Shown here: positions 1 to 64,000 of the stretch, in pieces | Numbering within the stretch: position 1 is the first letter of the stretch | Layout of the letters: every line of letters starts with the position of its first letter | The notes under the pieces: model-generated | What the model saw: the letters and a program-made list of their open reading frames with translations, nothing else | The model's database searches: none | Told to the model about the DNA's origin: nothing | From: a virus | Taxonomy: Duplodnaviria > Caudoviricetes | Length of the DNA: 64,000 nt | Virus record (IMG/VR): IMGVR_UViG_3300050821_001527 | Span: 32,001 to 96,000 of that record | Direction: 5' to 3' (one strand) | Program-made: the position numbers and the translations under genes

Positions 1-390
1 GGAACGAATCAGGTCTTCAACACCGTCCAGTCGGGGGTTGATACTTCGATGGTTCCGAACCAACTGCTCCGTTTCGACACCTATGACATGTATGACCTCA
101 ATGTCACGGGGGATGGAACAGCTTTACAGGTTTCCTTCCATTCGGGAACGGTTTCCGTGGGACAGGTATTCTCTGTCCTGCTTAGAAACAGCGGAATTGG
201 GACAACGAACGTCTCTTTTTACCCAAACAACCAGATTTACTACGTCAACGGGGTGCCTCCTGCATTCCCGGCCACCCCTATGATGTTCAACATTTATACA
301 TTTCAGAGGGGAAATGACTATAATAATGGTGTGGAAACACATCCGGTGTATTATTGCACATACGCGGCGAATTACCCCGCGCTAAACTAA
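1..390 (+). CDS. 5'-truncated virion protein, probably the C-terminal domain of a tail fibre
   Basis: Frame is open from position 1 to TAA at 390. The C-terminus (GQVFSVLLRNSG...FYPNNQIYYVNGVPPAFP...FNIYTF) resembles the small beta domain that ends many phage fibre proteins. It lies just upstream of the portal. Confidence 0.5.
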   Translation, partial: GTNQVFNTVQSGVDTSMVPNQLLRFDTYDMYDLNVTGDGTALQVSFHSGTVSVGQVFSVLLRNSGIGTTNVSFYPNNQIYYVNGVPPAFPATPMMFNIYTFQRGNDYNNGVETHPVYYCTYAANYPALN

Positions 391-391
391 C

Positions 392-2389
392 ATGAAGAAG
401 AAGACAATACTCAAAACCGCCAAAGCCAGCGCAGCAAAGAAGCAAATCATCGTGGAATCCACGCCATTGATGGTTTCTGAGGCGTCCTCGGAATCTAGGA
501 CTAGCACCAGAGGCAACGCTGCCGGTCTTATCGAGCGCACGGCCAGATATAAGAACATTGATGATGGATTGGTGCCCTTCAAGATTAACACGGGATATGG
601 CAGCGGAGAATCCACGGTTGACATTAAGGATGCAATCATTCTATGTCAAAAAGCCTACTACAATTTTTCCCAGTTCCGTAACGTCATTGACATGATGACG
701 GAATTCTCGGTTTCAAACATCTACCTTCGCGGTGGAACGGCGAAGGCGAGAACGTTTTTTGATGCGTTGCTCAAGAAGCTGAATATCCTCTCCTTCCAAG
801 ACAGGTATTTCAGGGAATATTACCGTTCTGGCAACGTGTTCACTTACCGTTTCGACTCCCTTGTCGAGCCGGAAGATATAGCGAAAATCACCCAGTTGTT
901 CGGGGCGGTTCCTCCGTTGCAGAAAACCCCCATCGCCCAGCCTCCTGCTAGACCGGCTGCTGCTCCAAAGGGCGGTAAGAGAACGATTGCTTTGCCGGGG
1001 CAAGAAGACAGTGGATTGAAATTGCCGGTTCGTTACGTTATTCTGAACCCTGCCGACGTTCGCCTATTGGGAACAGCTAACTTCGGTATCGCCATCTACC
1101 AGAAGATTCTTACTGAATACGAACTGATGCGCCTGCGTTATCCGCAGACCCCGGAAGACGAAGAACTTTACCAATCTCTGCCGGACGACACCAAGAAACT
1201 CATCGAAAACAAGAAGATGACTTTCGTTCCCCTGTTCCTGCAACCGGGCAAGATGTATATTACGTTCTATAAGAAGCAGGACTACGAACCGTTTGCCGTG
1301 CCGATGGGCTTCCCTGTTCTTGAAGACCTCAACTACAAGTATGAGTTGAAAAAGATGGACATGGCCATCAGCCGCACGATGCAGCAGATGATTCTGCTCG
1401 TTACAGCCGGTGCCAAGCCCGACGAAGGCGGAATCAACCAGAAGAACCTTGACGCTCTCAAGAAGCTGTTTGAAAATGCCTCGGTGGGACGTGTTTTGGT
1501 CGCGGACTATACAACCAAGGCTCAATTTGTCATCCCTGAAATTGCGGACATTCTCGACCCGAAGAAATACGAGGTCGTTGACCGCGACATTAACAACGGG
1601 CTGAACAACATCTTGTTGGGCGGTGAGAAGTTTGCCAATCAGGTGCAAAAGACCGACGTGTTTTTGGCTCGTTTGAACCAAGCCCGTCAGACGTTCTTGA
1701 ACGACTTCCTATTCCCTGAAATCAAGAGAATTTCTCAGGAGTTGGGCTTCAAAAATTACCCGACGCCGTATTTCGAGGACTTCGTTCTCAAGGATAATGA
1801 CGTGCGCTCAAAGATTTACACCCGCTTGATTGAATTGGGTATTTTGACCCCGGAAGACGGTATTCGTGCCATCGAAACCAACGTCTTGCCGTCCAAGGAA
1901 GAAAATGATGTTTCTCAGCAGGCTTATAGAGAAGCCCGCGACAAGGGATATTATCTTCCTCTCGTTGGAGCGTCTGTCCAAGACCCAGCGGGGGCTGGTG
2001 CAGGAAGACCGACTGGAACGCCTGCTCCTAAGATGACCAATACCATTGGGCCAATGGGAGGCAAGGCTTCCGTGGACGATTCCTATAGCCTACTCAGGTT
2101 GAAAGAGAATATGGTCTTGGCTCAAACCTTGGACGAGGGCGTCCAGAGTCATCTCAAGAAGAAATTCAAAATCAAGAAGCTAAACAAGCAGCAAGCCGAA
2201 GTAGCGGAATGTATTTCCAGCACCATCATGGTCAACGAGGAGCCAGCAAAATGGATTGAAGCCGTTGCGTCATATTGCGACAAACCGGATGGCTCGAACC
2301 CCGAAAGAGCCAAGAAGGTTGATGAAATCGCCGCGCAACACGGAGTCAATCTTTACATTGCCAGTCTGCTTATGGCCAGCAAGCAGTAA
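392..2389 (+). CDS. Portal protein
   Basis: 665 aa at the head of the morphogenesis module, upstream of protease and MCP. Portal-like helical N-terminal segment (AYYNFSQFRNVIDMMTEF) and low-complexity C-terminal tail. Called from size, synteny and resemblance. Confidence 0.7.
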   Translation: MKKKTILKTAKASAAKKQIIVESTPLMVSEASSESRTSTRGNAAGLIERTARYKNIDDGLVPFKINTGYGSGESTVDIKDAIILCQKAYYNFSQFRNVIDMMTEFSVSNIYLRGGTAKARTFFDALLKKLNILSFQDRYFREYYRSGNVFTYRFDSLVEPEDIAKITQLFGAVPPLQKTPIAQPPARPAAAPKGGKRTIALPGQEDSGLKLPVRYVILNPADVRLLGTANFGIAIYQKILTEYELMRLRYPQTPEDEELYQSLPDDTKKLIENKKMTFVPLFLQPGKMYITFYKKQDYEPFAVPMGFPVLEDLNYKYELKKMDMAISRTMQQMILLVTAGAKPDEGGINQKNLDALKKLFENASVGRVLVADYTTKAQFVIPEIADILDPKKYEVVDRDINNGLNNILLGGEKFANQVQKTDVFLARLNQARQTFLNDFLFPEIKRISQELGFKNYPTPYFEDFVLKDNDVRSKIYTRLIELGILTPEDGIRAIETNVLPSKEENDVSQQAYREARDKGYYLPLVGASVQDPAGAGAGRPTGTPAPKMTNTIGPMGGKASVDDSYSLLRLKENMVLAQTLDEGVQSHLKKKFKIKKLNKQQAEVAECISSTIMVNEEPAKWIEAVASYCDKPDGSNPERAKKVDEIAAQHGVNLYIASLLMASKQ

Positions 2390-3093
2390 TGCTCCAATTT
2401 CTGTTCTTGGGTCAGGATACGGGGAGCCTGTTCTCGTCCTATTCTGGTATCCTGTTCAATGCTGCCATCAATTTCAGCAACGAACTGTTCTACCCAAATT
2501 ACGTCATCCTCCGAGACGCTTTCGGGGACGTGATTTTGGATTTCCCGTCCACCGGCATTACGTTTCTGCCCGCGCCGGTAGTTGACGAAACCAATTACAG
2601 CATTGTATTTGCTGGGGATTTCTTTGGTTTTGGGGATTCTGGAAGATTTACGACTAGGTTTTCGGGTGACGCGTATGGGGGTTTGAAAGACTTTTACCAG
2701 ATTTCATATTCGCTGGCTGGCTACCCATCAGGGATACTCTATGACCGACCGAATTACTCGATACTGGTAAACGGGATTATCGAGTCGGGTCTGACAGACA
2801 GGCCCACTTATTCGACGTTTGTGAACTATGGACAGGTTTCCGGCATTCTGACCGACCGACCTGTTTTCTCCTTTTCTGTGGCCTATGGACAGGCAACAGG
2901 AATCCTTGTGGACGCCCCGAAATACGAGGTAGATTTGTTTGGGAAAACAGACTCGATTCGCTACGATAAGCAGACTGTCGGGATGTTGTTTTTCGACGGA
3001 TTTATCAGCAGGGGTGCGCTGGTAGTGAACTTCGCAACGGGCGATAACATGAATCTCAGCCTTTCTTTCGTGCATGGAAGCATATCAAGATAA
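2389..3093 (+). CDS. Virion structural protein with internal tandem repeats
   Basis: 234 aa, coupled to the portal stop (TAATG), rich in S/G and aromatic residues. Confidence 0.55.
   Translation: MLQFLFLGQDTGSLFSSYSGILFNAAINFSNELFYPNYVILRDAFGDVILDFPSTGITFLPAPVVDETNYSIVFAGDFFGFGDSGRFTTRFSGDAYGGLKDFYQISYSLAGYPSGILYDRPNYSILVNGIIESGLTDRPTYSTFVNYGQVSGILTDRPVFSFSVAYGQATGILVDAPKYEVDLFGKTDSIRYDKQTVGMLFFDGFISRGALVVNFATGDNMNLSLSFVHGSISR
2728..2946 (+). repeat. Four ~19-aa peptide tandem repeats ([ST]G(I)LxD[RA]Px[YF]...G)
   Basis: SGILYDRPNYSILVNGIIE / SGLTDRPTYSTFVNYGQV / SGILTDRPVFSFSVAYGQA / TGILVDAPKYEVDLFG. Confidence 0.75.
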
Positions 3094-3102
3094 GGCTAAA
3101 AA

Positions 3103-3117
3103 GTGTAAGATAATAGT
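3103..3117 (+). promoter_or_regulatory. GTGTAA late-promoter-like motif
   Basis: GTGTAAGATAATAGT directly before ATG 3118; the motif recurs before many structural genes. Confidence 0.55.
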
Positions 3118-4794
3118 ATGGACATTAAACAGAACGTGAAATACGCTCTTGAAGGGAAGTTCAAGGTTGATATTTACAATAAGGAAGGGAAGTTGATTGA
3201 ATCAACCGACTGGTTCAACAATTTCATCACTCCTACTGGGCTGTCCTACATCTACAAATACAATTTTGCCGACTGTTTCAGGTTTCTGTCCTTGGGTAAT
3301 GGAACCGCGCAAAACTCGGGCAATAAAGACGGAACCGGGCCGGGAACTACTGGCCTTTCTTCTCCAATCCCTTTCGTCCTCACAAATCTTGGATACGACA
3401 CGTCAATCACGGGATACCCCGGCGTCGTGAATCCGAATTCTTGGAGCGGGGCTTTGAGCCTGCAATATATCGGGCCTTGGGGCTACGCGGTTGGGGCCGG
3501 AATCACGGAAGAACTTACCGGCCCTCGTTTCTATCGAGCATGGAGAATTCCTTACTACCAGCAAGAGGGTTCGCCGACCTTGATTACTGGCGGGGACTTG
3601 CAAGTCCAAGAATTTTCTGTATTCCCTTCCAGCGGAGAAGACCCTACTGGCCGTTACGCTTTCAGCCGTGTCAGAAAACCAGTTACCATCCCAAACGGCA
3701 CCTATGCTTACGTCTCATACCAACTGGCCATCAATTTGACCAGCAATATCATCCAGCCGCTTACGGGTGGGACTTTCAATACGGGCAACGCCGATGTTTC
3801 CTTCGAGAGTTTGCAGGTAGGGGAATGGGCGAAACTAAGCGGAAACTACCGACAGGTGTATCATGGTTTGGCTTGGATTGATGCAAATGGTGCCTCTCTG
3901 GTTCCTCAATACGGGGCAATTATGGAGCCTTCCTGCACGGGTTTGCACGAAGCCAGATTCTACCTTTCCCCGGACAATGGGCAATTTGACGTTTCTACCA
4001 CCGGGGGGGCGCAGTCTGACGAATCCTCGGCTTATGCCGCCGATGGGCTTTATGGTTTCTCCCACCAAACTCCGGTTTGGAGAGGACAGGCCAATAACAC
4101 CTACGAGATTGATTACACTTTCACCAATACGATTGTCCCTACAGTATATAACAACACCATCCCGACTCTTACCGCCAAGACGTTAAAGGCCAACATCAGG
4201 ATGGGACACGTAGGAAACATTCAGGACGTGATACCGTTTGCAATATACGATTACGATGTTTCGCCAAGCTTGGCTAGAAACATGTCCCCTATCGTTGACC
4301 CTATTGACTACGAGTATCAGACATATTCCAATGCGACTCCGGGCGTGAATGCGGACGCTACAGGAATAAACCCGGCCTATCCAGCGCACGGAAACCAAGC
4401 CCTGATTTCGACCAGAGGTTTCAATTTACCAATCACGGGATACCCGACTACCGGACGCAGCCGTCAGTTGATAAGAAGGCATTCATTCATGCCAGCCCAA
4501 TCGCTAGGAAAAAACACTAGATTTGGCTCTCTGGTTTATGCTTTCGTAGCCAACGGGAATTTCACGAATGACTTTTTCCCGACTCTCGACTGTCTATTCT
4601 ACGACTCTTCCGGTCAATATCTCATGTCTCACTATCGAGAGATTACGGGCTTATACTTCACCAACAGGGGCAGCGGAATCGTGGACGCCGCCACATATAC
4701 TGTTCCAGCGTTGAGTTTACCGTTCACACACAGGACATTTCAAGGGCCGGGAACCGGCGACCTGTATGGACACCCTGCGGAGCTAGGAGGCTAA
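3118..4794 (+). CDS. Virion structural protein (tail-collar/baseplate-like fold), paralogue of 6514-8088
   Basis: 558 aa. Shares GxFKVxIY..G..NxITxxG..FADxFRxLxLG, RxWRxP, AFSR and GxYAxVxYxL motifs with the 6514 protein. Confidence 0.55.
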   Translation: MDIKQNVKYALEGKFKVDIYNKEGKLIESTDWFNNFITPTGLSYIYKYNFADCFRFLSLGNGTAQNSGNKDGTGPGTTGLSSPIPFVLTNLGYDTSITGYPGVVNPNSWSGALSLQYIGPWGYAVGAGITEELTGPRFYRAWRIPYYQQEGSPTLITGGDLQVQEFSVFPSSGEDPTGRYAFSRVRKPVTIPNGTYAYVSYQLAINLTSNIIQPLTGGTFNTGNADVSFESLQVGEWAKLSGNYRQVYHGLAWIDANGASLVPQYGAIMEPSCTGLHEARFYLSPDNGQFDVSTTGGAQSDESSAYAADGLYGFSHQTPVWRGQANNTYEIDYTFTNTIVPTVYNNTIPTLTAKTLKANIRMGHVGNIQDVIPFAIYDYDVSPSLARNMSPIVDPIDYEYQTYSNATPGVNADATGINPAYPAHGNQALISTRGFNLPITGYPTTGRSRQLIRRHSFMPAQSLGKNTRFGSLVYAFVANGNFTNDFFPTLDCLFYDSSGQYLMSHYREITGLYFTNRGSGIVDAATYTVPALSLPFTHRTFQGPGTGDLYGHPAELGG

Positions 4795-4795
4795 C

Positions 4796-5422
4796 ATGTA
4801 TTATTACGCTTCTGAACTAACAGGATTTGCAATGCCGGGTGTATCGTTGAACGCCAACGACGCGCTTGGGCAAACTGGAAGCTTGCCGTCGCTTACCAAT
4901 TCCGGGGTGGGAGAAATCTATGGAATCTTCATCAGCACGGGGTTCCCGTCCATTGGATTGATTCCTCATATCCCAAGCGGGGTAAAGCCTTCCGTTTCGG
5001 CCAATGTTTACTACCCACAGGTTCCGCCATTTGAAACTGGGGCAGTTGCTCTCTACTTTTTTATCATGGGGATTACCGGGCTTCCTTCTTGGTTGGCTCC
5101 GGGCGGATATGCCGACCTGACTCATCCGTTACTTTCGGGAACTGGAAACACCAGTTTGAACTGTGAAGTCCTAACGAACGGGCAAGTCAAATATGCCGGG
5201 ACAAGCGGCTACTTGCGCCCAAGCGGATATTTGCTCCATAAGGAAGTTTACGCCCTCCTGCCGAATTATGCCCTGCCCGACATTGGGATTACTGGGGCTA
5301 CCGGGGTCAATTATCCAACTAGCGTAGGTGGAGTATATCCTGCTATGTTGCAGGACAACATCCTGAGTATCAATGTCGAAATGACATGGTGGGCCGATTC
5401 GGGTGACGCCATCAACTGTTAA
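4796..5422 (+). CDS. Virion structural protein, paralogue of 5432-6514
   Basis: 208 aa. GVGEIYGIF and C-terminal GGVYPAM...MTWWADSGDAINC match the next ORF. Confidence 0.5.
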   Translation: MYYYASELTGFAMPGVSLNANDALGQTGSLPSLTNSGVGEIYGIFISTGFPSIGLIPHIPSGVKPSVSANVYYPQVPPFETGAVALYFFIMGITGLPSWLAPGGYADLTHPLLSGTGNTSLNCEVLTNGQVKYAGTSGYLRPSGYLLHKEVYALLPNYALPDIGITGATGVNYPTSVGGVYPAMLQDNILSINVEMTWWADSGDAINC

Positions 5423-5431
5423 AATGCAAAA

Positions 5432-6514
5432 ATGCCTATTTACAATGAGCCTGTCGGAATCCCGTTCTCAGGTGTCCCGTTAAATCCAGACATAACGGGT
5501 TCGTTGGATACTGGCGTTTACCCGCACGGCTTCGGACAAGTTTTTGGAATCTACTGGAATCAAATAGCCTATCCTTCCGTCGCCTTGGCGAAGCACTCCC
5601 TTGATAGTCTGTCCCCACCCGGAGAAAGCGGGGATGTTTATTGGCCAGCCCCGTGTCCATTTGGGCAAAAAGTCATTCTTGGATTCAATCAAATTGAATA
5701 CTACGACCCTGTATTGGGTGTGTATCTCTACGATGAGTCGGGGGTGTTGAGGCAGAATAACCAACCAGTCGTTGACTTCAATTTCTCCTCAATCTTGCCC
5801 ATGCCGTCTGTAACCGGGCAAACACTGGGTTCAAACAACGGGTATTTTCTAACTACAGCTAGAGTCGGGAGAACCGGGGACGGAAGCTGGTCTAACTTCG
5901 CCTCTTTATCCATAGCCTCACCCAACTTCACGGGATATATCGCTTACAAAAGTGGAACGGGGATGCAGGCATTTGATGGCGGCGGGAACTTTGGAGATTA
6001 TACTGACAGCGGGGTGCTGAAAATCAAAATTGAGAACTCAACCCTCTACTTCAAGCCATTTACCCCCATGCTTTACCATGACGAAGTTCCACATGGAACA
6101 GGACTTGTCCCTTGTTGGAGGGTGACCGGACTTTTCGAGACATTGGCCGATATGACGGGAGATTTCAACAGAAGAATCTCTTTTACCCAACCGGGGAATC
6201 AATATTGTGTTTTCTTTTCCGGTTACGATGGCTCAACGCCTTTGTTTATAACCTACTTAAATGGAGGGTCTGGAATCGGGTATTTCAATGCCCAGCCCGT
6301 GATTCCGGCGTTCCAGCCACCCGAAGCCGTCCTTTTACACGTTGAAAACTCGGGGCTTTTGCCCAACTATGGACAGCCGACAAGCGATACTTTTCCTGAA
6401 TACGCGATTGTCAGGGGCGGATATTATCCAGCCATGCCGGTGTCGGTTGGTGTAAATATTTACATGACGATGGCGTGGGAAGCGGATTGCAGCGATGCGG
6501 AGAATTGCAGATAA
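5432..6514 (+). CDS. Virion structural protein, paralogue of 4796-5422
   Basis: 360 aa. GFGQVFGIY and C-terminal GGYYPAM...MAWEADCSDAENC. Confidence 0.5.
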   Translation: MPIYNEPVGIPFSGVPLNPDITGSLDTGVYPHGFGQVFGIYWNQIAYPSVALAKHSLDSLSPPGESGDVYWPAPCPFGQKVILGFNQIEYYDPVLGVYLYDESGVLRQNNQPVVDFNFSSILPMPSVTGQTLGSNNGYFLTTARVGRTGDGSWSNFASLSIASPNFTGYIAYKSGTGMQAFDGGGNFGDYTDSGVLKIKIENSTLYFKPFTPMLYHDEVPHGTGLVPCWRVTGLFETLADMTGDFNRRISFTQPGNQYCVFFSGYDGSTPLFITYLNGGSGIGYFNAQPVIPAFQPPEAVLLHVENSGLLPNYGQPTSDTFPEYAIVRGGYYPAMPVSVGVNIYMTMAWEADCSDAENCR

Positions 6515-8088
6515 TGATTACAAAGGCTAAACTTAACCTCAAGGGCCAATACAGGATAAAGGTCTTCGGTTCCGGGGACGTTCTGAAGTCGGATACAGAT
6601 TTCATTGATAATCTGATTACCGATTCGGGAATCCTGTTCCCATTCGACATGGCCTTCGCTGACACGTTTCGTTATCTCAATCTCGGAACAAGCACGACCC
6701 CGCCCTCCAATAGCGACACGGGGGTTTTCAGCCCTATTTCAGAATATTCGTATTTGGGAGCTTACGCAGCAGTTACAGCCGGAATATCCAATCCAGCAAG
6801 CCCAATGCAGATTCCCGATGACGCCTCTTATTCGCCCGAAGGCTGTGGAACTACATACCAGTTTGACTCAATTTCTCTATTCAGGACGTGGAGGGTTCCG
6901 TCCGGCGTTGGTTCGGCTACCGATGGAAATATCATTACCGAGTTTGCGGTTTCCCCCTCTGCTCCAATCGAGCTTGGAATCGCTACTTCTGGATATGCCG
7001 ATACCATTCCTTTTACCGTAAAGCCAGAGCATTCTTTGGCGTTTTCGAGAACTACTGGCAGAGTCGTATTGGACGCGGGAGACTATGCTTTGGTGACTTA
7101 CCGACTCAACGTGTATCCTTCCACCGGAGCGGCCCCTATCAGCGTCAACTTGAATACTGCTGGATTCGACCACGGGGCTTCCGATACATGCACGGGATGG
7201 TTGGGTCAGTTGACGGGGGTTCAGGGCATCGTTCATGCCGGAATCAAGGTTATCTCTGGCCCAATTCCGGTGGACACATCAACAGAACTTTCCACTCATT
7301 TTGTTCCACAAAGCCCTCATTACGGAAACAATTACTTCGGGGTGAGTTATACTCCCAGAGTTGGGGCATTGCTTGAGCCTTCCCATTCGACTTTGAATGA
7401 TGCTTTTGACTATGTTGCGTATTCGTCGAACGACCTTACTCAATTTGTGGCCACTCCCAGCGGCGGGCATATTGACCCGGCTATTCAAAGCCGTTTCTTT
7501 CCGTTTAACCCTGCTGGAATTAAGACAAGTGGAATTTGCGGGTATATCTACAACGTCCTTGGTCAATCGTCGCCAGTTCTCCCGAATAATATCCGCATAG
7601 GGTCTTCGCCCTCGGTTGTAGGGTATTCGGTTGCCCCAAACCAGTCCACGGATTTCCCTTCTTCTACCGACATTACGGTTGCGGCGAGTCCGGTGCCTTC
7701 TACCACAAACATTTTCAATGCTTCTCTGAACTTCGGCGTTGTCAATCGAGTTTATGGCTCGGATACTCAGTCACGCGCCCTGAATTTCACTTGGCTGGCC
7801 GGGGTTACAATTCCGGGCAGTCCAGATTTCATATCCTCCGTGGTAATTGCCCATCCAGACATTTACCCGCCTTCTCCAAGTCCGTCAGTCAGGAATACCC
7901 CGGCTACATTGTTCCCAGTGTTTGAAATGATGCTGAACACTATTGACGGAAGATGTATTCCTCCGTTGGTCGTAGATGGTTCCGCTACGGGATTCAATCA
8001 GTGGGCCGACGATACGGCGATAAAGCTGTTCTTCGATGGGACGCACAACTTGGGTCTAAGCTTTAACATAAGCTGGTCGAGGGTTTAA
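6514..8088 (+). CDS. Virion structural protein, paralogue of 3118-4794
   Basis: Start moved from 6475 to the ATG overlapping the upstream TAA (TAATG), which aligns MITKAKLNLKGQY with the N-terminus of the 3118 protein; 524 aa. Confidence 0.55.
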   Translation: MITKAKLNLKGQYRIKVFGSGDVLKSDTDFIDNLITDSGILFPFDMAFADTFRYLNLGTSTTPPSNSDTGVFSPISEYSYLGAYAAVTAGISNPASPMQIPDDASYSPEGCGTTYQFDSISLFRTWRVPSGVGSATDGNIITEFAVSPSAPIELGIATSGYADTIPFTVKPEHSLAFSRTTGRVVLDAGDYALVTYRLNVYPSTGAAPISVNLNTAGFDHGASDTCTGWLGQLTGVQGIVHAGIKVISGPIPVDTSTELSTHFVPQSPHYGNNYFGVSYTPRVGALLEPSHSTLNDAFDYVAYSSNDLTQFVATPSGGHIDPAIQSRFFPFNPAGIKTSGICGYIYNVLGQSSPVLPNNIRIGSSPSVVGYSVAPNQSTDFPSSTDITVAASPVPSTTNIFNASLNFGVVNRVYGSDTQSRALNFTWLAGVTIPGSPDFISSVVIAHPDIYPPSPSPSVRNTPATLFPVFEMMLNTIDGRCIPPLVVDGSATGFNQWADDTAIKLFFDGTHNLGLSFNISWSRV

Positions 8089-8102
8089 GTGTAATTCATA
8101 GT
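8089..8102 (+). promoter_or_regulatory. GTGTAA late-promoter-like motif
   Basis: GTGTAATTCATAGT directly before ATG 8103. Confidence 0.55.
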
Positions 8103-8654
8103 ATGCAGACCGTCGCTGATACCATCAAAAAAGCCCTAGAAACGAAAGCCGATGAACAGGTTTACGTGGATGGCATTGGTGGCAAGACAACCAAGAAGCC
8201 TGATACCAAATGGCGTAGTTTGGATTGGGTTAAGGAATTTCCGGGCATGGCCCCAAAAACCACGGAATCCAAACCCAAGAATGTCGAGAAGAAATTCGCA
8301 GAAAAGCAGAAAGAGCAGAGCGTTCAGACCCCTCAAAAGCCGGGGGGCGGTATGCCGGTGGCTACAGCGGAACCGGAACATTACGTGGATTTAACCAAGT
8401 ATGGCAACTCCGACTTCTACATTGATGAATACCCCGGTTTAGGCGGGTTTGCGAAAGCGGAAGAAATCACGCACTACGATGGACTCTACCAAGACGAGGC
8501 TACTAAACAGACCAAGCCAAAAAATGTCCCCAAAAAGTTCAAGTATAAGCTGGGAGAGCGTAAGAATTACACAAATCAATACCGTGTCCTGATTGAAGCT
8601 CCAATGAAGCTTTACAAGGATTTTATGGTCGCAAAAGCAGTAGTTACCGTGTAA
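8103..8654 (+). CDS. Hypothetical Lys-rich protein in the head module
   Basis: 183 aa with a duplicated KPKNVxKKF; preceded by the GTGTAA motif. Confidence 0.55.
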   Translation: MQTVADTIKKALETKADEQVYVDGIGGKTTKKPDTKWRSLDWVKEFPGMAPKTTESKPKNVEKKFAEKQKEQSVQTPQKPGGGMPVATAEPEHYVDLTKYGNSDFYIDEYPGLGGFAKAEEITHYDGLYQDEATKQTKPKNVPKKFKYKLGERKNYTNQYRVLIEAPMKLYKDFMVAKAVVTV

Positions 8655-8667
8655 TAGATGGGGAGAT

Positions 8668-10329
8668 ATGGAATTTAAGTTCAAAACGTGCTTTAGCTCG
8701 ACAGTAAAACCACTTGTCACCGAAGAAAGGGATAAATACCTTTCGCTCGCAAGCATTTCCAATCTTAGCTCCTTCATCCCGAACATTGATACGGCCAGAA
8801 ACATTGATTTATTGCCAGCCGCCTTCAATGCCTGCGTAATCAACCGAGTCAATCTAAACGGGGACATCGTTGATACCGCTACAGCGATGGACATGGCCGA
8901 CTATTTCATCAACAAGCCGATTGACGTAGAGCATAACAGGCAGCACCTTATCGGCGTTATTTTGACGGTTGGATTCAGCAAATTTGGAACGGACGAACCG
9001 CTTTCCCGCGCAGAAGCCAGCCAGATGACTACTCCGTTCAACCTTACTTTGGGGTGCGTATTCTGGAAGGTCGTAAACCCTGAATTGACTGACAGGATTG
9101 AGGAATCCAATGACCCATCAAGCCCGTATTACTTGACTGTTTCTGCAAGTTGGGAACTTGGTTTTAGTGAATTTGATGTAGCCGTAGCTTCTGCGGGTGG
9201 TAAGAATTTGGAAGACTGCGCGATTGTTTCCGACGCTAAATCCATCTCCGTGATTGAGAAGTATCTCAAGTGTAATGGTGGGACAGGCAAGCTCCAAGAC
9301 GGAAAACTTATATATCGTAAAGTGGTTGGGCAGGTTGTTCCTTTGGGTGTTGGTATTACTGGAAACCCAGCCGCAGATGTTGTAGGAATCGCTGTAAATA
9401 CGGCCACTCCATCGAAGGATATTACCATTTGTGATTCTGCGGAATCGCACGGGCACAGCATAGATAAATGCAGTTGCGGTAAAATCATTCGTCAATGCAG
9501 ATGTTCTTTCGCTGGCAAGCCAGTCAACGTTATTGAAAACGGTTGTAAAGATTGCCAAGAAAGTTCAAAAAAGATTTCACAATCATCGAATTTGGTTGTA
9601 AATACAGATAGCAAGAAACTTATGAAGCTCAATTCTCTGTCAGACATTAACGAAACGAACTGGAAGGAGCTTACTGCTTCTGTCGTTACCGAGTTCGTCG
9701 CTCAGGAAATGAAGAAGGCGAACGAGCAATTCATTGCTGACAAGAACAAGGATGCGGAAAACTTGAAGGCGTCCCAAGCGGCACAAAAGCAGCTTGAAGC
9801 CGACCACGCAACCATGAAGGCTTCTCTGGAACTCGTTCAGACCGAACTCGGAACTCTCAAGACTGAGAAGACCGAAAGGGAAAAGGTTGACAAGTTCAAT
9901 CACCGCATGAGCGACATCCACGCGTCTTACACTCTGTCGGATGACGTTTCCAAGGTTATCGCCTCCCAAATCAAGGACTTGGGCACAGCCGACGAAGCTT
10001 TCGCAAAGTATAAGGAAAGCATGGCCGTTTTCTTGACCCCGTTCAAGAAGAAGACCGAGGCTGAAATCGCCGCCGAAGCTAAGGCTTCCGCCGATGCCAA
10101 AATCGCCTTGGAAGCTAAGGCCACAGCCGATGCCGCAACTGCCGAAGCGAAGAAACTTTCCGAAGCCCAAGCTCAAAAGGTCATTGATGACGCAATCGAG
10201 AAGGGCAAGAAGGACAAGGGCGGTCTGCCGAACACAGCAGCAGGGCAGAAGCCGACTCTGATTGAGAAATACGCCGTAGCGTTCTCTCTCGAAGAAGGAT
10301 TTGAATTCCGCAACACCAGCAGGAGATAA
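8668..10329 (+). CDS. Prohead protease fused to a scaffold domain
   Basis: N-terminal maturation-protease-like domain (KPIDVEHNRQHLIG; VSASWELGF) and a long Ala/Lys/Glu-rich coiled-coil C-terminus; lies just before the decoration and MCP genes. Confidence 0.75.
   Translation: MEFKFKTCFSSTVKPLVTEERDKYLSLASISNLSSFIPNIDTARNIDLLPAAFNACVINRVNLNGDIVDTATAMDMADYFINKPIDVEHNRQHLIGVILTVGFSKFGTDEPLSRAEASQMTTPFNLTLGCVFWKVVNPELTDRIEESNDPSSPYYLTVSASWELGFSEFDVAVASAGGKNLEDCAIVSDAKSISVIEKYLKCNGGTGKLQDGKLIYRKVVGQVVPLGVGITGNPAADVVGIAVNTATPSKDITICDSAESHGHSIDKCSCGKIIRQCRCSFAGKPVNVIENGCKDCQESSKKISQSSNLVVNTDSKKLMKLNSLSDINETNWKELTASVVTEFVAQEMKKANEQFIADKNKDAENLKASQAAQKQLEADHATMKASLELVQTELGTLKTEKTEREKVDKFNHRMSDIHASYTLSDDVSKVIASQIKDLGTADEAFAKYKESMAVFLTPFKKKTEAEIAAEAKASADAKIALEAKATADAATAEAKKLSEAQAQKVIDDAIEKGKKDKGGLPNTAAGQKPTLIEKYAVAFSLEEGFEFRNTSRR
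9622..10329 (+). CDS. Putative nested scaffolding protein (in-frame internal start)
   Basis: In-frame ATG 9622 (MKLNSLSDINE) at the start of the coiled-coil region, preceded by GTTGTAAATA (9595-9604) and an A-rich leader. Confidence 0.5.
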   Translation: MKLNSLSDINETNWKELTASVVTEFVAQEMKKANEQFIADKNKDAENLKASQAAQKQLEADHATMKASLELVQTELGTLKTEKTEREKVDKFNHRMSDIHASYTLSDDVSKVIASQIKDLGTADEAFAKYKESMAVFLTPFKKKTEAEIAAEAKASADAKIALEAKATADAATAEAKKLSEAQAQKVIDDAIEKGKKDKGGLPNTAAGQKPTLIEKYAVAFSLEEGFEFRNTSRR

Positions 10330-10337
10330 ATAAATTT

Positions 10338-10916
10338 ATGTCACAGAAACTACTACAACTCAGAACTTACGACGAACGCGACGTTATCAACGTCTATGCT
10401 CTGTCCGGCTATGTAGCCGACACTACCACTGTCATCTACAGGGGGCTGGTAGTCAAGGTCGCCGGAAACGGCTGGATGGCCGACGCTCAGAACCCAATCG
10501 AATTCCTCGGTGGGCCAAGCGCGTTCCAGCCAAGCAACGTTGTCTCGCAGCGTTACGGTGTGGGGCCGAAGATGGTTCCGACCAACGCGGGCGATGTCGC
10601 CCTCGGTATGACGCTTTACGATATTCGTGAAACCGACGAAAACGGCGAACTCTTGAAGTTCCGCCCGCGCAAGGCTGCTGAAATGGAAGCCTGCATCAGC
10701 GGTCAAGCTGTTCCGGTTGTTCGCAAGGGTATGTTCCATATCTCCGGTCTGACGACTGGAAATGGTATCACCGGCGCGATTACGGCTGGTTCCCAGCTTT
10801 ATGTCGGAGCGAACGGAACTTTGAGTTCCCTCGCCTCTGGTGCTGCGGTTGGTATCGCTCTGGGAAGCACTGATTCCCACGGTGGAACCATCGTGTATTT
10901 CGATGTTGGTGTCTAA
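10338..10916 (+). CDS. Head decoration/cement protein
   Basis: 192 aa, Gly/Ala-rich, between scaffold and MCP. C-terminal GSQLYVGANGTL...AVGIALG is typical of beta-tulip decoration proteins. Confidence 0.6.
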   Translation: MSQKLLQLRTYDERDVINVYALSGYVADTTTVIYRGLVVKVAGNGWMADAQNPIEFLGGPSAFQPSNVVSQRYGVGPKMVPTNAGDVALGMTLYDIRETDENGELLKFRPRKAAEMEACISGQAVPVVRKGMFHISGLTTGNGITGAITAGSQLYVGANGTLSSLASGAAVGIALGSTDSHGGTIVYFDVGV

Positions 10917-10949
10917 TACGGTCACTAAATCACACAAGGACAAAAATTT

Positions 10950-12092
10950 ATGTCATTCATCAAACTAAAAGAAACGCCGGAACAAATCGAGCTTATCAAG
11001 GCTATGGGGTCTAAGAACCTCGGCATCTCCCGCGAGGCCACGGAAGCGGTTGCCGCGTTCCTTGGGCCTGTCATTAAGAAGGTCTTGATGACCCTCGGCA
11101 CGTCTTCGGCCATTTACCGCGATGCGGAATTCGACGAAGATTCTGACCCGTCCCTGCCACTCGACTTGTTCTATGATGCTGCCGAAGGCTACATCACGAC
11201 TTGGGCGCAGTCTCAGGCCGGTGGTCTTCCGACCAGCCAAGTCAACGGTGTCGCTGAACTGAAGTTCCAGACCTATCGCCTCGACAGCGCGGTCAGCTTC
11301 AACAAGCGTTACGCCCGCAAGAACCGCCTCGACGTTGTTTCCAAGGCTATCGAACGCTTGGTCAACGAAGTGCTTATCAAGCAGGAACGCAATGCGTGGT
11401 CTGTCATCTTGATGGCTCTCGCGCAAGCGTCCACGACTGTTCCGACTGGAAGCTCCAACACCCTGTCGCACACCATCGCGTCCGCGACTGGTGGGACATT
11501 CCTGTTGCAAGACTTGAACAAGCTGTTCACTCGCATCAAGAGAATCAACGAATCCTACGCGGCTATGACGCCGACGAGCGTGTTCTCCAACGGCCCGACG
11601 GACTTGTATGTCTCGCCGGAAATCAAGGAGCAAATCCGCGCCTTCGCCTTCAACCCTATCCGCACGGATGCGGCTGCGACGAACTCCAACTCCCAGTTCC
11701 TCACGGACAGTCAGCGTGAAGAAATCTGGCGCAACGGTGGTATGCAGTCCATCTTCGGTGTCGTTATCAACGAACTCGTCGAATTGGGCTTGAGCCAGAA
11801 GTATAACACTCTGTTCGACCAGTTCACTGGTGGTCAGTCCGTCGCCGGTCACAGCACTGGCGCTTGGGCTGGAACCGCCTCCGACCAGATTGCGATTGCG
11901 ATTGACAACTCCCGTGGGTCGTTCATTCGCCCAGTCTCTCGTCAGGCTGAATCCGGTGGAACGTTCTCCGTCCTCCCTGACGGTCAGTGGGATGGATACG
12001 GTGCCCGCGTCGAGAAGGTCGGCTTCTACGGCTTCGTCGAAGAAGGTCGCCTCTGTATTGATGCCCGTGCAATCACCGGTATCGTAGTCTAA
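10950..12092 (+). CDS. Major capsid protein (HK97 fold)
   Basis: 380 aa after the protease and decoration genes. Backbone-helix-like segment (RLDVVSKAIERLVNEVLIKQERNAW), strongly biased codons, followed by a strong terminator. Confidence 0.85.
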   Translation: MSFIKLKETPEQIELIKAMGSKNLGISREATEAVAAFLGPVIKKVLMTLGTSSAIYRDAEFDEDSDPSLPLDLFYDAAEGYITTWAQSQAGGLPTSQVNGVAELKFQTYRLDSAVSFNKRYARKNRLDVVSKAIERLVNEVLIKQERNAWSVILMALAQASTTVPTGSSNTLSHTIASATGGTFLLQDLNKLFTRIKRINESYAAMTPTSVFSNGPTDLYVSPEIKEQIRAFAFNPIRTDAAATNSNSQFLTDSQREEIWRNGGMQSIFGVVINELVELGLSQKYNTLFDQFTGGQSVAGHSTGAWAGTASDQIAIAIDNSRGSFIRPVSRQAESGGTFSVLPDGQWDGYGARVEKVGFYGFVEEGRLCIDARAITGIVV

Positions 12093-12112
12093 CTCATAAC
12101 CCCAAGTTTCAG

Positions 12113-12149
12113 AAAGAGGGGCGGGATTTCCCGCCTCTCTTTTTTTTTT
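12113..12149 (+). terminator. Rho-independent terminator after MCP
   Basis: AGAGGGGCGGGA-tt-TCCCGCCTCTCT hairpin followed by a run of about 10 T. Confidence 0.9.
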
Positions 12150-12178
12150 GTTTTGGAGAGGGTTTTATTACAATAAAT

Positions 12179-12526
12179 ATGGCCGCTAAAAAGAAACTAT
12201 CAGAATTGAAGCAGACGGACGGAAAAGTCGAAACCTTCCGCCCAACGACCCTCGAACAAGTTTGGGGAGAGTCGGGCAGAAGCAAATACGGAACCGACAG
12301 TCTGGAAGAATACGAATCCACCCTCAAGGGGATGAACAAGTCCGACTTACACGCCCATGCCCGCAAGCTGGGATTCCGCCCGGACGACAACTACGACCTT
12401 CTCCGACGCAAGTTGAAGCAGGAGTTTATTACCCACACGAATGGCTTCAAGGCTCCTCTGGCCCCACCGAAGCCACCGACCAAGATTTCCCCTGCTGTTG
12501 CCAAAATCCTCGCCGAAGGGCGATAA
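12179..12526 (+). CDS. Small basic protein with a Rho-N/HeH-like helical motif
   Basis: LKGMNKSDLHAHARKLG resembles the Rho N-terminal/HeH motif; 115 aa. Confidence 0.45.
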   Translation: MAAKKKLSELKQTDGKVETFRPTTLEQVWGESGRSKYGTDSLEEYESTLKGMNKSDLHAHARKLGFRPDDNYDLLRRKLKQEFITHTNGFKAPLAPPKPPTKISPAVAKILAEGR

Positions 12527-12549
12527 GCCCATCTCCTTTTAGGAGAATA

Positions 12550-12563
12550 GTGTAATATCATGT
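12550..12563 (+). promoter_or_regulatory. GTGTAA late-promoter-like motif
   Basis: GTGTAATATCATGT directly before ATG 12564. Confidence 0.55.
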
Positions 12564-12899
12564 ATGGCTAACCGATATGATATTTGCATTGAACAAGGGT
12601 CGAACCTCAGTTTCCAAATCACCGTTGCTGACGCGACAGGTGCCCCTCTAAATCTTTCCGGTTACGCCGCATCCGGTCAAATTCGATATGGATATGGATG
12701 CACTGGAATGCTTGTTGCTTTAACCGTGGGAGTTGATAGCTCCTACGTCAGCGGACTTTTGAACGTCTCTCTGACCCCGGAACAGACTTCTGCGCTGCCG
12801 GTCACAAAAGCGGTTTACGATATTGAAGTGTCGCAAGGAGACTCTACCTTCAAGGCGGTCAAAGGATACGCAGAAATCTATCCCGAGGTAACGCAATAA
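12564..12899 (+). CDS. BppU/LtfC-like beta-sandwich virion adaptor protein
   Basis: YDICIEQGSNLSFQITVADATGAPLNLSGY..GQIR...YDIEV pattern, typical of fibre-attachment domains. Confidence 0.6.
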   Translation: MANRYDICIEQGSNLSFQITVADATGAPLNLSGYAASGQIRYGYGCTGMLVALTVGVDSSYVSGLLNVSLTPEQTSALPVTKAVYDIEVSQGDSTFKAVKGYAEIYPEVTQ

Positions 12900-14389
12900 T
12901 GAATGATTTCCAAGTCACGGTCAACACGAATCCGGTAAATGTCACGGTTATTAAACAACCGATAGACGTAACTGTTTCTGTTGTCGGTGTGCAAGGCCCG
13001 TCGGGGTCTAGTGACGGCGGGGGAGGAATTCAGAAAGTTTTCGAGGTCTATCTACACGCTGATTACATCGTTGACCCTGCGGTTGGCATTCAACCCGCTT
13101 TGACTTCGGGGTATAACGTCCTTCTTACACAGCCTACCAGTGGGGACAGGGGCATCTATTCTGTCAATGGAGATAACTCTTTATCGTTAAGGACGAGTCT
13201 TGAAACTACGAGTTACGATGGCTCTATTGTATGGGCCTATCTAAAGCAATCAGAGGATAATGGAACCCAAACTGGCCCGTTTACTTATGGAGTTTATTTC
13301 AGCGAATTTTGCTTTCTTGTTCCATTGATGACTCCAAATTTCCTTCCTATAAACGGTGGGAATATGGTTGGCCCCATTTTCTTTGGTAACTATGGGCAAA
13401 ACATCAATGTAGGTTCTTTCGATAACGGGCTTGGGGGTGGGAGTGGTATTAGTTTAAACTGCGCTGTCAATTACGAACTGAACTGGCAAGCTGGGCATTT
13501 AAAAAGTTGGTATAACGGAGCTACTCAGCCACTCATGCTGGACTCCTCGCTCATTATTGACATTGGCGGCGGGGCTTCTCTTGGCTCTGCCACGAAATAT
13601 AGAAATAATGGATTCAGCCATTATACCGCAGGAGTCTCGGGTAATAGTTTCATAGTCGCAGATACCAGCGATTACGGAGGGTCGCCTTGGGGAAATAGTC
13701 CTCTAGTCAAATTTATAATTTCTACAGGAGAAGTCCAAGTTCCCGTTAATTTCAAGAACAACTCAATGAGTAGTCTTGACGTGAGTGGGAATAATTCCGT
13801 CGGGCCTTACATCCTAATCAACGCTTATAACTCAGCAGAGAATTCTGGGGACATTTCGTTTCCTAACCATTTCTTACAGCAACCAAGTTTCAATCCTGAC
13901 CTATTGGGCATAGCTGTTCTTGATGAACCGCAGCCTACTGGCGGGGCGTATCCTCTTTATATCAATATTCTTGATGCTTCTGGCGTTGATAATACGAGCG
14001 TGTTAAACGCATTAACGGGGGTAGTGACTTATTTTAGTCTTACTCAGAATGGGAAGACGGCGATTTATCAAACGGCCACGGGTTCCTTTACATTGGCTCA
14101 GGGACAGGCGGCTTATGACCCCTACTATATCGGAAGCCAGCCAGTCACGTTGATTCAACCGGCTGGCGTGTCGTTTAATACGACCGACCCGATTTACTTT
14201 GGCGTTGGGCCAATGGAAGCATTCTGTATCGTAAGCGGCTCCGGTAACTTTTTTGGCCTGTCTGTTCAGGGAAATCCGGTGGCTGTTACGTCAGACTTGC
14301 TTAACCAAGTCTCAATTTTACAGGCTCAAATTGACCTTTTGAGCGGAATGCTCAACACATTGAGTGGTCTAGCAATTTTAGGACAGTAA
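12899..14389 (+). CDS. Tail/neck fibre-like protein
   Basis: 496 aa. VVGVQGPSG near the N-terminus, FLPINGGNMVGP fibre motif and a C-terminal heptad (LLNQVSILQAQIDLL). Confidence 0.55.
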   Translation: MNDFQVTVNTNPVNVTVIKQPIDVTVSVVGVQGPSGSSDGGGGIQKVFEVYLHADYIVDPAVGIQPALTSGYNVLLTQPTSGDRGIYSVNGDNSLSLRTSLETTSYDGSIVWAYLKQSEDNGTQTGPFTYGVYFSEFCFLVPLMTPNFLPINGGNMVGPIFFGNYGQNINVGSFDNGLGGGSGISLNCAVNYELNWQAGHLKSWYNGATQPLMLDSSLIIDIGGGASLGSATKYRNNGFSHYTAGVSGNSFIVADTSDYGGSPWGNSPLVKFIISTGEVQVPVNFKNNSMSSLDVSGNNSVGPYILINAYNSAENSGDISFPNHFLQQPSFNPDLLGIAVLDEPQPTGGAYPLYINILDASGVDNTSVLNALTGVVTYFSLTQNGKTAIYQTATGSFTLAQGQAAYDPYYIGSQPVTLIQPAGVSFNTTDPIYFGVGPMEAFCIVSGSGNFFGLSVQGNPVAVTSDLLNQVSILQAQIDLLSGMLNTLSGLAILGQ

Positions 14390-14393
14390 TAAA

Positions 14394-14407
14394 GTGTAAA
14401 CAATAGT
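14394..14407 (+). promoter_or_regulatory. GTGTAA late-promoter-like motif
   Basis: GTGTAAACAATAGT directly before ATG 14408. Confidence 0.55.
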
Positions 14408-14923
14408 ATGAAAGTAGTAGATATTGCCAACGAAATTTATCTGGAAAACGCGTCTCCAAGCGATACGGGCCTTGCCGCCATTGCGTTTTGGGTTCGCTCG
14501 AACGTTGGCAGGTTGAACACCCTTTTGTATGAAGACTTCTACGTGGACGAAAACACGTATGAAATATTCAAGGGAGACAGGAACAACCCATGTCGTATTC
14601 ACCCGCTTGCGGTGGCGATTGTGAAAACGATGTATAAGCTTTACAGGGCGGAACTAGATATTCGCGCCTTGCTTACGACTCTGCAAACAGATACAATTTT
14701 GGAAGCCTCGGATGAAGGCTTTACGGTCAAGAAAGTCAATCGCAGCGAAATCCTTAAAACGCTGACCGCGTTGAAAAAGGATGCCATGAAGGAATTGACC
14801 GACATGGTTCATTATTACCGCAGCTATCACGCTGAACCGTCTCAGGTTGCGGGTAACGACACCGTTCCGGGCAGGTTCCCTCCCTACGATAACGCGATTG
14901 CTTTTCAAAGGTGGTATTACTAA
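14408..14923 (+). CDS. Putative head-tail adaptor
   Basis: 171-aa helical protein, first of four neck-region genes before the tail tube; called from synteny. Confidence 0.5.
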   Translation: MKVVDIANEIYLENASPSDTGLAAIAFWVRSNVGRLNTLLYEDFYVDENTYEIFKGDRNNPCRIHPLAVAIVKTMYKLYRAELDIRALLTTLQTDTILEASDEGFTVKKVNRSEILKTLTALKKDAMKELTDMVHYYRSYHAEPSQVAGNDTVPGRFPPYDNAIAFQRWYY

Positions 14924-15382
14924 ATGTCATTGGTATCAGATGCAGAAGCGGCAATTTTGTCCGGTAATTTTCTTGAGGTTTTTCAAGCCTTCTCGAAAAA
15001 CAGGACGATTACTGTCCATAAGGAGCCGCTAAAGACCTTCGTTTCAACACCCGACCCGAACACAGCCCTGTTTGGATTCGGAGAAACGCAGCAACAGGCC
15101 GTCTATAACTATACCCCTCAAAATCAATCCTTCAATGCCATCGTTCGTTACGGGGCGAGTTACCGCACGAACATGTCCTCAGAACCAACCGAAGCGGACA
15201 TCTTCTTCTCCAAGGGGATGGTTCAAATCATGGTTCAGAGAGACTGTCACGATTACATCGTGCAGGACAAAACTTTGAAGATTGAACTGGACGGCAGGGC
15301 TTGGATGGTGGTCGGGGAACCAAGAGCCAAGAAATTTTTGCTGAATGATTACTATGTTTTCTACCTGCAAAACCTACAATAA
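14924..15382 (+). CDS. Putative head closure protein
   Basis: 152 aa, beta-rich C-terminus (KIELDGRAWMVVGEP...YYVFYL); called from synteny. Confidence 0.5.
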   Translation: MSLVSDAEAAILSGNFLEVFQAFSKNRTITVHKEPLKTFVSTPDPNTALFGFGETQQQAVYNYTPQNQSFNAIVRYGASYRTNMSSEPTEADIFFSKGMVQIMVQRDCHDYIVQDKTLKIELDGRAWMVVGEPRAKKFLLNDYYVFYLQNLQ

Positions 15383-15384
15383 TC

Positions 15385-15990
15385 ATGCTGACGGTTACAG
15401 TAAAGGCAGACAGGAACGCCATACTTCAGAAGATTCTGAGCAGCAGAGCCTTCGTGGAGAAGGGATGGGTCGCGGCAGAGAAAGTAGCCCGCAAGAGGTT
15501 TAATCAGCAGAAGGAGTTGTTCTTTAGAGATTTTGACGAGCATCCGGTCACTCAGGAAATCAAGGCGGGGCCGGAAATCGAAGGGAATCCAAGCGGGCTG
15601 TTGGGCGGGGAAGGGAACCTGTTCAGCTTCTTCGGATTCAATGAAGGTGAAGACCCCATTGGGGACGTAAAGTTGTTTATGGAGTCCTTGTTCGACATAG
15701 AACGCGGCTCATACCGCTCAAAACAATGGACGTTCAGAGTCAAAATGCCGGACGAGGAACAGGTAGCGGCATACGTGGTCGGAAAATACGGCGCGGACTA
15801 TACAAGCGAAAGCTGGATAGACGGGGTGGAAAAGGGATACTCCGGTTTGAACTATTATCTCAGGTTCAGGGACAAGGGACGCTCTGGCGGTGGTATTGAA
15901 GTGTCGTCGCCGGTAAGAGAACTGAATTTCTCGACTACGCCGTATCTGTCGGAAATGGTGAAGAATTTTAGACGTAACATACAAACATGA
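15385..15990 (+). CDS. Putative neck/tail-completion protein
   Basis: 201 aa, between head closure and tail terminator; C-terminal FSTTPYLSEMV resembles HK97 gp10-like proteins. Confidence 0.45.
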   Translation: MLTVTVKADRNAILQKILSSRAFVEKGWVAAEKVARKRFNQQKELFFRDFDEHPVTQEIKAGPEIEGNPSGLLGGEGNLFSFFGFNEGEDPIGDVKLFMESLFDIERGSYRSKQWTFRVKMPDEEQVAAYVVGKYGADYTSESWIDGVEKGYSGLNYYLRFRDKGRSGGGIEVSSPVRELNFSTTPYLSEMVKNFRRNIQT

Positions 15991-16823
15991 ATGCCCAATT
16001 AGATGCAAGAATTTTAAGCAGCCTCGCTCTCTATCTTGATTACAAGTTATTGAAGCAGGCACAGGCTTACACCAATACATCGGGGGCATTGTATTCCATC
16101 ACTTCGGAGATTGTCGGGATGTATGCGTATTCCACTCCCCACAAGCAGTTGGTCAATGACACATCCATAACTGGCGCAAACGTGATGACCGGGGTATGGC
16201 TGGACGGAAATTTCATTGTCCCCGGACAGAGCGGCCTGTATGGAATCAATCATTACGAGGGCACCGTTTATTTCAACCACAAGATTACCAGCCCGGAAAC
16301 GAGGCTATCGGGAGTCTATGCCTTCAAGGACTTCTCTGTCAAAATCACCGACCAAACGGATTACAAGCTCATTTTCGGAAACAAATACATGAGCAACGAC
16401 CTCTACGCCCAAACCCCAACCGGCTTGGAGGAAGATGTTGAAATTTACCCGATTATCTACATCCGTCCAACGACCATTGAAAACAAGCCGTTCGGACTGG
16501 CCGGACTGGACGACAATACGATGCTTGCCCGCGCTGTTATCATTTCTGATGATATGTATGACGCTATCGGGGCGGCAAATGTAATGAAAAACCTGAATTT
16601 GAAGGTTTTGCCGGTATATTCCAGCCTACCGTTCAACCAAATGGGGCTATACACCGGGGGTGCGCCTTACAACTTTGAGCAACTGCCCCAGCACGGGGAA
16701 ACCCCGATTATCTGGAAGGTTAAGACCAGTTCCCTGACTCCAAAGGGGGACGAACTCAATTTGCTGAACATTAAGACCATGTTTGCTGATTTTGAGGTCA
16801 GAACATTGGCCACCCATCCTTAA
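15987..16823 (+). CDS. Putative tail terminator
   Basis: 278 aa, directly before the tail tube gene; YPIIYI motif; ATGA overlap with the upstream gene. Confidence 0.45.
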   Translation: MNAQLDARILSSLALYLDYKLLKQAQAYTNTSGALYSITSEIVGMYAYSTPHKQLVNDTSITGANVMTGVWLDGNFIVPGQSGLYGINHYEGTVYFNHKITSPETRLSGVYAFKDFSVKITDQTDYKLIFGNKYMSNDLYAQTPTGLEEDVEIYPIIYIRPTTIENKPFGLAGLDDNTMLARAVIISDDMYDAIGAANVMKNLNLKVLPVYSSLPFNQMGLYTGGAPYNFEQLPQHGETPIIWKVKTSSLTPKGDELNLLNIKTMFADFEVRTLATHP

Positions 16824-16850
16824 TTTTGCTGTTCACATTTCCGTCTAACA

Positions 16851-16862
16851 GTTGTAATATAG
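16851..16862 (+). promoter_or_regulatory. GTTGTAA variant of the late-promoter-like motif
   Basis: GTTGTAATATAG in the intergenic gap before the tail tube gene. Confidence 0.45.
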
Positions 16863-16886
16863 AATGAATAAGGAACACATCATTTT

Positions 16887-17834
16887 ATGTCAAAACCGAC
16901 AAGAACACTTTACGCAACGCAGAACGCGGTCATTTTCCCTTCTGGAAGCAATGTTGACCCGGCGTTCTATTGTCTGCCCATCAACAGCGTTAGCTTGGAT
17001 GTCACGAATCCAATCGAAAACGTTCTGGTATTCGGCACATTGGGCGCTGCCGCCCGTGTTCAGAAGGAGCCTTCCAAGACGAGAATGTCAATCAAGTCTT
17101 ACCTCGTCGCCGGAAGCGTTTCTGGCGGTTTGGGAGCATCTTTGCCGTTCGACGCTACCGCTGTCGGAGTCCTTACCGGAAATTCCATTACGGCGCAGGC
17201 TGCGGAAGTTCGCCTCGAACCTTACGGTTTCACGGGTTACGGCATCTTGACGAAGCTCGACCTTGACGCTTCCACGAACAATTTCGTTACCCTCGACCTG
17301 ACGTTTGAAGGACTTGGAACCCCGAACTACGGCGGAATCAATACCGCTGGCGTTGGCAACACAAGCTATGCCGGTCAGATTCCTGTTATTACGGGTGTCC
17401 AGCCGGTCACTTCCGACCTCGTTGCTGCCGGTGTTATCTCCACGGATTCCTTGTTCACGGGAGCCATCGGAACCAACATTACTGGTTTGGGCAATGCTGC
17501 CTGCGTCAATTCCGCCAAGTTCTCCTTGGACATTCCTACGGACACAATCATGTGTCTCGGTTCTCAGATTACCGGCAACCAGCTTGCGGTTCAGTCTGGA
17601 AACGTTATGATTGCCAAGCCTCCGTTCAAGGCAACCCTTGTCGTCGAAGGAACTGCGGCCACGGCCTGTGACGCGGTTGACTTCGGAACCATCGTTGTTT
17701 CGCTCCCGACCCCTCGCCTTATCTCGAACACTGTCAACCAGTCTGTCGGTGCGGCTGGCGTTACTTACAACTACACTGTCGAAGACATCACGGCTACCTT
17801 CAGTCCTTCGACCATCACCGGAGTCGCAATCTAA
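16887..17834 (+). CDS. Major tail tube protein
   Basis: 315 aa, T/S/G/A/V-rich, MCP-like codon bias, followed by a terminator, then chaperones and TMP. Confidence 0.7.
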   Translation: MSKPTRTLYATQNAVIFPSGSNVDPAFYCLPINSVSLDVTNPIENVLVFGTLGAAARVQKEPSKTRMSIKSYLVAGSVSGGLGASLPFDATAVGVLTGNSITAQAAEVRLEPYGFTGYGILTKLDLDASTNNFVTLDLTFEGLGTPNYGGINTAGVGNTSYAGQIPVITGVQPVTSDLVAAGVISTDSLFTGAIGTNITGLGNAACVNSAKFSLDIPTDTIMCLGSQITGNQLAVQSGNVMIAKPPFKATLVVEGTAATACDAVDFGTIVVSLPTPRLISNTVNQSVGAAGVTYNYTVEDITATFSPSTITGVAI

Positions 17835-17854
17835 CCCTCCTAATCGTGTTTCAA

Positions 17855-17894
17855 GGGGAAGCTCCCAATCCGGGGGCTTCCCTTTTTTGTTTTT
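17855..17894 (+). terminator. Rho-independent terminator after the tail tube gene
   Basis: GGGGAAGCTCCC-aatcc-GGGGGCTTCCCT hairpin followed by T runs. Confidence 0.85.
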
Positions 17895-17924
17895 CAGGTG
17901 TATTTCCTTTTAGGAATAAGGCGT

Positions 17925-18281
17925 ATGGTTTCACCTGAGAACAACATTATCTATCTGCAAACATCCAAGGAGATAACCTCCTTGTTCAAAAGCTTCTTGG
18001 AAGACCTCGAAAACCAGAAGAAAGACCACGACTTGATGATGGCCAAGGTCGCTGAGAAATGCGGCCAAGACTACGCCAACTCCATCAACTTCTTCTCGGA
18101 CGAGAAATACAACCACATACGCAAGAGAGTCCTAGACCACGGAAACGAAACCTCCCGCCAACTATCCGCGTTCCTAGACTACTTCGATTTCCAGATTAAC
18201 ACCCAAAAGCTTGATGAAGCCGTCAAGAACAAGGTGACCCACAAAAAAATCATCATTGCCGGACAGATTGGCGTAGAATAA
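17925..18281 (+). CDS. Hypothetical protein
   Basis: 118 aa from ATG 17925 (the track start at 17898 is a GTG inside the GTGTATTT motif). Confidence 0.6.
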   Translation: MVSPENNIIYLQTSKEITSLFKSFLEDLENQKKDHDLMMAKVAEKCGQDYANSINFFSDEKYNHIRKRVLDHGNETSRQLSAFLDYFDFQINTQKLDEAVKNKVTHKKIIIAGQIGVE

Positions 18282-18297
18282 TCAGGCGTAAGGCACT

Positions 18298-19065
18298 ATG
18301 AGCAAGAAATTTATCTACGAATTTACCGTTGACAAGATTGTCGAAAAAGACGTTCCCGTCGAACGCAAGCCGGAAGACGACCCTAGCGTTACCGCAACGC
18401 GCAAGGAGAAAGTCGCGGAGCCTGTCAAATTCCGCATCCTCAAGCCGACCCGCAAACTTTACGACTTGGCCGAAATCTTCTTGGCCAAAACAATTTCCGA
18501 TTACGTCCGTGAAGGCATTATGCCCATCACTTTGGTCGCCAAACGATTCGGTGATGACGGCGGCGTCCTTACTACCAAGGAGCAGGAATACATCGTTGAA
18601 CTGCAAAAACGCATTGACGAAAATCAGAAGAAACTGATTGCCCTTTCCGCACCGAAGAAGGAAGGAGAACCGGAACCCGAAACCATTTCCCCGCAGCAAC
18701 GCGCCGACCTGTTCGTGGATATGATGAAGACTCAGGTGGAGATTGACAACATCCGAAATTCCTACCTGTCTCTTTACGAAAATACAGCCGAAATGAAGGC
18801 TCGTAAGAAGACGATTGAATGGTGGATTACGCAATTAAGCTACCACGGCGAGGGTGAGAAGGAATATTTCCCGCAGACCTCCTTCTTCGAGCGTTACAAG
18901 GCATACGTTGATACCTTGGACGGAGACAGTGATTTCGATAAGAAAGTCGTGTCGAAGTTTTCCTACCTGATAAGCACTTGGTTCTCCAACATCAACACCG
19001 CGCTTACCGAAGAAGACTTCAAAGCCGCCGACAAGCACTTTGAAGAAAATGTAGCCGATGAGTGA
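18298..19065 (+). CDS. Putative tail assembly chaperone 1
   Basis: 255 aa, charged and helical, between tail tube and TMP. Confidence 0.5.
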   Translation: MSKKFIYEFTVDKIVEKDVPVERKPEDDPSVTATRKEKVAEPVKFRILKPTRKLYDLAEIFLAKTISDYVREGIMPITLVAKRFGDDGGVLTTKEQEYIVELQKRIDENQKKLIALSAPKKEGEPEPETISPQQRADLFVDMMKTQVEIDNIRNSYLSLYENTAEMKARKKTIEWWITQLSYHGEGEKEYFPQTSFFERYKAYVDTLDGDSDFDKKVVSKFSYLISTWFSNINTALTEEDFKAADKHFEENVADE

Positions 19066-19949
19066 AACCATTTTCCCCATTAACCGAGATAGAGAATCTC
19101 AAGCTGATATATCACGATATTCTCAATGGTTATTCGCTTGACGACAGCGGTGTTTATGTCAAGCACTTCTCCGAACAGTCCTACGCCCGAGTCCTAGAAA
19201 GAAAGAGGACGCTCGCCCTGTCCTTTAGGGTCGAAGGGCTTCCGACCAATGACGAGCGCGAGAAGGAAATGCTCGAACAGGGTCTATGGACTCAGGATAA
19301 GGAGGACAGGATTGAGCAGTTGAAGGTGAACATCGCCGACAACGAGAAATATTCCCAAGGCATCATCCCCTCCCAAAAGGGCGCGATTACAGCCATACTG
19401 GACAACCTCAAAACAGAACTCGCTTCCTTGGTAAATGACAAGCATGATATTGTCGGCCCCACATGCGAGAAATTCGCAGACCGTGAAGTTGAGAACTTTT
19501 TCCTGTTAGAACTGTTTTACAGGGACAGCGGACTGGCTCATAAATATTTCTCCGAGGACGAGTTTGCGGACTTGGACTATCAAGAGCTTGCCAAGTATAA
19601 GAAAATCCTCAATGCCGCCCTGACTAAGATAGGCGAGGAACATATCAGGCAGCTAAGTTGCCTGCCATTCTTTCTTAACTCCCTTCAAGTTGTAAAAGAA
19701 CGCCCGGAAAAATTCTTCGGCAAGCCGATTTCCGAGTTGACATTCCACCAGCATAACTTGCTCATGGGAGGACTCAGAAGCCACAACATCCACTCCCAAG
19801 CCGAAGGCTCGCCGCCTAGTTTGGCCGATTCCACGATTCAAGGGCTGGTGGAGTGGTATGACAAGCAGCACTCCATTATCCTCGGCAAGAACAGCAAGGG
19901 AGTCGCCACCAGCGGCCTTAGCATCACCAATACTGACGTGGTGCGATAA
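19062..19949 (+). CDS. Putative tail assembly chaperone 2
   Basis: 295 aa; GTGA overlap with the upstream gene; directly before TMP. Confidence 0.5.
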   Translation: MKPFSPLTEIENLKLIYHDILNGYSLDDSGVYVKHFSEQSYARVLERKRTLALSFRVEGLPTNDEREKEMLEQGLWTQDKEDRIEQLKVNIADNEKYSQGIIPSQKGAITAILDNLKTELASLVNDKHDIVGPTCEKFADREVENFFLLELFYRDSGLAHKYFSEDEFADLDYQELAKYKKILNAALTKIGEEHIRQLSCLPFFLNSLQVVKERPEKFFGKPISELTFHQHNLLMGGLRSHNIHSQAEGSPPSLADSTIQGLVEWYDKQHSIILGKNSKGVATSGLSITNTDVVR

Positions 19950-19963
19950 CCGACCACAAAAAA

Positions 19964-19975
19964 GTGTAATATACC
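19964..19975 (+). promoter_or_regulatory. GTGTAA late-promoter-like motif
   Basis: GTGTAATATACC, 22 nt upstream of the TMP start. Confidence 0.55.
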
Positions 19976-19991
19976 ATAGTAAAAGGTTACT

Positions 19992-22900
19992 ATGGCAGCA
20001 CCCGAGATTCTATTGGCGGTAGGTGGGGATTTAACAGCGTTGAACAACGCTATTGATTCCGCATTGAGTCGTCCAAGGAACTTCAGGGGCATCAACGCCA
20101 ATTCCTTTACCGAACCTCTCGGTAGAATCACTGGAAAAGCCTCCGAATTCTCCAAGTCTATGGAGGCGTCCAACGCCCGTGTTTTGGCGTTCGGTGCTTC
20201 TGCCGGTGCGATTTACGCCGTTCACAAGTCCTTCGAGACTCTCCTGTCCTCGACGATTGAAGTCCAGAAGTCAATGAACCTTTTGGGCACGTTGTTCAAC
20301 GCGAGCAACGCCACGCTCAAGAACTTCTCCAATAGCCTGTTCGACGTGGCCAATCTGACCGGGCAGAGTTTCAGGTCTGCCACGGAAGCCGCCAACACGT
20401 TCGCCCGTCAGGGCTTGAGCGCGGCGGAAACGCTTCGCAGAACCAGAGACGCCCTGATTCTTGCTCGTATCGCCGGTATGGACTTCGGAGATTCGGCGAG
20501 GGTCATTACCACGGCCATTAACTCGTTCAACAAGGAAGCCCTAACAAGCACCGAAATCATCAACGCCTTGAGCGCGGCGGAAACTCACTTCTCCGTCAAC
20601 TCGTCCGACTTGGCTCAAGCCATTTCCCGTGTAGGAACGTCTGCTGAAAACGCGAACGTCACCCTGAACGAAACCATTTCCTTAATTACTAGCGCGGCCC
20701 AAATCACTGGCCGTTCCGGTTCGGTAATCGGTAACTCGTTCAAATCCATCTTCACCCGTCTCGAACGCCCGAAGGTTTTGGAAGACTTACAGCAAATCGG
20801 TGTTACAACCAGAGACGCATCTGGTAATGTTCTTCCGTTGGTTCAGGTTCTCAAGAACTTGGCATCTACCTACGACTTGCTGACCCCAAGCCAGAAGTCA
20901 TTCATCACGGAAGCTGTTGGTGGTGTCTATCAAATTAACACGTTGAAAGCCGTCCTTGGTGACTTGGGAAGCGGCTTTAGTGTCTATGACCGCGTTCTCA
21001 AGACGGTTGAAGGTTCGACTTCATCCGTCATTGACCGTAACAACCAACTCAACGAAACAATTTCCGCGAAGCTCAATGCCACCCTCAACAACCTAATCCA
21101 AGCCGGTTCCAAGGTTGGAAACTTGGTTATTGCACCTTCGCTCGGCAAGGGAGCCGATTTGGGCGCGAACTGGATGAAGGGTATTTCGGAAGCCATTGAT
21201 TCAAAGTCCTTGGGCGGAGATTTGGCGCGTGGGCTGCTCAAGGGTCTTGGAGACGTTATCAGCGGGCCGGGAGTCCAGTTTATTACGTTTGCCATGCTCA
21301 AGTTGTTCCAGAACCTTGCGACGTTCGCGGCCAAGTCTGTTGGAGAATTCACCGGGGTTTCCACAAAGGCGAAGGAACTTGAACTTACTCAGGTTCAGGT
21401 CTTGCAGCAGTTGCTCCAACAGCCAAAGGTCTTGGAGTCCATCAAGACTGGGACGATGACGGTTGACCAAGCCGCCAAGCAAGTTTTCAGAGATATTCAG
21501 GCGCAGAATTCCGCCTTGGAAGCCCAGTTGGGACTTGCGCGTTTGATTGCCAAAACGGGCATGACTGGCGGCGTGTCTGTTCAGGGAACCAAGTATAGGG
21601 CCGCTTCGGGTTATGTTCCGAGTTTCTTTGACGAGTTCGCTATGGAAGAAGCCCACGCCAAGTCCTTGGGTGCGGCGGCTCCTAGAGCGCACTTCGGCAA
21701 GGGAACCATTGGTGGCCGCAAATTTATTATGAACTCTCAGGAGACTGAGATTCCTAATTTTGGCTCCAACGGAGACTCGGCGGTTATACCGAACTACTCG
21801 AAGGGCTTTGTTCCTAATCTCGCTGTTGGCCGCGAAGACATCTTGACATCCAGAGATAAGCTTAGAAAGCACACCGGCAGAGTCGCCAGCTTGTTTGTCG
21901 CTGAAAAGGGTGCGAGGGAATACGGCGAATTCTACAACGTATTCCGCTACTCCGATAAGGAAAAGGTCAACTTCCTGCCGGAAATCGAAAAGTTCGTATC
22001 AGAAAGAACGGACAAGGCACCAATTCCTACCGGGGGAAGGGGAGCTATGTCTGCTTTGGCGGGCGTCATCTTTGAAGCTCTAATCAGAAAAAAGGCCCAA
22101 ATCGGAAACGTCGAAGACGCTAACTTCGACATTCCAAGTGTTAGGGCTGTCAAGAAAAACCTGACTCCATTTTTCGGAGATTCCGTTGATGGCGGGTTGC
22201 TGGATGCCGGTGACTTCAAAATTTCCGACTCGGTTCGCGCCAGAAAGAGCCTAGAAAAGAAAATCATCAACAGACTCGATTCCATGCCTAACATGAAGGC
22301 GGAAGGTCACTACCCTGATTCCGCTTACGGGCCATACGGAAAGACAATCACCAACGCTTCTTCCCAAGGTCTTCCGGGTATGCTCGAAGGCGCGGAATTC
22401 ATCGGCAGCGGAGTCCAAGGGGTTGTATATAAATACACTCTGCCAAGCGGCAAACAGAAGATTGTCAAAATTCCTAGAAAGCAGGAAGATGTTGGCCGTC
22501 TGCATGACGATGTAAGAAAGCAGAGGGCGTTCTATGGCTCCTCCCCTGACCTTGGAGGATATGTTAATCCGAACAAGCCATCCCTTTACCTAAACTACGG
22601 AGACTACAAAGAAGGCAGAGGAGCCGGTATTTCCGAATTGGAAATGCTGACAGGTGAAAAAAGGGTCAACGGCCTGCACAATCAGCAGGAGAGCAGCCTA
22701 CATCAGTCGTTCATGGGACGCCTAAAGGGTAATCCTAACGCGGAAGCCATCGCAAGTAGGGCTACCCGCATGACTCTATCAGATGTGAAGCGTAACTTCT
22801 CCAAGTATAACAAGGTTTACAGCAAACAGGGCAGGGGATTTTACTATGGCCGTAATGGGGCGGTAGGAAACTATACCCTCAATAATCTTCATCCAGCCAT

Positions 22901-25900
22901 CACTCCAAGCGGATTGATTTTCAAGGACTATGTTGAATCCAACGGCCAGAATTTAATTAAGGGACACTTGCTTGATGGGGTCGCCAAGGCGTATTCAAAC
23001 GTAGGTGGATACCCGGACATGATTCGCGGTATCAGGGAGAGTTACGTCAACCCGAACAATGGTCAAGTTTCCGTTTACGACTTTGCTGACGGATATATTC
23101 CAAGGTCTGACCTTTACAGTCTGCCTTGGAGACAGCGTGTGCGCGGCCATGACCGCCCGGTTCCTCCTACTGAAACCGCCGACAGATTCAGGGAGTATGA
23201 AACATATCTCTTGCAGGCCGGTTTGCCGAAACTGGGCTTTGAAGGAGTCCACGACCTAAACTCGGTTTTGGGAACAAATTCCAGAGCGGACTTCTTTGCC
23301 CGCCGAAGCGGAGTCCCTCACATCGTTGACGCCAAGGGTGGCTACAATGACGCCCAGCCTAGCGACATTGCTGCCAAGGAAGAAAGCTTCGCCATGCTCA
23401 AGCAGAATCCGAAGTTCTTGTCATTTCTCCGCAGCCAAGGCATCGTAAACCCGGACGAAGTTCGTGAAGCCATCGTGTTCGGAAACATGGGACACGGGCA
23501 GCGCAAGAAGCTGGCGGAAACTGGCAAGTTGATGATGGCCAATGGCTTCATGCCGAATCTTGCGGGTCTTTCATTCCAGCAATCCTTCGATAAGGAGTTC
23601 GGCATCACTAAACTCACCGGGACAATGGGTGGGAAAACAGTCGGTGACATTGAATACAGCGGCAACGATGAAAAGGAAATCGAAGGCTTTGAAATCAACA
23701 AGGCATTTCGTGGAAAGGGACTGGCCAAGAAGTTCTACAAGGCTTTGGGCAGAGGTCGCGTATCGGGAACCCTTCTTCCTCAATTCGGCAATAATGGAAA
23801 TGCGTTCTTCCCTCAGTTGTCCCGCGCTAGAATGGCAAAGTCTGCAACGGTGCAGGGGTTTGACGGCTCGGAAATGACTGTTGCCCAATTCGAGAAGCTT
23901 GTCCAGATGAACTCTGGTAATCAGGGCTTCTGGAATGATAACTCTTTTAACTTAATCTCTCACCACGCTCAGGGGTTCGTCCCGAACTTGGTTGACCCCG
24001 GATATATTTCCTCCACCTTGGAAAGAATCAAGAATGGAACCAGTGGTTTCTCTGACGCGGAGAAGGCGATGTTCCTAAAGAAGTTCGCTGGAAAAACCGG
24101 AGCCTTGGGTTCTCCGTTTGGTGTGGATATTTTGGGAATTGATGATTTGCCGCCGATGGTTCCTTTCTGGATTCAGAACGCAGCACGTAAGAAGTATGGG
24201 AAGGATGCCTATGTCAGTGTCCAGCCGCATTTGGCTGAAAAACTTCGTGCCGCCATAAAGCAAGACCCAAGCATTGTTCATAATTTCAGTGCATTGGAGG
24301 GGTTGTTCAGCGGCGGCATCGCGGCGACCTCGTTCGCGCAAGGATTCGTTCCGAACTTCTCCAACCCGCTCACTTCCGCCATCAATAGGGAAAGAGCGGC
24401 TGGATACAGTTCTTCCCAAATCCGCGTTGGGCATGATTCCGCATTGGTTAGCGCGATGAACCCGGATGGAGTTGGTGTTTATAACTCTACAGAAGGCTCT
24501 CTCTCGAACGGTATTGGCCTTGCTCGTCGCGCCGGTATTGACCCTAAGACAAAGGGCATGGCCAAGGGTAACATCCCTAACTTCGCCGATGTTGGAACTT
24601 CGATGGCTTTGGGAGGAATGCAGTTCTTGTTGGCTATTCCTCTTATCAGCGGTGCATTGCAGAAAATGACTTCTCCGTCGAAGCAGGCTGCGGAAGCTAT
24701 GGAGAAGCTTGAGGGAAGAATCACGAAGCTTACAAAGGTAAGTGCCCAATACGACAGTCGCTTGGAAAAGACCAATCAGTCTTACGAAATCACGATGAAG
24801 GCTATTGATGGTCTTTATCAGAAAGCGGCTAAGACGGGATACCTGAGTGGGGCCGAAGTATCCGCGCTAACAATGCTCGAAGGTAAGGCGGCGAAGGAAG
24901 AAGGGGCCATGAAGTTGTATGCCTCTGGAAAATCCAGAGCGGAATTGCAAAAGACCACTTCCCTAAGCGAGTTAATCTCAGAGCAGAAGAAAACTACGTT
25001 CGGACAAAAACTCTTTGGTGGAGAAAATTACGAAAAGACCTTCGCTGGCAAAGCCCAAGGATTCGGCTTGGTAGCGGGCATGGGTGCGGGAATAGGGATG
25101 AATGTCGCTGGTGAAATGATTGGCGGCGACAAGGGTAAGGCTCTTGGCGAATTTGGTTCAACCATTCAGACGGCAGGGCAAGTTATGGCTACAATCCCCG
25201 GCCCAGCAGGGCTTGTAGCGGGTGCCCTTGTGGTGATGAAAGGAGCGATTGATTTCGCTGATAAGGCCGCATGGGGATTCGCAGAGAAGATTAAGGACGC
25301 CGCGCAGGAGAAATTGACCGGCATTGATAACATGGATGCTGCGTCAAACGGACTTGCCCAAGCGATGTCGAATTACCAAACTTTACTTGACGACTCCCAC
25401 GCCACGAATACCGCATTATTGAAGGCTCAAGAGAAATACAAGACAGCCTTGAATAATTTCGTCGCAAGCGGATTTTCCAAAGACGACATTACGAAGGTCA
25501 CCGGTGCTGGAACAATGTCCGAACGACAAGCCGCGCTCCAAGAGCTTAACGAAAAAAATGCCAGAGAGAAGGAGAAGCAGACGACGATTTCCCAATCTGC
25601 GGATTTGGCAGAATCCATTGCAATCAATACTAAGAAGGATAACGTATTCAATCAATCTCTTTTTTCTTGGGGAGGAATGGGGAATTTTATATCGGGAAGG
25701 AAGGATATAGACGGCATTGAATCTTTGTGGAGCGGCAAAGCCGGGAAAAGTATCTTTGATGAGAAGTTCTCCAAAGAAGGTGGTGGCAATAACCTCCTCA
25801 CGAAGATGACTCAAGAGGCTATGGATAGCGGGGATTCCAAAGGATATATCGCGGATATGAAGGAGAAGGGCGTCCTTGATGACCAATCCGCTGGAATTCT

Positions 25901-27467
25901 ATCCAGAAACATACAAGCAACCAAAAAATATGTCACCGCTGCCGAAGAAATGGGCAAAATTATAGACCAGAACGTCGGGCAGCAGAGGGCGCAGCAACAG
26001 TCAATGGAACGCTACGCCCAAGGTCTAAAGCAACTCCAAAACGAATTGAGGACATTCGCGGGTGACGCGTTCTTCAAGCAGATGGACAATATTTCCGAGA
26101 GAATGAAAAGCGGAGCGAACGCTCGTCACGGTGATGCGGAAATTGCCGGGGCTTTGGCTTTAAGCTTGACAAAGGGCGGTGGGGTAAACAGAAACGGCAT
26201 CATTATGAACTCGGACGAGAAGGCTCTGACCGAGATTGATAACACGATGGCTAAAATTGGGGCCGACATGGATGTCGCGCTATCTGGCGTCAACGCCAAT
26301 TTCACCAAGGGTTTGACGGACTTGGTTAAGGGGGAATTCGCGGGGGCCAAGGGTGGGGCTAATGGAAACAATCAAGCTACATTCACAAACGAGCAATACA
26401 ACACTTCCGCTCAAATCATCAATCAGATTACCCAAGACCTTTTCAAGAATGGAAAGCTTAACGGCAGCGCGGAACAGACTCGCGGAACAATCGCCAACGC
26501 CATAGATGCAAGAGGCAGGGTGCTTCAAGGTGCTGACCCCGGCATCAGCGCGTTGTTGAGACAGTCCGCGAACTCATTGGTTGGTTCCAAGGGGCAAGAG
26601 CTAATCCAACAGCAGTTGCTCGAAACACAGAAGGTATCCACCGAATATTTGGAGCAGACTGCCAAGGCTACAATCGAGTCCAAGGACAAGTTGCAGCAGA
26701 TGATTAACCAGAGAATCCTTGCTGCGGGCGGGGGTGTAAGCTCGTTCACTCAGGATTTCGGAGCTTCCTATAGGAGAAGCCTCAGACAAGACATCAGCGA
26801 GTCTCGCTCTGGTGTCCCAGAAATGGCCGGTGTCGGCGCAATCAACTTCCTCAAGAAAGCCAAAAACGACTTGGGTATTGGCGAAGGGGACGCTTTGTTC
26901 ACGGACATGAAGGCCAAGGCTATTACCGGAGTCGAATCCGAACTCAAGAAAACCTATGGGGTTTACGCAAGACAGGGCTATAATACTCCGTCGGATGCAG
27001 GCATCCATGATATTGCCAGCAGACAAGTAGAGAACGAAGTCGGCGGGGCGTCGGTGAACGAACTGATGCAAAAGGGCAACGACTTGCAGGATAAGGCGAA
27101 TGGCTACTTGGTTCAGATTTTGGAAAGAAACGGCATGGCTAGTGACCAAACCAGTCGCATAAAGCTTCAAAATGACTTGTTCACCGGCAAGGGTATCACG
27201 TCGTTCCAGAACCAGTCGAACGTGGCGATAGACTCTCAGGTTACGAGGTCTATTGATTACGCATCCATGCAAATGATGATGGTGGCTGGCAAGATTGAAA
27301 AGGCGTCGGAAAATCTCAAGTCTCTCAAGGGAGAAATTGACATTACGATTACGCAAATTAAAGAAAACGACCCAGCGGGCAAGCGCACGACAAGACAGAG
27401 CGCGATTCTCGAATCGGTAAAATCCGCTCAGACTAAGGCACCGTCTGACGTATATCAGAACATGTAA
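19992..27467 (+). CDS. Tape measure protein (TP901-type core) with an embedded multi-domain cassette
   Basis: 2491 aa. The N-terminal core (LFDVANLTGQS...FARQGL...LAQAISRVG...GSVIGNSFKSIFTRL) is typical of TP901-family TMPs. Long helical regions flank about 1000 aa of globular modules. Confidence 0.9.
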   Translation: MAAPEILLAVGGDLTALNNAIDSALSRPRNFRGINANSFTEPLGRITGKASEFSKSMEASNARVLAFGASAGAIYAVHKSFETLLSSTIEVQKSMNLLGTLFNASNATLKNFSNSLFDVANLTGQSFRSATEAANTFARQGLSAAETLRRTRDALILARIAGMDFGDSARVITTAINSFNKEALTSTEIINALSAAETHFSVNSSDLAQAISRVGTSAENANVTLNETISLITSAAQITGRSGSVIGNSFKSIFTRLERPKVLEDLQQIGVTTRDASGNVLPLVQVLKNLASTYDLLTPSQKSFITEAVGGVYQINTLKAVLGDLGSGFSVYDRVLKTVEGSTSSVIDRNNQLNETISAKLNATLNNLIQAGSKVGNLVIAPSLGKGADLGANWMKGISEAIDSKSLGGDLARGLLKGLGDVISGPGVQFITFAMLKLFQNLATFAAKSVGEFTGVSTKAKELELTQVQVLQQLLQQPKVLESIKTGTMTVDQAAKQVFRDIQAQNSALEAQLGLARLIAKTGMTGGVSVQGTKYRAASGYVPSFFDEFAMEEAHAKSLGAAAPRAHFGKGTIGGRKFIMNSQETEIPNFGSNGDSAVIPNYSKGFVPNLAVGREDILTSRDKLRKHTGRVASLFVAEKGAREYGEFYNVFRYSDKEKVNFLPEIEKFVSERTDKAPIPTGGRGAMSALAGVIFEALIRKKAQIGNVEDANFDIPSVRAVKKNLTPFFGDSVDGGLLDAGDFKISDSVRARKSLEKKIINRLDSMPNMKAEGHYPDSAYGPYGKTITNASSQGLPGMLEGAEFIGSGVQGVVYKYTLPSGKQKIVKIPRKQEDVGRLHDDVRKQRAFYGSSPDLGGYVNPNKPSLYLNYGDYKEGRGAGISELEMLTGEKRVNGLHNQQESSLHQSFMGRLKGNPNAEAIASRATRMTLSDVKRNFSKYNKVYSKQGRGFYYGRNGAVGNYTLNNLHPAITPSGLIFKDYVESNGQNLIKGHLLDGVAKAYSNVGGYPDMIRGIRESYVNPNNGQVSVYDFADGYIPRSDLYSLPWRQRVRGHDRPVPPTETADRFREYETYLLQAGLPKLGFEGVHDLNSVLGTNSRADFFARRSGVPHIVDAKGGYNDAQPSDIAAKEESFAMLKQNPKFLSFLRSQGIVNPDEVREAIVFGNMGHGQRKKLAETGKLMMANGFMPNLAGLSFQQSFDKEFGITKLTGTMGGKTVGDIEYSGNDEKEIEGFEINKAFRGKGLAKKFYKALGRGRVSGTLLPQFGNNGNAFFPQLSRARMAKSATVQGFDGSEMTVAQFEKLVQMNSGNQGFWNDNSFNLISHHAQGFVPNLVDPGYISSTLERIKNGTSGFSDAEKAMFLKKFAGKTGALGSPFGVDILGIDDLPPMVPFWIQNAARKKYGKDAYVSVQPHLAEKLRAAIKQDPSIVHNFSALEGLFSGGIAATSFAQGFVPNFSNPLTSAINRERAAGYSSSQIRVGHDSALVSAMNPDGVGVYNSTEGSLSNGIGLARRAGIDPKTKGMAKGNIPNFADVGTSMALGGMQFLLAIPLISGALQKMTSPSKQAAEAMEKLEGRITKLTKVSAQYDSRLEKTNQSYEITMKAIDGLYQKAAKTGYLSGAEVSALTMLEGKAAKEEGAMKLYASGKSRAELQKTTSLSELISEQKKTTFGQKLFGGENYEKTFAGKAQGFGLVAGMGAGIGMNVAGEMIGGDKGKALGEFGSTIQTAGQVMATIPGPAGLVAGALVVMKGAIDFADKAAWGFAEKIKDAAQEKLTGIDNMDAASNGLAQAMSNYQTLLDDSHATNTALLKAQEKYKTALNNFVASGFSKDDITKVTGAGTMSERQAALQELNEKNAREKEKQTTISQSADLAESIAINTKKDNVFNQSLFSWGGMGNFISGRKDIDGIESLWSGKAGKSIFDEKFSKEGGGNNLLTKMTQEAMDSGDSKGYIADMKEKGVLDDQSAGILSRNIQATKKYVTAAEEMGKIIDQNVGQQRAQQQSMERYAQGLKQLQNELRTFAGDAFFKQMDNISERMKSGANARHGDAEIAGALALSLTKGGGVNRNGIIMNSDEKALTEIDNTMAKIGADMDVALSGVNANFTKGLTDLVKGEFAGAKGGANGNNQATFTNEQYNTSAQIINQITQDLFKNGKLNGSAEQTRGTIANAIDARGRVLQGADPGISALLRQSANSLVGSKGQELIQQQLLETQKVSTEYLEQTAKATIESKDKLQQMINQRILAAGGGVSSFTQDFGASYRRSLRQDISESRSGVPEMAGVGAINFLKKAKNDLGIGEGDALFTDMKAKAITGVESELKKTYGVYARQGYNTPSDAGIHDIASRQVENEVGGASVNELMQKGNDLQDKANGYLVQILERNGMASDQTSRIKLQNDLFTGKGITSFQNQSNVAIDSQVTRSIDYASMQMMMVAGKIEKASENLKSLKGEIDITITQIKENDPAGKRTTRQSAILESVKSAQTKAPSDVYQNM
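21600..24584 (+). repeat. Eight dispersed copies of the peptide motif [AS]xG[FYHN]xP inside the TMP
   Basis: AASGYVPSF 21600, YSKGFVPNL 21795, KAEGHYPDS 22296, FADGYIPRS 23082, MANGFMPNL 23535, HAQGFVPNL 23964, FAQGFVPNF 24333, MAKGNIPNF 24558. Confidence 0.85.
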
Positions 27468-27469
27468 TT

Positions 27470-29131
27470 ATGTCGAACGTAGTAAATAGGGAAGGTTTAA
27501 ACCTAGAACTACTCGGATACACTTCAAAAAGGGAGTATTTCGGGGGCGAATCCGTCGTGTTCAGAAGGGTCGAAGCCTACGTATATGATTACGTCACCAC
27601 TGACCTTGCCAATTACGCCAGCGGACTAAGCCCGTTGATAGCTTCCGGTATCAGCGGACAGATAGCCAATTTCTCGGGTGATGTAACTATTCGCGGACTG
27701 GATATTCCAAATTCCTATGACTCATTGGAAGAACAAATCCGCACAGCCCGATATAAGATTACTGTTGAAGTCAGAACGTCCATCGGCTCGGGGGACTCGA
27801 ATTATTACACTGGGCTGAATTACATCACTCAATCCGGGTTTGCGGCTCTTGATGGGTTTAGCGAAAGTTTCGATTTCGAGAATGCGGAAGACGCCCAAAA
27901 GCTCAACCACTCCATCAGCTTCTCCCTAAGAACCGGGGACATGGGATTCGCGCAAGCCTTGGCTTCTGGACTCATGCAGGAATCTGAGCCGCAGAATCTC
28001 GGAATCGGAGTTTTGTCTGGATACCTTGGGCAATACAATGATGCTAGTTCAGAGAACTACTACACGGAAGCTTATGATACTTTCAAGAACACGTATTCCT
28101 TCAAGAAGACCAAAAACCTTTACAAGATTACCGGGGTTGGTTTTACCTTCGATACCAACACCCGATACGAGTTCAATGATGGCATCAGCACCGTCATAGA
28201 CGAAATCAAAGTCAGGGGGAAACAGAATTTTACTCAGGCTTCTGACGGACTTAATGCCCTCATTGGTTCTTCCGAGTCAAGATGCGCTGATGTCTATGGG
28301 GCGTATCAGGGATTCTCCAATCTGGATGGAGCCGGGACTCTATTCTCTACGCCTTTGAAAAAGGTTCTCAAGTATAACCAGCAGGCTCTCGCTGCCGAAG
28401 CCTCGTTGACCTTTACGGACAATCCTCTCTACGCCAACGACTACAAACTAGACGAGGTTATGAATTTGACGGTTGACCAAAACGGTATTGTCAAGGTCAC
28501 TGATGACTATACCATGACCCTGCTGGATTTCGTGGACTCGGACATGGCTTCCACACATAAGGACGAGTTTAATAACGCCACGAGGTCTGACTTCAGCCAA
28601 ACCCAGTCTAATAAATTTTACGCAAGCTTTCTATATGGGCGTTCCCTGTATCCTGTCGGGCTGACCAAGAAACTGCCTTTGAGAAAAAGGGTTTTCACAG
28701 CGAATTACGAATATTCTGATGACCCGAGATATGGAGTAACTTTGACTTCCATTAGCGGGGCCACGAAAACGTTCCCGAACGTGGATATGAAGTTGACGGA
28801 AACTGCACCGAAGGATTCTCTGACTGAATACAAGGTCATCAACAAGCCTGAAACTTTGGTGAACTATGCCTATCAGCAGGTTCCCGGTTCCAAAACAATG
28901 TCAATCACCGCCATACGCACAAGGCCGGATGGCAACCAGTTAGTGTCACTGGATGTCCCGGTCACGGAAGTCCAGTGCTTGTATGCCACGGCGTTAAACA
29001 AAATCAGTCAGACTTTTGAGAACTTTAATGGCCTGAACTATTTTTTATCGAACGTGGTCGTCAACCTGAATTCGGAAAATAAGTTGGAACTGAACGCGAC
29101 GGTGAGCTACACTAAGAAGAAGTATGTCTAA
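27470..29131 (+). CDS. Tail-tip/distal tail structural protein
   Basis: 553 aa directly after the TMP; repeated beta-strand pattern typical of tail hub proteins. Confidence 0.45.
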   Translation: MSNVVNREGLNLELLGYTSKREYFGGESVVFRRVEAYVYDYVTTDLANYASGLSPLIASGISGQIANFSGDVTIRGLDIPNSYDSLEEQIRTARYKITVEVRTSIGSGDSNYYTGLNYITQSGFAALDGFSESFDFENAEDAQKLNHSISFSLRTGDMGFAQALASGLMQESEPQNLGIGVLSGYLGQYNDASSENYYTEAYDTFKNTYSFKKTKNLYKITGVGFTFDTNTRYEFNDGISTVIDEIKVRGKQNFTQASDGLNALIGSSESRCADVYGAYQGFSNLDGAGTLFSTPLKKVLKYNQQALAAEASLTFTDNPLYANDYKLDEVMNLTVDQNGIVKVTDDYTMTLLDFVDSDMASTHKDEFNNATRSDFSQTQSNKFYASFLYGRSLYPVGLTKKLPLRKRVFTANYEYSDDPRYGVTLTSISGATKTFPNVDMKLTETAPKDSLTEYKVINKPETLVNYAYQQVPGSKTMSITAIRTRPDGNQLVSLDVPVTEVQCLYATALNKISQTFENFNGLNYFLSNVVVNLNSENKLELNATVSYTKKKYV

Positions 29132-30752
29132 GGGAAACGTCCAAGTCATCTATAATGGCAACGTGATTTCGCCCACTCCGTTCGTGAGCAGGGTGGAAAA
29201 CGCGATTGACTATGGGCATCGCTGGGGCGTGTCGGACGCCATTACGCTCAAAGGTCTGTATCCGACCAGCGGCTTAATTAGCGGTGTGATTCCCCAATTC
29301 CTAAACCTGTTCTCAGGAGACTTCGCCAGATTCTCAGTTATAGACACGGGAGAGCATGTCACGGTCTTGGACTACCCGCACGTCATTCTTGAGGAAATTT
29401 CTTTTGACTCGAACCATTTCTTTCCAAACACCTATGTCCCATACACGGTGAAGCTGAAGAATATCAATGTCCCAAGCGGTGTTACCGAACCCGTAAACGA
29501 ATATTCGTTCGTTCAAAACGAAGACGGAACCGTTACTGTAAACCACAGGGTTTCCGCCAAAGGTGTTGTAACGAGCGACTCTTTTGATTCGGCGTTACAG
29601 AATGCGGTAACATTTGTTTCGGCTTTTACGGGATTTCTACCATTCAATCCGGTGTTTGTAAGTTTTGGTTCTGGTGTTCTGCTTTCCCAGTCCGAATCTT
29701 TGGATAGACTTACATCTGTTTACTCCGTGGCGGAAGTCTTCAAGTATAATTCGGGAGAAAGCCTTCCTTATGTTTACACTCACAGTTTGGATATAGACGA
29801 ATCGCCGGATTCGGACTATGTGACTATGAGCCTGAAATACAATCGCCAAGGTTCGTCAATCACGTCAAATTTGGAAGCCTTGAGGGTCGGGCTTGAGGGG
29901 TTTGATGTTGTTGGATTTCTTTCGTCACAATACGGAATCGGGAACGCCGACTGCTATATCAACAACCTGAATGTTGTTGAATCTTCCGGCAAAAACAACA
30001 TCCAGATTAACGCGAGCATCGTATCCGGGGTCGGCGATGAATTCAACGGGTTTTTCGATTTCGACTTGGATATGAGATGGGATAGGGTGATGGATGTAAA
30101 GCAGTTTTCTTTAAATGGAAAATTCATCAGCAAGGCTCCAATCTCTTTGAGGAAGACTTTCCTTAACACGTTCAAGACAAACGTTACCACCGCCTATGGT
30201 GATTATCGTAACTACGTCTATTCCTTGATTACGGGCGAGAGTCCTAACATGGGCGTTTCTCTGAGAAGTTTAAACCCGATTCCTACATCCCTCAGTATCA
30301 ACGAGAACACGGGACTTGCAGAATTGTCCATCACGGCCACGTTCAATGACAAGGACTTCTTGGATGGGATTGGCGAGTCGTCCTTCAACGCGAGCTTTGA
30401 TGTCCCGAAAAACATCTACGAATTTAAGCCGTCCGCGAACATCGAAGGAAACTACATCATTCAGGACTTGCAGACCAACACCCGAGAAACCTTGAAACTC
30501 ACGTCGAGCTTCAAGACCACGGGAAACATGGATTACGCGCTTTCAAATGGGCCGCAAGTTCTCACCCAAATCGGAAATCAAGTATTGAGCAATTTCTTCC
30601 TGACCGAAAGCGGGTTCAGCACGGGGGTCTTTGACTTGGACATCAATGCCTCTTACCTAAACAGCGGCAGCGTATTCGGACTTGACACCAGATACTATCT
30701 TTCCTCGAACCCTAGCTCGATTAGGCCACCGGGATACAAGTATGGTCTGTAA
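29124..30752 (+). CDS. Tail-tip structural protein, similar to 27470-29131
   Basis: 542 aa; ITLKGL and YSVAEVF hub-like strands; overlaps the upstream gene by 8 nt. Confidence 0.45.
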   Translation: MSKGNVQVIYNGNVISPTPFVSRVENAIDYGHRWGVSDAITLKGLYPTSGLISGVIPQFLNLFSGDFARFSVIDTGEHVTVLDYPHVILEEISFDSNHFFPNTYVPYTVKLKNINVPSGVTEPVNEYSFVQNEDGTVTVNHRVSAKGVVTSDSFDSALQNAVTFVSAFTGFLPFNPVFVSFGSGVLLSQSESLDRLTSVYSVAEVFKYNSGESLPYVYTHSLDIDESPDSDYVTMSLKYNRQGSSITSNLEALRVGLEGFDVVGFLSSQYGIGNADCYINNLNVVESSGKNNIQINASIVSGVGDEFNGFFDFDLDMRWDRVMDVKQFSLNGKFISKAPISLRKTFLNTFKTNVTTAYGDYRNYVYSLITGESPNMGVSLRSLNPIPTSLSINENTGLAELSITATFNDKDFLDGIGESSFNASFDVPKNIYEFKPSANIEGNYIIQDLQTNTRETLKLTSSFKTTGNMDYALSNGPQVLTQIGNQVLSNFFLTESGFSTGVFDLDINASYLNSGSVFGLDTRYYLSSNPSSIRPPGYKYGL

Positions 30753-30764
30753 AGGGCCGAATGC

Positions 30765-30776
30765 GTGTAATATACT
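30765..30776 (+). promoter_or_regulatory. GTGTAA late-promoter-like motif
   Basis: GTGTAATATACT, 20 nt upstream of ATG 30791. Confidence 0.55.
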
Positions 30777-30790
30777 GAGAGGTTTGAGGC

Positions 30791-32608
30791 ATGAATTGTA
30801 GCGGTTTTCTACTTGGGATGAGCGGCAACGGTTTCCGAACAGGAAGCCTGCTGGCATATTATGATTTGACCGTGCCCGAAAGCCTGCTATATCCGAACCT
30901 CAAATTCGACCCGTCTTTCTCCTTCGTTGAGGCCGGTGAAGATGCTTTGGAAGATAATTCTGATGACGTAATCACAGATATTTCAGGGGATGCTATTGAG
31001 GTCGCGGCGGCGTTTTACATCAACCTAGATGCGGTTCCGGGCGTTATTCTCGGAACGATTCCAAATATCAGCGGCCAAATGTCCGTTCAAATCGGACGAG
31101 ACTTGGAACTCCAGAATCTTCATTGCCTTTTCGACTTTGACTTTAATGCCTGTAGCAATACCGGAGCTACCGAAGCCACCATTCTCTTGACTTCCAGACG
31201 AGAGCATAATGACACTTCCGGCTTCGTGTTCGGAATCAATTCAAGCAATCGCTTGTTCTTCGAGAATAATGGGAAAATCAGGACTCTCAACCAAGAACTC
31301 AGGGATAAAAACATTATTGGCTTGAGTATCGCCCAAAATCAATACGTCAATTTCGGGGTTTTTGACTTCACGACCAATTCGTTCGTAAGCGAAAGCCTGA
31401 CGAACCCATTATCCAAGAGTTTGGACGACCTTTTCCTGATTAGCTACCCAAGCGGCGACCATTCCGTATATTCCGGGGCAATGGGCAATCTTAACCATTT
31501 CGCCATCCTTGATGACGTGATTTTGGACAGGTATGACCTAGCCCTCTCTCTTTTCTGCACAAACGCCTCCACAATCGCCTATACGACCACGGGAAGGCTC
31601 ATCTCGGTAAATGGGGTAACGGGCGTCAACATCTATGAAAGCGGCGTGACGGGCTTCCAGACGTTTACTGGGGCCATCCTAAAAGAAGATAGCACGACGG
31701 TCACGGGTATCTACACTTTGGGGGTCAGCGGGTTGATTTTGACGGACACTCGTATTTTACCCATCGTCATTACTGGTGGAGCGGTAACTTTCACTTCATA
31801 CTCATCTGTTTTGGGGTATAATCAAAGCGAAATCAAGGGATATTCCCGCTTTGACGGTATTTTTGGTAATGATTTGAACGGTAGTCAAGTCGAAGTTTAC
31901 TACTACGACAAATTCCAGCCATATAAAAATATCAATTTATCGAATTTTATATTGCCAAACGTGGGAAATTCACTTCATCCAAATCTCTATGTAAATGGCC
32001 TTTTAGCCAGTTCCGGGGTTGATTATGACGTAGAAGACGGGGAAATCCTTGTCTTTAACGATAACTCTCTAGTAGAAACGTTGACCGTGAGCTACTCCGT
32101 GAACCCTGCGATTTCCATGTATTACACCGGACAATTTCCTGTAGATGGTGGTGGGGGTATTTGGGTATCGGCCTCGGGTGTATTGGTCGAAAATCAAGAC
32201 GTTTACCTGAATGGCCAGAAGCTTGTCAGAGGCATTGATTTCGAGCATGGGGTGTCTGGGACTTTGTTTAATTCGGGCGTTTTGGAAACTGGATGTGAGA
32301 TTGTTTTCATAGCTATGGATGACATACCAATTCAACAAGTGGCGCAATACAACTCCACGTCTTATTTGGTGACTGGCATTTGGGGATTTTCAGAACAGAT
32401 ATGGCTTAATGGAGTTTTGCAGACACGCGGGGAGGACTATTATTTGGTTCAACCCTGCACCCCTCCTGAATACTTTTTCTCAGCGAATAACACTCAGCTA
32501 GTCTATAATAATGACGGCTACTATCTGAATTTTGTTGACTTTCCGTTTTTGACGGATATTAACGGGGACATCATTTATGATGGCGACGGTTTCCCGATTA
32601 CGGTTTAA
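30791..32608 (+). CDS. Virion protein with a LamG/ConA-like domain and three xxNG..xGxD[YF] repeats
   Basis: LLAYYDL...FVFGINSSNRLFF...GNLNHFAIL (LamG-like); LYVNGLLASSGVDY, VYLNGQKLVRGIDF and IWLNGVLQTRGEDY repeats. Confidence 0.55.
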   Translation: MNCSGFLLGMSGNGFRTGSLLAYYDLTVPESLLYPNLKFDPSFSFVEAGEDALEDNSDDVITDISGDAIEVAAAFYINLDAVPGVILGTIPNISGQMSVQIGRDLELQNLHCLFDFDFNACSNTGATEATILLTSRREHNDTSGFVFGINSSNRLFFENNGKIRTLNQELRDKNIIGLSIAQNQYVNFGVFDFTTNSFVSESLTNPLSKSLDDLFLISYPSGDHSVYSGAMGNLNHFAILDDVILDRYDLALSLFCTNASTIAYTTTGRLISVNGVTGVNIYESGVTGFQTFTGAILKEDSTTVTGIYTLGVSGLILTDTRILPIVITGGAVTFTSYSSVLGYNQSEIKGYSRFDGIFGNDLNGSQVEVYYYDKFQPYKNINLSNFILPNVGNSLHPNLYVNGLLASSGVDYDVEDGEILVFNDNSLVETLTVSYSVNPAISMYYTGQFPVDGGGGIWVSASGVLVENQDVYLNGQKLVRGIDFEHGVSGTLFNSGVLETGCEIVFIAMDDIPIQQVAQYNSTSYLVTGIWGFSEQIWLNGVLQTRGEDYYLVQPCTPPEYFFSANNTQLVYNNDGYYLNFVDFPFLTDINGDIIYDGDGFPITV

Positions 32609-32611
32609 TTT

Positions 32612-35600
32612 ATGGCGTTCCAAGCACTCAAAGGCGTAAGCATAATCCCCAAAGGGGCGAACAACAGGTATGTCAGTCAGAACTGGCAGACCTCGCAGGC
32701 TTTTGGCGGCTGGATTTTCAAGGCTGATTGCAAAATAGGATTCAGCGATAAGCCTACAGAAATCTCCATGCAGATAGTATTGGAGACGAATTCGGACTTG
32801 AGCAACCTTGTTCCGCAGGTTTTCGATATTTCCCCGAACGATTTGCAATGCGGGGCCGGGGCCGGTGGAACCGAACAGGAAAGTCTTTACGATATTGACT
32901 TCAATGGAGTGCTTCTGAGCGACTTTGTTTTGTTCAGTTACGACATGGATATTCAACCAAACCAGAAGACCCTTTCCGTAGTCTTCAAGGACTACTCCAT
33001 CGTTCTGGACAAAATCTATGTCGGGCTTATCAAGCGTCAAGGAACTGAATTCATAAAGTCGGCGCAGGCGTCCGGCATTATCCCGGTCGTATGTCCTGAC
33101 TGTGAATTCGGCTCATGGACAGGCGATGGGGCGGTGGTCAGGGATATTGATTACGGCTCTTACGTGGGCATTGGAGGAAAGACCTACGACAACTTGGCCG
33201 GAACCCCAATCACCAATGCTCTCTCGGCTTGGCAATATCTTTACGAACTTCCGACGCAGCAACCGACTTTCGACCTGAACGGTGGTTATATCATCTTGGG
33301 AATGGAGCAGATGTATTCGGATGTTTGTTCCACTGTGCCCGAAATGAAATACACGTTCCACCAACTCCTTGCTTCCTTGAGAGTTAGGGGTCTGAATTTT
33401 GACGGAGCCTTTACAGGATTCCTGCTGACGGGAACGCCATACATGCAGAATTATGTTGGCACTTTGAGGGAAGTGCTTAATAACTGGTGTTCGGATTTCG
33501 GATTACAGTTCTATACCACGGGCAGAACTTTCATCGGACTCAACATGGTCAACCAGATTGACATTGAGAGAATCATGTCAATCGCAGACCCGAAGACGAC
33601 CTTGGGTGCGGAGTTTGACGGGTCTTCTCAAGTGGCCTTGAGCAACTACCGCGAATCCCACACGCTCGAAAATACTTTCAAGCAGTCCGTTATCACGGCT
33701 GACGTTCGCCCGCGTCAAATCAACAATGAATCTAGGGATGTAAAGAACTTCGTCTCGTTCCAGCCTTTGCATCCTTTGGACTTCTACAGCCCTGACTTCT
33801 CCCCTTTGTTTGCGGAAGTATTGCAGAATCATCTGTCAACAGTCAGGCACAGGACAACCGGCGTCCAGTTTGCAAACGATTTCATGGCGACGAAAAAGAG
33901 ATTCTCGTCGTTCACAAACAGATACTTCAAGGATATTGACATCTCGATTGCCTTGACGAAATATGACCCTGATATGAGGGACATCTACTGCGCGAACAGG
34001 GCCATCCAAGCCAACATTGATGAAGGCGGTGTTTTCGACCCGAACACGACCAGTAACGACAATGTTTCGGATTTCTACGCGAACTTTGCAGCCCTTGGTT
34101 TCATTCCTCAGATTCAGATTACCAACGTTACAGCCAAGGAAGCGGCTATCAGAAAGTTACTGGGAGGAAATCTCAGCCAGAATATTTCCCTCAACCCGGA
34201 CTTCTACGAGGTCTTCGTGGGATATTATCAGCCTTACTTGAAGCAGGAAGTCACGTCCTTTGAAGGAACATGGGCCGGGGCGATGTATAAATACGGGGTA
34301 TTGAACATTGGAACTACTGACGTTCCCCCGTTCGTCCACAAAGACTTTAACCAATGGGACACTCCGACAGGGGGGCTATACGGTGTTTCTGGCGATTATC
34401 TAACTAAATTGGTAAACACGTTCACGCCAGCAGCGAATTTCTACCCGATTTATCAAGACGCTCCATATTACGATTTGATGCCGTATCACATCCTCGGTTT
34501 CAATCCTAACGCTTACACGGGCGCGTCACTTGGAAATATCGGGTTCGACTCCAACCAATACTATGTTGGTTCTCTAAGTAACGAATGGGGAACGCTGGAC
34601 TTCCAATACAAACAGGAGCTATACGATGCCCTTTCCCCTGTCTGCGAACAGATGTTCAGCGTGTCTGATAACCTTCAGAAAATCCAGAGGGAACTTCCGC
34701 AAAGCATCCAGCACTTCAATATCAAAGACTTCATGCCAACGTTCCATCCGAACATCGGTGAAGTTTACAACGACTTGAAGGCGGAATTGGACAACCTTTC
34801 CACAACGGCGACAGATGCCATTGGTATCTTGGCTGTCGGAACTGACAGTCGAATCCATCAGGAGTGTGCCAAGTTGCACGTTTGCATCGTTCCTAACATC
34901 GAGACACACCCGAATGCCAGAATCTCGTTCAATATGAACGACTACTATGATTCGTATAATGCAATCATGGCCCGTAATTTGTTCCTGCAATACGAAACCC
35001 AGCGTCTTGAATTGTTAAAGCAGGTTCCACCGAACATCTGTAAATATTCCCCTGTGTCCGTGGTCTGCAATACCGGGCTTCTGCTTAGTGGCGAGGCTCA
35101 TTCAGGGGACTCGAAATTCTCCTGCACGAACATTGATGACCCTATTTCTATTCTGTGGGCGGGATGGCCGTCGGGATTCGCGTCGGGAAACAACGCTCGT
35201 TCCCTGTCCATTACCGTGGAGAGAAACCCGGTAACGAGCATGGAGCAGAAGGGACTGGACGGAGAATATTACTATGACGAGGCTTTGCAGGCAGTCCCAT
35301 CGTTGATTCACAGAATCGCCTCCACCAAAATCATCTACCCAATCTCAAACAAGCCGAACGACCTGTTCGAGTATATCGGGCTAATGAGTTCTACCATCAG
35401 CAGAGAATTGAGAACTCCACCGTTCATGGAAATCTACGGTTCTCCGGTAAGTGAGACGGGGAACAACACTTCAATGGTAAAGACCATCAATAACACCATT
35501 GACCCGGACGTAAAGCCAATCCTAGACCCGAATACCATGCGTTTCAAAAACTACGCCACGGTTTACTCTGGGAATGCCAATGGAACTGTTTTGCAGACGA

Positions 35601-35869
35601 TACAGGACTATCACAATTTCATTTCCGAATTGAACTCCTATCAATCTAATTTCCCAATGAAGTCTGCGACATTCAATGTCGTTGGCTCGCCGAACCTGTT
35701 CGGAGACTTTATCAATTCGGTCACACCGTCCAGTGGGCTTACGAGCTTCACTGTGTCAATCGGGGACAATGGAGTAGAGACAAGTCTTTCGTTCTCCAAT
35801 AAGCCGCCGACGCTACCTAAGCAGGAGGCCATCCTCAACAGTATCGGCCCAAGACTCAAGCCTTTGTAA
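32612..35869 (+). CDS. Baseplate hub/tail-tip (Tal-like) protein
   Basis: 1085 aa; hub-like N-terminus (FGGWIFKADCKIGF...TLSVVFKDYS...GTLREVLNNWCSDFG); post-TMP position. Confidence 0.55.
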   Translation: MAFQALKGVSIIPKGANNRYVSQNWQTSQAFGGWIFKADCKIGFSDKPTEISMQIVLETNSDLSNLVPQVFDISPNDLQCGAGAGGTEQESLYDIDFNGVLLSDFVLFSYDMDIQPNQKTLSVVFKDYSIVLDKIYVGLIKRQGTEFIKSAQASGIIPVVCPDCEFGSWTGDGAVVRDIDYGSYVGIGGKTYDNLAGTPITNALSAWQYLYELPTQQPTFDLNGGYIILGMEQMYSDVCSTVPEMKYTFHQLLASLRVRGLNFDGAFTGFLLTGTPYMQNYVGTLREVLNNWCSDFGLQFYTTGRTFIGLNMVNQIDIERIMSIADPKTTLGAEFDGSSQVALSNYRESHTLENTFKQSVITADVRPRQINNESRDVKNFVSFQPLHPLDFYSPDFSPLFAEVLQNHLSTVRHRTTGVQFANDFMATKKRFSSFTNRYFKDIDISIALTKYDPDMRDIYCANRAIQANIDEGGVFDPNTTSNDNVSDFYANFAALGFIPQIQITNVTAKEAAIRKLLGGNLSQNISLNPDFYEVFVGYYQPYLKQEVTSFEGTWAGAMYKYGVLNIGTTDVPPFVHKDFNQWDTPTGGLYGVSGDYLTKLVNTFTPAANFYPIYQDAPYYDLMPYHILGFNPNAYTGASLGNIGFDSNQYYVGSLSNEWGTLDFQYKQELYDALSPVCEQMFSVSDNLQKIQRELPQSIQHFNIKDFMPTFHPNIGEVYNDLKAELDNLSTTATDAIGILAVGTDSRIHQECAKLHVCIVPNIETHPNARISFNMNDYYDSYNAIMARNLFLQYETQRLELLKQVPPNICKYSPVSVVCNTGLLLSGEAHSGDSKFSCTNIDDPISILWAGWPSGFASGNNARSLSITVERNPVTSMEQKGLDGEYYYDEALQAVPSLIHRIASTKIIYPISNKPNDLFEYIGLMSSTISRELRTPPFMEIYGSPVSETGNNTSMVKTINNTIDPDVKPILDPNTMRFKNYATVYSGNANGTVLQTIQDYHNFISELNSYQSNFPMKSATFNVVGSPNLFGDFINSVTPSSGLTSFTVSIGDNGVETSLSFSNKPPTLPKQEAILNSIGPRLKPL

Positions 35870-35870
35870 C

Positions 35871-37709
35871 ATGTATCTAACAGGCAACATCAAAAAGGTT
35901 TTTCCACTGACCAAGAGCTTCGCTTTTGAGTTGGATAATCTTTTTCTGTTCGGAACAGGCACGGCCCAGATAGGGTTCTCTGGATACGGAAGCCCAAGCG
36001 GGCAGGACGGAACGTTCTACCTTACGCTGACCAATGACAAGCTTTACGATAACAGCGGCATGTTCGTTTGGGGATACGACAAGCCATTCAATCTGCGCGG
36101 AGAGGTCGTCAGCGGACAATCCCAGCTTTTCATCAATGGCGAACCTTTGAGAATAGAGTCCTGCTCGCCAAACTGGTTCAACATACTAAGTGTCACGTTG
36201 GACGGGGCATCCGGGGTCAACGCAGACGTTTACTTATACACGCCCGCAATCCCAATTTCGATTTCAGTTAGCCCGACATATCTGCCGGGTGGAGAACTGA
36301 CCGTAGATGTAACCAACAACTCGGACATGGATGTTCTTGTTTTTGGATATGACATCCAATTTACCGACAATACATTCTTCCTTCCGCCTCCGCTATCTGG
36401 TATAATTTCAGGTATGGTGTTCGCAAGTGGAACGTCTCACTTTAATCTGTTCGATACGTCAAATACCCAAGACGACAAGACTTACCAGTTCGATTTGTTC
36501 TTGAACACAAGCTTAGGTCAGGTGGCTCAGACGTTTTTCACTTCTTCTGTATCTGGATTCAATTACATAGTTCCATCGCTATCCAAATTAAGTCCAGACC
36601 CTAGCATCCCTACGCTGTTTTACGATGTAACTGGATTAAACACTTTGACGTTCGAGAGTAATCCGGCGCAGGGATTCTTAGCAGCTAGAGTATCGAAGTT
36701 CAATGTTTTTACTCAAACTGACGGAACGGGCGTAGTTCATGTTGACTTTTCTCCGGGTTTGCCAGCTACCAACATTTTCTACACACATGAGTATGTGACG
36801 GGGTTTGAAGTTACTGTGACTGGATTCTATGATTCGTGCCCAAACGCTGAATTCACCCAATACTATTCGGTTAGAAATTTTGATTTCGGGCTTAACATTT
36901 TCACGACTGGGTGCCCGGTGGCCATTCCTCTGCTCTTTTCTGGAATCAATGGCATCGGAAGCGGAGCATCGGGTTGGTTGTATTTGAATCCACAACCCGT
37001 GGTTGACCAAGTTGTCTATGGCTCCATCATCAGTCCGGCGTATTTTTACATTGCAACTGGATTTGAAATCTTGGATAAGGGTTCTGGATATGTGGAACCA
37101 CCTTTTGCTTATTTAGGAACAGGAGGGGGCTGCTCAGACTACACGCTGGACAGCGGGGTCAGATTCCCGTTTAGTGCATTTGCCGGTTTACCGGTCATGG
37201 GATTGGACGCGGGATACCTTACTGGATTCCCAATTTGCGGAGCAACGGGAAGTGGTTATTATTTGCAGGGGTTGATTTTCACGAATCCGGGTTCCGGTTA
37301 TTCGTCGGCCTTTTACCCAAAGGTTTCATTCGTAAGACAATCAGGAGACATGCAGGTTGGTGATGCTTCTGGGGTCATAGTATTAAATTCTACTCACAAT
37401 CATTACGTGTTCAATGACGTGTGGCAACTGTCTAGTGGGCTGAATGCAGAATCATTAAGCCCAGTTACGGGTAGTGTAATACCTTATAGTGGCGAGACTC
37501 CTTTGTATTTCGGACTGACTGTGAATCCGATACCTTATACTGGAATAATGACGGCGATTGTGACTTTGACGGCAGATGGCTCATCAATTTCATTCACCGC
37601 CAGTGGATACAAGGCATACTCCACAAACCCGAAAATCTTGATGACAGACCTGAATTATTTCTCAGACTCTTCATCAGTATTAAATTTCCTGAACCAAGGA
37701 TTGACATAA
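35871..37709 (+). CDS. Baseplate wedge-like virion protein
   Basis: 612 aa; FEILDKGSGYVEPP and IFTNPGSGYSS match the GSGY repeat of baseplate wedge proteins. Confidence 0.5.
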   Translation: MYLTGNIKKVFPLTKSFAFELDNLFLFGTGTAQIGFSGYGSPSGQDGTFYLTLTNDKLYDNSGMFVWGYDKPFNLRGEVVSGQSQLFINGEPLRIESCSPNWFNILSVTLDGASGVNADVYLYTPAIPISISVSPTYLPGGELTVDVTNNSDMDVLVFGYDIQFTDNTFFLPPPLSGIISGMVFASGTSHFNLFDTSNTQDDKTYQFDLFLNTSLGQVAQTFFTSSVSGFNYIVPSLSKLSPDPSIPTLFYDVTGLNTLTFESNPAQGFLAARVSKFNVFTQTDGTGVVHVDFSPGLPATNIFYTHEYVTGFEVTVTGFYDSCPNAEFTQYYSVRNFDFGLNIFTTGCPVAIPLLFSGINGIGSGASGWLYLNPQPVVDQVVYGSIISPAYFYIATGFEILDKGSGYVEPPFAYLGTGGGCSDYTLDSGVRFPFSAFAGLPVMGLDAGYLTGFPICGATGSGYYLQGLIFTNPGSGYSSAFYPKVSFVRQSGDMQVGDASGVIVLNSTHNHYVFNDVWQLSSGLNAESLSPVTGSVIPYSGETPLYFGLTVNPIPYTGIMTAIVTLTADGSSISFTASGYKAYSTNPKILMTDLNYFSDSSSVLNFLNQGLT

Positions 37710-37710
37710 G

Positions 37711-38622
37711 ATGGACATAAAAGTTGAAAAGGCATATTCCGCATCGCCGCTATTGAACGGGGTCAATAGCAATACTCCCCCATGTAAAGCCTATGTCATC
37801 GGAAATGTCGGTGACCCCGGACTGACGAGCGACTACTATGTGGACATTCTTAGCAGATTTGTTCTGGCCATTAAGGAACCTAGAAAACGCCCGATGGTTA
37901 CTGCCGGTTCGGATGGGGCGGGCATATTCCTGCAAGACAACCTGATTCTGGTGGCTAGACCTCAACAACTATGGATTAGCTGCCCCTCTGGAATGAACGT
38001 CGGCGTAACGCAACCGAGTCAATTAACAAGGGTTGACGCACAAGGGAATGTAAACGTGGGAAGTTACGTGGCTTTTTCAACGAACGAAATCACTCCAATC
38101 AACGCCCCTTACAAAGTGGGGGAGGTAATCACTGTCCAGAAAATGAGGGATTATCTGACTGCTGATACGCAGTTTTTCCAGTCTTGGTTCTCCACCAATG
38201 GAATCAATACCCCGTATCTTGGCAGCAACGCGGCAATGCTTGGGCAAACCCTACCGGCGTCACTTGATGATTCAGGAAAGATTGTGGGCGGGGGCAAGGC
38301 CAATGGAACCGTGGGACAGTTCGACCCTGCAAAAAATTACTTTTATATCAACCTGCCAAAAGCAGACTACGAGAATTTCATCAACTCGTATTTCTTGGGC
38401 AGGGGGTATCAGCCGGGAGCGAATATCCCGCCGAACACGGAATACGTTTTCGGTTCAAGGGACTCCATCACGTTCAAGTGTTCCTCTTACGTGGACTTGA
38501 ATGTGGGTGGTAAGGAAAGAGTCGCCGGTGGGTCTTGCTTGCCGACGATAGTAGCCACGCCCGACTCGTTTCTGACTCCAATGGAGAGGCAGACAACCTA
38601 CTTCTACTACACGCAGATTTAA
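37711..38622 (+). CDS. Hypothetical virion protein, last gene of the structural operon
   Basis: 303 aa; its stop shares a TTAA with the convergent minus-strand gene. Confidence 0.55.
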   Translation: MDIKVEKAYSASPLLNGVNSNTPPCKAYVIGNVGDPGLTSDYYVDILSRFVLAIKEPRKRPMVTAGSDGAGIFLQDNLILVARPQQLWISCPSGMNVGVTQPSQLTRVDAQGNVNVGSYVAFSTNEITPINAPYKVGEVITVQKMRDYLTADTQFFQSWFSTNGINTPYLGSNAAMLGQTLPASLDDSGKIVGGGKANGTVGQFDPAKNYFYINLPKADYENFINSYFLGRGYQPGANIPPNTEYVFGSRDSITFKCSSYVDLNVGGKERVAGGSCLPTIVATPDSFLTPMERQTTYFYYTQI

Positions 38623-39362
38623 GCCGGTTCGGGCTTCTCTTTGTTGGAGACGGCCTTTTTGATGCGCTCGATAAGCTCGAATTTCTTGAAGTTCGGAATA
38701 TCCTCGACACGCGTGAATAGCTCGGCTCCGGGGAATTGCTCTTTGACGAGAGTGCTTTTGACCTTCTCGAAGGATACGTTGTGTGCGGCCATGACCGCCA
38801 AAAGGGTAGCAGATGTTTGGTCGGTTTCAGGAGCGTCCTGCGTAGGGCCAGCAGTCCCGCCCAATTCGTCTTGACCAACGATGTTGACCTTGAGGAAGTT
38901 GCGGACGGCACGAACGAAGGCACGATTTTCCGCACAGGCTCCAAGGAAGTTCTTGCCGAAATTAGTAGTGTTGAATGGAGTGGCATCACCAATCGCGCTA
39001 AAAGTGACTGGTCGGTTTTCCGTTTCGTAGTTTGGAAGCCAGCTAATAGCGCAGGAAGAAATAATGCAATCTGCGGCGGGGGATTGAACTGTATGTCTAA
39101 CCTCACTGTAGCCGCGAAGCGCAGCCAAATCCTTGATTCCCCCAAGGAGAATAATCAAGTCCCTGTCTTCCAATCCTTCAATGGATTCTGGAATCTGCTT
39201 GCCGCGACGTTCAAAAGCCTGTTTGTTTGGGACGAGGAATTCGGGTTTGACCATCTTGCGCCAGTTGACCGAACCGTCTTCGTTAAAGACGTATGATATG
39301 GATTCGTCATCAATCAGACCAAACTCGTTTCGCTTGAACAGTTTCGGAGGCGTATTGCTCAT
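38619..39362 (-). CDS. Putative single-strand annealing protein (Rad52/ERF/Sak-like)
   Basis: GACAENRAFVRAVRNFL..IVGQDEL resembles the AE(T/N)RAxxRA..EE(L/M) SSAP signature; followed by a linker and a small helical C-terminal domain. Confidence 0.55.
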   Translation of the reverse strand: MSNTPPKLFKRNEFGLIDDESISYVFNEDGSVNWRKMVKPEFLVPNKQAFERRGKQIPESIEGLEDRDLIILLGGIKDLAALRGYSEVRHTVQSPAADCIISSCAISWLPNYETENRPVTFSAIGDATPFNTTNFGKNFLGACAENRAFVRAVRNFLKVNIVGQDELGGTAGPTQDAPETDQTSATLLAVMAAHNVSFEKVKSTLVKEQFPGAELFTRVEDIPNFKKFELIERIKKAVSNKEKPEPA

Positions 39363-39368
39363 GGTATA

Positions 39369-39397
39369 AGATTACGGTATGTTTCGGGTTTTGTCAA
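39369..39397 (-). promoter_or_regulatory. Sigma70-type promoter, leaderless
   Basis: TTGACA-17 nt-TAATCT-6 nt-ATG(39362). Confidence 0.7.
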
Positions 39398-40562
39398 GCA
39401 TTTCCACAAACATGCAGTTTTCGGCTTCATCGTTCCAGAAGTCCGGGGAGTCAATGACGGGCTGGAAACCCTCAGTTTTGACGACTCCTGCGATTTGGGA
39501 GGCTCGGGAGGCATAAACCTTGCCCTCGCTGTGGACGTTGCGGCAGGATTTAAAATGCAAATTATTGATTTTTTTTAGCTTTTCCAGCAACTCGGGCTTG
39601 ATTTTAGGAATCACGTTGATGTTGGCGTGTTCGTAATAGTCAATCTTTTTGCGCTCGATTTGCTCGGATGGCAAATTACACAGAAGGGCACAGCGAATCC
39701 CAAGTTCGGCCACTTCCCTGACGAAAGCGGGTTCGTCGTTTTCGCGGATAAAGTAGAACATGCCCTCAATCGCGGCCTTGTTTGCGGCGAGGATTTGGAG
39801 ATTGATTCTCCTGTCTGTGAAGATGCGGCAGCGATTCACGCGTAGCTGACGGGCAAGGATTTCTTCGTCGAACAGATAATCCATGCGGACATCCAAAACC
39901 GCCTTCTTGTCATGGACATTGACCACTTGATTAGGCACGAAGTCATTGATTTGAATACGGCCATAACCATCCCCAATGTGGATTGTGCGGAACGCAGGCG
40001 CGTAAGCGATGCCGAGAAGCTTCAAAATGGCTTCGACTATTTCTTCTGGAAAAATAGTGTTGATGGTCTTTGGGTTTTCGTCGGAGGCATACGAAGGCTT
40101 TTGACCAAGACGTTCATAGCATTTGAATACGATGTGCTGGCTCTTGTCGCCGAAATAAGGGCCAGCGTTCTCTGGCTGGATGATGTTGTAGAGGGCAACG
40201 ATGGGGATGTTGAACGCGGAGGCAAGGTGAATGGCGAAACTATCGCATCCAAAATGGAGCGCGGAACGTTTCACGATATAAGCCAACTGGTTGACTGTGG
40301 TTCTTCCGCGATAGTCAATCGCCCCCGCGATTGCTGGGTCGTTAGGGCCACCCGTTTGGACAATCTTGATGTTCTCCTTCGCAAGAATGGGCAGGAGAAG
40401 GCCGATTACGTCCTGCCAGTAATCGTAGTTCTTGGAGTTGAACTTGGTGTTCGTGTGGAAAGAAATGTATTTTCCTTCCGGCAACGGAGTGAAAGACTCG
40501 TAGATAAACGGCTCGTCAATCTTGGCTCCGCAAGCTAGGGCGTATGTTTCAATCAGGTGCAT
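39372..40562 (-). CDS. GT9 (heptosyltransferase-like) C-terminal half plus an unknown domain
   Basis: MHLIETY...ISFHT...SKNYDYW..VI...IVQTGG...DYRGRTTVNQLAYIVKRSALHFGCDSFAIHLASA is the second Rossmann domain of GT9. Confidence 0.75.
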   Translation of the reverse strand: MHLIETYALACGAKIDEPFIYESFTPLPEGKYISFHTNTKFNSKNYDYWQDVIGLLLPILAKENIKIVQTGGPNDPAIAGAIDYRGRTTVNQLAYIVKRSALHFGCDSFAIHLASAFNIPIVALYNIIQPENAGPYFGDKSQHIVFKCYERLGQKPSYASDENPKTINTIFPEEIVEAILKLLGIAYAPAFRTIHIGDGYGRIQINDFVPNQVVNVHDKKAVLDVRMDYLFDEEILARQLRVNRCRIFTDRRINLQILAANKAAIEGMFYFIRENDEPAFVREVAELGIRCALLCNLPSEQIERKKIDYYEHANINVIPKIKPELLEKLKKINNLHFKSCRNVHSEGKVYASRASQIAGVVKTEGFQPVIDSPDFWNDEAENCMFVEMLDKTRNIP

Positions 40563-42478
40563 TAGTGGTAGCTTTCTAAATCAAAATCAAGCTTATCTTC
40601 CCCGTTGTGCTGATAAGTGAAAATTCTCTGCGTGGGGACGTGCGGAAGATAGGCGATATTGAAATATCCCTTGTTAGTTCCATTGCCTTCCAGCCATAAG
40701 AGATTGTCCATGATTGGATTGTATTCAAGCCAGTGGTCAACGTGCGGGTTTCCATCCAGCACCGACCTGTATTCCGGCTTCGTGGCAACGTAAAGGGCAT
40801 AATCCGGGTAACGGCGTTTGATGGACGGGAAGACGCTCGACAGTAGGAACAAGTCCCCCGCGCTTTCGGGCATGACCACAAGGATTCTGCCCTTGTCGTT
40901 TTTATTCAAGAGTTCATTGAAGTCCGTCTTATTTTTCTCCTGTAGTTCCTTGGCGGCGGTTTGACGGAAGAATTGCTCGATGACTTCGCGCTTCTGGCCC
41001 TTGCTCAATTCCCCAATCCAATACTTGACGCCATCGTCCTCCTTGTCAATGTCTTGACGATTCAGGATTTCCTTATACAGACTGATGACCCATTCCGTGT
41101 TGTCTTCGATTGGCTGGATGGAAACGAATGGATTTGGCAGCGACTCCTTTTCAAGATTGGAGAAGTCCGCTGGCGGGCAGTTGTCAATAAATTCCTCGAA
41201 AATGCCGCCTACGGTCTGCGTGGAGAAATTTTTGATAGTCCATTCCCTCGCCTGCTTGCCCATCGCGGTTTTCTTGGAGGCGTCCATCTTCAATACCTTG
41301 CCCAGTTGTTTGGCGATGGAGGCGGGATAAGTAGAAGCCTTGATGAATTCAGTTTGATGCTCGCGGTATTCCGCCCAGTCTAGGGGGATGGAACCTGCGT
41401 CCGGTTCGCACATTTCTTCACCACACGAATAGTTCGTGACGAGAGTAATCAGTTCGGTAAGCTTTGCTTCCTGAATGGGGATTTCCTGACCGCCCGAAGT
41501 GAACGGGTGACAGTAAACATCCATCAGGTTGTAAATCTCGTTCAGGTATTTTTCGGAAACCCCAAGACCCGGCCCGGTTGTGATTTGGGACTTTTCCGTT
41601 TTACAATGCTTGCAGTTCTGGTCGTGACCCGTGAAAGGCTTGACTTCGTATTTCAGGCACGACTTGCAGACGTAGGTGGTAAGAATCTCGTTCTTGTTGA
41701 CCCCGTATTCGGCGGCAAGCTTATGAATGTCCCAACCCTCAGACCAGTTGGTATGCAGGAGCAAGCGCGGATTCTTGACTTCGGGATGCTCCTTCGTGAA
41801 CATCTTATATCCTTCAAGAAGGTTAGGGACGCTCTTTCTTAGCTGATTACGGAACACGAAACCAACGATGAAGGCATCAAGGGGGATGCCGTTTTTCTTT
41901 CGCAGTTCCGTTCTTTGCAGATTCGGAAGCTTGCAGAAATGCGACGTATCAACCGCACCGTGAACTGTCCTGACGTGAGTATGACCCAGCTTGTGCAGGG
42001 CGTTGGTGGCGAAGCTGCTCCAAATCCAGAAATTCTTGATTTTTGGGGCAATTTTAATGTCGCTTGGTCGCAGAGGAAGTGAGTCAAGAGTAGTCCAAAT
42101 GACCGAATTGGTCTTCTTGAACCATTTCTTTTCGACAGCGAAATCAACGCCCCAAATATCTTGCGAGGCAACGTAAACGTCCGGCTTTTCTTCAAGGATT
42201 ACCTTGTCGAGATTCCATGCCCCGTATCCGGCCTGACGAGCGATGTGAGGGTCTTTATTTAACTCCTGAATCTGTCTTGGGTCGTTGGGGAGACAGCCCA
42301 CGCTTTTCCAAGGGGTGCGGGCGAGTTCTGGATGCCCCACTGGGACTCCGATACAATAATGAACCAAGTCATACTTGCCCGTGCGGAACAGGTATTCAAG
42401 TATGGCTCGGATATTGCGTCCGAACCCGGTTTTAGCTAGGCTAAAATCGGTTTGGAAAACGATTTTCTTTTTCTTCAT
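40562..42478 (-). CDS. GT4-type glycosyltransferase fused to DUF4214-like and GT9 N-terminal domains
   Basis: GT-B motifs (TGFGR; GFVFRNQLRKSVPNLL; DVYCHPFTSGGQEIPIQEA); zinc-ribbon insert CKSC...CKHC; WVISLYKEILNR..DGVKYW; C-terminal RILVVMPESAGDLFL...LDGNPHVD. Confidence 0.8.
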   Translation of the reverse strand: MKKKKIVFQTDFSLAKTGFGRNIRAILEYLFRTGKYDLVHYCIGVPVGHPELARTPWKSVGCLPNDPRQIQELNKDPHIARQAGYGAWNLDKVILEEKPDVYVASQDIWGVDFAVEKKWFKKTNSVIWTTLDSLPLRPSDIKIAPKIKNFWIWSSFATNALHKLGHTHVRTVHGAVDTSHFCKLPNLQRTELRKKNGIPLDAFIVGFVFRNQLRKSVPNLLEGYKMFTKEHPEVKNPRLLLHTNWSEGWDIHKLAAEYGVNKNEILTTYVCKSCLKYEVKPFTGHDQNCKHCKTEKSQITTGPGLGVSEKYLNEIYNLMDVYCHPFTSGGQEIPIQEAKLTELITLVTNYSCGEEMCEPDAGSIPLDWAEYREHQTEFIKASTYPASIAKQLGKVLKMDASKKTAMGKQAREWTIKNFSTQTVGGIFEEFIDNCPPADFSNLEKESLPNPFVSIQPIEDNTEWVISLYKEILNRQDIDKEDDGVKYWIGELSKGQKREVIEQFFRQTAAKELQEKNKTDFNELLNKNDKGRILVVMPESAGDLFLLSSVFPSIKRRYPDYALYVATKPEYRSVLDGNPHVDHWLEYNPIMDNLLWLEGNGTNKGYFNIAYLPHVPTQRIFTYQHNGEDKLDFDLESYH

Positions 42479-43026
42479 TACACGTCGAGACTGGTGGCCT
42501 CGATTGTTTGACCGTCGGAAGCGGCGGGCGATTCACTTTTTGGAGATTTTGCAGCGTAATTGGCAACGTCAATTTCGATGGCCTTGCGGATAAACAAGGT
42601 GAGGGCTTCCTTCAAAAGCCTGCCTTCGCCGAAGTTCAGACCGATGACGAAATTGGTTTTCTTCGAGGAGTCCTCCTTCGAGGATTTGACGACTGAGAAA
42701 GAGTGACCAATCTGCACCCCATCCTTCATATACGGCTCGAATTTGATGGACGTGGAAAACTGGGTGACTGCGCCGTCATGGTAGGCCGAGAATGCACGGC
42801 CCGTGTCAATAGAGTCAAGGATTCCCCCGATTTCAGTGTGGGAGAACTTGACCACAGCCTTCTTCGCCGGGTCTTTTGCGTTTTGGGAGAAGGAGCCGGT
42901 GCGGGTCGCAGGGTTCCATGAGTCTTGTTTGAGGATTTCCGCGTAAAAGCGGTTATCTTGGTTGGATAGTTTGAATGAGCAGGCGTGGCCGGTATTTCTT
43001 GGGTTTGGTTTATAGAAGTTTATCAT
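42478..43026 (-). CDS. Whirly/PC4-like ssDNA-binding protein
   Basis: FYKPN..GHACSF...KQDSWN...VKFSHTEIGGIL pattern with a disordered acidic tail. Confidence 0.5.
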   Translation of the reverse strand: MINFYKPNPRNTGHACSFKLSNQDNRFYAEILKQDSWNPATRTGSFSQNAKDPAKKAVVKFSHTEIGGILDSIDTGRAFSAYHDGAVTQFSTSIKFEPYMKDGVQIGHSFSVVKSSKEDSSKKTNFVIGLNFGEGRLLKEALTLFIRKAIEIDVANYAAKSPKSESPAASDGQTIEATSLDV

Positions 43027-43033
43027 AGCTTAT

Positions 43034-43066
43034 GTGTATTATAGTATAGAAGGTCGAAGGAATCTA
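43034..43066. promoter_or_regulatory. Overlapping divergent promoters
   Basis: Minus strand: TAGATT-17 nt-TATAAT (43066-43038) for the SSB-like gene. Plus strand: GTGTATTATA (43034), a variant of the late motif, before ATG 43072. Confidence 0.5.
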
Positions 43067-43071
43067 AAAAA

Positions 43072-46000
43072 ATGCAGTTTGTGTTCACAGGTTTCAGGAG
43101 CGGGGACGTGCTGGATTATGCCCCGGCAAGCGGAGGCGAAAACTCCGGGGTTTTCCGTGGCCTGACCCGAGCAAAGACCGCCCCGACTGGCATAAGCTAC
43201 GGCCTCGTTTTCACGACTTCCCCTCCCGACAGTTCGATTGACATTTTCGATTCCAACTTCACAGGCCCGTATTATCTCTATGGATGGGCGGGCGCGGGAA
43301 GGACTTTTTCGGGCGAATACGTTACCCCGTCCTGTTCCATTTACGAAACCTGCCACGGTATCAGGCAACCCGACAAGCCGTTCAAGAACTTCTACAACGC
43401 CTACTATCGTCATGGATTCTTTGAATCTCCGTGGGGAGCAAATCCGACCCGAACATCGGTATTGTCGAACTTTGGAACGTCCAGAACGCTTACCCAATCC
43501 GATGCCGGGGATGCGATAAATTTCGCAGACGCATTCCAAATCACCGTAGAAGAATACCATCAGTTGAACGGAATCGTTCCTATTAACTGTGGTGGTGGAA
43601 AGTCCCCCGAAAACTGCAATCCACTTATCTCCCCCTTGCAGCACTTTCGCTACTTCTATTACGAATGCCCGAGTGACATTGACGCGAATTGTCCGACCTA
43701 TCAGGAAGCGGAAATCAAATGGGTTCCGGGCAACGGAATTGAATATGCGGGGCCGAGTGGTTATCCTTCCTATATCTTCGGGGGAAGCCTATACAACAAT
43801 TCTCCCATCCCTACCGTATTGGACTTGGATGGAAACTTCTTCATGCAGGATGTGTGCGCCGTGGGAGGCAACATCAACATCTACAATAACAATCTCTGCC
43901 CTGCTCTGGTATTGGAAACGGACACGTCCATACTTAGAGGCAGCAACGACCTAATGGCTACCTTCGTGGCCAACGCCATCGCTGGTTTTGGATTCGCCGG
44001 ACTGGGTGGGAATGGCAAGGGCGGAAACGTTGATGGATATGGAGCGGGAGCGCAAGACCTTGGCAATGAAGACTGGTGGTTCTGGAACTTCGTGTATCAA
44101 GAAAACGCGGACACATTTCCGTTTGATAACAGCCCCGACGAAGGAAGGGTAATCGGCAAGCCTGTCACCAGTAACATAGTCAATTCAGACGGCTCTGTTA
44201 CCGTGGTGACTACTCAGAGAACGGACGGAAATAACCCAACCCCTCAGACCTTTGACTCGTCTATCGCTTGGGAAAGCTGGTATTGGCAGCACCGTCTTTG
44301 CGCGGACTATCCGAAATACCTGCCTTGGACTTTCGGGGCCAACATCTTTGCCTCGCCTGAAACCTACTTTGAAGTTCCGTATTACTCTGCCATTGGTAAA
44401 TATGGATTCTATGGAGTGAGGTTCCTTGAGTCTGCCGGGACGTTAATCAACCCGGATGGAACAGTGAACAGTGGATGCACGACGGGAGACAACGCGAATC
44501 CCTTTGATAACGCGACTGTGGGACTCGGCGGGCCTGAAATTTATAACAGGCTGCTGAAGACTTCCGCCCTACAGAGGAAATACAGCGATTACTACGCCGG
44601 AAATCAAGGATTGTTCTTGGCCCTGAACTACGACTTCCTTACCGGGGACGCGGGATACAACAGGCTACAGAACTTCACAAAGAGCGGAATCAAAGTCCTG
44701 CATGACAAGTTTTGGATTGAATGCAAATACTCCCAGATGGGTGAGCCTTACTTGTTGACGGCTTGGATTAACGACATCCCAACGCTCTACAATGACAACG
44801 GCTATCTTGAAATCAACCCTAATGGCTCTGTCACAGACCCAATCAATAACGTCACCCATACTGGGTATTACAGGTCTGGTGTTCCTGACAGTTATCTATA
44901 TACCAACAATCTGTTCGAGAGTGTGTTCTTTAATCAGGGGGACTTGCCTGCCTTCGACGCCGGTTTCATTGGTAAGTATGGCAACTACATCGTTCGTGAC
45001 ACGCAGGGGAGTCTCAACACCGGAAGCTACAACTTCATGGCGAATGTCCAGAGGAATCTTTCCCATAAGAGAAACTTGGGTAACGAATCCTACGGAACGC
45101 CGGTTGACCTGTATCCAATGGGCAGGATTTATTACGGAATGGACGACCCTTCGGGATATTACAATGCGTTCTGGCTGGTCGCCCCGAACAGCAAGAGTAA
45201 GCCCCCGCAAATCCCAAGAAGATATTTCGAGGGGTATTACGCGTCGAACTCGGGAGTATTCCCTAATCTATCCGCACTCCAAACCTACACTCCGGTTGGG
45301 GAGCCATTGGGATTCAACGCCGGGTTCTACAACAAAATTGGCAATGGGAAAATGCACCCGAAACGCGGTTATGTTCCAGTGGCCTCTGGCAACGGACTTA
45401 CGAATAACAATACACATGTGCATTTGGATTATACAGGCGTTCTGCAAGTTTTGGGCTACCACCAAATCGGGGTTTTAGACCCGAGCTTCTCATGCTTTAA
45501 CCCAATCTTTGTTCAACAGCCAAACGACATTATCTGCAAGGTTGGGCAAACGCCTACGTTCAGGTCGCTCGCGGTTGATTACCACACCTTGCCGGAAGAC
45601 AAAGTTCAGGATGGGCGATGGCCGGAAATCAATTATTGGGCTGACAGACTCAAGCTGACCGATGATAATGGAAAGATTATATCCAAGCTTTCCTATAAGT
45701 GGGGAAGGTTCCCTACTGGGCTATACGCTAATTACAACTTGGGGAATCTGAGCGGAGTGGAATGGTCTAATCCCACGGGCGAATGGTGTAACCTAGAAGG
45801 CGACGGAAGCAATAACTGCACAGTCATCCACCCAAATGAATGCGTCCCGAAACTAACGGGATACAGAACTTCAATCACTCCGGGGCTTCCTAACCAATTC
45901 GCTGAGTTTGTAAAGGGTGCCAAGGTGGGTATTGACGACCAATATTACTACTTCTGCGTAGTCTCGGGCATCTTCGGGGAAAGAAGAAGCGAGCCTGCCC

Positions 46001-47931
46001 GATTGATTATTGATGATACTTTGATTTTGGACGTAGCAGTAAAGAACGGAAGTTCCCAAGGATGGCCGTCAAAGCTTGTGTTCACTTCAATGGATGGAAG
46101 TGGGAACCAGAAGAATATCGCCCTGTCCAGTTACACCGGCCCGTATTATGGATACACGCCGAACACAGATGCCATTCCAGAAACGGCGTTTGCGGAACGC
46201 AGGACTCCAAGTGCCGTGGGATGTCTGCCTAGCTGGTCGCCTTGCTGTGACGACAATAAGAAACGAACGATGGGGATGATTGGATACGATACGTGGAACT
46301 TCACTTGGCAACCACCAGCCATTCAGGATTTGCCGCTTCTGAACACTAACTGGGGTCAGGTCGTCCCTTACGGTGCGTTGGTGACGTTCTCGAAAATTCT
46401 GACTCAGGAAGAAGGAGACGCCATGTATGGTAGAACGGCCCTGCCTAAAGTTTCGGAGGGTCAGTTCTTGGGAGATTATTTCGGTATTCCGTTTGACTTG
46501 TATCTGAATGGCGGCACGAAAGTCAAGCATTGGTCTGTTGAGGAGCCAGCTTGGGCTACAGATAATACCAAGCAAGGCATTCCGTTCAACGCCGGGGACA
46601 TAGTTTCCGCCCTGTATCCCGCGTCAGAAGGAGCGAAGAAGTGGTCGGCGTTCCCAACCAAATCGGCCAGTCAAAATTACGGCAAGGGACAATGGCAGTT
46701 TAGCAATAACCTCGGACTTATCAAGAGGCTTGGATATACAGACCTTGTTGGCAAGGATGATACTTGGGACGGAAAAGACAGCCGTGGCGAGACGCTGATT
46801 ACGTTCTCAAATATCCTAACGGATAAGAATAAACTTCTGGATAACATCAGAACCAGCTTGAAGTCCTATCCGGGCGGAAATGCCGGATGGAGGAAAAGTT
46901 CTTTGGGTAGGCACATGGCATACTTCGTGGAAGGATTTAGCTCGTTCTACATATTCTGCGGAAATAAGAAGAAGGAGTTCGTTACCAACTGGTCTTACAT
47001 CGCGCCGGGGCTGCGAGTCGGCAATGCTGGTTTCCAGTATTCTTGGGTCGGGCAACCGAATAGCTCTTACCTTACGCGCCAAACCATGCCGGGGCCATAC
47101 TCGTTCTTCTGGAAGATGAACAGGCACAACCGCGACAAGAATGGCAACGGAATGCCATTGGGTATGTATGCCTATTCTACAGACGGCCCATACACAATGA
47201 TGTATGACCTTCCTGCGGTCTATGGATTGTATATCCGTAACTTCGACAGGGTGAGTAAGAACGACGCGCTGTTTGAAGAAATTAGAAGCATTAGAACCGA
47301 TGCGGCGGGGGGGCAGCCAAACTACATCAACGCTGGCGCGGCGGTGTGGACACAGAAATTTGAGTTCAATCAGACGACCAATGATGACGGGACTATTAGC
47401 TGGTGCGGCGTTCCGTTCGGGACTTGGAGAAACAGGTGCAGCGGTTTGGCCCCGGCAGACGGAACCGACGCCAGATATTGCCAGTATCCGAATGATGCCA
47501 TAGCTGTGGCGGGTTCTCAGGACTTGGACATTTATGAATGTCCTACTTTGGGGGTAAAGGCTAACGTATGTTTCCCGCCATGCCTAAGCCTTAGATACGA
47601 CCAAGGAATTCTACCGGGTGGAAAGAGTCTCGATTTGTTTGGAAATTTGTCATCGAAATACGGGCCTGATAAGATTGTCTCCGACGCGAGATATAACGGC
47701 TTGGACGCAACGAGGGTTCTTGGGCCAGCACAAACGCCTTGGGCGCAGGCTGTTGAGGGGTTCTTGGCCCCGGACTTGCTGCCGAAGCTGGCTGAATACC
47801 AGTCCATAGACCCGTGCCACGGTGGGGGTTCCGACCATTGCAACTACGTGACTCCTACGGCTTGGATTGGTTCGACGCAAAAGGCTTACTCAAACATGAA
47901 CTATATGTCCGATTTGATTAACGGTTTCTAA
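43072..47931 (+). CDS. Giant orphan protein with an interrupted Ig-like domain, probably virion-associated
   Basis: 1619 aa, rich in G/N/Y/W; PIFVQQPNDIICKVGQTPTF and DDQYYYFCVVSG..RSEPARL are the terminal strands of an Ig I-set domain; clustered Cys. Confidence 0.6.
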   Translation: MQFVFTGFRSGDVLDYAPASGGENSGVFRGLTRAKTAPTGISYGLVFTTSPPDSSIDIFDSNFTGPYYLYGWAGAGRTFSGEYVTPSCSIYETCHGIRQPDKPFKNFYNAYYRHGFFESPWGANPTRTSVLSNFGTSRTLTQSDAGDAINFADAFQITVEEYHQLNGIVPINCGGGKSPENCNPLISPLQHFRYFYYECPSDIDANCPTYQEAEIKWVPGNGIEYAGPSGYPSYIFGGSLYNNSPIPTVLDLDGNFFMQDVCAVGGNINIYNNNLCPALVLETDTSILRGSNDLMATFVANAIAGFGFAGLGGNGKGGNVDGYGAGAQDLGNEDWWFWNFVYQENADTFPFDNSPDEGRVIGKPVTSNIVNSDGSVTVVTTQRTDGNNPTPQTFDSSIAWESWYWQHRLCADYPKYLPWTFGANIFASPETYFEVPYYSAIGKYGFYGVRFLESAGTLINPDGTVNSGCTTGDNANPFDNATVGLGGPEIYNRLLKTSALQRKYSDYYAGNQGLFLALNYDFLTGDAGYNRLQNFTKSGIKVLHDKFWIECKYSQMGEPYLLTAWINDIPTLYNDNGYLEINPNGSVTDPINNVTHTGYYRSGVPDSYLYTNNLFESVFFNQGDLPAFDAGFIGKYGNYIVRDTQGSLNTGSYNFMANVQRNLSHKRNLGNESYGTPVDLYPMGRIYYGMDDPSGYYNAFWLVAPNSKSKPPQIPRRYFEGYYASNSGVFPNLSALQTYTPVGEPLGFNAGFYNKIGNGKMHPKRGYVPVASGNGLTNNNTHVHLDYTGVLQVLGYHQIGVLDPSFSCFNPIFVQQPNDIICKVGQTPTFRSLAVDYHTLPEDKVQDGRWPEINYWADRLKLTDDNGKIISKLSYKWGRFPTGLYANYNLGNLSGVEWSNPTGEWCNLEGDGSNNCTVIHPNECVPKLTGYRTSITPGLPNQFAEFVKGAKVGIDDQYYYFCVVSGIFGERRSEPARLIIDDTLILDVAVKNGSSQGWPSKLVFTSMDGSGNQKNIALSSYTGPYYGYTPNTDAIPETAFAERRTPSAVGCLPSWSPCCDDNKKRTMGMIGYDTWNFTWQPPAIQDLPLLNTNWGQVVPYGALVTFSKILTQEEGDAMYGRTALPKVSEGQFLGDYFGIPFDLYLNGGTKVKHWSVEEPAWATDNTKQGIPFNAGDIVSALYPASEGAKKWSAFPTKSASQNYGKGQWQFSNNLGLIKRLGYTDLVGKDDTWDGKDSRGETLITFSNILTDKNKLLDNIRTSLKSYPGGNAGWRKSSLGRHMAYFVEGFSSFYIFCGNKKKEFVTNWSYIAPGLRVGNAGFQYSWVGQPNSSYLTRQTMPGPYSFFWKMNRHNRDKNGNGMPLGMYAYSTDGPYTMMYDLPAVYGLYIRNFDRVSKNDALFEEIRSIRTDAAGGQPNYINAGAAVWTQKFEFNQTTNDDGTISWCGVPFGTWRNRCSGLAPADGTDARYCQYPNDAIAVAGSQDLDIYECPTLGVKANVCFPPCLSLRYDQGILPGGKSLDLFGNLSSKYGPDKIVSDARYNGLDATRVLGPAQTPWAQAVEGFLAPDLLPKLAEYQSIDPCHGGGSDHCNYVTPTAWIGSTQKAYSNMNYMSDLINGF

Positions 47932-47956
47932 ACGAAAAATCTATAATAGAGGGAAA

Positions 47957-50900
47957 ATGTCACAGGAATTCTTAACGATGGTAAACGGCAGCAACGAACC
48001 TTTGGATTCGGCGCTGGCGCAAAGCGTTCGCAAGCTGGCTATGGCTATGGCCAGTCTGGACGCCAAGGGCGACCTGAGAAAGTCCTCCATCATTTCCACG
48101 ACATACAACGGAATCGCCAGCGGATTCAGCGTCACATATTCTGACGAAAGCGCGGTCAGTCTGTTCAACACAAACGTTCTTAGCAAGGCCGATTCTCTAG
48201 TATTCGGCGGATACTTGGGATACGATGGTCTTGTCCATGACACCCTCACTGGCTTTGTAACCGAACTTGGGGGAGACACGAATCCGAATTTTGAATCATT
48301 GTTGAGTGCTGTCAACGCCCTTTTCTGTTCCGCAAGCGTAAACAGGTTGAGCCAGTGGCAAACCAAACAGTTACTCACCGCGACTTTCTCCTATTATGCT
48401 TCCGTATATCCAGAGCAGGCTTCGCAGCTTAATGCCACGGGATTCAGGGACGGCGTAATTTCCCGAATCCTTTCGCAGCCGTATAATCTGGTCTTGAGCG
48501 GCATAGCCTTGAACAGCCCGAAGGACGACGAGGTTGATGTTTACCATTATCCATTCTATGATACGACGGGATTGTTTTCGCAGACCGTTGACTATCAAAT
48601 TATGGGGGATTCCGAAACCCAATACTACTATGTATCCGGGGGAATCATCTATGACAACATGCCGTCCTTGGATAACCCCTGCATAAAACAGGCGGTAACT
48701 GGAGAGGATAATACCGTATTCTATGTCTATACCAATCTGCCTTGCACCGACGATGGAAATTCCGTATATCCGGTCAACAACATTTCTTTCTACAGAAAAT
48801 TCCCAGATGCGCCAAATGTTATTGGCTCAGAGGATTTGTCAGAAGTCTTTGCTGGCTTTAACGTTTCGGCGGCACCAGAACTCTACGACCAAAGAACCGG
48901 CTTATGGTCTGACCCTGCTAGACAATACCTGCTAGGCAGAATCAATGTGGACTTGCCGGTTTACGAATCAATCAATACTATTGAGACGGGTCAAGTCCCT
49001 CAAGCTCCTAACCCTACGGGATATAGTCTCTCTCATATCGGGGGAAATAGCCCGCGATGGAGAATCACCGGATACACGAACGACATGCCGCCACAGCCGC
49101 TTTATGATTTCGTGCCGATGACCGGATTCAAAATCATACCTTTGTCTCTGGACAAGAATGTATGGGGCGCGGATTACGCGAAGCTAAGAACCAATCCTGA
49201 TGTCATTCTCGACAAGCTTCTGATTCGTTCCCTAAGTCTGGTGGACTATTTGGATACTGGGACGGTTGGAGGGCCAGCGGTCAACTCTACCTCTTTCGAG
49301 TTGCCGTGTTTGTATGTTAGCGAGCAGCTATACAACAAGACCATGAGCGGCTTTCAAAGCGGGGACTTCTTCTTTGGGACTTTCCAAAATGGTGGAAGCT
49401 TTGATTCTGCTTTGCGTCCGGTTATTAACGGCATGAAATATACCGGCGTTGGCAATTCCGGGGCTTCCTACGATATTGGGGCTACGGGCAACAAACCTAA
49501 GATTTCATTCATGTGGACTGTCCCGAATACGGGATTAACCGGGGCTAACGCGGCATACGCAAAAAAGTGCCTTGGCATGGGAGACGGCGGGGGTGGTATT
49601 CTTTCGACGGAAAGCGGAGCAACCGGATACAATGCCAGTCATCCATACCAAAGCTTTATAGCCAAGAGTGGGGAATCGGTAATCTCAATGGGAGACTTCT
49701 TTAGGGAATTACTGCCGAATGTCATCGGGGCGAATCAGGGGCCAACGCTAAGATTTATTGATGGTTACACTTCCGTTCTCCCGGCGTCCACGACAAATCT
49801 TTGGGGGTATAGCGAAAGTGGCGACCTAATCTCTTTCCACTATTTTCCGGCTTGGGACGGAGGGGTATTGAGTGGTTGGGAAACGCCATTCCCGCAGTCC
49901 GGGCTATTGACTCCAATTATAGTCGAGCAGGATAGAGAAAATTATCTTCCAAGATATTCCACCGGGCCATTCAGTTCGGAAGCCGTGACATTCCTCTACC
50001 CAAGCGCAAGCGGTGTGAATGAGGATTACCCAACCGGATTTCCTTTGGAGGTTATGGTCAATCTTACTGTATCAGAACAGATTGCCAGAGTATTCCATAA
50101 GTCATCCGTAATTTCGAGGGTCTATGTGGGAGGGGTTCCTGTTCTATCTGATAAATTTGACTTGGTGGATAATGACGTATTTGACAGTTACGGCAATTTC
50201 TCAGAGGCTATGCTATGGGCCACGGAGAACAATCCTAACACGGGATTCCTAGAAGCTCTGCCGCCTCCGAATTCGGCCTACGTTGATAACTACTGGTCTG
50301 ACGCTTCTGCTGTATGGGAACACTTTTACGCGGGTGGCGGTGTATCCGCAATGTATTCGGGGCAATGCAGTCAGCCGGGAAAGACTGGGATACTTGTTAC
50401 AAAGGCTCTCGGACTGAATGGTGTGGTTTCCTTGGGCACATACCCTTCTGGTTTCTACGTTTTTGAATACGTGACCGGATGCTATCAGGCCACCGATAAT
50501 CCTTCAACGCCATTTCAGATACAATCAGCAGACCCGCAATCCGGTTATTTCCTGACATATTCTGATGGGGCGGAAATGCAAAAGTTGCCGCTTGATTCGA
50601 CTTTTCATTCGACTGTTCCGGTTTACTCGAACCAGCACCTATCTATTTTCCATACCGGGGGCGCAATGTTTATCTCGGGCAATTTCCCAAGCACTTATTC
50701 AAATCCTTCTAGGGTCGCCCCTGTGACGATAAGGCTTGAAAAGGATTGCGACTCATGCCTGCAAGTATTCCAAGTCATTTCTCCGAATCAGGTTAGCGGA
50801 GGTGGCTGTAAATACCTTGGTGAATCCCAGAATTTCGCATGTTGCCCAATCGTGAAGACTTATCCGAGCGGAATGCTACAGGCTTATTCTGCTAGGGGAA

Positions 50901-52606
50901 ATTCTGTCCCTTCATTTGTCAAGGGGCTTAGGGAAATCTCTTTGGAAAGAGTCGCGGCGTGTGGTGGTCAATGTTTCGCATTTCACTTCGCTAGGCACCG
51001 TTATTCTGCTGATGGCCCGGACTACTACTCAATCATGCCGGACTTGGACAGGGATTTGCCATTCCACGGGCAGCAGAGCCAGAACGTCAACGTTACGCTG
51101 AAATATACATTACCAGCCACAAGTCTGCGAGACATGAACCTGCACCCTGAATACGCCGACAATGCGTTACAGACATTCTTCTGTGGCAGTTCGGGTTCTC
51201 CGATTTCAGCACTTGCAGGATGCTCTAACCCGATTTACAATAGGTCTGGTGAGTTGATTCAAGATGGGTATGACTTGATTTGGTTGGAGAGGGTCGCTGG
51301 TAATTTGGGGGTGGATGGGCAATATCACTCGCAGGGGCTTTACGGGGACGCTTGGTTCGGCATGACCGGGGGTTATGGACTGGATACTTCCGATTGTGAT
51401 TGCGTCAAGAGAAATCCTTCCGCCGACCAATCGCTCATCGAATTAAATCTGCGCCCCGGTTTTGAGGTTGCCCTGCATACTAGAGCCATGAATTTGACAC
51501 CGGGCTTCTATGCCGTTGAGCCGCAGGACGGGCAGAATTGGTTCTACAACTTCGACCTCACTGGAATCGAACGCGCCCATCGTATCGGAGGAGCTTCATC
51601 CTCAATCTCGGAGGCGATAAAAGCTTTCGTGACTACCGGATTTAGCGAGTATGCCTACGAATCCCCGGATTACATCTGGCCTGCTCCGGGCGATGACTAC
51701 GCAACGATTTGCAGCGGGATGGACTCAAGGGGTAATGCCACCACCAAGGGCGTGAAATACTACTGGCAACAGAAGGTTTTGGAGAATGGGGTGCCTATTA
51801 CGGGCTTCCGTTTCCGCGATAAGGCGAGGCTCAACTTCAAAATAAATTCAATAAAATTCAATAAATATGGAAGTCAGCCCATAGACTATGAGCAAAACAT
51901 CCAACTGACCGGCCAATGCAGGATTTCCGGGGAGTTCGGATACGACAGTCAGGCCGAGTCTGCTGTATTCTCGGAGGGCATTTTCCTCAAAGACGTATCC
52001 AAGAACGCTCCATTAGCCTCATTCTATGCCCCTAGCTTCGCTTCTGACGTGCTTTTGAGGCTTCCGCTAGTGGAATCAGGCTCCCCTACCTCTCCGATTC
52101 AACCTGCGCCATCCAAGTGCGTTACGAGGGTGAACGTGCCCCACATCAGCAACAGGGGCAATATCTACGCCCCTCACTTGACACAAGGCCCATTTTACTA
52201 CAACCGTTACGTGGTTCCGGCCATGAGCGACCTATCGGTGTTGAACGAGGGCAACGATTTCGCCGGGTTTGAGCAAGTTCTTGCCAACGACGGCACCATA
52301 TTCCCCAACTCCGTGTTCCTGTTGAGCGCATCCATTTCTCAACATACCGGAACTCCTTATGAGCCATTTATGAGGATTCCGAATGCTCCGAAGATTTACT
52401 ACTTGGAAGACATGAGGCAGTTCTATGATTCATCCGTAACCGACGCCATTCTGAACAGTGGGTGGTTCGTAACGACTGGTAGGGGGCCGAAAGTCACGCT
52501 GAATCAATCCGACGCATCGGGATTCATGGGGCCGTTAAACGCATCCTACAATCTCTGGCAGTTGGGCATATACGACGTGGCCGAATACACGGGTTATTCC
52601 TCCTGA
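47957..52606 (+). CDS. Giant orphan protein, probably virion-associated
   Basis: 1549 aa, S/G/T/Y-rich like the structural genes; no catalytic motif recognised; convergent 13-bp overlap with dnaE. Confidence 0.6.
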   Translation: MSQEFLTMVNGSNEPLDSALAQSVRKLAMAMASLDAKGDLRKSSIISTTYNGIASGFSVTYSDESAVSLFNTNVLSKADSLVFGGYLGYDGLVHDTLTGFVTELGGDTNPNFESLLSAVNALFCSASVNRLSQWQTKQLLTATFSYYASVYPEQASQLNATGFRDGVISRILSQPYNLVLSGIALNSPKDDEVDVYHYPFYDTTGLFSQTVDYQIMGDSETQYYYVSGGIIYDNMPSLDNPCIKQAVTGEDNTVFYVYTNLPCTDDGNSVYPVNNISFYRKFPDAPNVIGSEDLSEVFAGFNVSAAPELYDQRTGLWSDPARQYLLGRINVDLPVYESINTIETGQVPQAPNPTGYSLSHIGGNSPRWRITGYTNDMPPQPLYDFVPMTGFKIIPLSLDKNVWGADYAKLRTNPDVILDKLLIRSLSLVDYLDTGTVGGPAVNSTSFELPCLYVSEQLYNKTMSGFQSGDFFFGTFQNGGSFDSALRPVINGMKYTGVGNSGASYDIGATGNKPKISFMWTVPNTGLTGANAAYAKKCLGMGDGGGGILSTESGATGYNASHPYQSFIAKSGESVISMGDFFRELLPNVIGANQGPTLRFIDGYTSVLPASTTNLWGYSESGDLISFHYFPAWDGGVLSGWETPFPQSGLLTPIIVEQDRENYLPRYSTGPFSSEAVTFLYPSASGVNEDYPTGFPLEVMVNLTVSEQIARVFHKSSVISRVYVGGVPVLSDKFDLVDNDVFDSYGNFSEAMLWATENNPNTGFLEALPPPNSAYVDNYWSDASAVWEHFYAGGGVSAMYSGQCSQPGKTGILVTKALGLNGVVSLGTYPSGFYVFEYVTGCYQATDNPSTPFQIQSADPQSGYFLTYSDGAEMQKLPLDSTFHSTVPVYSNQHLSIFHTGGAMFISGNFPSTYSNPSRVAPVTIRLEKDCDSCLQVFQVISPNQVSGGGCKYLGESQNFACCPIVKTYPSGMLQAYSARGNSVPSFVKGLREISLERVAACGGQCFAFHFARHRYSADGPDYYSIMPDLDRDLPFHGQQSQNVNVTLKYTLPATSLRDMNLHPEYADNALQTFFCGSSGSPISALAGCSNPIYNRSGELIQDGYDLIWLERVAGNLGVDGQYHSQGLYGDAWFGMTGGYGLDTSDCDCVKRNPSADQSLIELNLRPGFEVALHTRAMNLTPGFYAVEPQDGQNWFYNFDLTGIERAHRIGGASSSISEAIKAFVTTGFSEYAYESPDYIWPAPGDDYATICSGMDSRGNATTKGVKYYWQQKVLENGVPITGFRFRDKARLNFKINSIKFNKYGSQPIDYEQNIQLTGQCRISGEFGYDSQAESAVFSEGIFLKDVSKNAPLASFYAPSFASDVLLRLPLVESGSPTSPIQPAPSKCVTRVNVPHISNRGNIYAPHLTQGPFYYNRYVVPAMSDLSVLNEGNDFAGFEQVLANDGTIFPNSVFLLSASISQHTGTPYEPFMRIPNAPKIYYLEDMRQFYDSSVTDAILNSGWFVTTGRGPKVTLNQSDASGFMGPLNASYNLWQLGIYDVAEYTGYSS

Positions 52607-55158
52607 GATTTACAGTCGGATAGCTTGGTGTAAATTTTGTTCTGCTGGACTGCGATAAGGTCGGCGAAAATCGTGCCTTCCTTTTTCGTGCCCTTGACGA
52701 TAACAATGTCGCCCTCTTTGGGTAAGCGGATATTCAAACTTTCGCATTCTTCAAGTTTCTTATTGAAAATCATTACCTTGGTCGAGCCGGTTTCGTCGGC
52801 TACGAACATGGATGCGTATTTGCTGCCCTTGCCTCTGGATACGCCGCGCTTGACTTCCTCGGAGATTTTACCGATGAACACGACACGCGAATCCATGTCG
52901 CTGTCGTTGACCTTGCCGACTTCGGTAAGACCTTCAATCTTCTCCTGAAAAATATCAATCAGTCGGCAGCTAGAAGCATAGCCCAACAAGGAGTTCTCAT
53001 ACCACCAATTAGCGAATCTTTCGCAAAGTATGTTCTGTTCGTAAATGACCTTGTAGTTCTTGGCCTTTTCACGGATGGTGGCGACTCGCGTTTCCTTGAT
53101 TATCAGTTTGCCCTTTTCATTTCTCAACGTGGTCAGATGCTTGAGTGTCTTGACCAAATCGTAGTTGAATGTCGGGGCATACTGCAAGACAAGCGGCTTC
53201 TCCCTGTCCGTGAGGACGTTCCAAAGTTGGGCTTCGTAAACGGTCTTGACGCGGGAATTTTTATAGTCTTCGAGCGCACCGGCTTGGACAAGCGCGGAGA
53301 GAATACCAATGGACAGCCCACACTGTTTAGCCGCCTCAAACATTTCCAACTTGGAGAGCGACTTGGATTTGAATTTGAGAAGCTTGTCAATCGTCTTTTC
53401 GGAAACCCCCTTGATGGATGAAAGACCGAAGCGAATGTTGTTGCCTTCAATGGAAAAGTCCACTTCCGACTTCTGCAAGTGCGGCGGTAAAAGCTTGAGG
53501 TCGAAATGAGCCATTTCTTTCTGGATGATGGAGATTTCCCCAATCGGGTCAGGTTCGTGTCTGCTCATTTGGAGCAACGCCAAGAAAAATTCCTTCGGGT
53601 GGTTGAATTTCAGATAGACCGTCGAGGCGGCGAGGGCGGCATAGGAACAGGAGTGCGACTTGTTGAATGAGTAGTTCGCCGAGTCTTCCAGAACCTTCCA
53701 CAGCACGTCACCGACTTCGACGGGAAGATTACTCTCTTTGACCTTATCGGAAATGCGCTGCTTCCAAGCCTTGACTTCCTCAACCTTTTTCTTACCGACG
53801 ATTCGGCGTAGAATTTCAGCTTCGTCGAGTGTGAAGCCAATCTTGTGAGCCATCTGCATCATCTGCTCCTGATAAAGACAGACGCCGCCCGTAACTTTCA
53901 GGATACTGTCGAAGAACGGATGAATGGCTTCATATTCCCCGTTGTTCGTGTAAGCAGCGAATTTGTCCACGAACGCCATAGCACCGGGGCGGGCCAGAGC
54001 GAGAATCGCGCTCAATTCTTCCATGTTCTTAGGCTTGACCTTCTGCGTAACCTTGAACGCTAGGTCGGCTTCGATTTGGAATAACCCGTGAGGACACTTC
54101 AAGTCGTAGAGATTTTGATAGATGGTAGGATGCTCCAAGTCAAGGTCGGCAACTTTCTTGCCTAGAAGCTTGCATACTCTGTCAATGACGGAAACGCTGC
54201 GAAGACCGAGGGCGTCAAGTTTGACGTTCGACAACGCCACCCAATTCATGTCGTATGACGATACAATGTCTCCATCCGAGGATAGCTCTGTCGGGGAATT
54301 CCCGTCCAAATCGTCGTAGGAAAGCAGGATGCCGGAAGCATGGACGCCTTTGTTCTTAATAAGGTCGCGCAGTTTTAGGGCCGTCTGATAGACTCGCGGA
54401 TTTGCGTCTGCCCATTTTTTGAATTCCTCGGAGTGGGAGTAGGCTACTTCCAAGTCTTCGACGTTGCCGAAAATCTTGGGAATCATGGCCGAGACTTCCT
54501 TCATTTCTTCCTCGGACTTGCTGCCGATGATTTTACCGCACTCCTTGATTAGCAGTTTGCCGCTCAAGGTGGTCAGCGTAAGAATTTTCCCGGTCTTGCC
54601 TTTGAATTTTTGGTCGAGGTATTCGAGAACCTTGTGACGGCTGTAAAAGCAAATGTCCAAGTCAATATCACACATGAGCGAACCATCGAGATACGTCACG
54701 CCGTCAACCACCTGTTTCTTGGCACGGGTCTTGGATATGAAACGCTCGAAATACAAACCATACTTGATAGGGTCAATCTTGGTGACGCCAATCAGGTAGA
54801 GAACCAAACTGCCCGCCGCGCTACCACGACCCACCCCTGTCGGAATGTCATTTTCCACGCAGAAGTTGATTACGTCCCAAACCAGCAGCATGTAATCCAC
54901 GAAGCCAAGCTCGTTGATGATGTTGAGTTCAAGTTTAACCCTGTCCGCATATTGGGCATAGGCAGGGGACTTTTTATCCAATTTTAATGCCTTGAAGCCC
55001 TTGAGACAAAGGCCGTGGAGGAATTCGTAATTGGTGCAGTCATTGTCCAGACCGATTTGTTTCTTGTAGCGAGGCTCAATTTTGAACTGAGGAAGTCTGA
55101 CGCCGTGCATAGGAATATCCACAGTCTCGAAAGACGATATGAAGTTTGATGGTGTCAT
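52594..55158 (-). CDS. dnaE: DNA polymerase III alpha catalytic part (family C), lacking the PHP domain
   Basis: GRGSAAGSLVLYLIGVTKIDP, CDIDLD, HASG, KLDALGL, LFQ, LARPG, YQEQ.M, YSFNKSHS and a C-terminal OB fold; 854 aa. Confidence 0.95.
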   Translation of the reverse strand: MTPSNFISSFETVDIPMHGVRLPQFKIEPRYKKQIGLDNDCTNYEFLHGLCLKGFKALKLDKKSPAYAQYADRVKLELNIINELGFVDYMLLVWDVINFCVENDIPTGVGRGSAAGSLVLYLIGVTKIDPIKYGLYFERFISKTRAKKQVVDGVTYLDGSLMCDIDLDICFYSRHKVLEYLDQKFKGKTGKILTLTTLSGKLLIKECGKIIGSKSEEEMKEVSAMIPKIFGNVEDLEVAYSHSEEFKKWADANPRVYQTALKLRDLIKNKGVHASGILLSYDDLDGNSPTELSSDGDIVSSYDMNWVALSNVKLDALGLRSVSVIDRVCKLLGKKVADLDLEHPTIYQNLYDLKCPHGLFQIEADLAFKVTQKVKPKNMEELSAILALARPGAMAFVDKFAAYTNNGEYEAIHPFFDSILKVTGGVCLYQEQMMQMAHKIGFTLDEAEILRRIVGKKKVEEVKAWKQRISDKVKESNLPVEVGDVLWKVLEDSANYSFNKSHSCSYAALAASTVYLKFNHPKEFFLALLQMSRHEPDPIGEISIIQKEMAHFDLKLLPPHLQKSEVDFSIEGNNIRFGLSSIKGVSEKTIDKLLKFKSKSLSKLEMFEAAKQCGLSIGILSALVQAGALEDYKNSRVKTVYEAQLWNVLTDREKPLVLQYAPTFNYDLVKTLKHLTTLRNEKGKLIIKETRVATIREKAKNYKVIYEQNILCERFANWWYENSLLGYASSCRLIDIFQEKIEGLTEVGKVNDSDMDSRVVFIGKISEEVKRGVSRGKGSKYASMFVADETGSTKVMIFNKKLEECESLNIRLPKEGDIVIVKGTKKEGTIFADLIAVQQNKIYTKLSDCKSQEE

Positions 55159-55159
55159 G

Positions 55160-55807
55160 TTAGATTTCGATTTGAAACTTCTGCTTGTTCCAGACTTTCA
55201 CGTTCAACTGTAAGTCAACGATGGCGTTGTGCAGGTTTGCGTAGTCATGGTCAATATTATACTCTTTACCAAGGGCGGTCAAGGATGTTTTTGTTCCTCT
55301 GACTGACCTGTTGAGCATTCGATATTGATACTCGATAAGCGACCCCATGTTTCTGTCGTATGGAATGCTGAGTTTCATTCCGAGAGCCAAGCATCGGGTG
55401 TCAATCATCTTGGGGGTGAAATGCTTCCAAGGTCTGTTCAGATATTCCGCCCAGCCTTTTAGGATATAGGCGTCGAAGTTGAGGATGTTGTGTCCGGCGA
55501 TAAAGTCGCATTCCTCAAAATATTTTTCGGCGGTCATCCAAACTTCCTTGGGGTCTTTGCCTAGCGCAAGAAGCTTGCTGTGGTCGTATCGCGTAATGCG
55601 GGCGGCTTCGGCACCGACTCTCAAGTCAGTCTGCTTCGTCCAGTTGACTAGCATGTCCTCCGACCCAATGATGTTGTCGCCTTGGACTTTGACGATACCC
55701 AACTGCCACGCCCTATTCTGCCTGAAATTCAGGCAGAGATTAAAAGTTTCCGCGTCGAAGAAGCAATACGTCTTTTTCTTGTCAAACCTAAGCAGTTCTT
55801 CAAACAT
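55160..55807 (-). CDS. DEDDh 3'-5' exonuclease (DnaQ/epsilon-like)
   Basis: FFDAET (ExoI), GHNILNFD (ExoII), HNAIVD (ExoIII); start set at ATG 55807, overlapping the PHP stop. Confidence 0.9.
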   Translation of the reverse strand: MFEELLRFDKKKTYCFFDAETFNLCLNFRQNRAWQLGIVKVQGDNIIGSEDMLVNWTKQTDLRVGAEAARITRYDHSKLLALGKDPKEVWMTAEKYFEECDFIAGHNILNFDAYILKGWAEYLNRPWKHFTPKMIDTRCLALGMKLSIPYDRNMGSLIEYQYRMLNRSVRGTKTSLTALGKEYNIDHDYANLHNAIVDLQLNVKVWNKQKFQIEI

Positions 55808-56588
55808 TCGCGGCCTCCTTCCATGCTTCAAAGCAAAAATCGTCGCTGCACAAATGGTCTAGGTCTGGATTTTCCAGAGTGGAGCGGTTATTGATACATC
55901 TGGCCGTGAGATAGGCAATGAAGTCATCGCGGTTCTCGTAGAAGATGCTCTTGGCCGCAATTTCCTGATACTTGTTCGTCGCCAAATACTCGGTAAGGCG
56001 CGTTTGCAGGAATTGGTCGAACGGCATGTTATTGTCCTCACGAAAGAACACGGGTTCGATTGAAGAAAAGTCAGGGACGCATGAACCGCAGCTAAGAGTG
56101 TTCATGTAGAGGAACGAATCGTAGAACGGAACCGCCAGTTGCAGATTTTTCGTCCACAGTTTCTTGAGGGTGGGATAATCAATATGTGGAACCTTTGCCT
56201 GCTGGCTGACACCGGAGAAAAGACCTTGTGAAGCGGCAAGGCTCCAAATCCTGCATAGGTCGCCGTAGCCTTCGGTGTTGCGAATGAAGATTATGATTTT
56301 TGACCTTTTGCAGACCGAGGCGGGCGTCATGTCGGCGAGGGATTCGGTTACAAACATCCTGATACCGTAAATCAGCTTCATCTTGGCGGCTTTGGCGTTC
56401 TTAAAAGCTTCCAAAAAGCTTGAAAAATTGTCCTCTACCAAGACAAGCTCCCCAAGACCGGCTTCCTTAGCCAAGGAGATAATCGAAACCGGCGAGTGCG
56501 GCTTCTTCTCGGAGTTTTCCAAGGTTAGGATGGATTTGCCAATGGAGTAGTGAGACTTCCACAACGGCAAGACTTTAAAATCGGTCAT
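55800..56588 (-). CDS. Stand-alone PHP domain of DNA polymerase III alpha
   Basis: LWKSHYSIGKS, LVLVEDN..SFLEA...KLIYGI, IFIRNTEGYGDLCRIWS align with the DnaE PHP domain. Confidence 0.85.
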   Translation of the reverse strand: MTDFKVLPLWKSHYSIGKSILTLENSEKKPHSPVSIISLAKEAGLGELVLVEDNFSSFLEAFKNAKAAKMKLIYGIRMFVTESLADMTPASVCKRSKIIIFIRNTEGYGDLCRIWSLAASQGLFSGVSQQAKVPHIDYPTLKKLWTKNLQLAVPFYDSFLYMNTLSCGSCVPDFSSIEPVFFREDNNMPFDQFLQTRLTEYLATNKYQEIAAKSIFYENRDDFIAYLTARCINNRSTLENPDLDHLCSDDFCFEAWKEAANV

Positions 56589-56594
56589 TGTAAT

Positions 56595-56623
56595 ATACTG
56601 GCACGTTTTTCACAAAAAGTCAA
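56595..56623 (-). promoter_or_regulatory. Sigma70-type promoter, leaderless
   Basis: TTGACT-17 nt-CAGTAT-6 nt-ATG(56588). Confidence 0.6.
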
Positions 56624-56628
56624 GGGAT

Positions 56629-57648
56629 TTAAAACGTGTCAATCGGAGGGCGGTATTTAGGGCATCCGGCGTAGTGGAGCTTGATGATTGATTGACCCTC
56701 TTTGGCGGTTAAATCATCCTTTAGACTGGTTTGGACGACCTTTCCGTCCTTGTCCTTGAGGGCGTAGTAAAAAAATGGAAATTTATATGGGCAATGCCAC
56801 ATAGGGGTTCCATCCTTCTTTAACTGGTCGGGTCTGGTGGCAAATCCGCAGGCCAGCCTGCCGTGGAACGAGCCGTCCTTGGGGATTGGGTGGTCGGCGG
56901 CGAAATTTGCGTAAGCATCATTGATGTGGAAATTGTCAACCCTTTTCTGCACATCAGCAAGGTAATACTCAAATCCTTTGAGTGTCTGGTCGGAGAATGC
57001 GACTTCCTGATGCGGCTCCTTCGGATACTGCAAAAAGATGAACCTGACTTTGGGAGTCAAATCTGGCCAGAGCTTCTTGCAGGCCAGTGAATACATGAGA
57101 GCCTGAACGCTAGAATTGATGTCCTCGCCGGAATATTTCAGCTTCGAGGATTTGAAGTCGTCAATGACTATGTGCGTTTTGGTTAGGGCGATTTTGTCAA
57201 TCGTTCCGTAAATGAAGTATCTCGGAGTCTCGCTTTGGATTTTAAAACGATGCTCCTTACCCACGACTTTTCCGCCCTTAACGAAGAAGTCCGTCTTTAG
57301 CCCGACGAGAATCATGCCGTCAATCTTCTCGAAGGTTTCCTTATCGTCGAGAAGATGATTGTTCCTAATCAGCTTTCTGACCAGCCTTTCAGTGGAGGGC
57401 TTGGCGCAAATGGTTCCCGCTTTGACTATGGCGGTGAATGTTTTCTTGCGTCTTGGATTAAGCAGGCACTCAAAGAATGAGTGGCAGACGTTCCCCATTA
57501 ACGCCCCTCGGTTGTCCTTCTGCGGGAGCTTGAGAATGTAGTTGCAGTAATAGAGCCAGCTACACGTCTCAAGAGATTTGAGCGCGGAACTTCTGAGGAA
57601 ATTCTCTCCGTCTGACTGATAGAACGAAGCATCTGTTTCGCGCTTCAT
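56629..57648 (-). CDS. PD-(D/E)xK exonuclease, AddB/RecB/Cas4-like
   Basis: LRSSALKSLETC..Y, GNVCH, GTIDKI, IDDFKS and C-terminal Cys (C...WHCPY...C); start set at the ATGA overlap with the primase stop (57648). Confidence 0.85.
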   Translation of the reverse strand: MKRETDASFYQSDGENFLRSSALKSLETCSWLYYCNYILKLPQKDNRGALMGNVCHSFFECLLNPRRKKTFTAIVKAGTICAKPSTERLVRKLIRNNHLLDDKETFEKIDGMILVGLKTDFFVKGGKVVGKEHRFKIQSETPRYFIYGTIDKIALTKTHIVIDDFKSSKLKYSGEDINSSVQALMYSLACKKLWPDLTPKVRFIFLQYPKEPHQEVAFSDQTLKGFEYYLADVQKRVDNFHINDAYANFAADHPIPKDGSFHGRLACGFATRPDQLKKDGTPMWHCPYKFPFFYYALKDKDGKVVQTSLKDDLTAKEGQSIIKLHYAGCPKYRPPIDTF

Positions 57649-58544
57649 CCCAACTGGTGCTTTTTCCAAAGTGCTATCTCCTCATAATTCATCGCTCCGA
57701 AATCCTTCTTAGTAGGAAGGCCAATTTTTATCTGTCTTTCATCAAAGTGTTGCAAGAGTTGCTCGCGGGCATCCTCGGCGGCGTTATTGCCTATCCTATT
57801 ATTGTCTGGTTCGTTGTTAAACGCTAGAATGATTTCATCCATGTCGAATTTGATGAACGTGGAGATAATCGCGGAACTTAGCTCCGTTCCAAAAGAGACA
57901 ATGACATTTTTGATGCTGGAATCCCACAGCGCGAGCAAATCGCCAATACTTTCAACGATGACTACCTTTCTCTCTCGCAGGATGATTTCCTTGTTGAAAA
58001 TCAATGGATAGCACCAACGAGATTTTGAGCCGATGTGTTTCCATTTCGGCCTATAGTCGGAATTCGGCAGAAGGTCGCGCCCGCTGAATCCCACAATATC
58101 CTGCTTGTCGTCGAAGATTGGGAATACGAATCTGTTGGCCATCTTCCCCGTGGACACGACGCCCCCTTGAAATAGTTCGAGCGTCTGTCTTGAAACCCCT
58201 CGGCCTTCCCAATAGGAGTAATCCTTCTGCAACTTGACGAGAAGTTCCTTGGAGAAAATCTTCGGTTGCTCCAATCTGACACACTCGCTGGCGGGAACCG
58301 GGGTGAACCCATCCATGTATTTCCCCATTTCCGTTCCATCGGGCAGTCTCAGGGTAAGCTTGATTAACGATGAAAGGTCGCCGTGCTGGTTTGTGCTAAA
58401 GTCATGCCACTCACCTGTTTCCTTGTTGATGACAAGGCTGGTGTTGTTGCCGGACTCTCGGTAAAGGGGTTTGGCGCGATAAGAGCGTCCAAGGTCGCGC
58501 AAATCGTATCCGATACCAGATAGAATGTCCCTTACGGAACTCAT
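57645..58544 (-). CDS. DnaG-like primase (TOPRIM)
   Basis: RFVFPIFD...VGFSGR, PKWK, VVIVESIGDLLAL, SFGT, ILAFNN (DxD position). Confidence 0.85.
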   Translation of the reverse strand: MSSVRDILSGIGYDLRDLGRSYRAKPLYRESGNNTSLVINKETGEWHDFSTNQHGDLSSLIKLTLRLPDGTEMGKYMDGFTPVPASECVRLEQPKIFSKELLVKLQKDYSYWEGRGVSRQTLELFQGGVVSTGKMANRFVFPIFDDKQDIVGFSGRDLLPNSDYRPKWKHIGSKSRWCYPLIFNKEIILRERKVVIVESIGDLLALWDSSIKNVIVSFGTELSSAIISTFIKFDMDEIILAFNNEPDNNRIGNNAAEDAREQLLQHFDERQIKIGLPTKKDFGAMNYEEIALWKKHQLG

Positions 58545-60028
58545 ATAGTTTCCGACTCGCCTCTTTCTTTGGCACCTTCGTCAATAACTTCAAACTGGGC
58601 GTTCTGTCGGGCAATGGAATCCCTCAAGGAACCGCGTTCTTCAACGTGGAAGTCTTGAATGTTGATGTTGATGAAGTTCTTGACCCACTTCACTTTTCCG
58701 TTCGGGAATTTCCTTCTGATAAGGTCTTGGTGACCCGCCGCTTCTCGGCCTTGGTGACGAACCACCAACTCGATTAGCTTGTGCGTTCCGCTTTCGGGGG
58801 TGTCCAATACGATTTCCTCCTCGACGCGTCTGCGGAGAATATGAACGGAAGACGCATACCAAGTGATACGGTCAGAGATACCAACCGAGCTTTCGTCGTC
58901 AATAATATCCTCGACTGCTCTGGACGTGGTAATGCCGCTACGGTTGTTCTGAACTGCGGTGACGATTGGAAGGTCAAGTTCTTCCGCCAGTTTTTTCATG
59001 GCGTCAATCTTGTCACCCATCATCTGATATTCTTGCTTATTGCCGGTAAGGGCGTCAACTGCCTTGACATAATCAAGGACAACCATGCACTTCTTGTCGC
59101 GGCCCTGTTTGAGCCTCCAACGGCGGCAGATGGATTTGATTTGCTCGACGTTCTTGTTGCCGACAAAGCGGTGCGTCACCTTATAGCAGGTAACGTCCTT
59201 GAGAAGACCCCTGATTTTCGCCACCATCTGCGGGTGCTTGCGCCAGTTTCCGGTTTCCACAAACCACATTGGGACTCCGGTTTTGGCAGAAATAGCGCGG
59301 AACCTTTGTTCCTCGGTGGACATTTCGGTGTCCAGATACAAGACAGCCATGTCGTGCATCTTGCTCATTTCAGCAGCGACGGCGTTTAGGTATGTGGACT
59401 TACCGGCTTTGGCGCGGGCGGCGATGATGTAGAGGTTTTTCTTGCGGTAGCCACCGTAAAGGCGGTTGTATTCGGGGAATGGCGTGGCATACCCGACTTC
59501 CTCCTGTGGATTGTTTCCGCGTTCCTCGGCCAAGTTCAGAAGACCGGCGAACAAATCTTCGTCCTCGTCATTGAGTGAAAGATGCTGGATTTCCTCCCCG
59601 TAGATTTCGTCAATGGCCGCGACCACTTCGTCCAGCGTGTCGTTTACATGCCTTTCGATGTGAGTCTTGATTGCGTCGGCGTTTTGAGAAAGTTCACGAA
59701 AGACACGTAGCTTGGCTAATTCGCGGAATGCTTCGATGGTAGCCTCCGGGGAAACCGGAATGAAGCTAAGGCTGTCAATATAGTCGAAGATGTTGATTTC
59801 GGACTTGAATGAAATTCCGAGGTTCTTGATTTTTTGGGCGAGAAGAACCTTATCCGGCTTTTCGTTCAGGAGGATGGAATTTTTCAGACAGTTGAAGATT
59901 GTCTGGTGAACGTCAACGAAATAGTCCCTGTCAGAAACAAAACGGTCAATGTCCGCGAAAATATGCGGATTTCGCATCAAGCCCGCGAGAGAGTGTTTTT
60001 CGACTTGGAGGGAGTAAAGCTTAGACAT
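58541..60028 (-). CDS. dnaB: Replicative DNA helicase (SF4)
   Basis: N-terminal EKHSLAGL domain, AARAKAGKST (Walker A), DTEM, VLDY (Walker B), AVQNNR, SDRI; no intein. Confidence 0.9.
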   Translation of the reverse strand: MSKLYSLQVEKHSLAGLMRNPHIFADIDRFVSDRDYFVDVHQTIFNCLKNSILLNEKPDKVLLAQKIKNLGISFKSEINIFDYIDSLSFIPVSPEATIEAFRELAKLRVFRELSQNADAIKTHIERHVNDTLDEVVAAIDEIYGEEIQHLSLNDEDEDLFAGLLNLAEERGNNPQEEVGYATPFPEYNRLYGGYRKKNLYIIAARAKAGKSTYLNAVAAEMSKMHDMAVLYLDTEMSTEEQRFRAISAKTGVPMWFVETGNWRKHPQMVAKIRGLLKDVTCYKVTHRFVGNKNVEQIKSICRRWRLKQGRDKKCMVVLDYVKAVDALTGNKQEYQMMGDKIDAMKKLAEELDLPIVTAVQNNRSGITTSRAVEDIIDDESSVGISDRITWYASSVHILRRRVEEEIVLDTPESGTHKLIELVVRHQGREAAGHQDLIRRKFPNGKVKWVKNFININIQDFHVEERGSLRDSIARQNAQFEVIDEGAKERGESETI

Positions 60029-60034
60029 ACTATC

Positions 60035-60063
60035 ATACTATCGGATTATGCGGTAAAAGTCAA
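60035..60063 (-). promoter_or_regulatory. Sigma70-type promoter, leaderless
   Basis: TTGACT-17 nt-TAGTAT-6 nt-ATG(60028). Confidence 0.75.
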
Positions 60064-60065
60064 GG

Positions 60066-60317
60066 TTATTCAGGTTCTTCGGTATTGGGCTGTTCCTGAT
60101 AGATTTGCTCCATTGAGTTTTCAAGATTCAGGTTGTCAACGACGGCAAGCCAGTTTTGGATGTATTTCTGCATACCAAGCCCGCGAGCAGGGTCGTCGAA
60201 TGTAGCGTATGGCTTTGGCCTTCCTTCATTATCGTAGATAAAAAGGATGAATCCCCCTCCCGAGTATTCGTTCAATTCGCTCAGGATACTATCTGGAACG
60301 CGAAATTTTTCAGGCAT
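60066..60317 (-). CDS. Hypothetical protein
   Basis: 83 aa; preceded by GTGTAATTATA (60334-60324, minus strand). Confidence 0.65.
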   Translation of the reverse strand: MPEKFRVPDSILSELNEYSGGGFILFIYDNEGRPKPYATFDDPARGLGMQKYIQNWLAVVDNLNLENSMEQIYQEQPNTEEPE

Positions 60318-60338
60318 CTTACCTATAATTACACTGTC

Positions 60339-60752
60339 CTATAGGGATATACCAAATTTATCGAGAAAAAATGCAGGAGAAATCAAATCAACTTCCTTAG
60401 TGTATATCACCACCAAGGTAAAACCGTTCTTTTCTAGCCATTCGGTTTTGATAACGTCATTTTTAATTCCTTTTAAGTAATTAAATCGAGATTTATTGTG
60501 AAAGTAATGGAACTCCTCATGCTGCGGGCCATGTATCTCTACACCGACTTTCTTAGTGGCATTGAGAATGTCAACCTTGAGACGAGAGCCAAAAACGGGA
60601 AATTCCTCATAACACATATCAAACTGCCAATATGGTTTGAGGAATTGTTTGACCTTGAACTGCGGGGAAGATAGAGAGTCGCCGTCCCATTTGATAGCGA
60701 ATCGGGCGACGTTTAGATTGGTTGGCTTCCCGCGAACATTCAGTAGTCTCAT
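60339..60752 (-). CDS. DUF559/Vsr-like PD-(D/E)xK endonuclease
   Basis: EEFPV..SRLKVDIL...GVEIHGPQH...ND..K..WLEKNG. Confidence 0.75.
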   Translation of the reverse strand: MRLLNVRGKPTNLNVARFAIKWDGDSLSSPQFKVKQFLKPYWQFDMCYEEFPVFGSRLKVDILNATKKVGVEIHGPQHEEFHYFHNKSRFNYLKGIKNDVIKTEWLEKNGFTLVVIYTKEVDLISPAFFLDKFGISL

Positions 60753-61918
60753 TACGAGGGCAGGATATTCCTGAACTTCTCGACTAGAAATTTTGAGGCT
60801 TCGGGCTTGGACTCAAGATATTCAAGCGCGACTCTGGTTCCCCTAAACTTGTCGGGAATGTCAGCGTCAATTTTCTTGAGTTCTTTGAGCAAACCGGCCT
60901 CGACGTTGAATGACCCCTTGGCGCTTTCACGCTTTAGGAACTCCCAAGCGATAAGCTGGTCGAGAATGTCGCGCTCAATCCAAACGCTGTTACCGTTGGT
61001 TCTGCCATACTTGACGGCATACTCGAACCTTGTATCGTATTTTTCGTTGTCAGACTTGCGGACGATACCCTTGACCAAATGGCCTACTTTGGGGTTTTTC
61101 TTTTCGTCGTATTTGGCGTCCCCGGATTCGTCGGCGAGGATGTAGTCCCCCTCGTAGCGGAGGGAGAAGTCAAGGACGAGGGAGGCTTGATATTGGACGT
61201 TCGTGCCACCGCTGGAACCGCCCTGACGGAGCGGGTCTTTGGCGTATGGGTCAATCTTCGGGGCCGCGCTCTGTTGTGACGTGGCGAGAAGGATGTGCTG
61301 TCCAGAATTGAAAGGCAGGGCAATCTTAGACCAAAGCATCTTGGTCATGTATTGGGGGCCAGCGACCTTGCGGCTCTTGCCGATTTCCTTGTCCATGTCA
61401 TCGGCCAGCATGAGGTAGTCCATGCAGTCAATCATCACGATGAAGTTCTCCCTGTCCTCCATGTCTTTAAGCTCGTTCGTTTTAACGAGCGTCCAAATGA
61501 AGTTGGCGAGCTTATCGTAAATATTCATCGGCAGAATCAAGCAAGTGCCATTCTCCCATTCCTCTGGCGAATGCACGAACTTGACGCCGGAACGTGATTT
61601 TATTTTCTCGGTGAGTCGGGCTTCCGTGGGGATGATAAGGCCACGGCCTTTCTTGCGCGTCTCCAAGAAGTTCTTGATAATCAGCAGACCTTCGGATGAC
61701 TTTCCAGTGGTCGGCGGGCCGAGCAAACGAACGAGGGTGCCGCTTTGGACGCCACCCCCCAACATCGTGTCAAGCCCGATAACGCCCGTGGAGACGTAGA
61801 ATGGCTTAGAGGCTCTGTCCTCTGTGTAAATGTCATCCTTGTGGGCCTTGAAGAAGCTGGTGGCAGCGACCTTTACAGAATCAACTACTTCCTCTTTTTC
61901 TTTAGCTTTTGGTGGCAT
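60752..61918 (-). CDS. recA: RecA/UvsX-family recombinase
   Basis: STGVIGLDTMLGGG, GPPTTGKS (Walker A), MIDC (Walker B), SGG..VQYQAS..L. Confidence 0.85.
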   Translation of the reverse strand: MPPKAKEKEEVVDSVKVAATSFFKAHKDDIYTEDRASKPFYVSTGVIGLDTMLGGGVQSGTLVRLLGPPTTGKSSEGLLIIKNFLETRKKGRGLIIPTEARLTEKIKSRSGVKFVHSPEEWENGTCLILPMNIYDKLANFIWTLVKTNELKDMEDRENFIVMIDCMDYLMLADDMDKEIGKSRKVAGPQYMTKMLWSKIALPFNSGQHILLATSQQSAAPKIDPYAKDPLRQGGSSGGTNVQYQASLVLDFSLRYEGDYILADESGDAKYDEKKNPKVGHLVKGIVRKSDNEKYDTRFEYAVKYGRTNGNSVWIERDILDQLIAWEFLKRESAKGSFNVEAGLLKELKKIDADIPDKFRGTRVALEYLESKPEASKFLVEKFRNILPS

Positions 61919-62297
61919 ATAAATTTAGAAAATCTTTCAGGGACTTCGGCTTCTGCGGGGAAAGAACAGCGTCTTCCCCAATTTTGTCAGTATCTAATAC
62001 TATAGCCGGTTTTTCCGGCATTGTCAAGGTGTTCTTCTTGAAGTTGAAGAATTGCTCCATGAGATACTGCTTCCCGTAATCCGCCATGAAATAAGCCAGC
62101 GACGGAACCGGCTTGCCGTATGGTGGGATGACCCACATTAAAAATTCAATATTATACTCGGCCACCAATTTTGAGGCCATTTTCATCTCCCTTGGCCAAA
62201 AACCCTTGTCTGCGCGGCGGGCGGGGCCAACGAACTTACCAATGAGGACTTGCTGCTTATTGGGCTGTCTTGGCTTTTTCGGCACGGCAGTATTCAT
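61902..62297 (-). CDS. Hypothetical protein
   Basis: 131 aa from ATG 62297 (MNTAVPKK), chosen because a promoter lies just upstream. Confidence 0.6.
   Translation of the reverse strand: MNTAVPKKPRQPNKQQVLIGKFVGPARRADKGFWPREMKMASKLVAEYNIEFLMWVIPPYGKPVPSLAYFMADYGKQYLMEQFFNFKKNTLTMPEKPAIVLDTDKIGEDAVLSPQKPKSLKDFLNLYATKS
61999..62027 (-). promoter_or_regulatory. Sigma70-type promoter for recA, inside the upstream CDS
   Basis: TTGACA-17 nt-TATAGT. Confidence 0.6.
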
Positions 62298-63354
62298 CAA
62301 TATCTGATAATACCATGACTTCCACCAGTTTGTCAAATGAAATTTCCGGTTTCCAACCCAATTCCGTTCGGGCGGGTGTTGAATCACCCAGTAACAAATC
62401 TACTTCCGCTGGGCGGTAGAATTTGGGGTTGACGCGCACCAGCAAGGGGTAAGCCCCATTTGGCTGGCGTTGGGCGAAAACATCCTTCTGAGGGTCGTAG
62501 GGGCGACTGTCTTGCAGTTCTTGACCGTTGACCCAGTATCCTTCGATGCCAGCGACCCTGAACGCCTGCTCAACAAAACTTCTAATCGAGTGAGTCTCCC
62601 CGGAAGATAGCACGTAATCCTTGGGCTTGGGCTGGTTAATGACCATCCAAATTCCGCGAATGAAGTCCTTGGCGTGTGACCAGTCTCGCTTTGAATCCAA
62701 GTTTCCAAGCTCTAAAGGCTCAAATTGACTTCCGGTATCCAAGGCGTGTTTGATGCGAGCTACGTTCCTTGTGATTTTCCTTGTGACGAATTCAATTCCT
62801 CGGCGTTCGCTTTCGTGATTGTAGAGAATGCAATGGACTGCGTAGAGATTGTAGGATTCTCGGTAAACCTTCGTCAAGTGACGAGCGGCGGCTTTGGCGG
62901 CACCATAAGGGGAGCGGGGGCGAATTGGATGATTGATGTCTTGAGGGCTATAAAGAACGTCTCCCATTTCCTCCGAACTGCCCGCGCTGTAGAAACGGCA
63001 TTGAGGGGCGAATTTACGAATGGATTCCAGACACCTTAGAGTGCCCATAGCCACGGACTCGAAAGTCTGTTCGGGAATCTTCCAGCTATCCCCCACGAAC
63101 GACTGGGCGGCGAAGTTAAAAAGGTAGTCGGGCTGGATTTCACGAACCATTGACTCGATTGATTGCGAGTCAGAAAGGTCGCCAGTAACCAAAGAGAAAC
63201 GAGGGTTCTCCAAGGCATCTTTGAGATTTGAATAGTCCGGCTTCGAGGTTCGGCGAACCATGCCGAAGACTTGGTGGTCGGTATTCTCAAGCAGGTAATC
63301 GGCCATATACGACCCATCCTGTCCGGTCACGCCAGTAATGATTACCTTTTTCAT
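62257..63354 (-). CDS. gmd: GDP-mannose 4,6-dehydratase
   Basis: IITGVTGQDGSY, AAQSFVG.SW, SSEE.G, SPYGAAK, YNHES.RRG.EFVTRK, LGNLDSKRDW.HA.D, FYRPAEVDLLLGD; start set at ATG 63354. Confidence 0.95.
   Translation of the reverse strand: MKKVIITGVTGQDGSYMADYLLENTDHQVFGMVRRTSKPDYSNLKDALENPRFSLVTGDLSDSQSIESMVREIQPDYLFNFAAQSFVGDSWKIPEQTFESVAMGTLRCLESIRKFAPQCRFYSAGSSEEMGDVLYSPQDINHPIRPRSPYGAAKAAARHLTKVYRESYNLYAVHCILYNHESERRGIEFVTRKITRNVARIKHALDTGSQFEPLELGNLDSKRDWSHAKDFIRGIWMVINQPKPKDYVLSSGETHSIRSFVEQAFRVAGIEGYWVNGQELQDSRPYDPQKDVFAQRQPNGAYPLLVRVNPKFYRPAEVDLLLGDSTPARTELGWKPEISFDKLVEVMVLSDIDEYCRAEKAKTAQ
62307..62336 (-). promoter_or_regulatory. Sigma70-type promoter inside the 3' end of gmd
   Basis: TTGACA-18 nt (ending TGG)-TATTAT, 9 nt before ATG 62297. 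Confidence 0.55.
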
Positions 63355-63361
63355 GCTTATA

Positions 63362-64000
63362 CTAACCGTCTTGTATGTCGTAGAAAAATCTTTTTTTGTC
63401 AAAAAACTCTTGGAACTTGCTCGGGAATATCTTTTTCGTCAGAGTTGACGAGTCCAGAGAGCGGTTTGACGAGTGCCATTGATATATGGAAACAAGACGA
63501 TTGATGTGTTTAAACTTACCCAAACGGTATATCGTCTTGGCTAATTCCCAGTCGCATCCCCTTTTAGGGAAGGTGATTGGAATGGTGTGGTAAACGGAAG
63601 CCTTATACATCAACTGCCCGTTATCAACTCCCCATCCGTTAGGCAGGGTGGGATTCCAATGGGGGTTATATATCTCGGGAGAGAGGACTCCATTCCTAAA
63701 ATCCTGTCTGTTGCCATAACACAGCACCGTATATTCATCGAACCCGGAAACCAGATGCTCAAATTTATCAACCAGATTAACCACATCGTCGTCAATCGGA
63801 GCGATGAACTCTCCGTTTGACTGGGAGATACCAACGGCCCTTGGAATGGAAACGCATCCAGAGTTCAGTGGTAGATTGATGACCTTGACCCTTGGGTCGT
63901 TAATGGAATTTAGAAATTCAAAAGTTCCGTCCGTGGAGTAGTCATTGACTACAATTAGTTCCCAATTCTCATAGGTCTGAGCCAGTATCTCTGGCAGGCG
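63362..64000 (-). CDS. GT2 (GT-A) glycosyltransferase, 5'-truncated by the window
   Basis: Frame is open from 64000: ILAQTYENWELIVVNDYSTDGT...GEFIAPIDDD (DxD). Confidence 0.9.
   Translation of the reverse strand, partial: RLPEILAQTYENWELIVVNDYSTDGTFEFLNSINDPRVKVINLPLNSGCVSIPRAVGISQSNGEFIAPIDDDVVNLVDKFEHLVSGFDEYTVLCYGNRQDFRNGVLSPEIYNPHWNPTLPNGWGVDNGQLMYKASVYHTIPITFPKRGCDWELAKTIYRLGKFKHINRLVSIYQWHSSNRSLDSSTLTKKIFPSKFQEFFDKKRFFYDIQDG

Follow-up and report, generated by a model that had tools for sequence, protein, structure and literature searches.

A single ORF of 2491 aa on the + strand (positions 19992..27467 of the window, by which we mean the whole 64,000-nucleotide stretch of DNA that was analysed) encodes the tape measure protein (TMP) of an uncultured phage with a genome of 203 kb. 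The assignment is made at the level of the sequence: the PF10145 (PhageMin_Tail) model matches aa 123-307 with an E-value of 4.6e-31 (108.7 bits, cut-off 33.2), and ten TMP PHROGs match aa 23-570 of the same ORF. At the genome level this TMP has one match only, a contig assigned to the bin of a Coraliomargarita (Verrucomicrobiota) MAG. The 203 related TMPs have both ends of the protein in common, with conservation that covers the first 606 aa and resumes at about aa 1430, and it is inside the variable middle region that a separate cassette, here termed cassette K, spans aa 778-1030 (22323..23081, + strand). The initial annotation had placed a protein kinase-like module inside the tape measure protein at 22323-23090, a location that the TMP matches bear out, and the strings that it quoted are all present in frame 1 of this segment on the + strand, which corresponds to aa 778-1033 of the ORF: SELEMLTG at aa 881-888, YPDM at aa 1007-1010, VYDFA at aa 1028-1032 and FADGYIP at aa 1031-1037. 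The G+C content of cassette K is the same as that of the remainder of the TMP gene and hence gives no sign of a recent foreign origin.

A fence peptide of the form A-x-G-[FY]-[IV]-P-N-[FY]-A is common to the 203 related TMPs, and comparison with its consensus establishes the boundaries of cassette K, which is enclosed by two decayed copies. The first, KAEGHYPDSAY (aa 769-779; 22296..22328, + strand), retains the consensus residues K(-3), A(-2), G, P and A(+6), with H-Y in place of [FY][IV] and D-S in place of N-[FY]. The second is the partly decayed fence FADGYIPRSD, which is overlapped by VYDFA (together aa 1028-1040; 23073..23111, + strand); its F-A-x-G-Y-I-P residues belong to the consensus, N is replaced by R and F by S, and the N-[FY] dipeptide is accordingly gone from both fences. 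Directly 5' of cassette K lies cassette B1 (aa 612-768; 21825..22295, + strand), which bears a weak homology to the first variable cassette common to the relatives (best E-value 1.7e-4 when 123 TMPs were searched) and has no match in a Pfam search; another cassette near cassette K is weakly GNAT-like.

Cassette K is an orphan. A phmmer search with aa 612-1033 against 1.84 billion representative proteins returned only the query itself, phmmer with cassette K against the 203 related TMPs found no homologue, and a word-index search, tblastn against a phage collection and a pattern search of IMG/VR retrieved only the TMP itself. At an E-value of 10 or better, cassette K obtained a single irrelevant DUF from Pfam, nothing relevant from PHROGs and no match from PDB sequences. 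At the same threshold the Pkinase HMM (PF00069) matched neither cassette K nor any part of the 203-kb genome, the Kinase-PolyVal HMM (PF18762) had no match in the whole genome, and neither model matched the records of four relatives.

The likeness to kinases resides in the first part of the cassette, where G-S-G-V-Q-G at aa 805-810 fits the G-x-G-x-x-G consensus within a Gly-rich loop hairpin of the PKL kind (FIGSGVQGVVYKY, aa 803-815; 22398..22436, + strand), as delineated by AlphaFold2 strands and by alignment to the HMMs of T7 gp0.7 and Hanks-type kinases. A candidate β3 lysine, K826 of I-V-K (aa 824-826; 22461..22469, + strand), is located 16 residues past G810, the last glycine of the loop; it aligns with the VIK of T7 gp0.7 and the VAlK of Hanks-type kinases, and falls within predicted strand 45-51 of a low-confidence model, in which it is followed by a helix containing E834, D835, D841 and D842. 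A strict N-lobe pattern (h-x-G-x-G-x-x-G-x-h, 6-20 residues, h-h-K-h), written after the site had been seen, occurs exactly once, at the cassette K site, among the 226,566 aa encoded by ORFs of 44 related loci; in shuffles of cassette K its frequency is 0.07%. An HMM of the T7 gp0.7-family N-lobe assigns 4.4 bits to cassette K, and an HMM built from 30 Hanks-type kinases places its Gly loop-to-Lys segment onto aa 803-827; each score is reached by 4 of 1000 shuffles. In hhalign, the local alignment with the T7 family is likewise best over this segment, with a P-value of 0.02. The quality of the N-lobe signature is established and exceeds chance. By these weak but concordant tests, which draw on sequence and predicted structure, the start of the cassette resembles a kinase N-lobe, and kinase support is confined to the N-terminal third; the tests share one motif of about 25 residues, and the patterns were composed once this motif was known.

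AlphaFold2 run without homologues yields a mean pLDDT of 35.8 for cassette K, and the sole semi-confident part (pLDDT 63-75) is a hairpin, a strand and a helix, with strands at residues 25-30 and 33-39 of the model flanking the Gly loop; this predicted order fits a kinase N-lobe and not the strand-Gly-helix arrangement of a Rossmann fold. In Foldseek, a check that had been proposed at the outset, about 35 of the best 50 rows belong to protein kinases or to aminoglycoside/macrolide phosphotransferases, including Hanks-type enzymes such as PAK4, phosphorylase kinase, IRAK4 and CDK-like kinases, but all of the matches are local with E-values of 0.1 or worse. VIA-align gave no meaningful match (best Z 3.4) and no enrichment of kinases. 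In the ESM Atlas the nearest named clusters are Kinase-PolyVal (0.92; family present on 80% of members), a cluster in which 12% of the members carry Pkinase (0.92) and a set of 14 hits with Phage_T7_kinase on 11% (0.91), such that the named neighbours are phage kinases only; the shared-feature counts of 154-159 are below the 170 typical for true family members.

A substantial possibility, if a less favoured one, is that cassette K has an unrelated fold and function, for instance as a spacer, an envelope-binding part or other cargo, and that the Gly loop and lysine are a chance look-alike in a sequence rich in Gly, Lys and Asn. G-x-G-x-x-G by itself occurs 113 times in the 226,566 aa and in 43% of cassette K shuffles, a loose loop-plus-Lys pattern is found in 2.3% of 250-aa stretches, and the site was picked by the initial annotation out of about 21,000 codons. 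Searches by profile, HMM and structure produced no significant kinase match, and the catalytic half is undetectable by profiles. Coincidence sits less easily with a strict N-lobe pattern that is unique in the background, with two kinase-family HMMs that set the Gly loop and the lysine in register at 4 in 1000 shuffles each, with kinases as the sole named language-model neighbours, and with a canonical D-x4-N ... D-G that comes next in the correct order.

The catalytic part would be strongly diverged. The original description of a kinase-like module is supported for the Gly loop and the β3 lysine, which together with the acidic helix after them resemble an N-lobe, but not for the catalytic core, to which profiles lend no support. 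The hinge-like SELEMLTG (22632..22655, + strand), in a region where the model is unconfident, was recognised by position and pattern and has no statistical support of its own. From this hinge to YPDM (23010..23021, + strand) there are 118 residues, compared with about 45 in PKA, which corresponds to an insert of about 75 aa, near the 100 aa that had been claimed. YPDM is present as a string but fails as the catalytic loop for which it was put forward: Ile and not Asn stands at D+5, it receives no profile support and it is not above chance. VYDFA fares no better as a metal-binding DFA motif. Its overlap with the next separator had been noticed correctly, and both F and A belong to the fence FADGYIP, leaving only the Asp free; the A corresponds to the consensus Ala at -2 (53% of 342 contexts) and the F to position -3, as in the SFAQGFVPNF fence of the same TMP. 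The best local match of the Hanks-type kinase HMM does set DFG on VYDFA, but 58 of 1000 shuffles score equally, and the motif is not above chance.

An alternative catalytic candidate is offered by pattern fit, namely F-K-D979-Y-V-E-S-N984 followed by L-L-D995-G-V (aa 977-997; 22920..22982, + strand). When the C-terminal 193 aa are shuffled, the composite pattern h-x-D-x4-N-x(8-16)-h-h-D-[FGLYP] turns up in 0.35% of cases and a looser version of it in 10%. D979 and D995 are separated by 16 residues compared with 18 in PKA and T7 gp0.7. Neither the PSSM nor the HMM of Hanks-type kinases detects this set; a by-eye equation of G-L-I-F-K-D-Y-V-E-S-N with the Hanks-type G-x-V-H-R-D-I-K-P-x-N is unranked by the PSSM and was dismissed, and within the TMP the PSSM scores highest at aa 496, an unrelated site. 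With the catalytic-core profiles of the T7 and Hanks-type families the C-terminal two thirds of cassette K do not rise above shuffles. The cassette ends 35 residues past D995 or 0 past D1030, which would be compatible with the loss of a C-terminal subdomain, depending on the Asp that is chosen. In a related pair of TMPs, L033 and L261, a kinase-like cassette has a conserved Gly loop, Lys, D-x4-N and D-x-G (AlphaFold2 from the single L033 sequence, pLDDT 41.0); a link between it and cassette K was rejected, with pairwise z-scores of 1-2 and with hhalign and HMM comparisons at chance.

This combination of a good N-lobe signature with the absence of H/Y-R-D or D-F-G motifs of normal quality could alternatively denote a pseudokinase or nucleotide-binding scaffold, kinase-like in fold but devoid of catalytic activity, that is employed for host protein binding or TMP assembly. 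YPD is not followed by the Asn, the D979/N984/D995 set is a pattern match only, and the module may never be freed because both flanking fences are devoid of N-[FY]. We nevertheless judge a dead enzyme improbable, as an intact G-x-G-x-x-G and Lys are usually the first features to go in pseudokinases, and D-x4-N and h-h-D-G are present at canonical spacing. Less probable still is another nucleotide-binding fold that employs a Gly-rich hairpin, for instance an ATP-grasp-like or other non-kinase ATPase: the Gly-rich loop region alone is modelled with any confidence and Nudix ADP-ribose pyrophosphatases figure among the weak Foldseek rows, but no sequence or profile match to such families was obtained and a lysine 16 residues past the loop, followed by a helix, is the arrangement of kinases.

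We lean, with a probability of roughly 45%, towards cassette K being a very diverged, C-lobe-poor kinase-like domain. Amongst its closest parallels, the seryl-threonyl kinase gp0.7 of T7 (PF27024, Phage_T7_kinase) is a minimal enzyme that ends some 30-40 residues past its metal-binding Asp, its L-G-N-G-H-F-S ... V-I-K-V-G-F-K-K-E-D aligns with I-G-S-G-V-Q-G ... I-V-K-I-P-R-K-Q-E-D of cassette K, and T7-kinase-like clusters are amongst the ESM Atlas neighbours. In contrast, F-D-M-H-S-G-N and I-T-D-P of T7 gp0.7 have no scoring counterpart in cassette K, the T7 HMM does not rank the TMP above background ORFs, a homologue search with the T7 family retrieved nothing beyond close T7-like proteins, and gp0.7 is an early product made after infection and not a virion protein, whereas cassette K is part of a TMP. 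Compared with Hanks-type Ser/Thr kinases (PF00069), with which the Gly loop and V-A-x-K are in register, cassette K is without H-R-D, a D-F-G of its own, an activation segment, helices F-I and an HMM match.

Kinase-PolyVal (PF18762) is a truncated kinase found in injected polyvalent proteins, a Ser/Thr/Tyr-type domain without C-lobe that resides in giant, DNA-delivered multi-domain proteins beside GNAT and nuclease domains; kinases and GNATs co-occur in these proteins, and the paper that describes them makes no mention of tape measure proteins (Iyer et al. 2017, PMC5512222). Kinase-PolyVal is the nearest named ESM Atlas cluster with a majority family, and it shares with cassette K the concept of a kinase-like domain in a giant delivered protein. 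The likeness does not extend to sequence: members from 15 Verrucomicrobiota genomes carry G-x-E-H-x-V and not G-x-G-x-x-G, together with S-Q-P, D-x-H-x-x-N and P-I-D, and the motifs G-x-E-H, S-Q-P, D-x-H-x-x-N and P-I-D, as observed in 20 members, are all absent from cassette K, with hhalign (P 0.27) and HMM comparison (no match) at chance level. When 57 cassette clusters were compared by hhalign with the T7 family, Kinase-PolyVal and cassette K, none fell below a P-value of 0.009, which is insignificant after multiple testing. Experimental precedent for an enzyme that is built into a TMP, carried in the virion and active in the host ahead of phage gene expression comes solely from gp96 of phage P23-45, in which a TMP and a virion RNA polymerase are fused (Chaban et al. 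2024, PMC10770324). The P23-45 enzyme is a different one, N-terminal and without sequence relation, in contrast to the internal, fenced array of cassettes to which cassette K belongs.

On the reading of cassette K as a diverged kinase-like domain, it would constitute one self-contained unit in a variable 'cargo bay' of the TMP. Its first 70 or so residues would most likely form an ATP-binding N-lobe, comprising β1, the Gly-rich loop, β2, β3 with Lys826 and the acidic helix, and the remainder a strongly diverged and shortened catalytic part as in T7 gp0.7 and Kinase-PolyVal that ends soon past the metal-binding Asp. If the domain is catalytic, the best candidates for the active site would be D979 and N984 (D-x4-N) together with D995 (L-L-D-G), rather than YPD and DFA. 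Cassette K, being part of the TMP, would be present in the virion and, we infer, expelled with the DNA into the cell envelope or cytoplasm, where its binding of ATP and phosphorylation of host proteins, possibly after release at the fences, could precede the expression of phage genes. That it is an active kinase delivered into the host is doubtful. The wider scenario is likewise a speculative one, in which a jumbo phage, possibly of Verrucomicrobiota, would carry a TMP with a founder-less, C-lobe-less kinase fused across decayed fences to two nuclease-like cassettes and then a GNAT-like cassette, a ready-to-use set of host-modifying enzymes injected before phage transcription, and hence a virion-borne counterpart of T7 gp0.7.

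Should cassette K turn out not to be a kinase, it would serve as a useful caution against being misled by short kinase motifs where a phage protein is rich in Gly and Lys. If it is an active kinase, TMPs would be carriers of host-modifying enzymes, beyond their roles as rulers and channel-formers, and the repertoire of phage kinases would extend from early products such as T7 gp0.7 to pre-packaged virion cargo. In that case, a cassette without relatives would also illustrate the speed at which such cargo diverges and the share of it that is missed by standard annotation.

Cassette K (aa 778-1030) of the tape measure protein (TMP) may be a diverged, possibly catalytic, kinase-like domain, a reading to which we assign a probability of about 0.45. 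The initial annotation had placed a protein-kinase-like module at 22323-23090, and on the + strand this stretch translates without a stop as aa 778-1033 of a single 2491-aa ORF (19992-27467), whose identity as a TMP is borne out by Pfam PF10145 (aa 123-307, 108.7 bits, E 4.6e-31) and by ten TMP PHROGs matching aa 23-570. The window belongs to a 202,882-bp IMG/VR virus record, and the phage's structural block is very distant from described phages; the 15 large neighbouring ORFs scanned (10950-19949 and 27470-35869) have no credible Pfam or PHROG match at the thresholds applied, the sole row being irrelevant and far sub-threshold. Amongst 185,579 species genomes the TMP N-terminus matches only a 13-kb contig in a Coraliomargarita (Verrucomicrobiota) MAG (CBFHLR010000063.1; 40% identity to TMP aa 6-208, at the contig end), which may weakly point to a Verrucomicrobiota host or itself be phage DNA that was binned into the MAG.

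The TMP is partitioned by a short repeated peptide, the fence, that is present in all 203 relatives retrieved from IMG/VR (loci L002-L044, L151-L230 and L261-L340; 32-64% identity over the N-terminal 540 aa; compared region, window 21600-24590) and has the consensus [AK]-[AS]-x-G-[FY]-[IV]-P-N-[FY]-A over 342 distinct contexts; G-[FY]-[VIM]-P occurs seven times in the window's TMP (aa 540, 605, 1034, 1185, 1328, 1451 and 1526). An iterated search of the first 43 relatives found aa 1-606 and the region from about aa 1430 onward conserved and the middle variable; both conserved ends are common to the 203 TMPs, and the cassettes between them are swapped, differing in number (1-6 or more) and kind. 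Cutting 123 relatives at their fences yielded 57 cassette clusters, mostly singletons. A first cassette of ~72 aa ending in H-G-F-D-P-Y and a short last one of ~53-66 aa (window 24363-24560 and the same place in relatives, where it carries N-P-x-G-L-G-V-x-N ... E-P-N-G-L) each account for ~76-83 of the distinct cassettes in these 123 and look like fixed TMP parts, in contrast to the cargo cassettes that they enclose. In the window's TMP, cassette B1 (aa 612-768) shows weak similarity to the first cassette common in the family. For a GNAT-like cassette (aa 1192-1324, window 23565-23963; sub-threshold Pfam GNAT, E 0.001-0.006) two related TMPs contain homologues, L211 (E 1e-11) and L212 (E 4e-13); for cassette E (aa 1335-1447, window 23994-24332) two others do, L266 (E 8e-10) and L273 (E 7e-7). 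Elsewhere in the family, a cassette of L216 (TMP aa 1487-1721) carries the Walker-A sequence G-A-P-G-V-G-K-S-T, predicting a P-loop kinase-like cargo module, another kind of kinase than K; H-E-x-x-H cassettes in L188 (aa 780-992) and L204 (aa 1082-1299), with A-H-E-M-G-H and H-E-S-T-H, could be zincin-type peptidases comparable to those that have been proposed to process polyvalent proteins, and this motif is absent from the window's TMP.

By its borders K is a separate cassette with a fence-like peptide on either side, K-A-E-G-H-Y-P-D-S-A-Y directly before it (aa 769-779, window 22296-22328) and F-A-D-G-Y-I-P-R-S-D, which has lost N-[FY], directly after it (window 23082-23111). Both are decayed, reading G-H-Y-P-D-S and G-Y-I-P-R-S as opposed to G-[FY]-[IV]-P-N-[FY]; should fences serve for cutting or docking, aa 612-1181 (B1, K and the cassette after it) would remain joined as a three-domain unit. 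The G+C content of K equals that of the remainder of the gene. Searching 1.84 billion representative proteins by phmmer with aa 612-1033 returned the TMP itself and nothing else; a word-index search, an IMG/VR pattern search and tblastn of 50,697 phage records had the same outcome. Against the first 123 related TMPs the best match of aa 778-1033 had an E of 0.067, to an unrelated region, and the other 80 gave no domain match at E < 0.05, in a 203-TMP database so small that 20-bit matches would already count.

The strings quoted in the initial annotation are all in frame (aa 803-1037, + strand), and the first three are the Gly-rich FIGSGVQGVVYKY (aa 803-815), IVK (aa 824-826) and the hinge-like SELEMLTG (aa 881-888). 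Profiles were built from an alignment of the family of T7 gp0.7, a phage Ser/Thr kinase, from 20 domains of Kinase-PolyVal, the truncated kinase of injected polyvalent proteins (15 of 401 Verrucomicrobiota genomes), and from 30 eukaryotic-like (Hanks-type) kinases. In hhalign the best local match of K to the T7 family runs from the Gly loop over the Lys to K-x-E-D (module 23-58 with T7 69-102, P 0.02), and the T7-family N-lobe HMM scores 4.4 bits on K, reached by 4 of 1000 composition-matched shuffles. Just as many shuffles equal the Hanks-type N-lobe HMM, which aligns 'klgrGgmgeVYkA...revAlKv' to F-I-G-S-G-V-Q-G-V-V-Y-K-Y ... K-I-V-K-I. In 226,566 aa of related-locus ORFs a strict N-lobe pattern has a single occurrence, the K site, and it arises in 0.07% of shuffles; a loose version is present in 2.3% of 250-aa stretches. 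Both were composed after the site was seen and gauge motif quality without confirming it independently. The initial interpretation is partly borne out: the N-lobe-like ATP-binding signature is real and exceeds chance, with all supporting tests leaning on one motif of ~25 residues.

That K has an unrelated fold and a chance motif is a serious contender. Pfam and PHROGs give nothing on K at E <= 10, the Pkinase and Kinase-PolyVal HMMs have no match in the whole genome, and neither PDB sequences nor the Kinase-PolyVal alignment, whose members have G-x-E-H where the Gly loop stands in K, match the cassette. Searched with the T7 and Kinase-PolyVal HMMs, 503,175 aa of six-frame ORFs did not place the window's TMP near the top with either.

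The catalytic residues originally proposed do not stand. YPDM (aa 1007-1010), read as catalytic-loop-like, carries Ile at D+5, a position that the metal-binding Asn occupies in almost all kinase-like enzymes. VYDFA (aa 1028-1032), read as metal-binding-like, overlaps the separator FADGYIP (aa 1031-1037), as was recognised at the time; its A coincides with the fence's consensus Ala (position -2) and its F sits at -3, as in the TMP's own S-F-A-Q-G-F-V-P-N-F, so that of DFA the Asp alone has no fence explanation. The Hanks-type catalytic-core HMM puts D-F-G on N-G-Q-V-S-V-Y-D-F, with 58 of 1000 shuffles as good, and the T7 C-terminal HMM does not match K. An upstream alternative, L-I-F-K-D979-Y-V-E-S-N984 followed 16 residues on by L-L-D995-G-V-A-K, is more canonical; when the C-terminal 193 aa are shuffled, the pattern h-x-D-x4-N-x(8-16)-h-h-D-[FGLYP] arises in 0.35% of cases and a looser version of it in 10%. 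As the Hanks-type catalytic-loop PSSM does not rank the D979/N984 site, this set is a candidate only. With D995 as the metal-binding Asp, K would end 35 residues later, like T7 gp0.7 and Kinase-PolyVal, both of which have no C-terminal subdomain. A dead kinase-like scaffold we consider improbable.

AlphaFold2 without homologues gave a mean pLDDT of 35.8 for K, with only model residues 21-50 at 63-75; strands there span 25-30, 33-39 and 45-51, the Gly loop lying between the first two and the Lys in the third, and a helix (54-67) comes just past that region. Residues 25-67 of this model are arranged as in a kinase N-lobe and unlike a Rossmann strand-Gly-helix. Another nucleotide-binding fold we consider very unlikely. 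Foldseek with the low-confidence model found nothing at E <= 0.001; kinases and related phosphotransferases (phosphorylase kinase, PAK4, IRAK4, PfPK5 and macrolide 2'-phosphotransferase amongst them) make up ~35 of its best 50 rows, matched locally over 28-69 columns at E 0.1-0.5; a purely structural aligner found no match (best Z 3.4). Independently of the motif list, the nearest Pfam-bearing language-model clusters of aa 612-1033 carry Pkinase (12% of members), Phage_T7_kinase (17%) and Kinase-PolyVal (80%) at 0.90-0.91, and for aa 778-1040 alone they are a Kinase-PolyVal cluster (0.92, rank 3), one with Pkinase on 12% of members (0.92) and a 14-match set with Phage_T7_kinase on 11% (0.91). 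Since shared-feature counts of these kinase neighbours (154-159) are below those usual for true family members, they serve as a lead only.

Counting the dead scaffold with the main reading, a kinase-like fold of some kind, live or dead, is therefore slightly favoured; that K is an active, delivered kinase, a share of the main reading, is doubtful. Delivery into the host is something we infer. Kinases, GNATs and nucleases recur as domains of the giant 'polyvalent' proteins that are injected along with phage or plasmid DNA (Iyer et al., PMC5512222), an account with no mention of TMPs, and P23-45 gp96 is an experimental case of a TMP-fused enzyme able to act in the cell ahead of phage gene expression (PMC10770324). 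A kinase-like cassette common to L033 and L261 (E 1.4e-62) conserves G-x-G-Q-S-G, K-I-F-Y-K, F-E-R-E-V-V, D-x-Y-A-x-N and M-[YF]-D-T-x-G; it has no detectable relationship to K, and AlphaFold2 of the L033 copy gives no confident fold (pLDDT 41). The literature searched gave no description of a kinase in a TMP cassette setting. Should K be a kinase, the minimal phage kinases would gain a new variant, founder-less and set in a TMP cassette.
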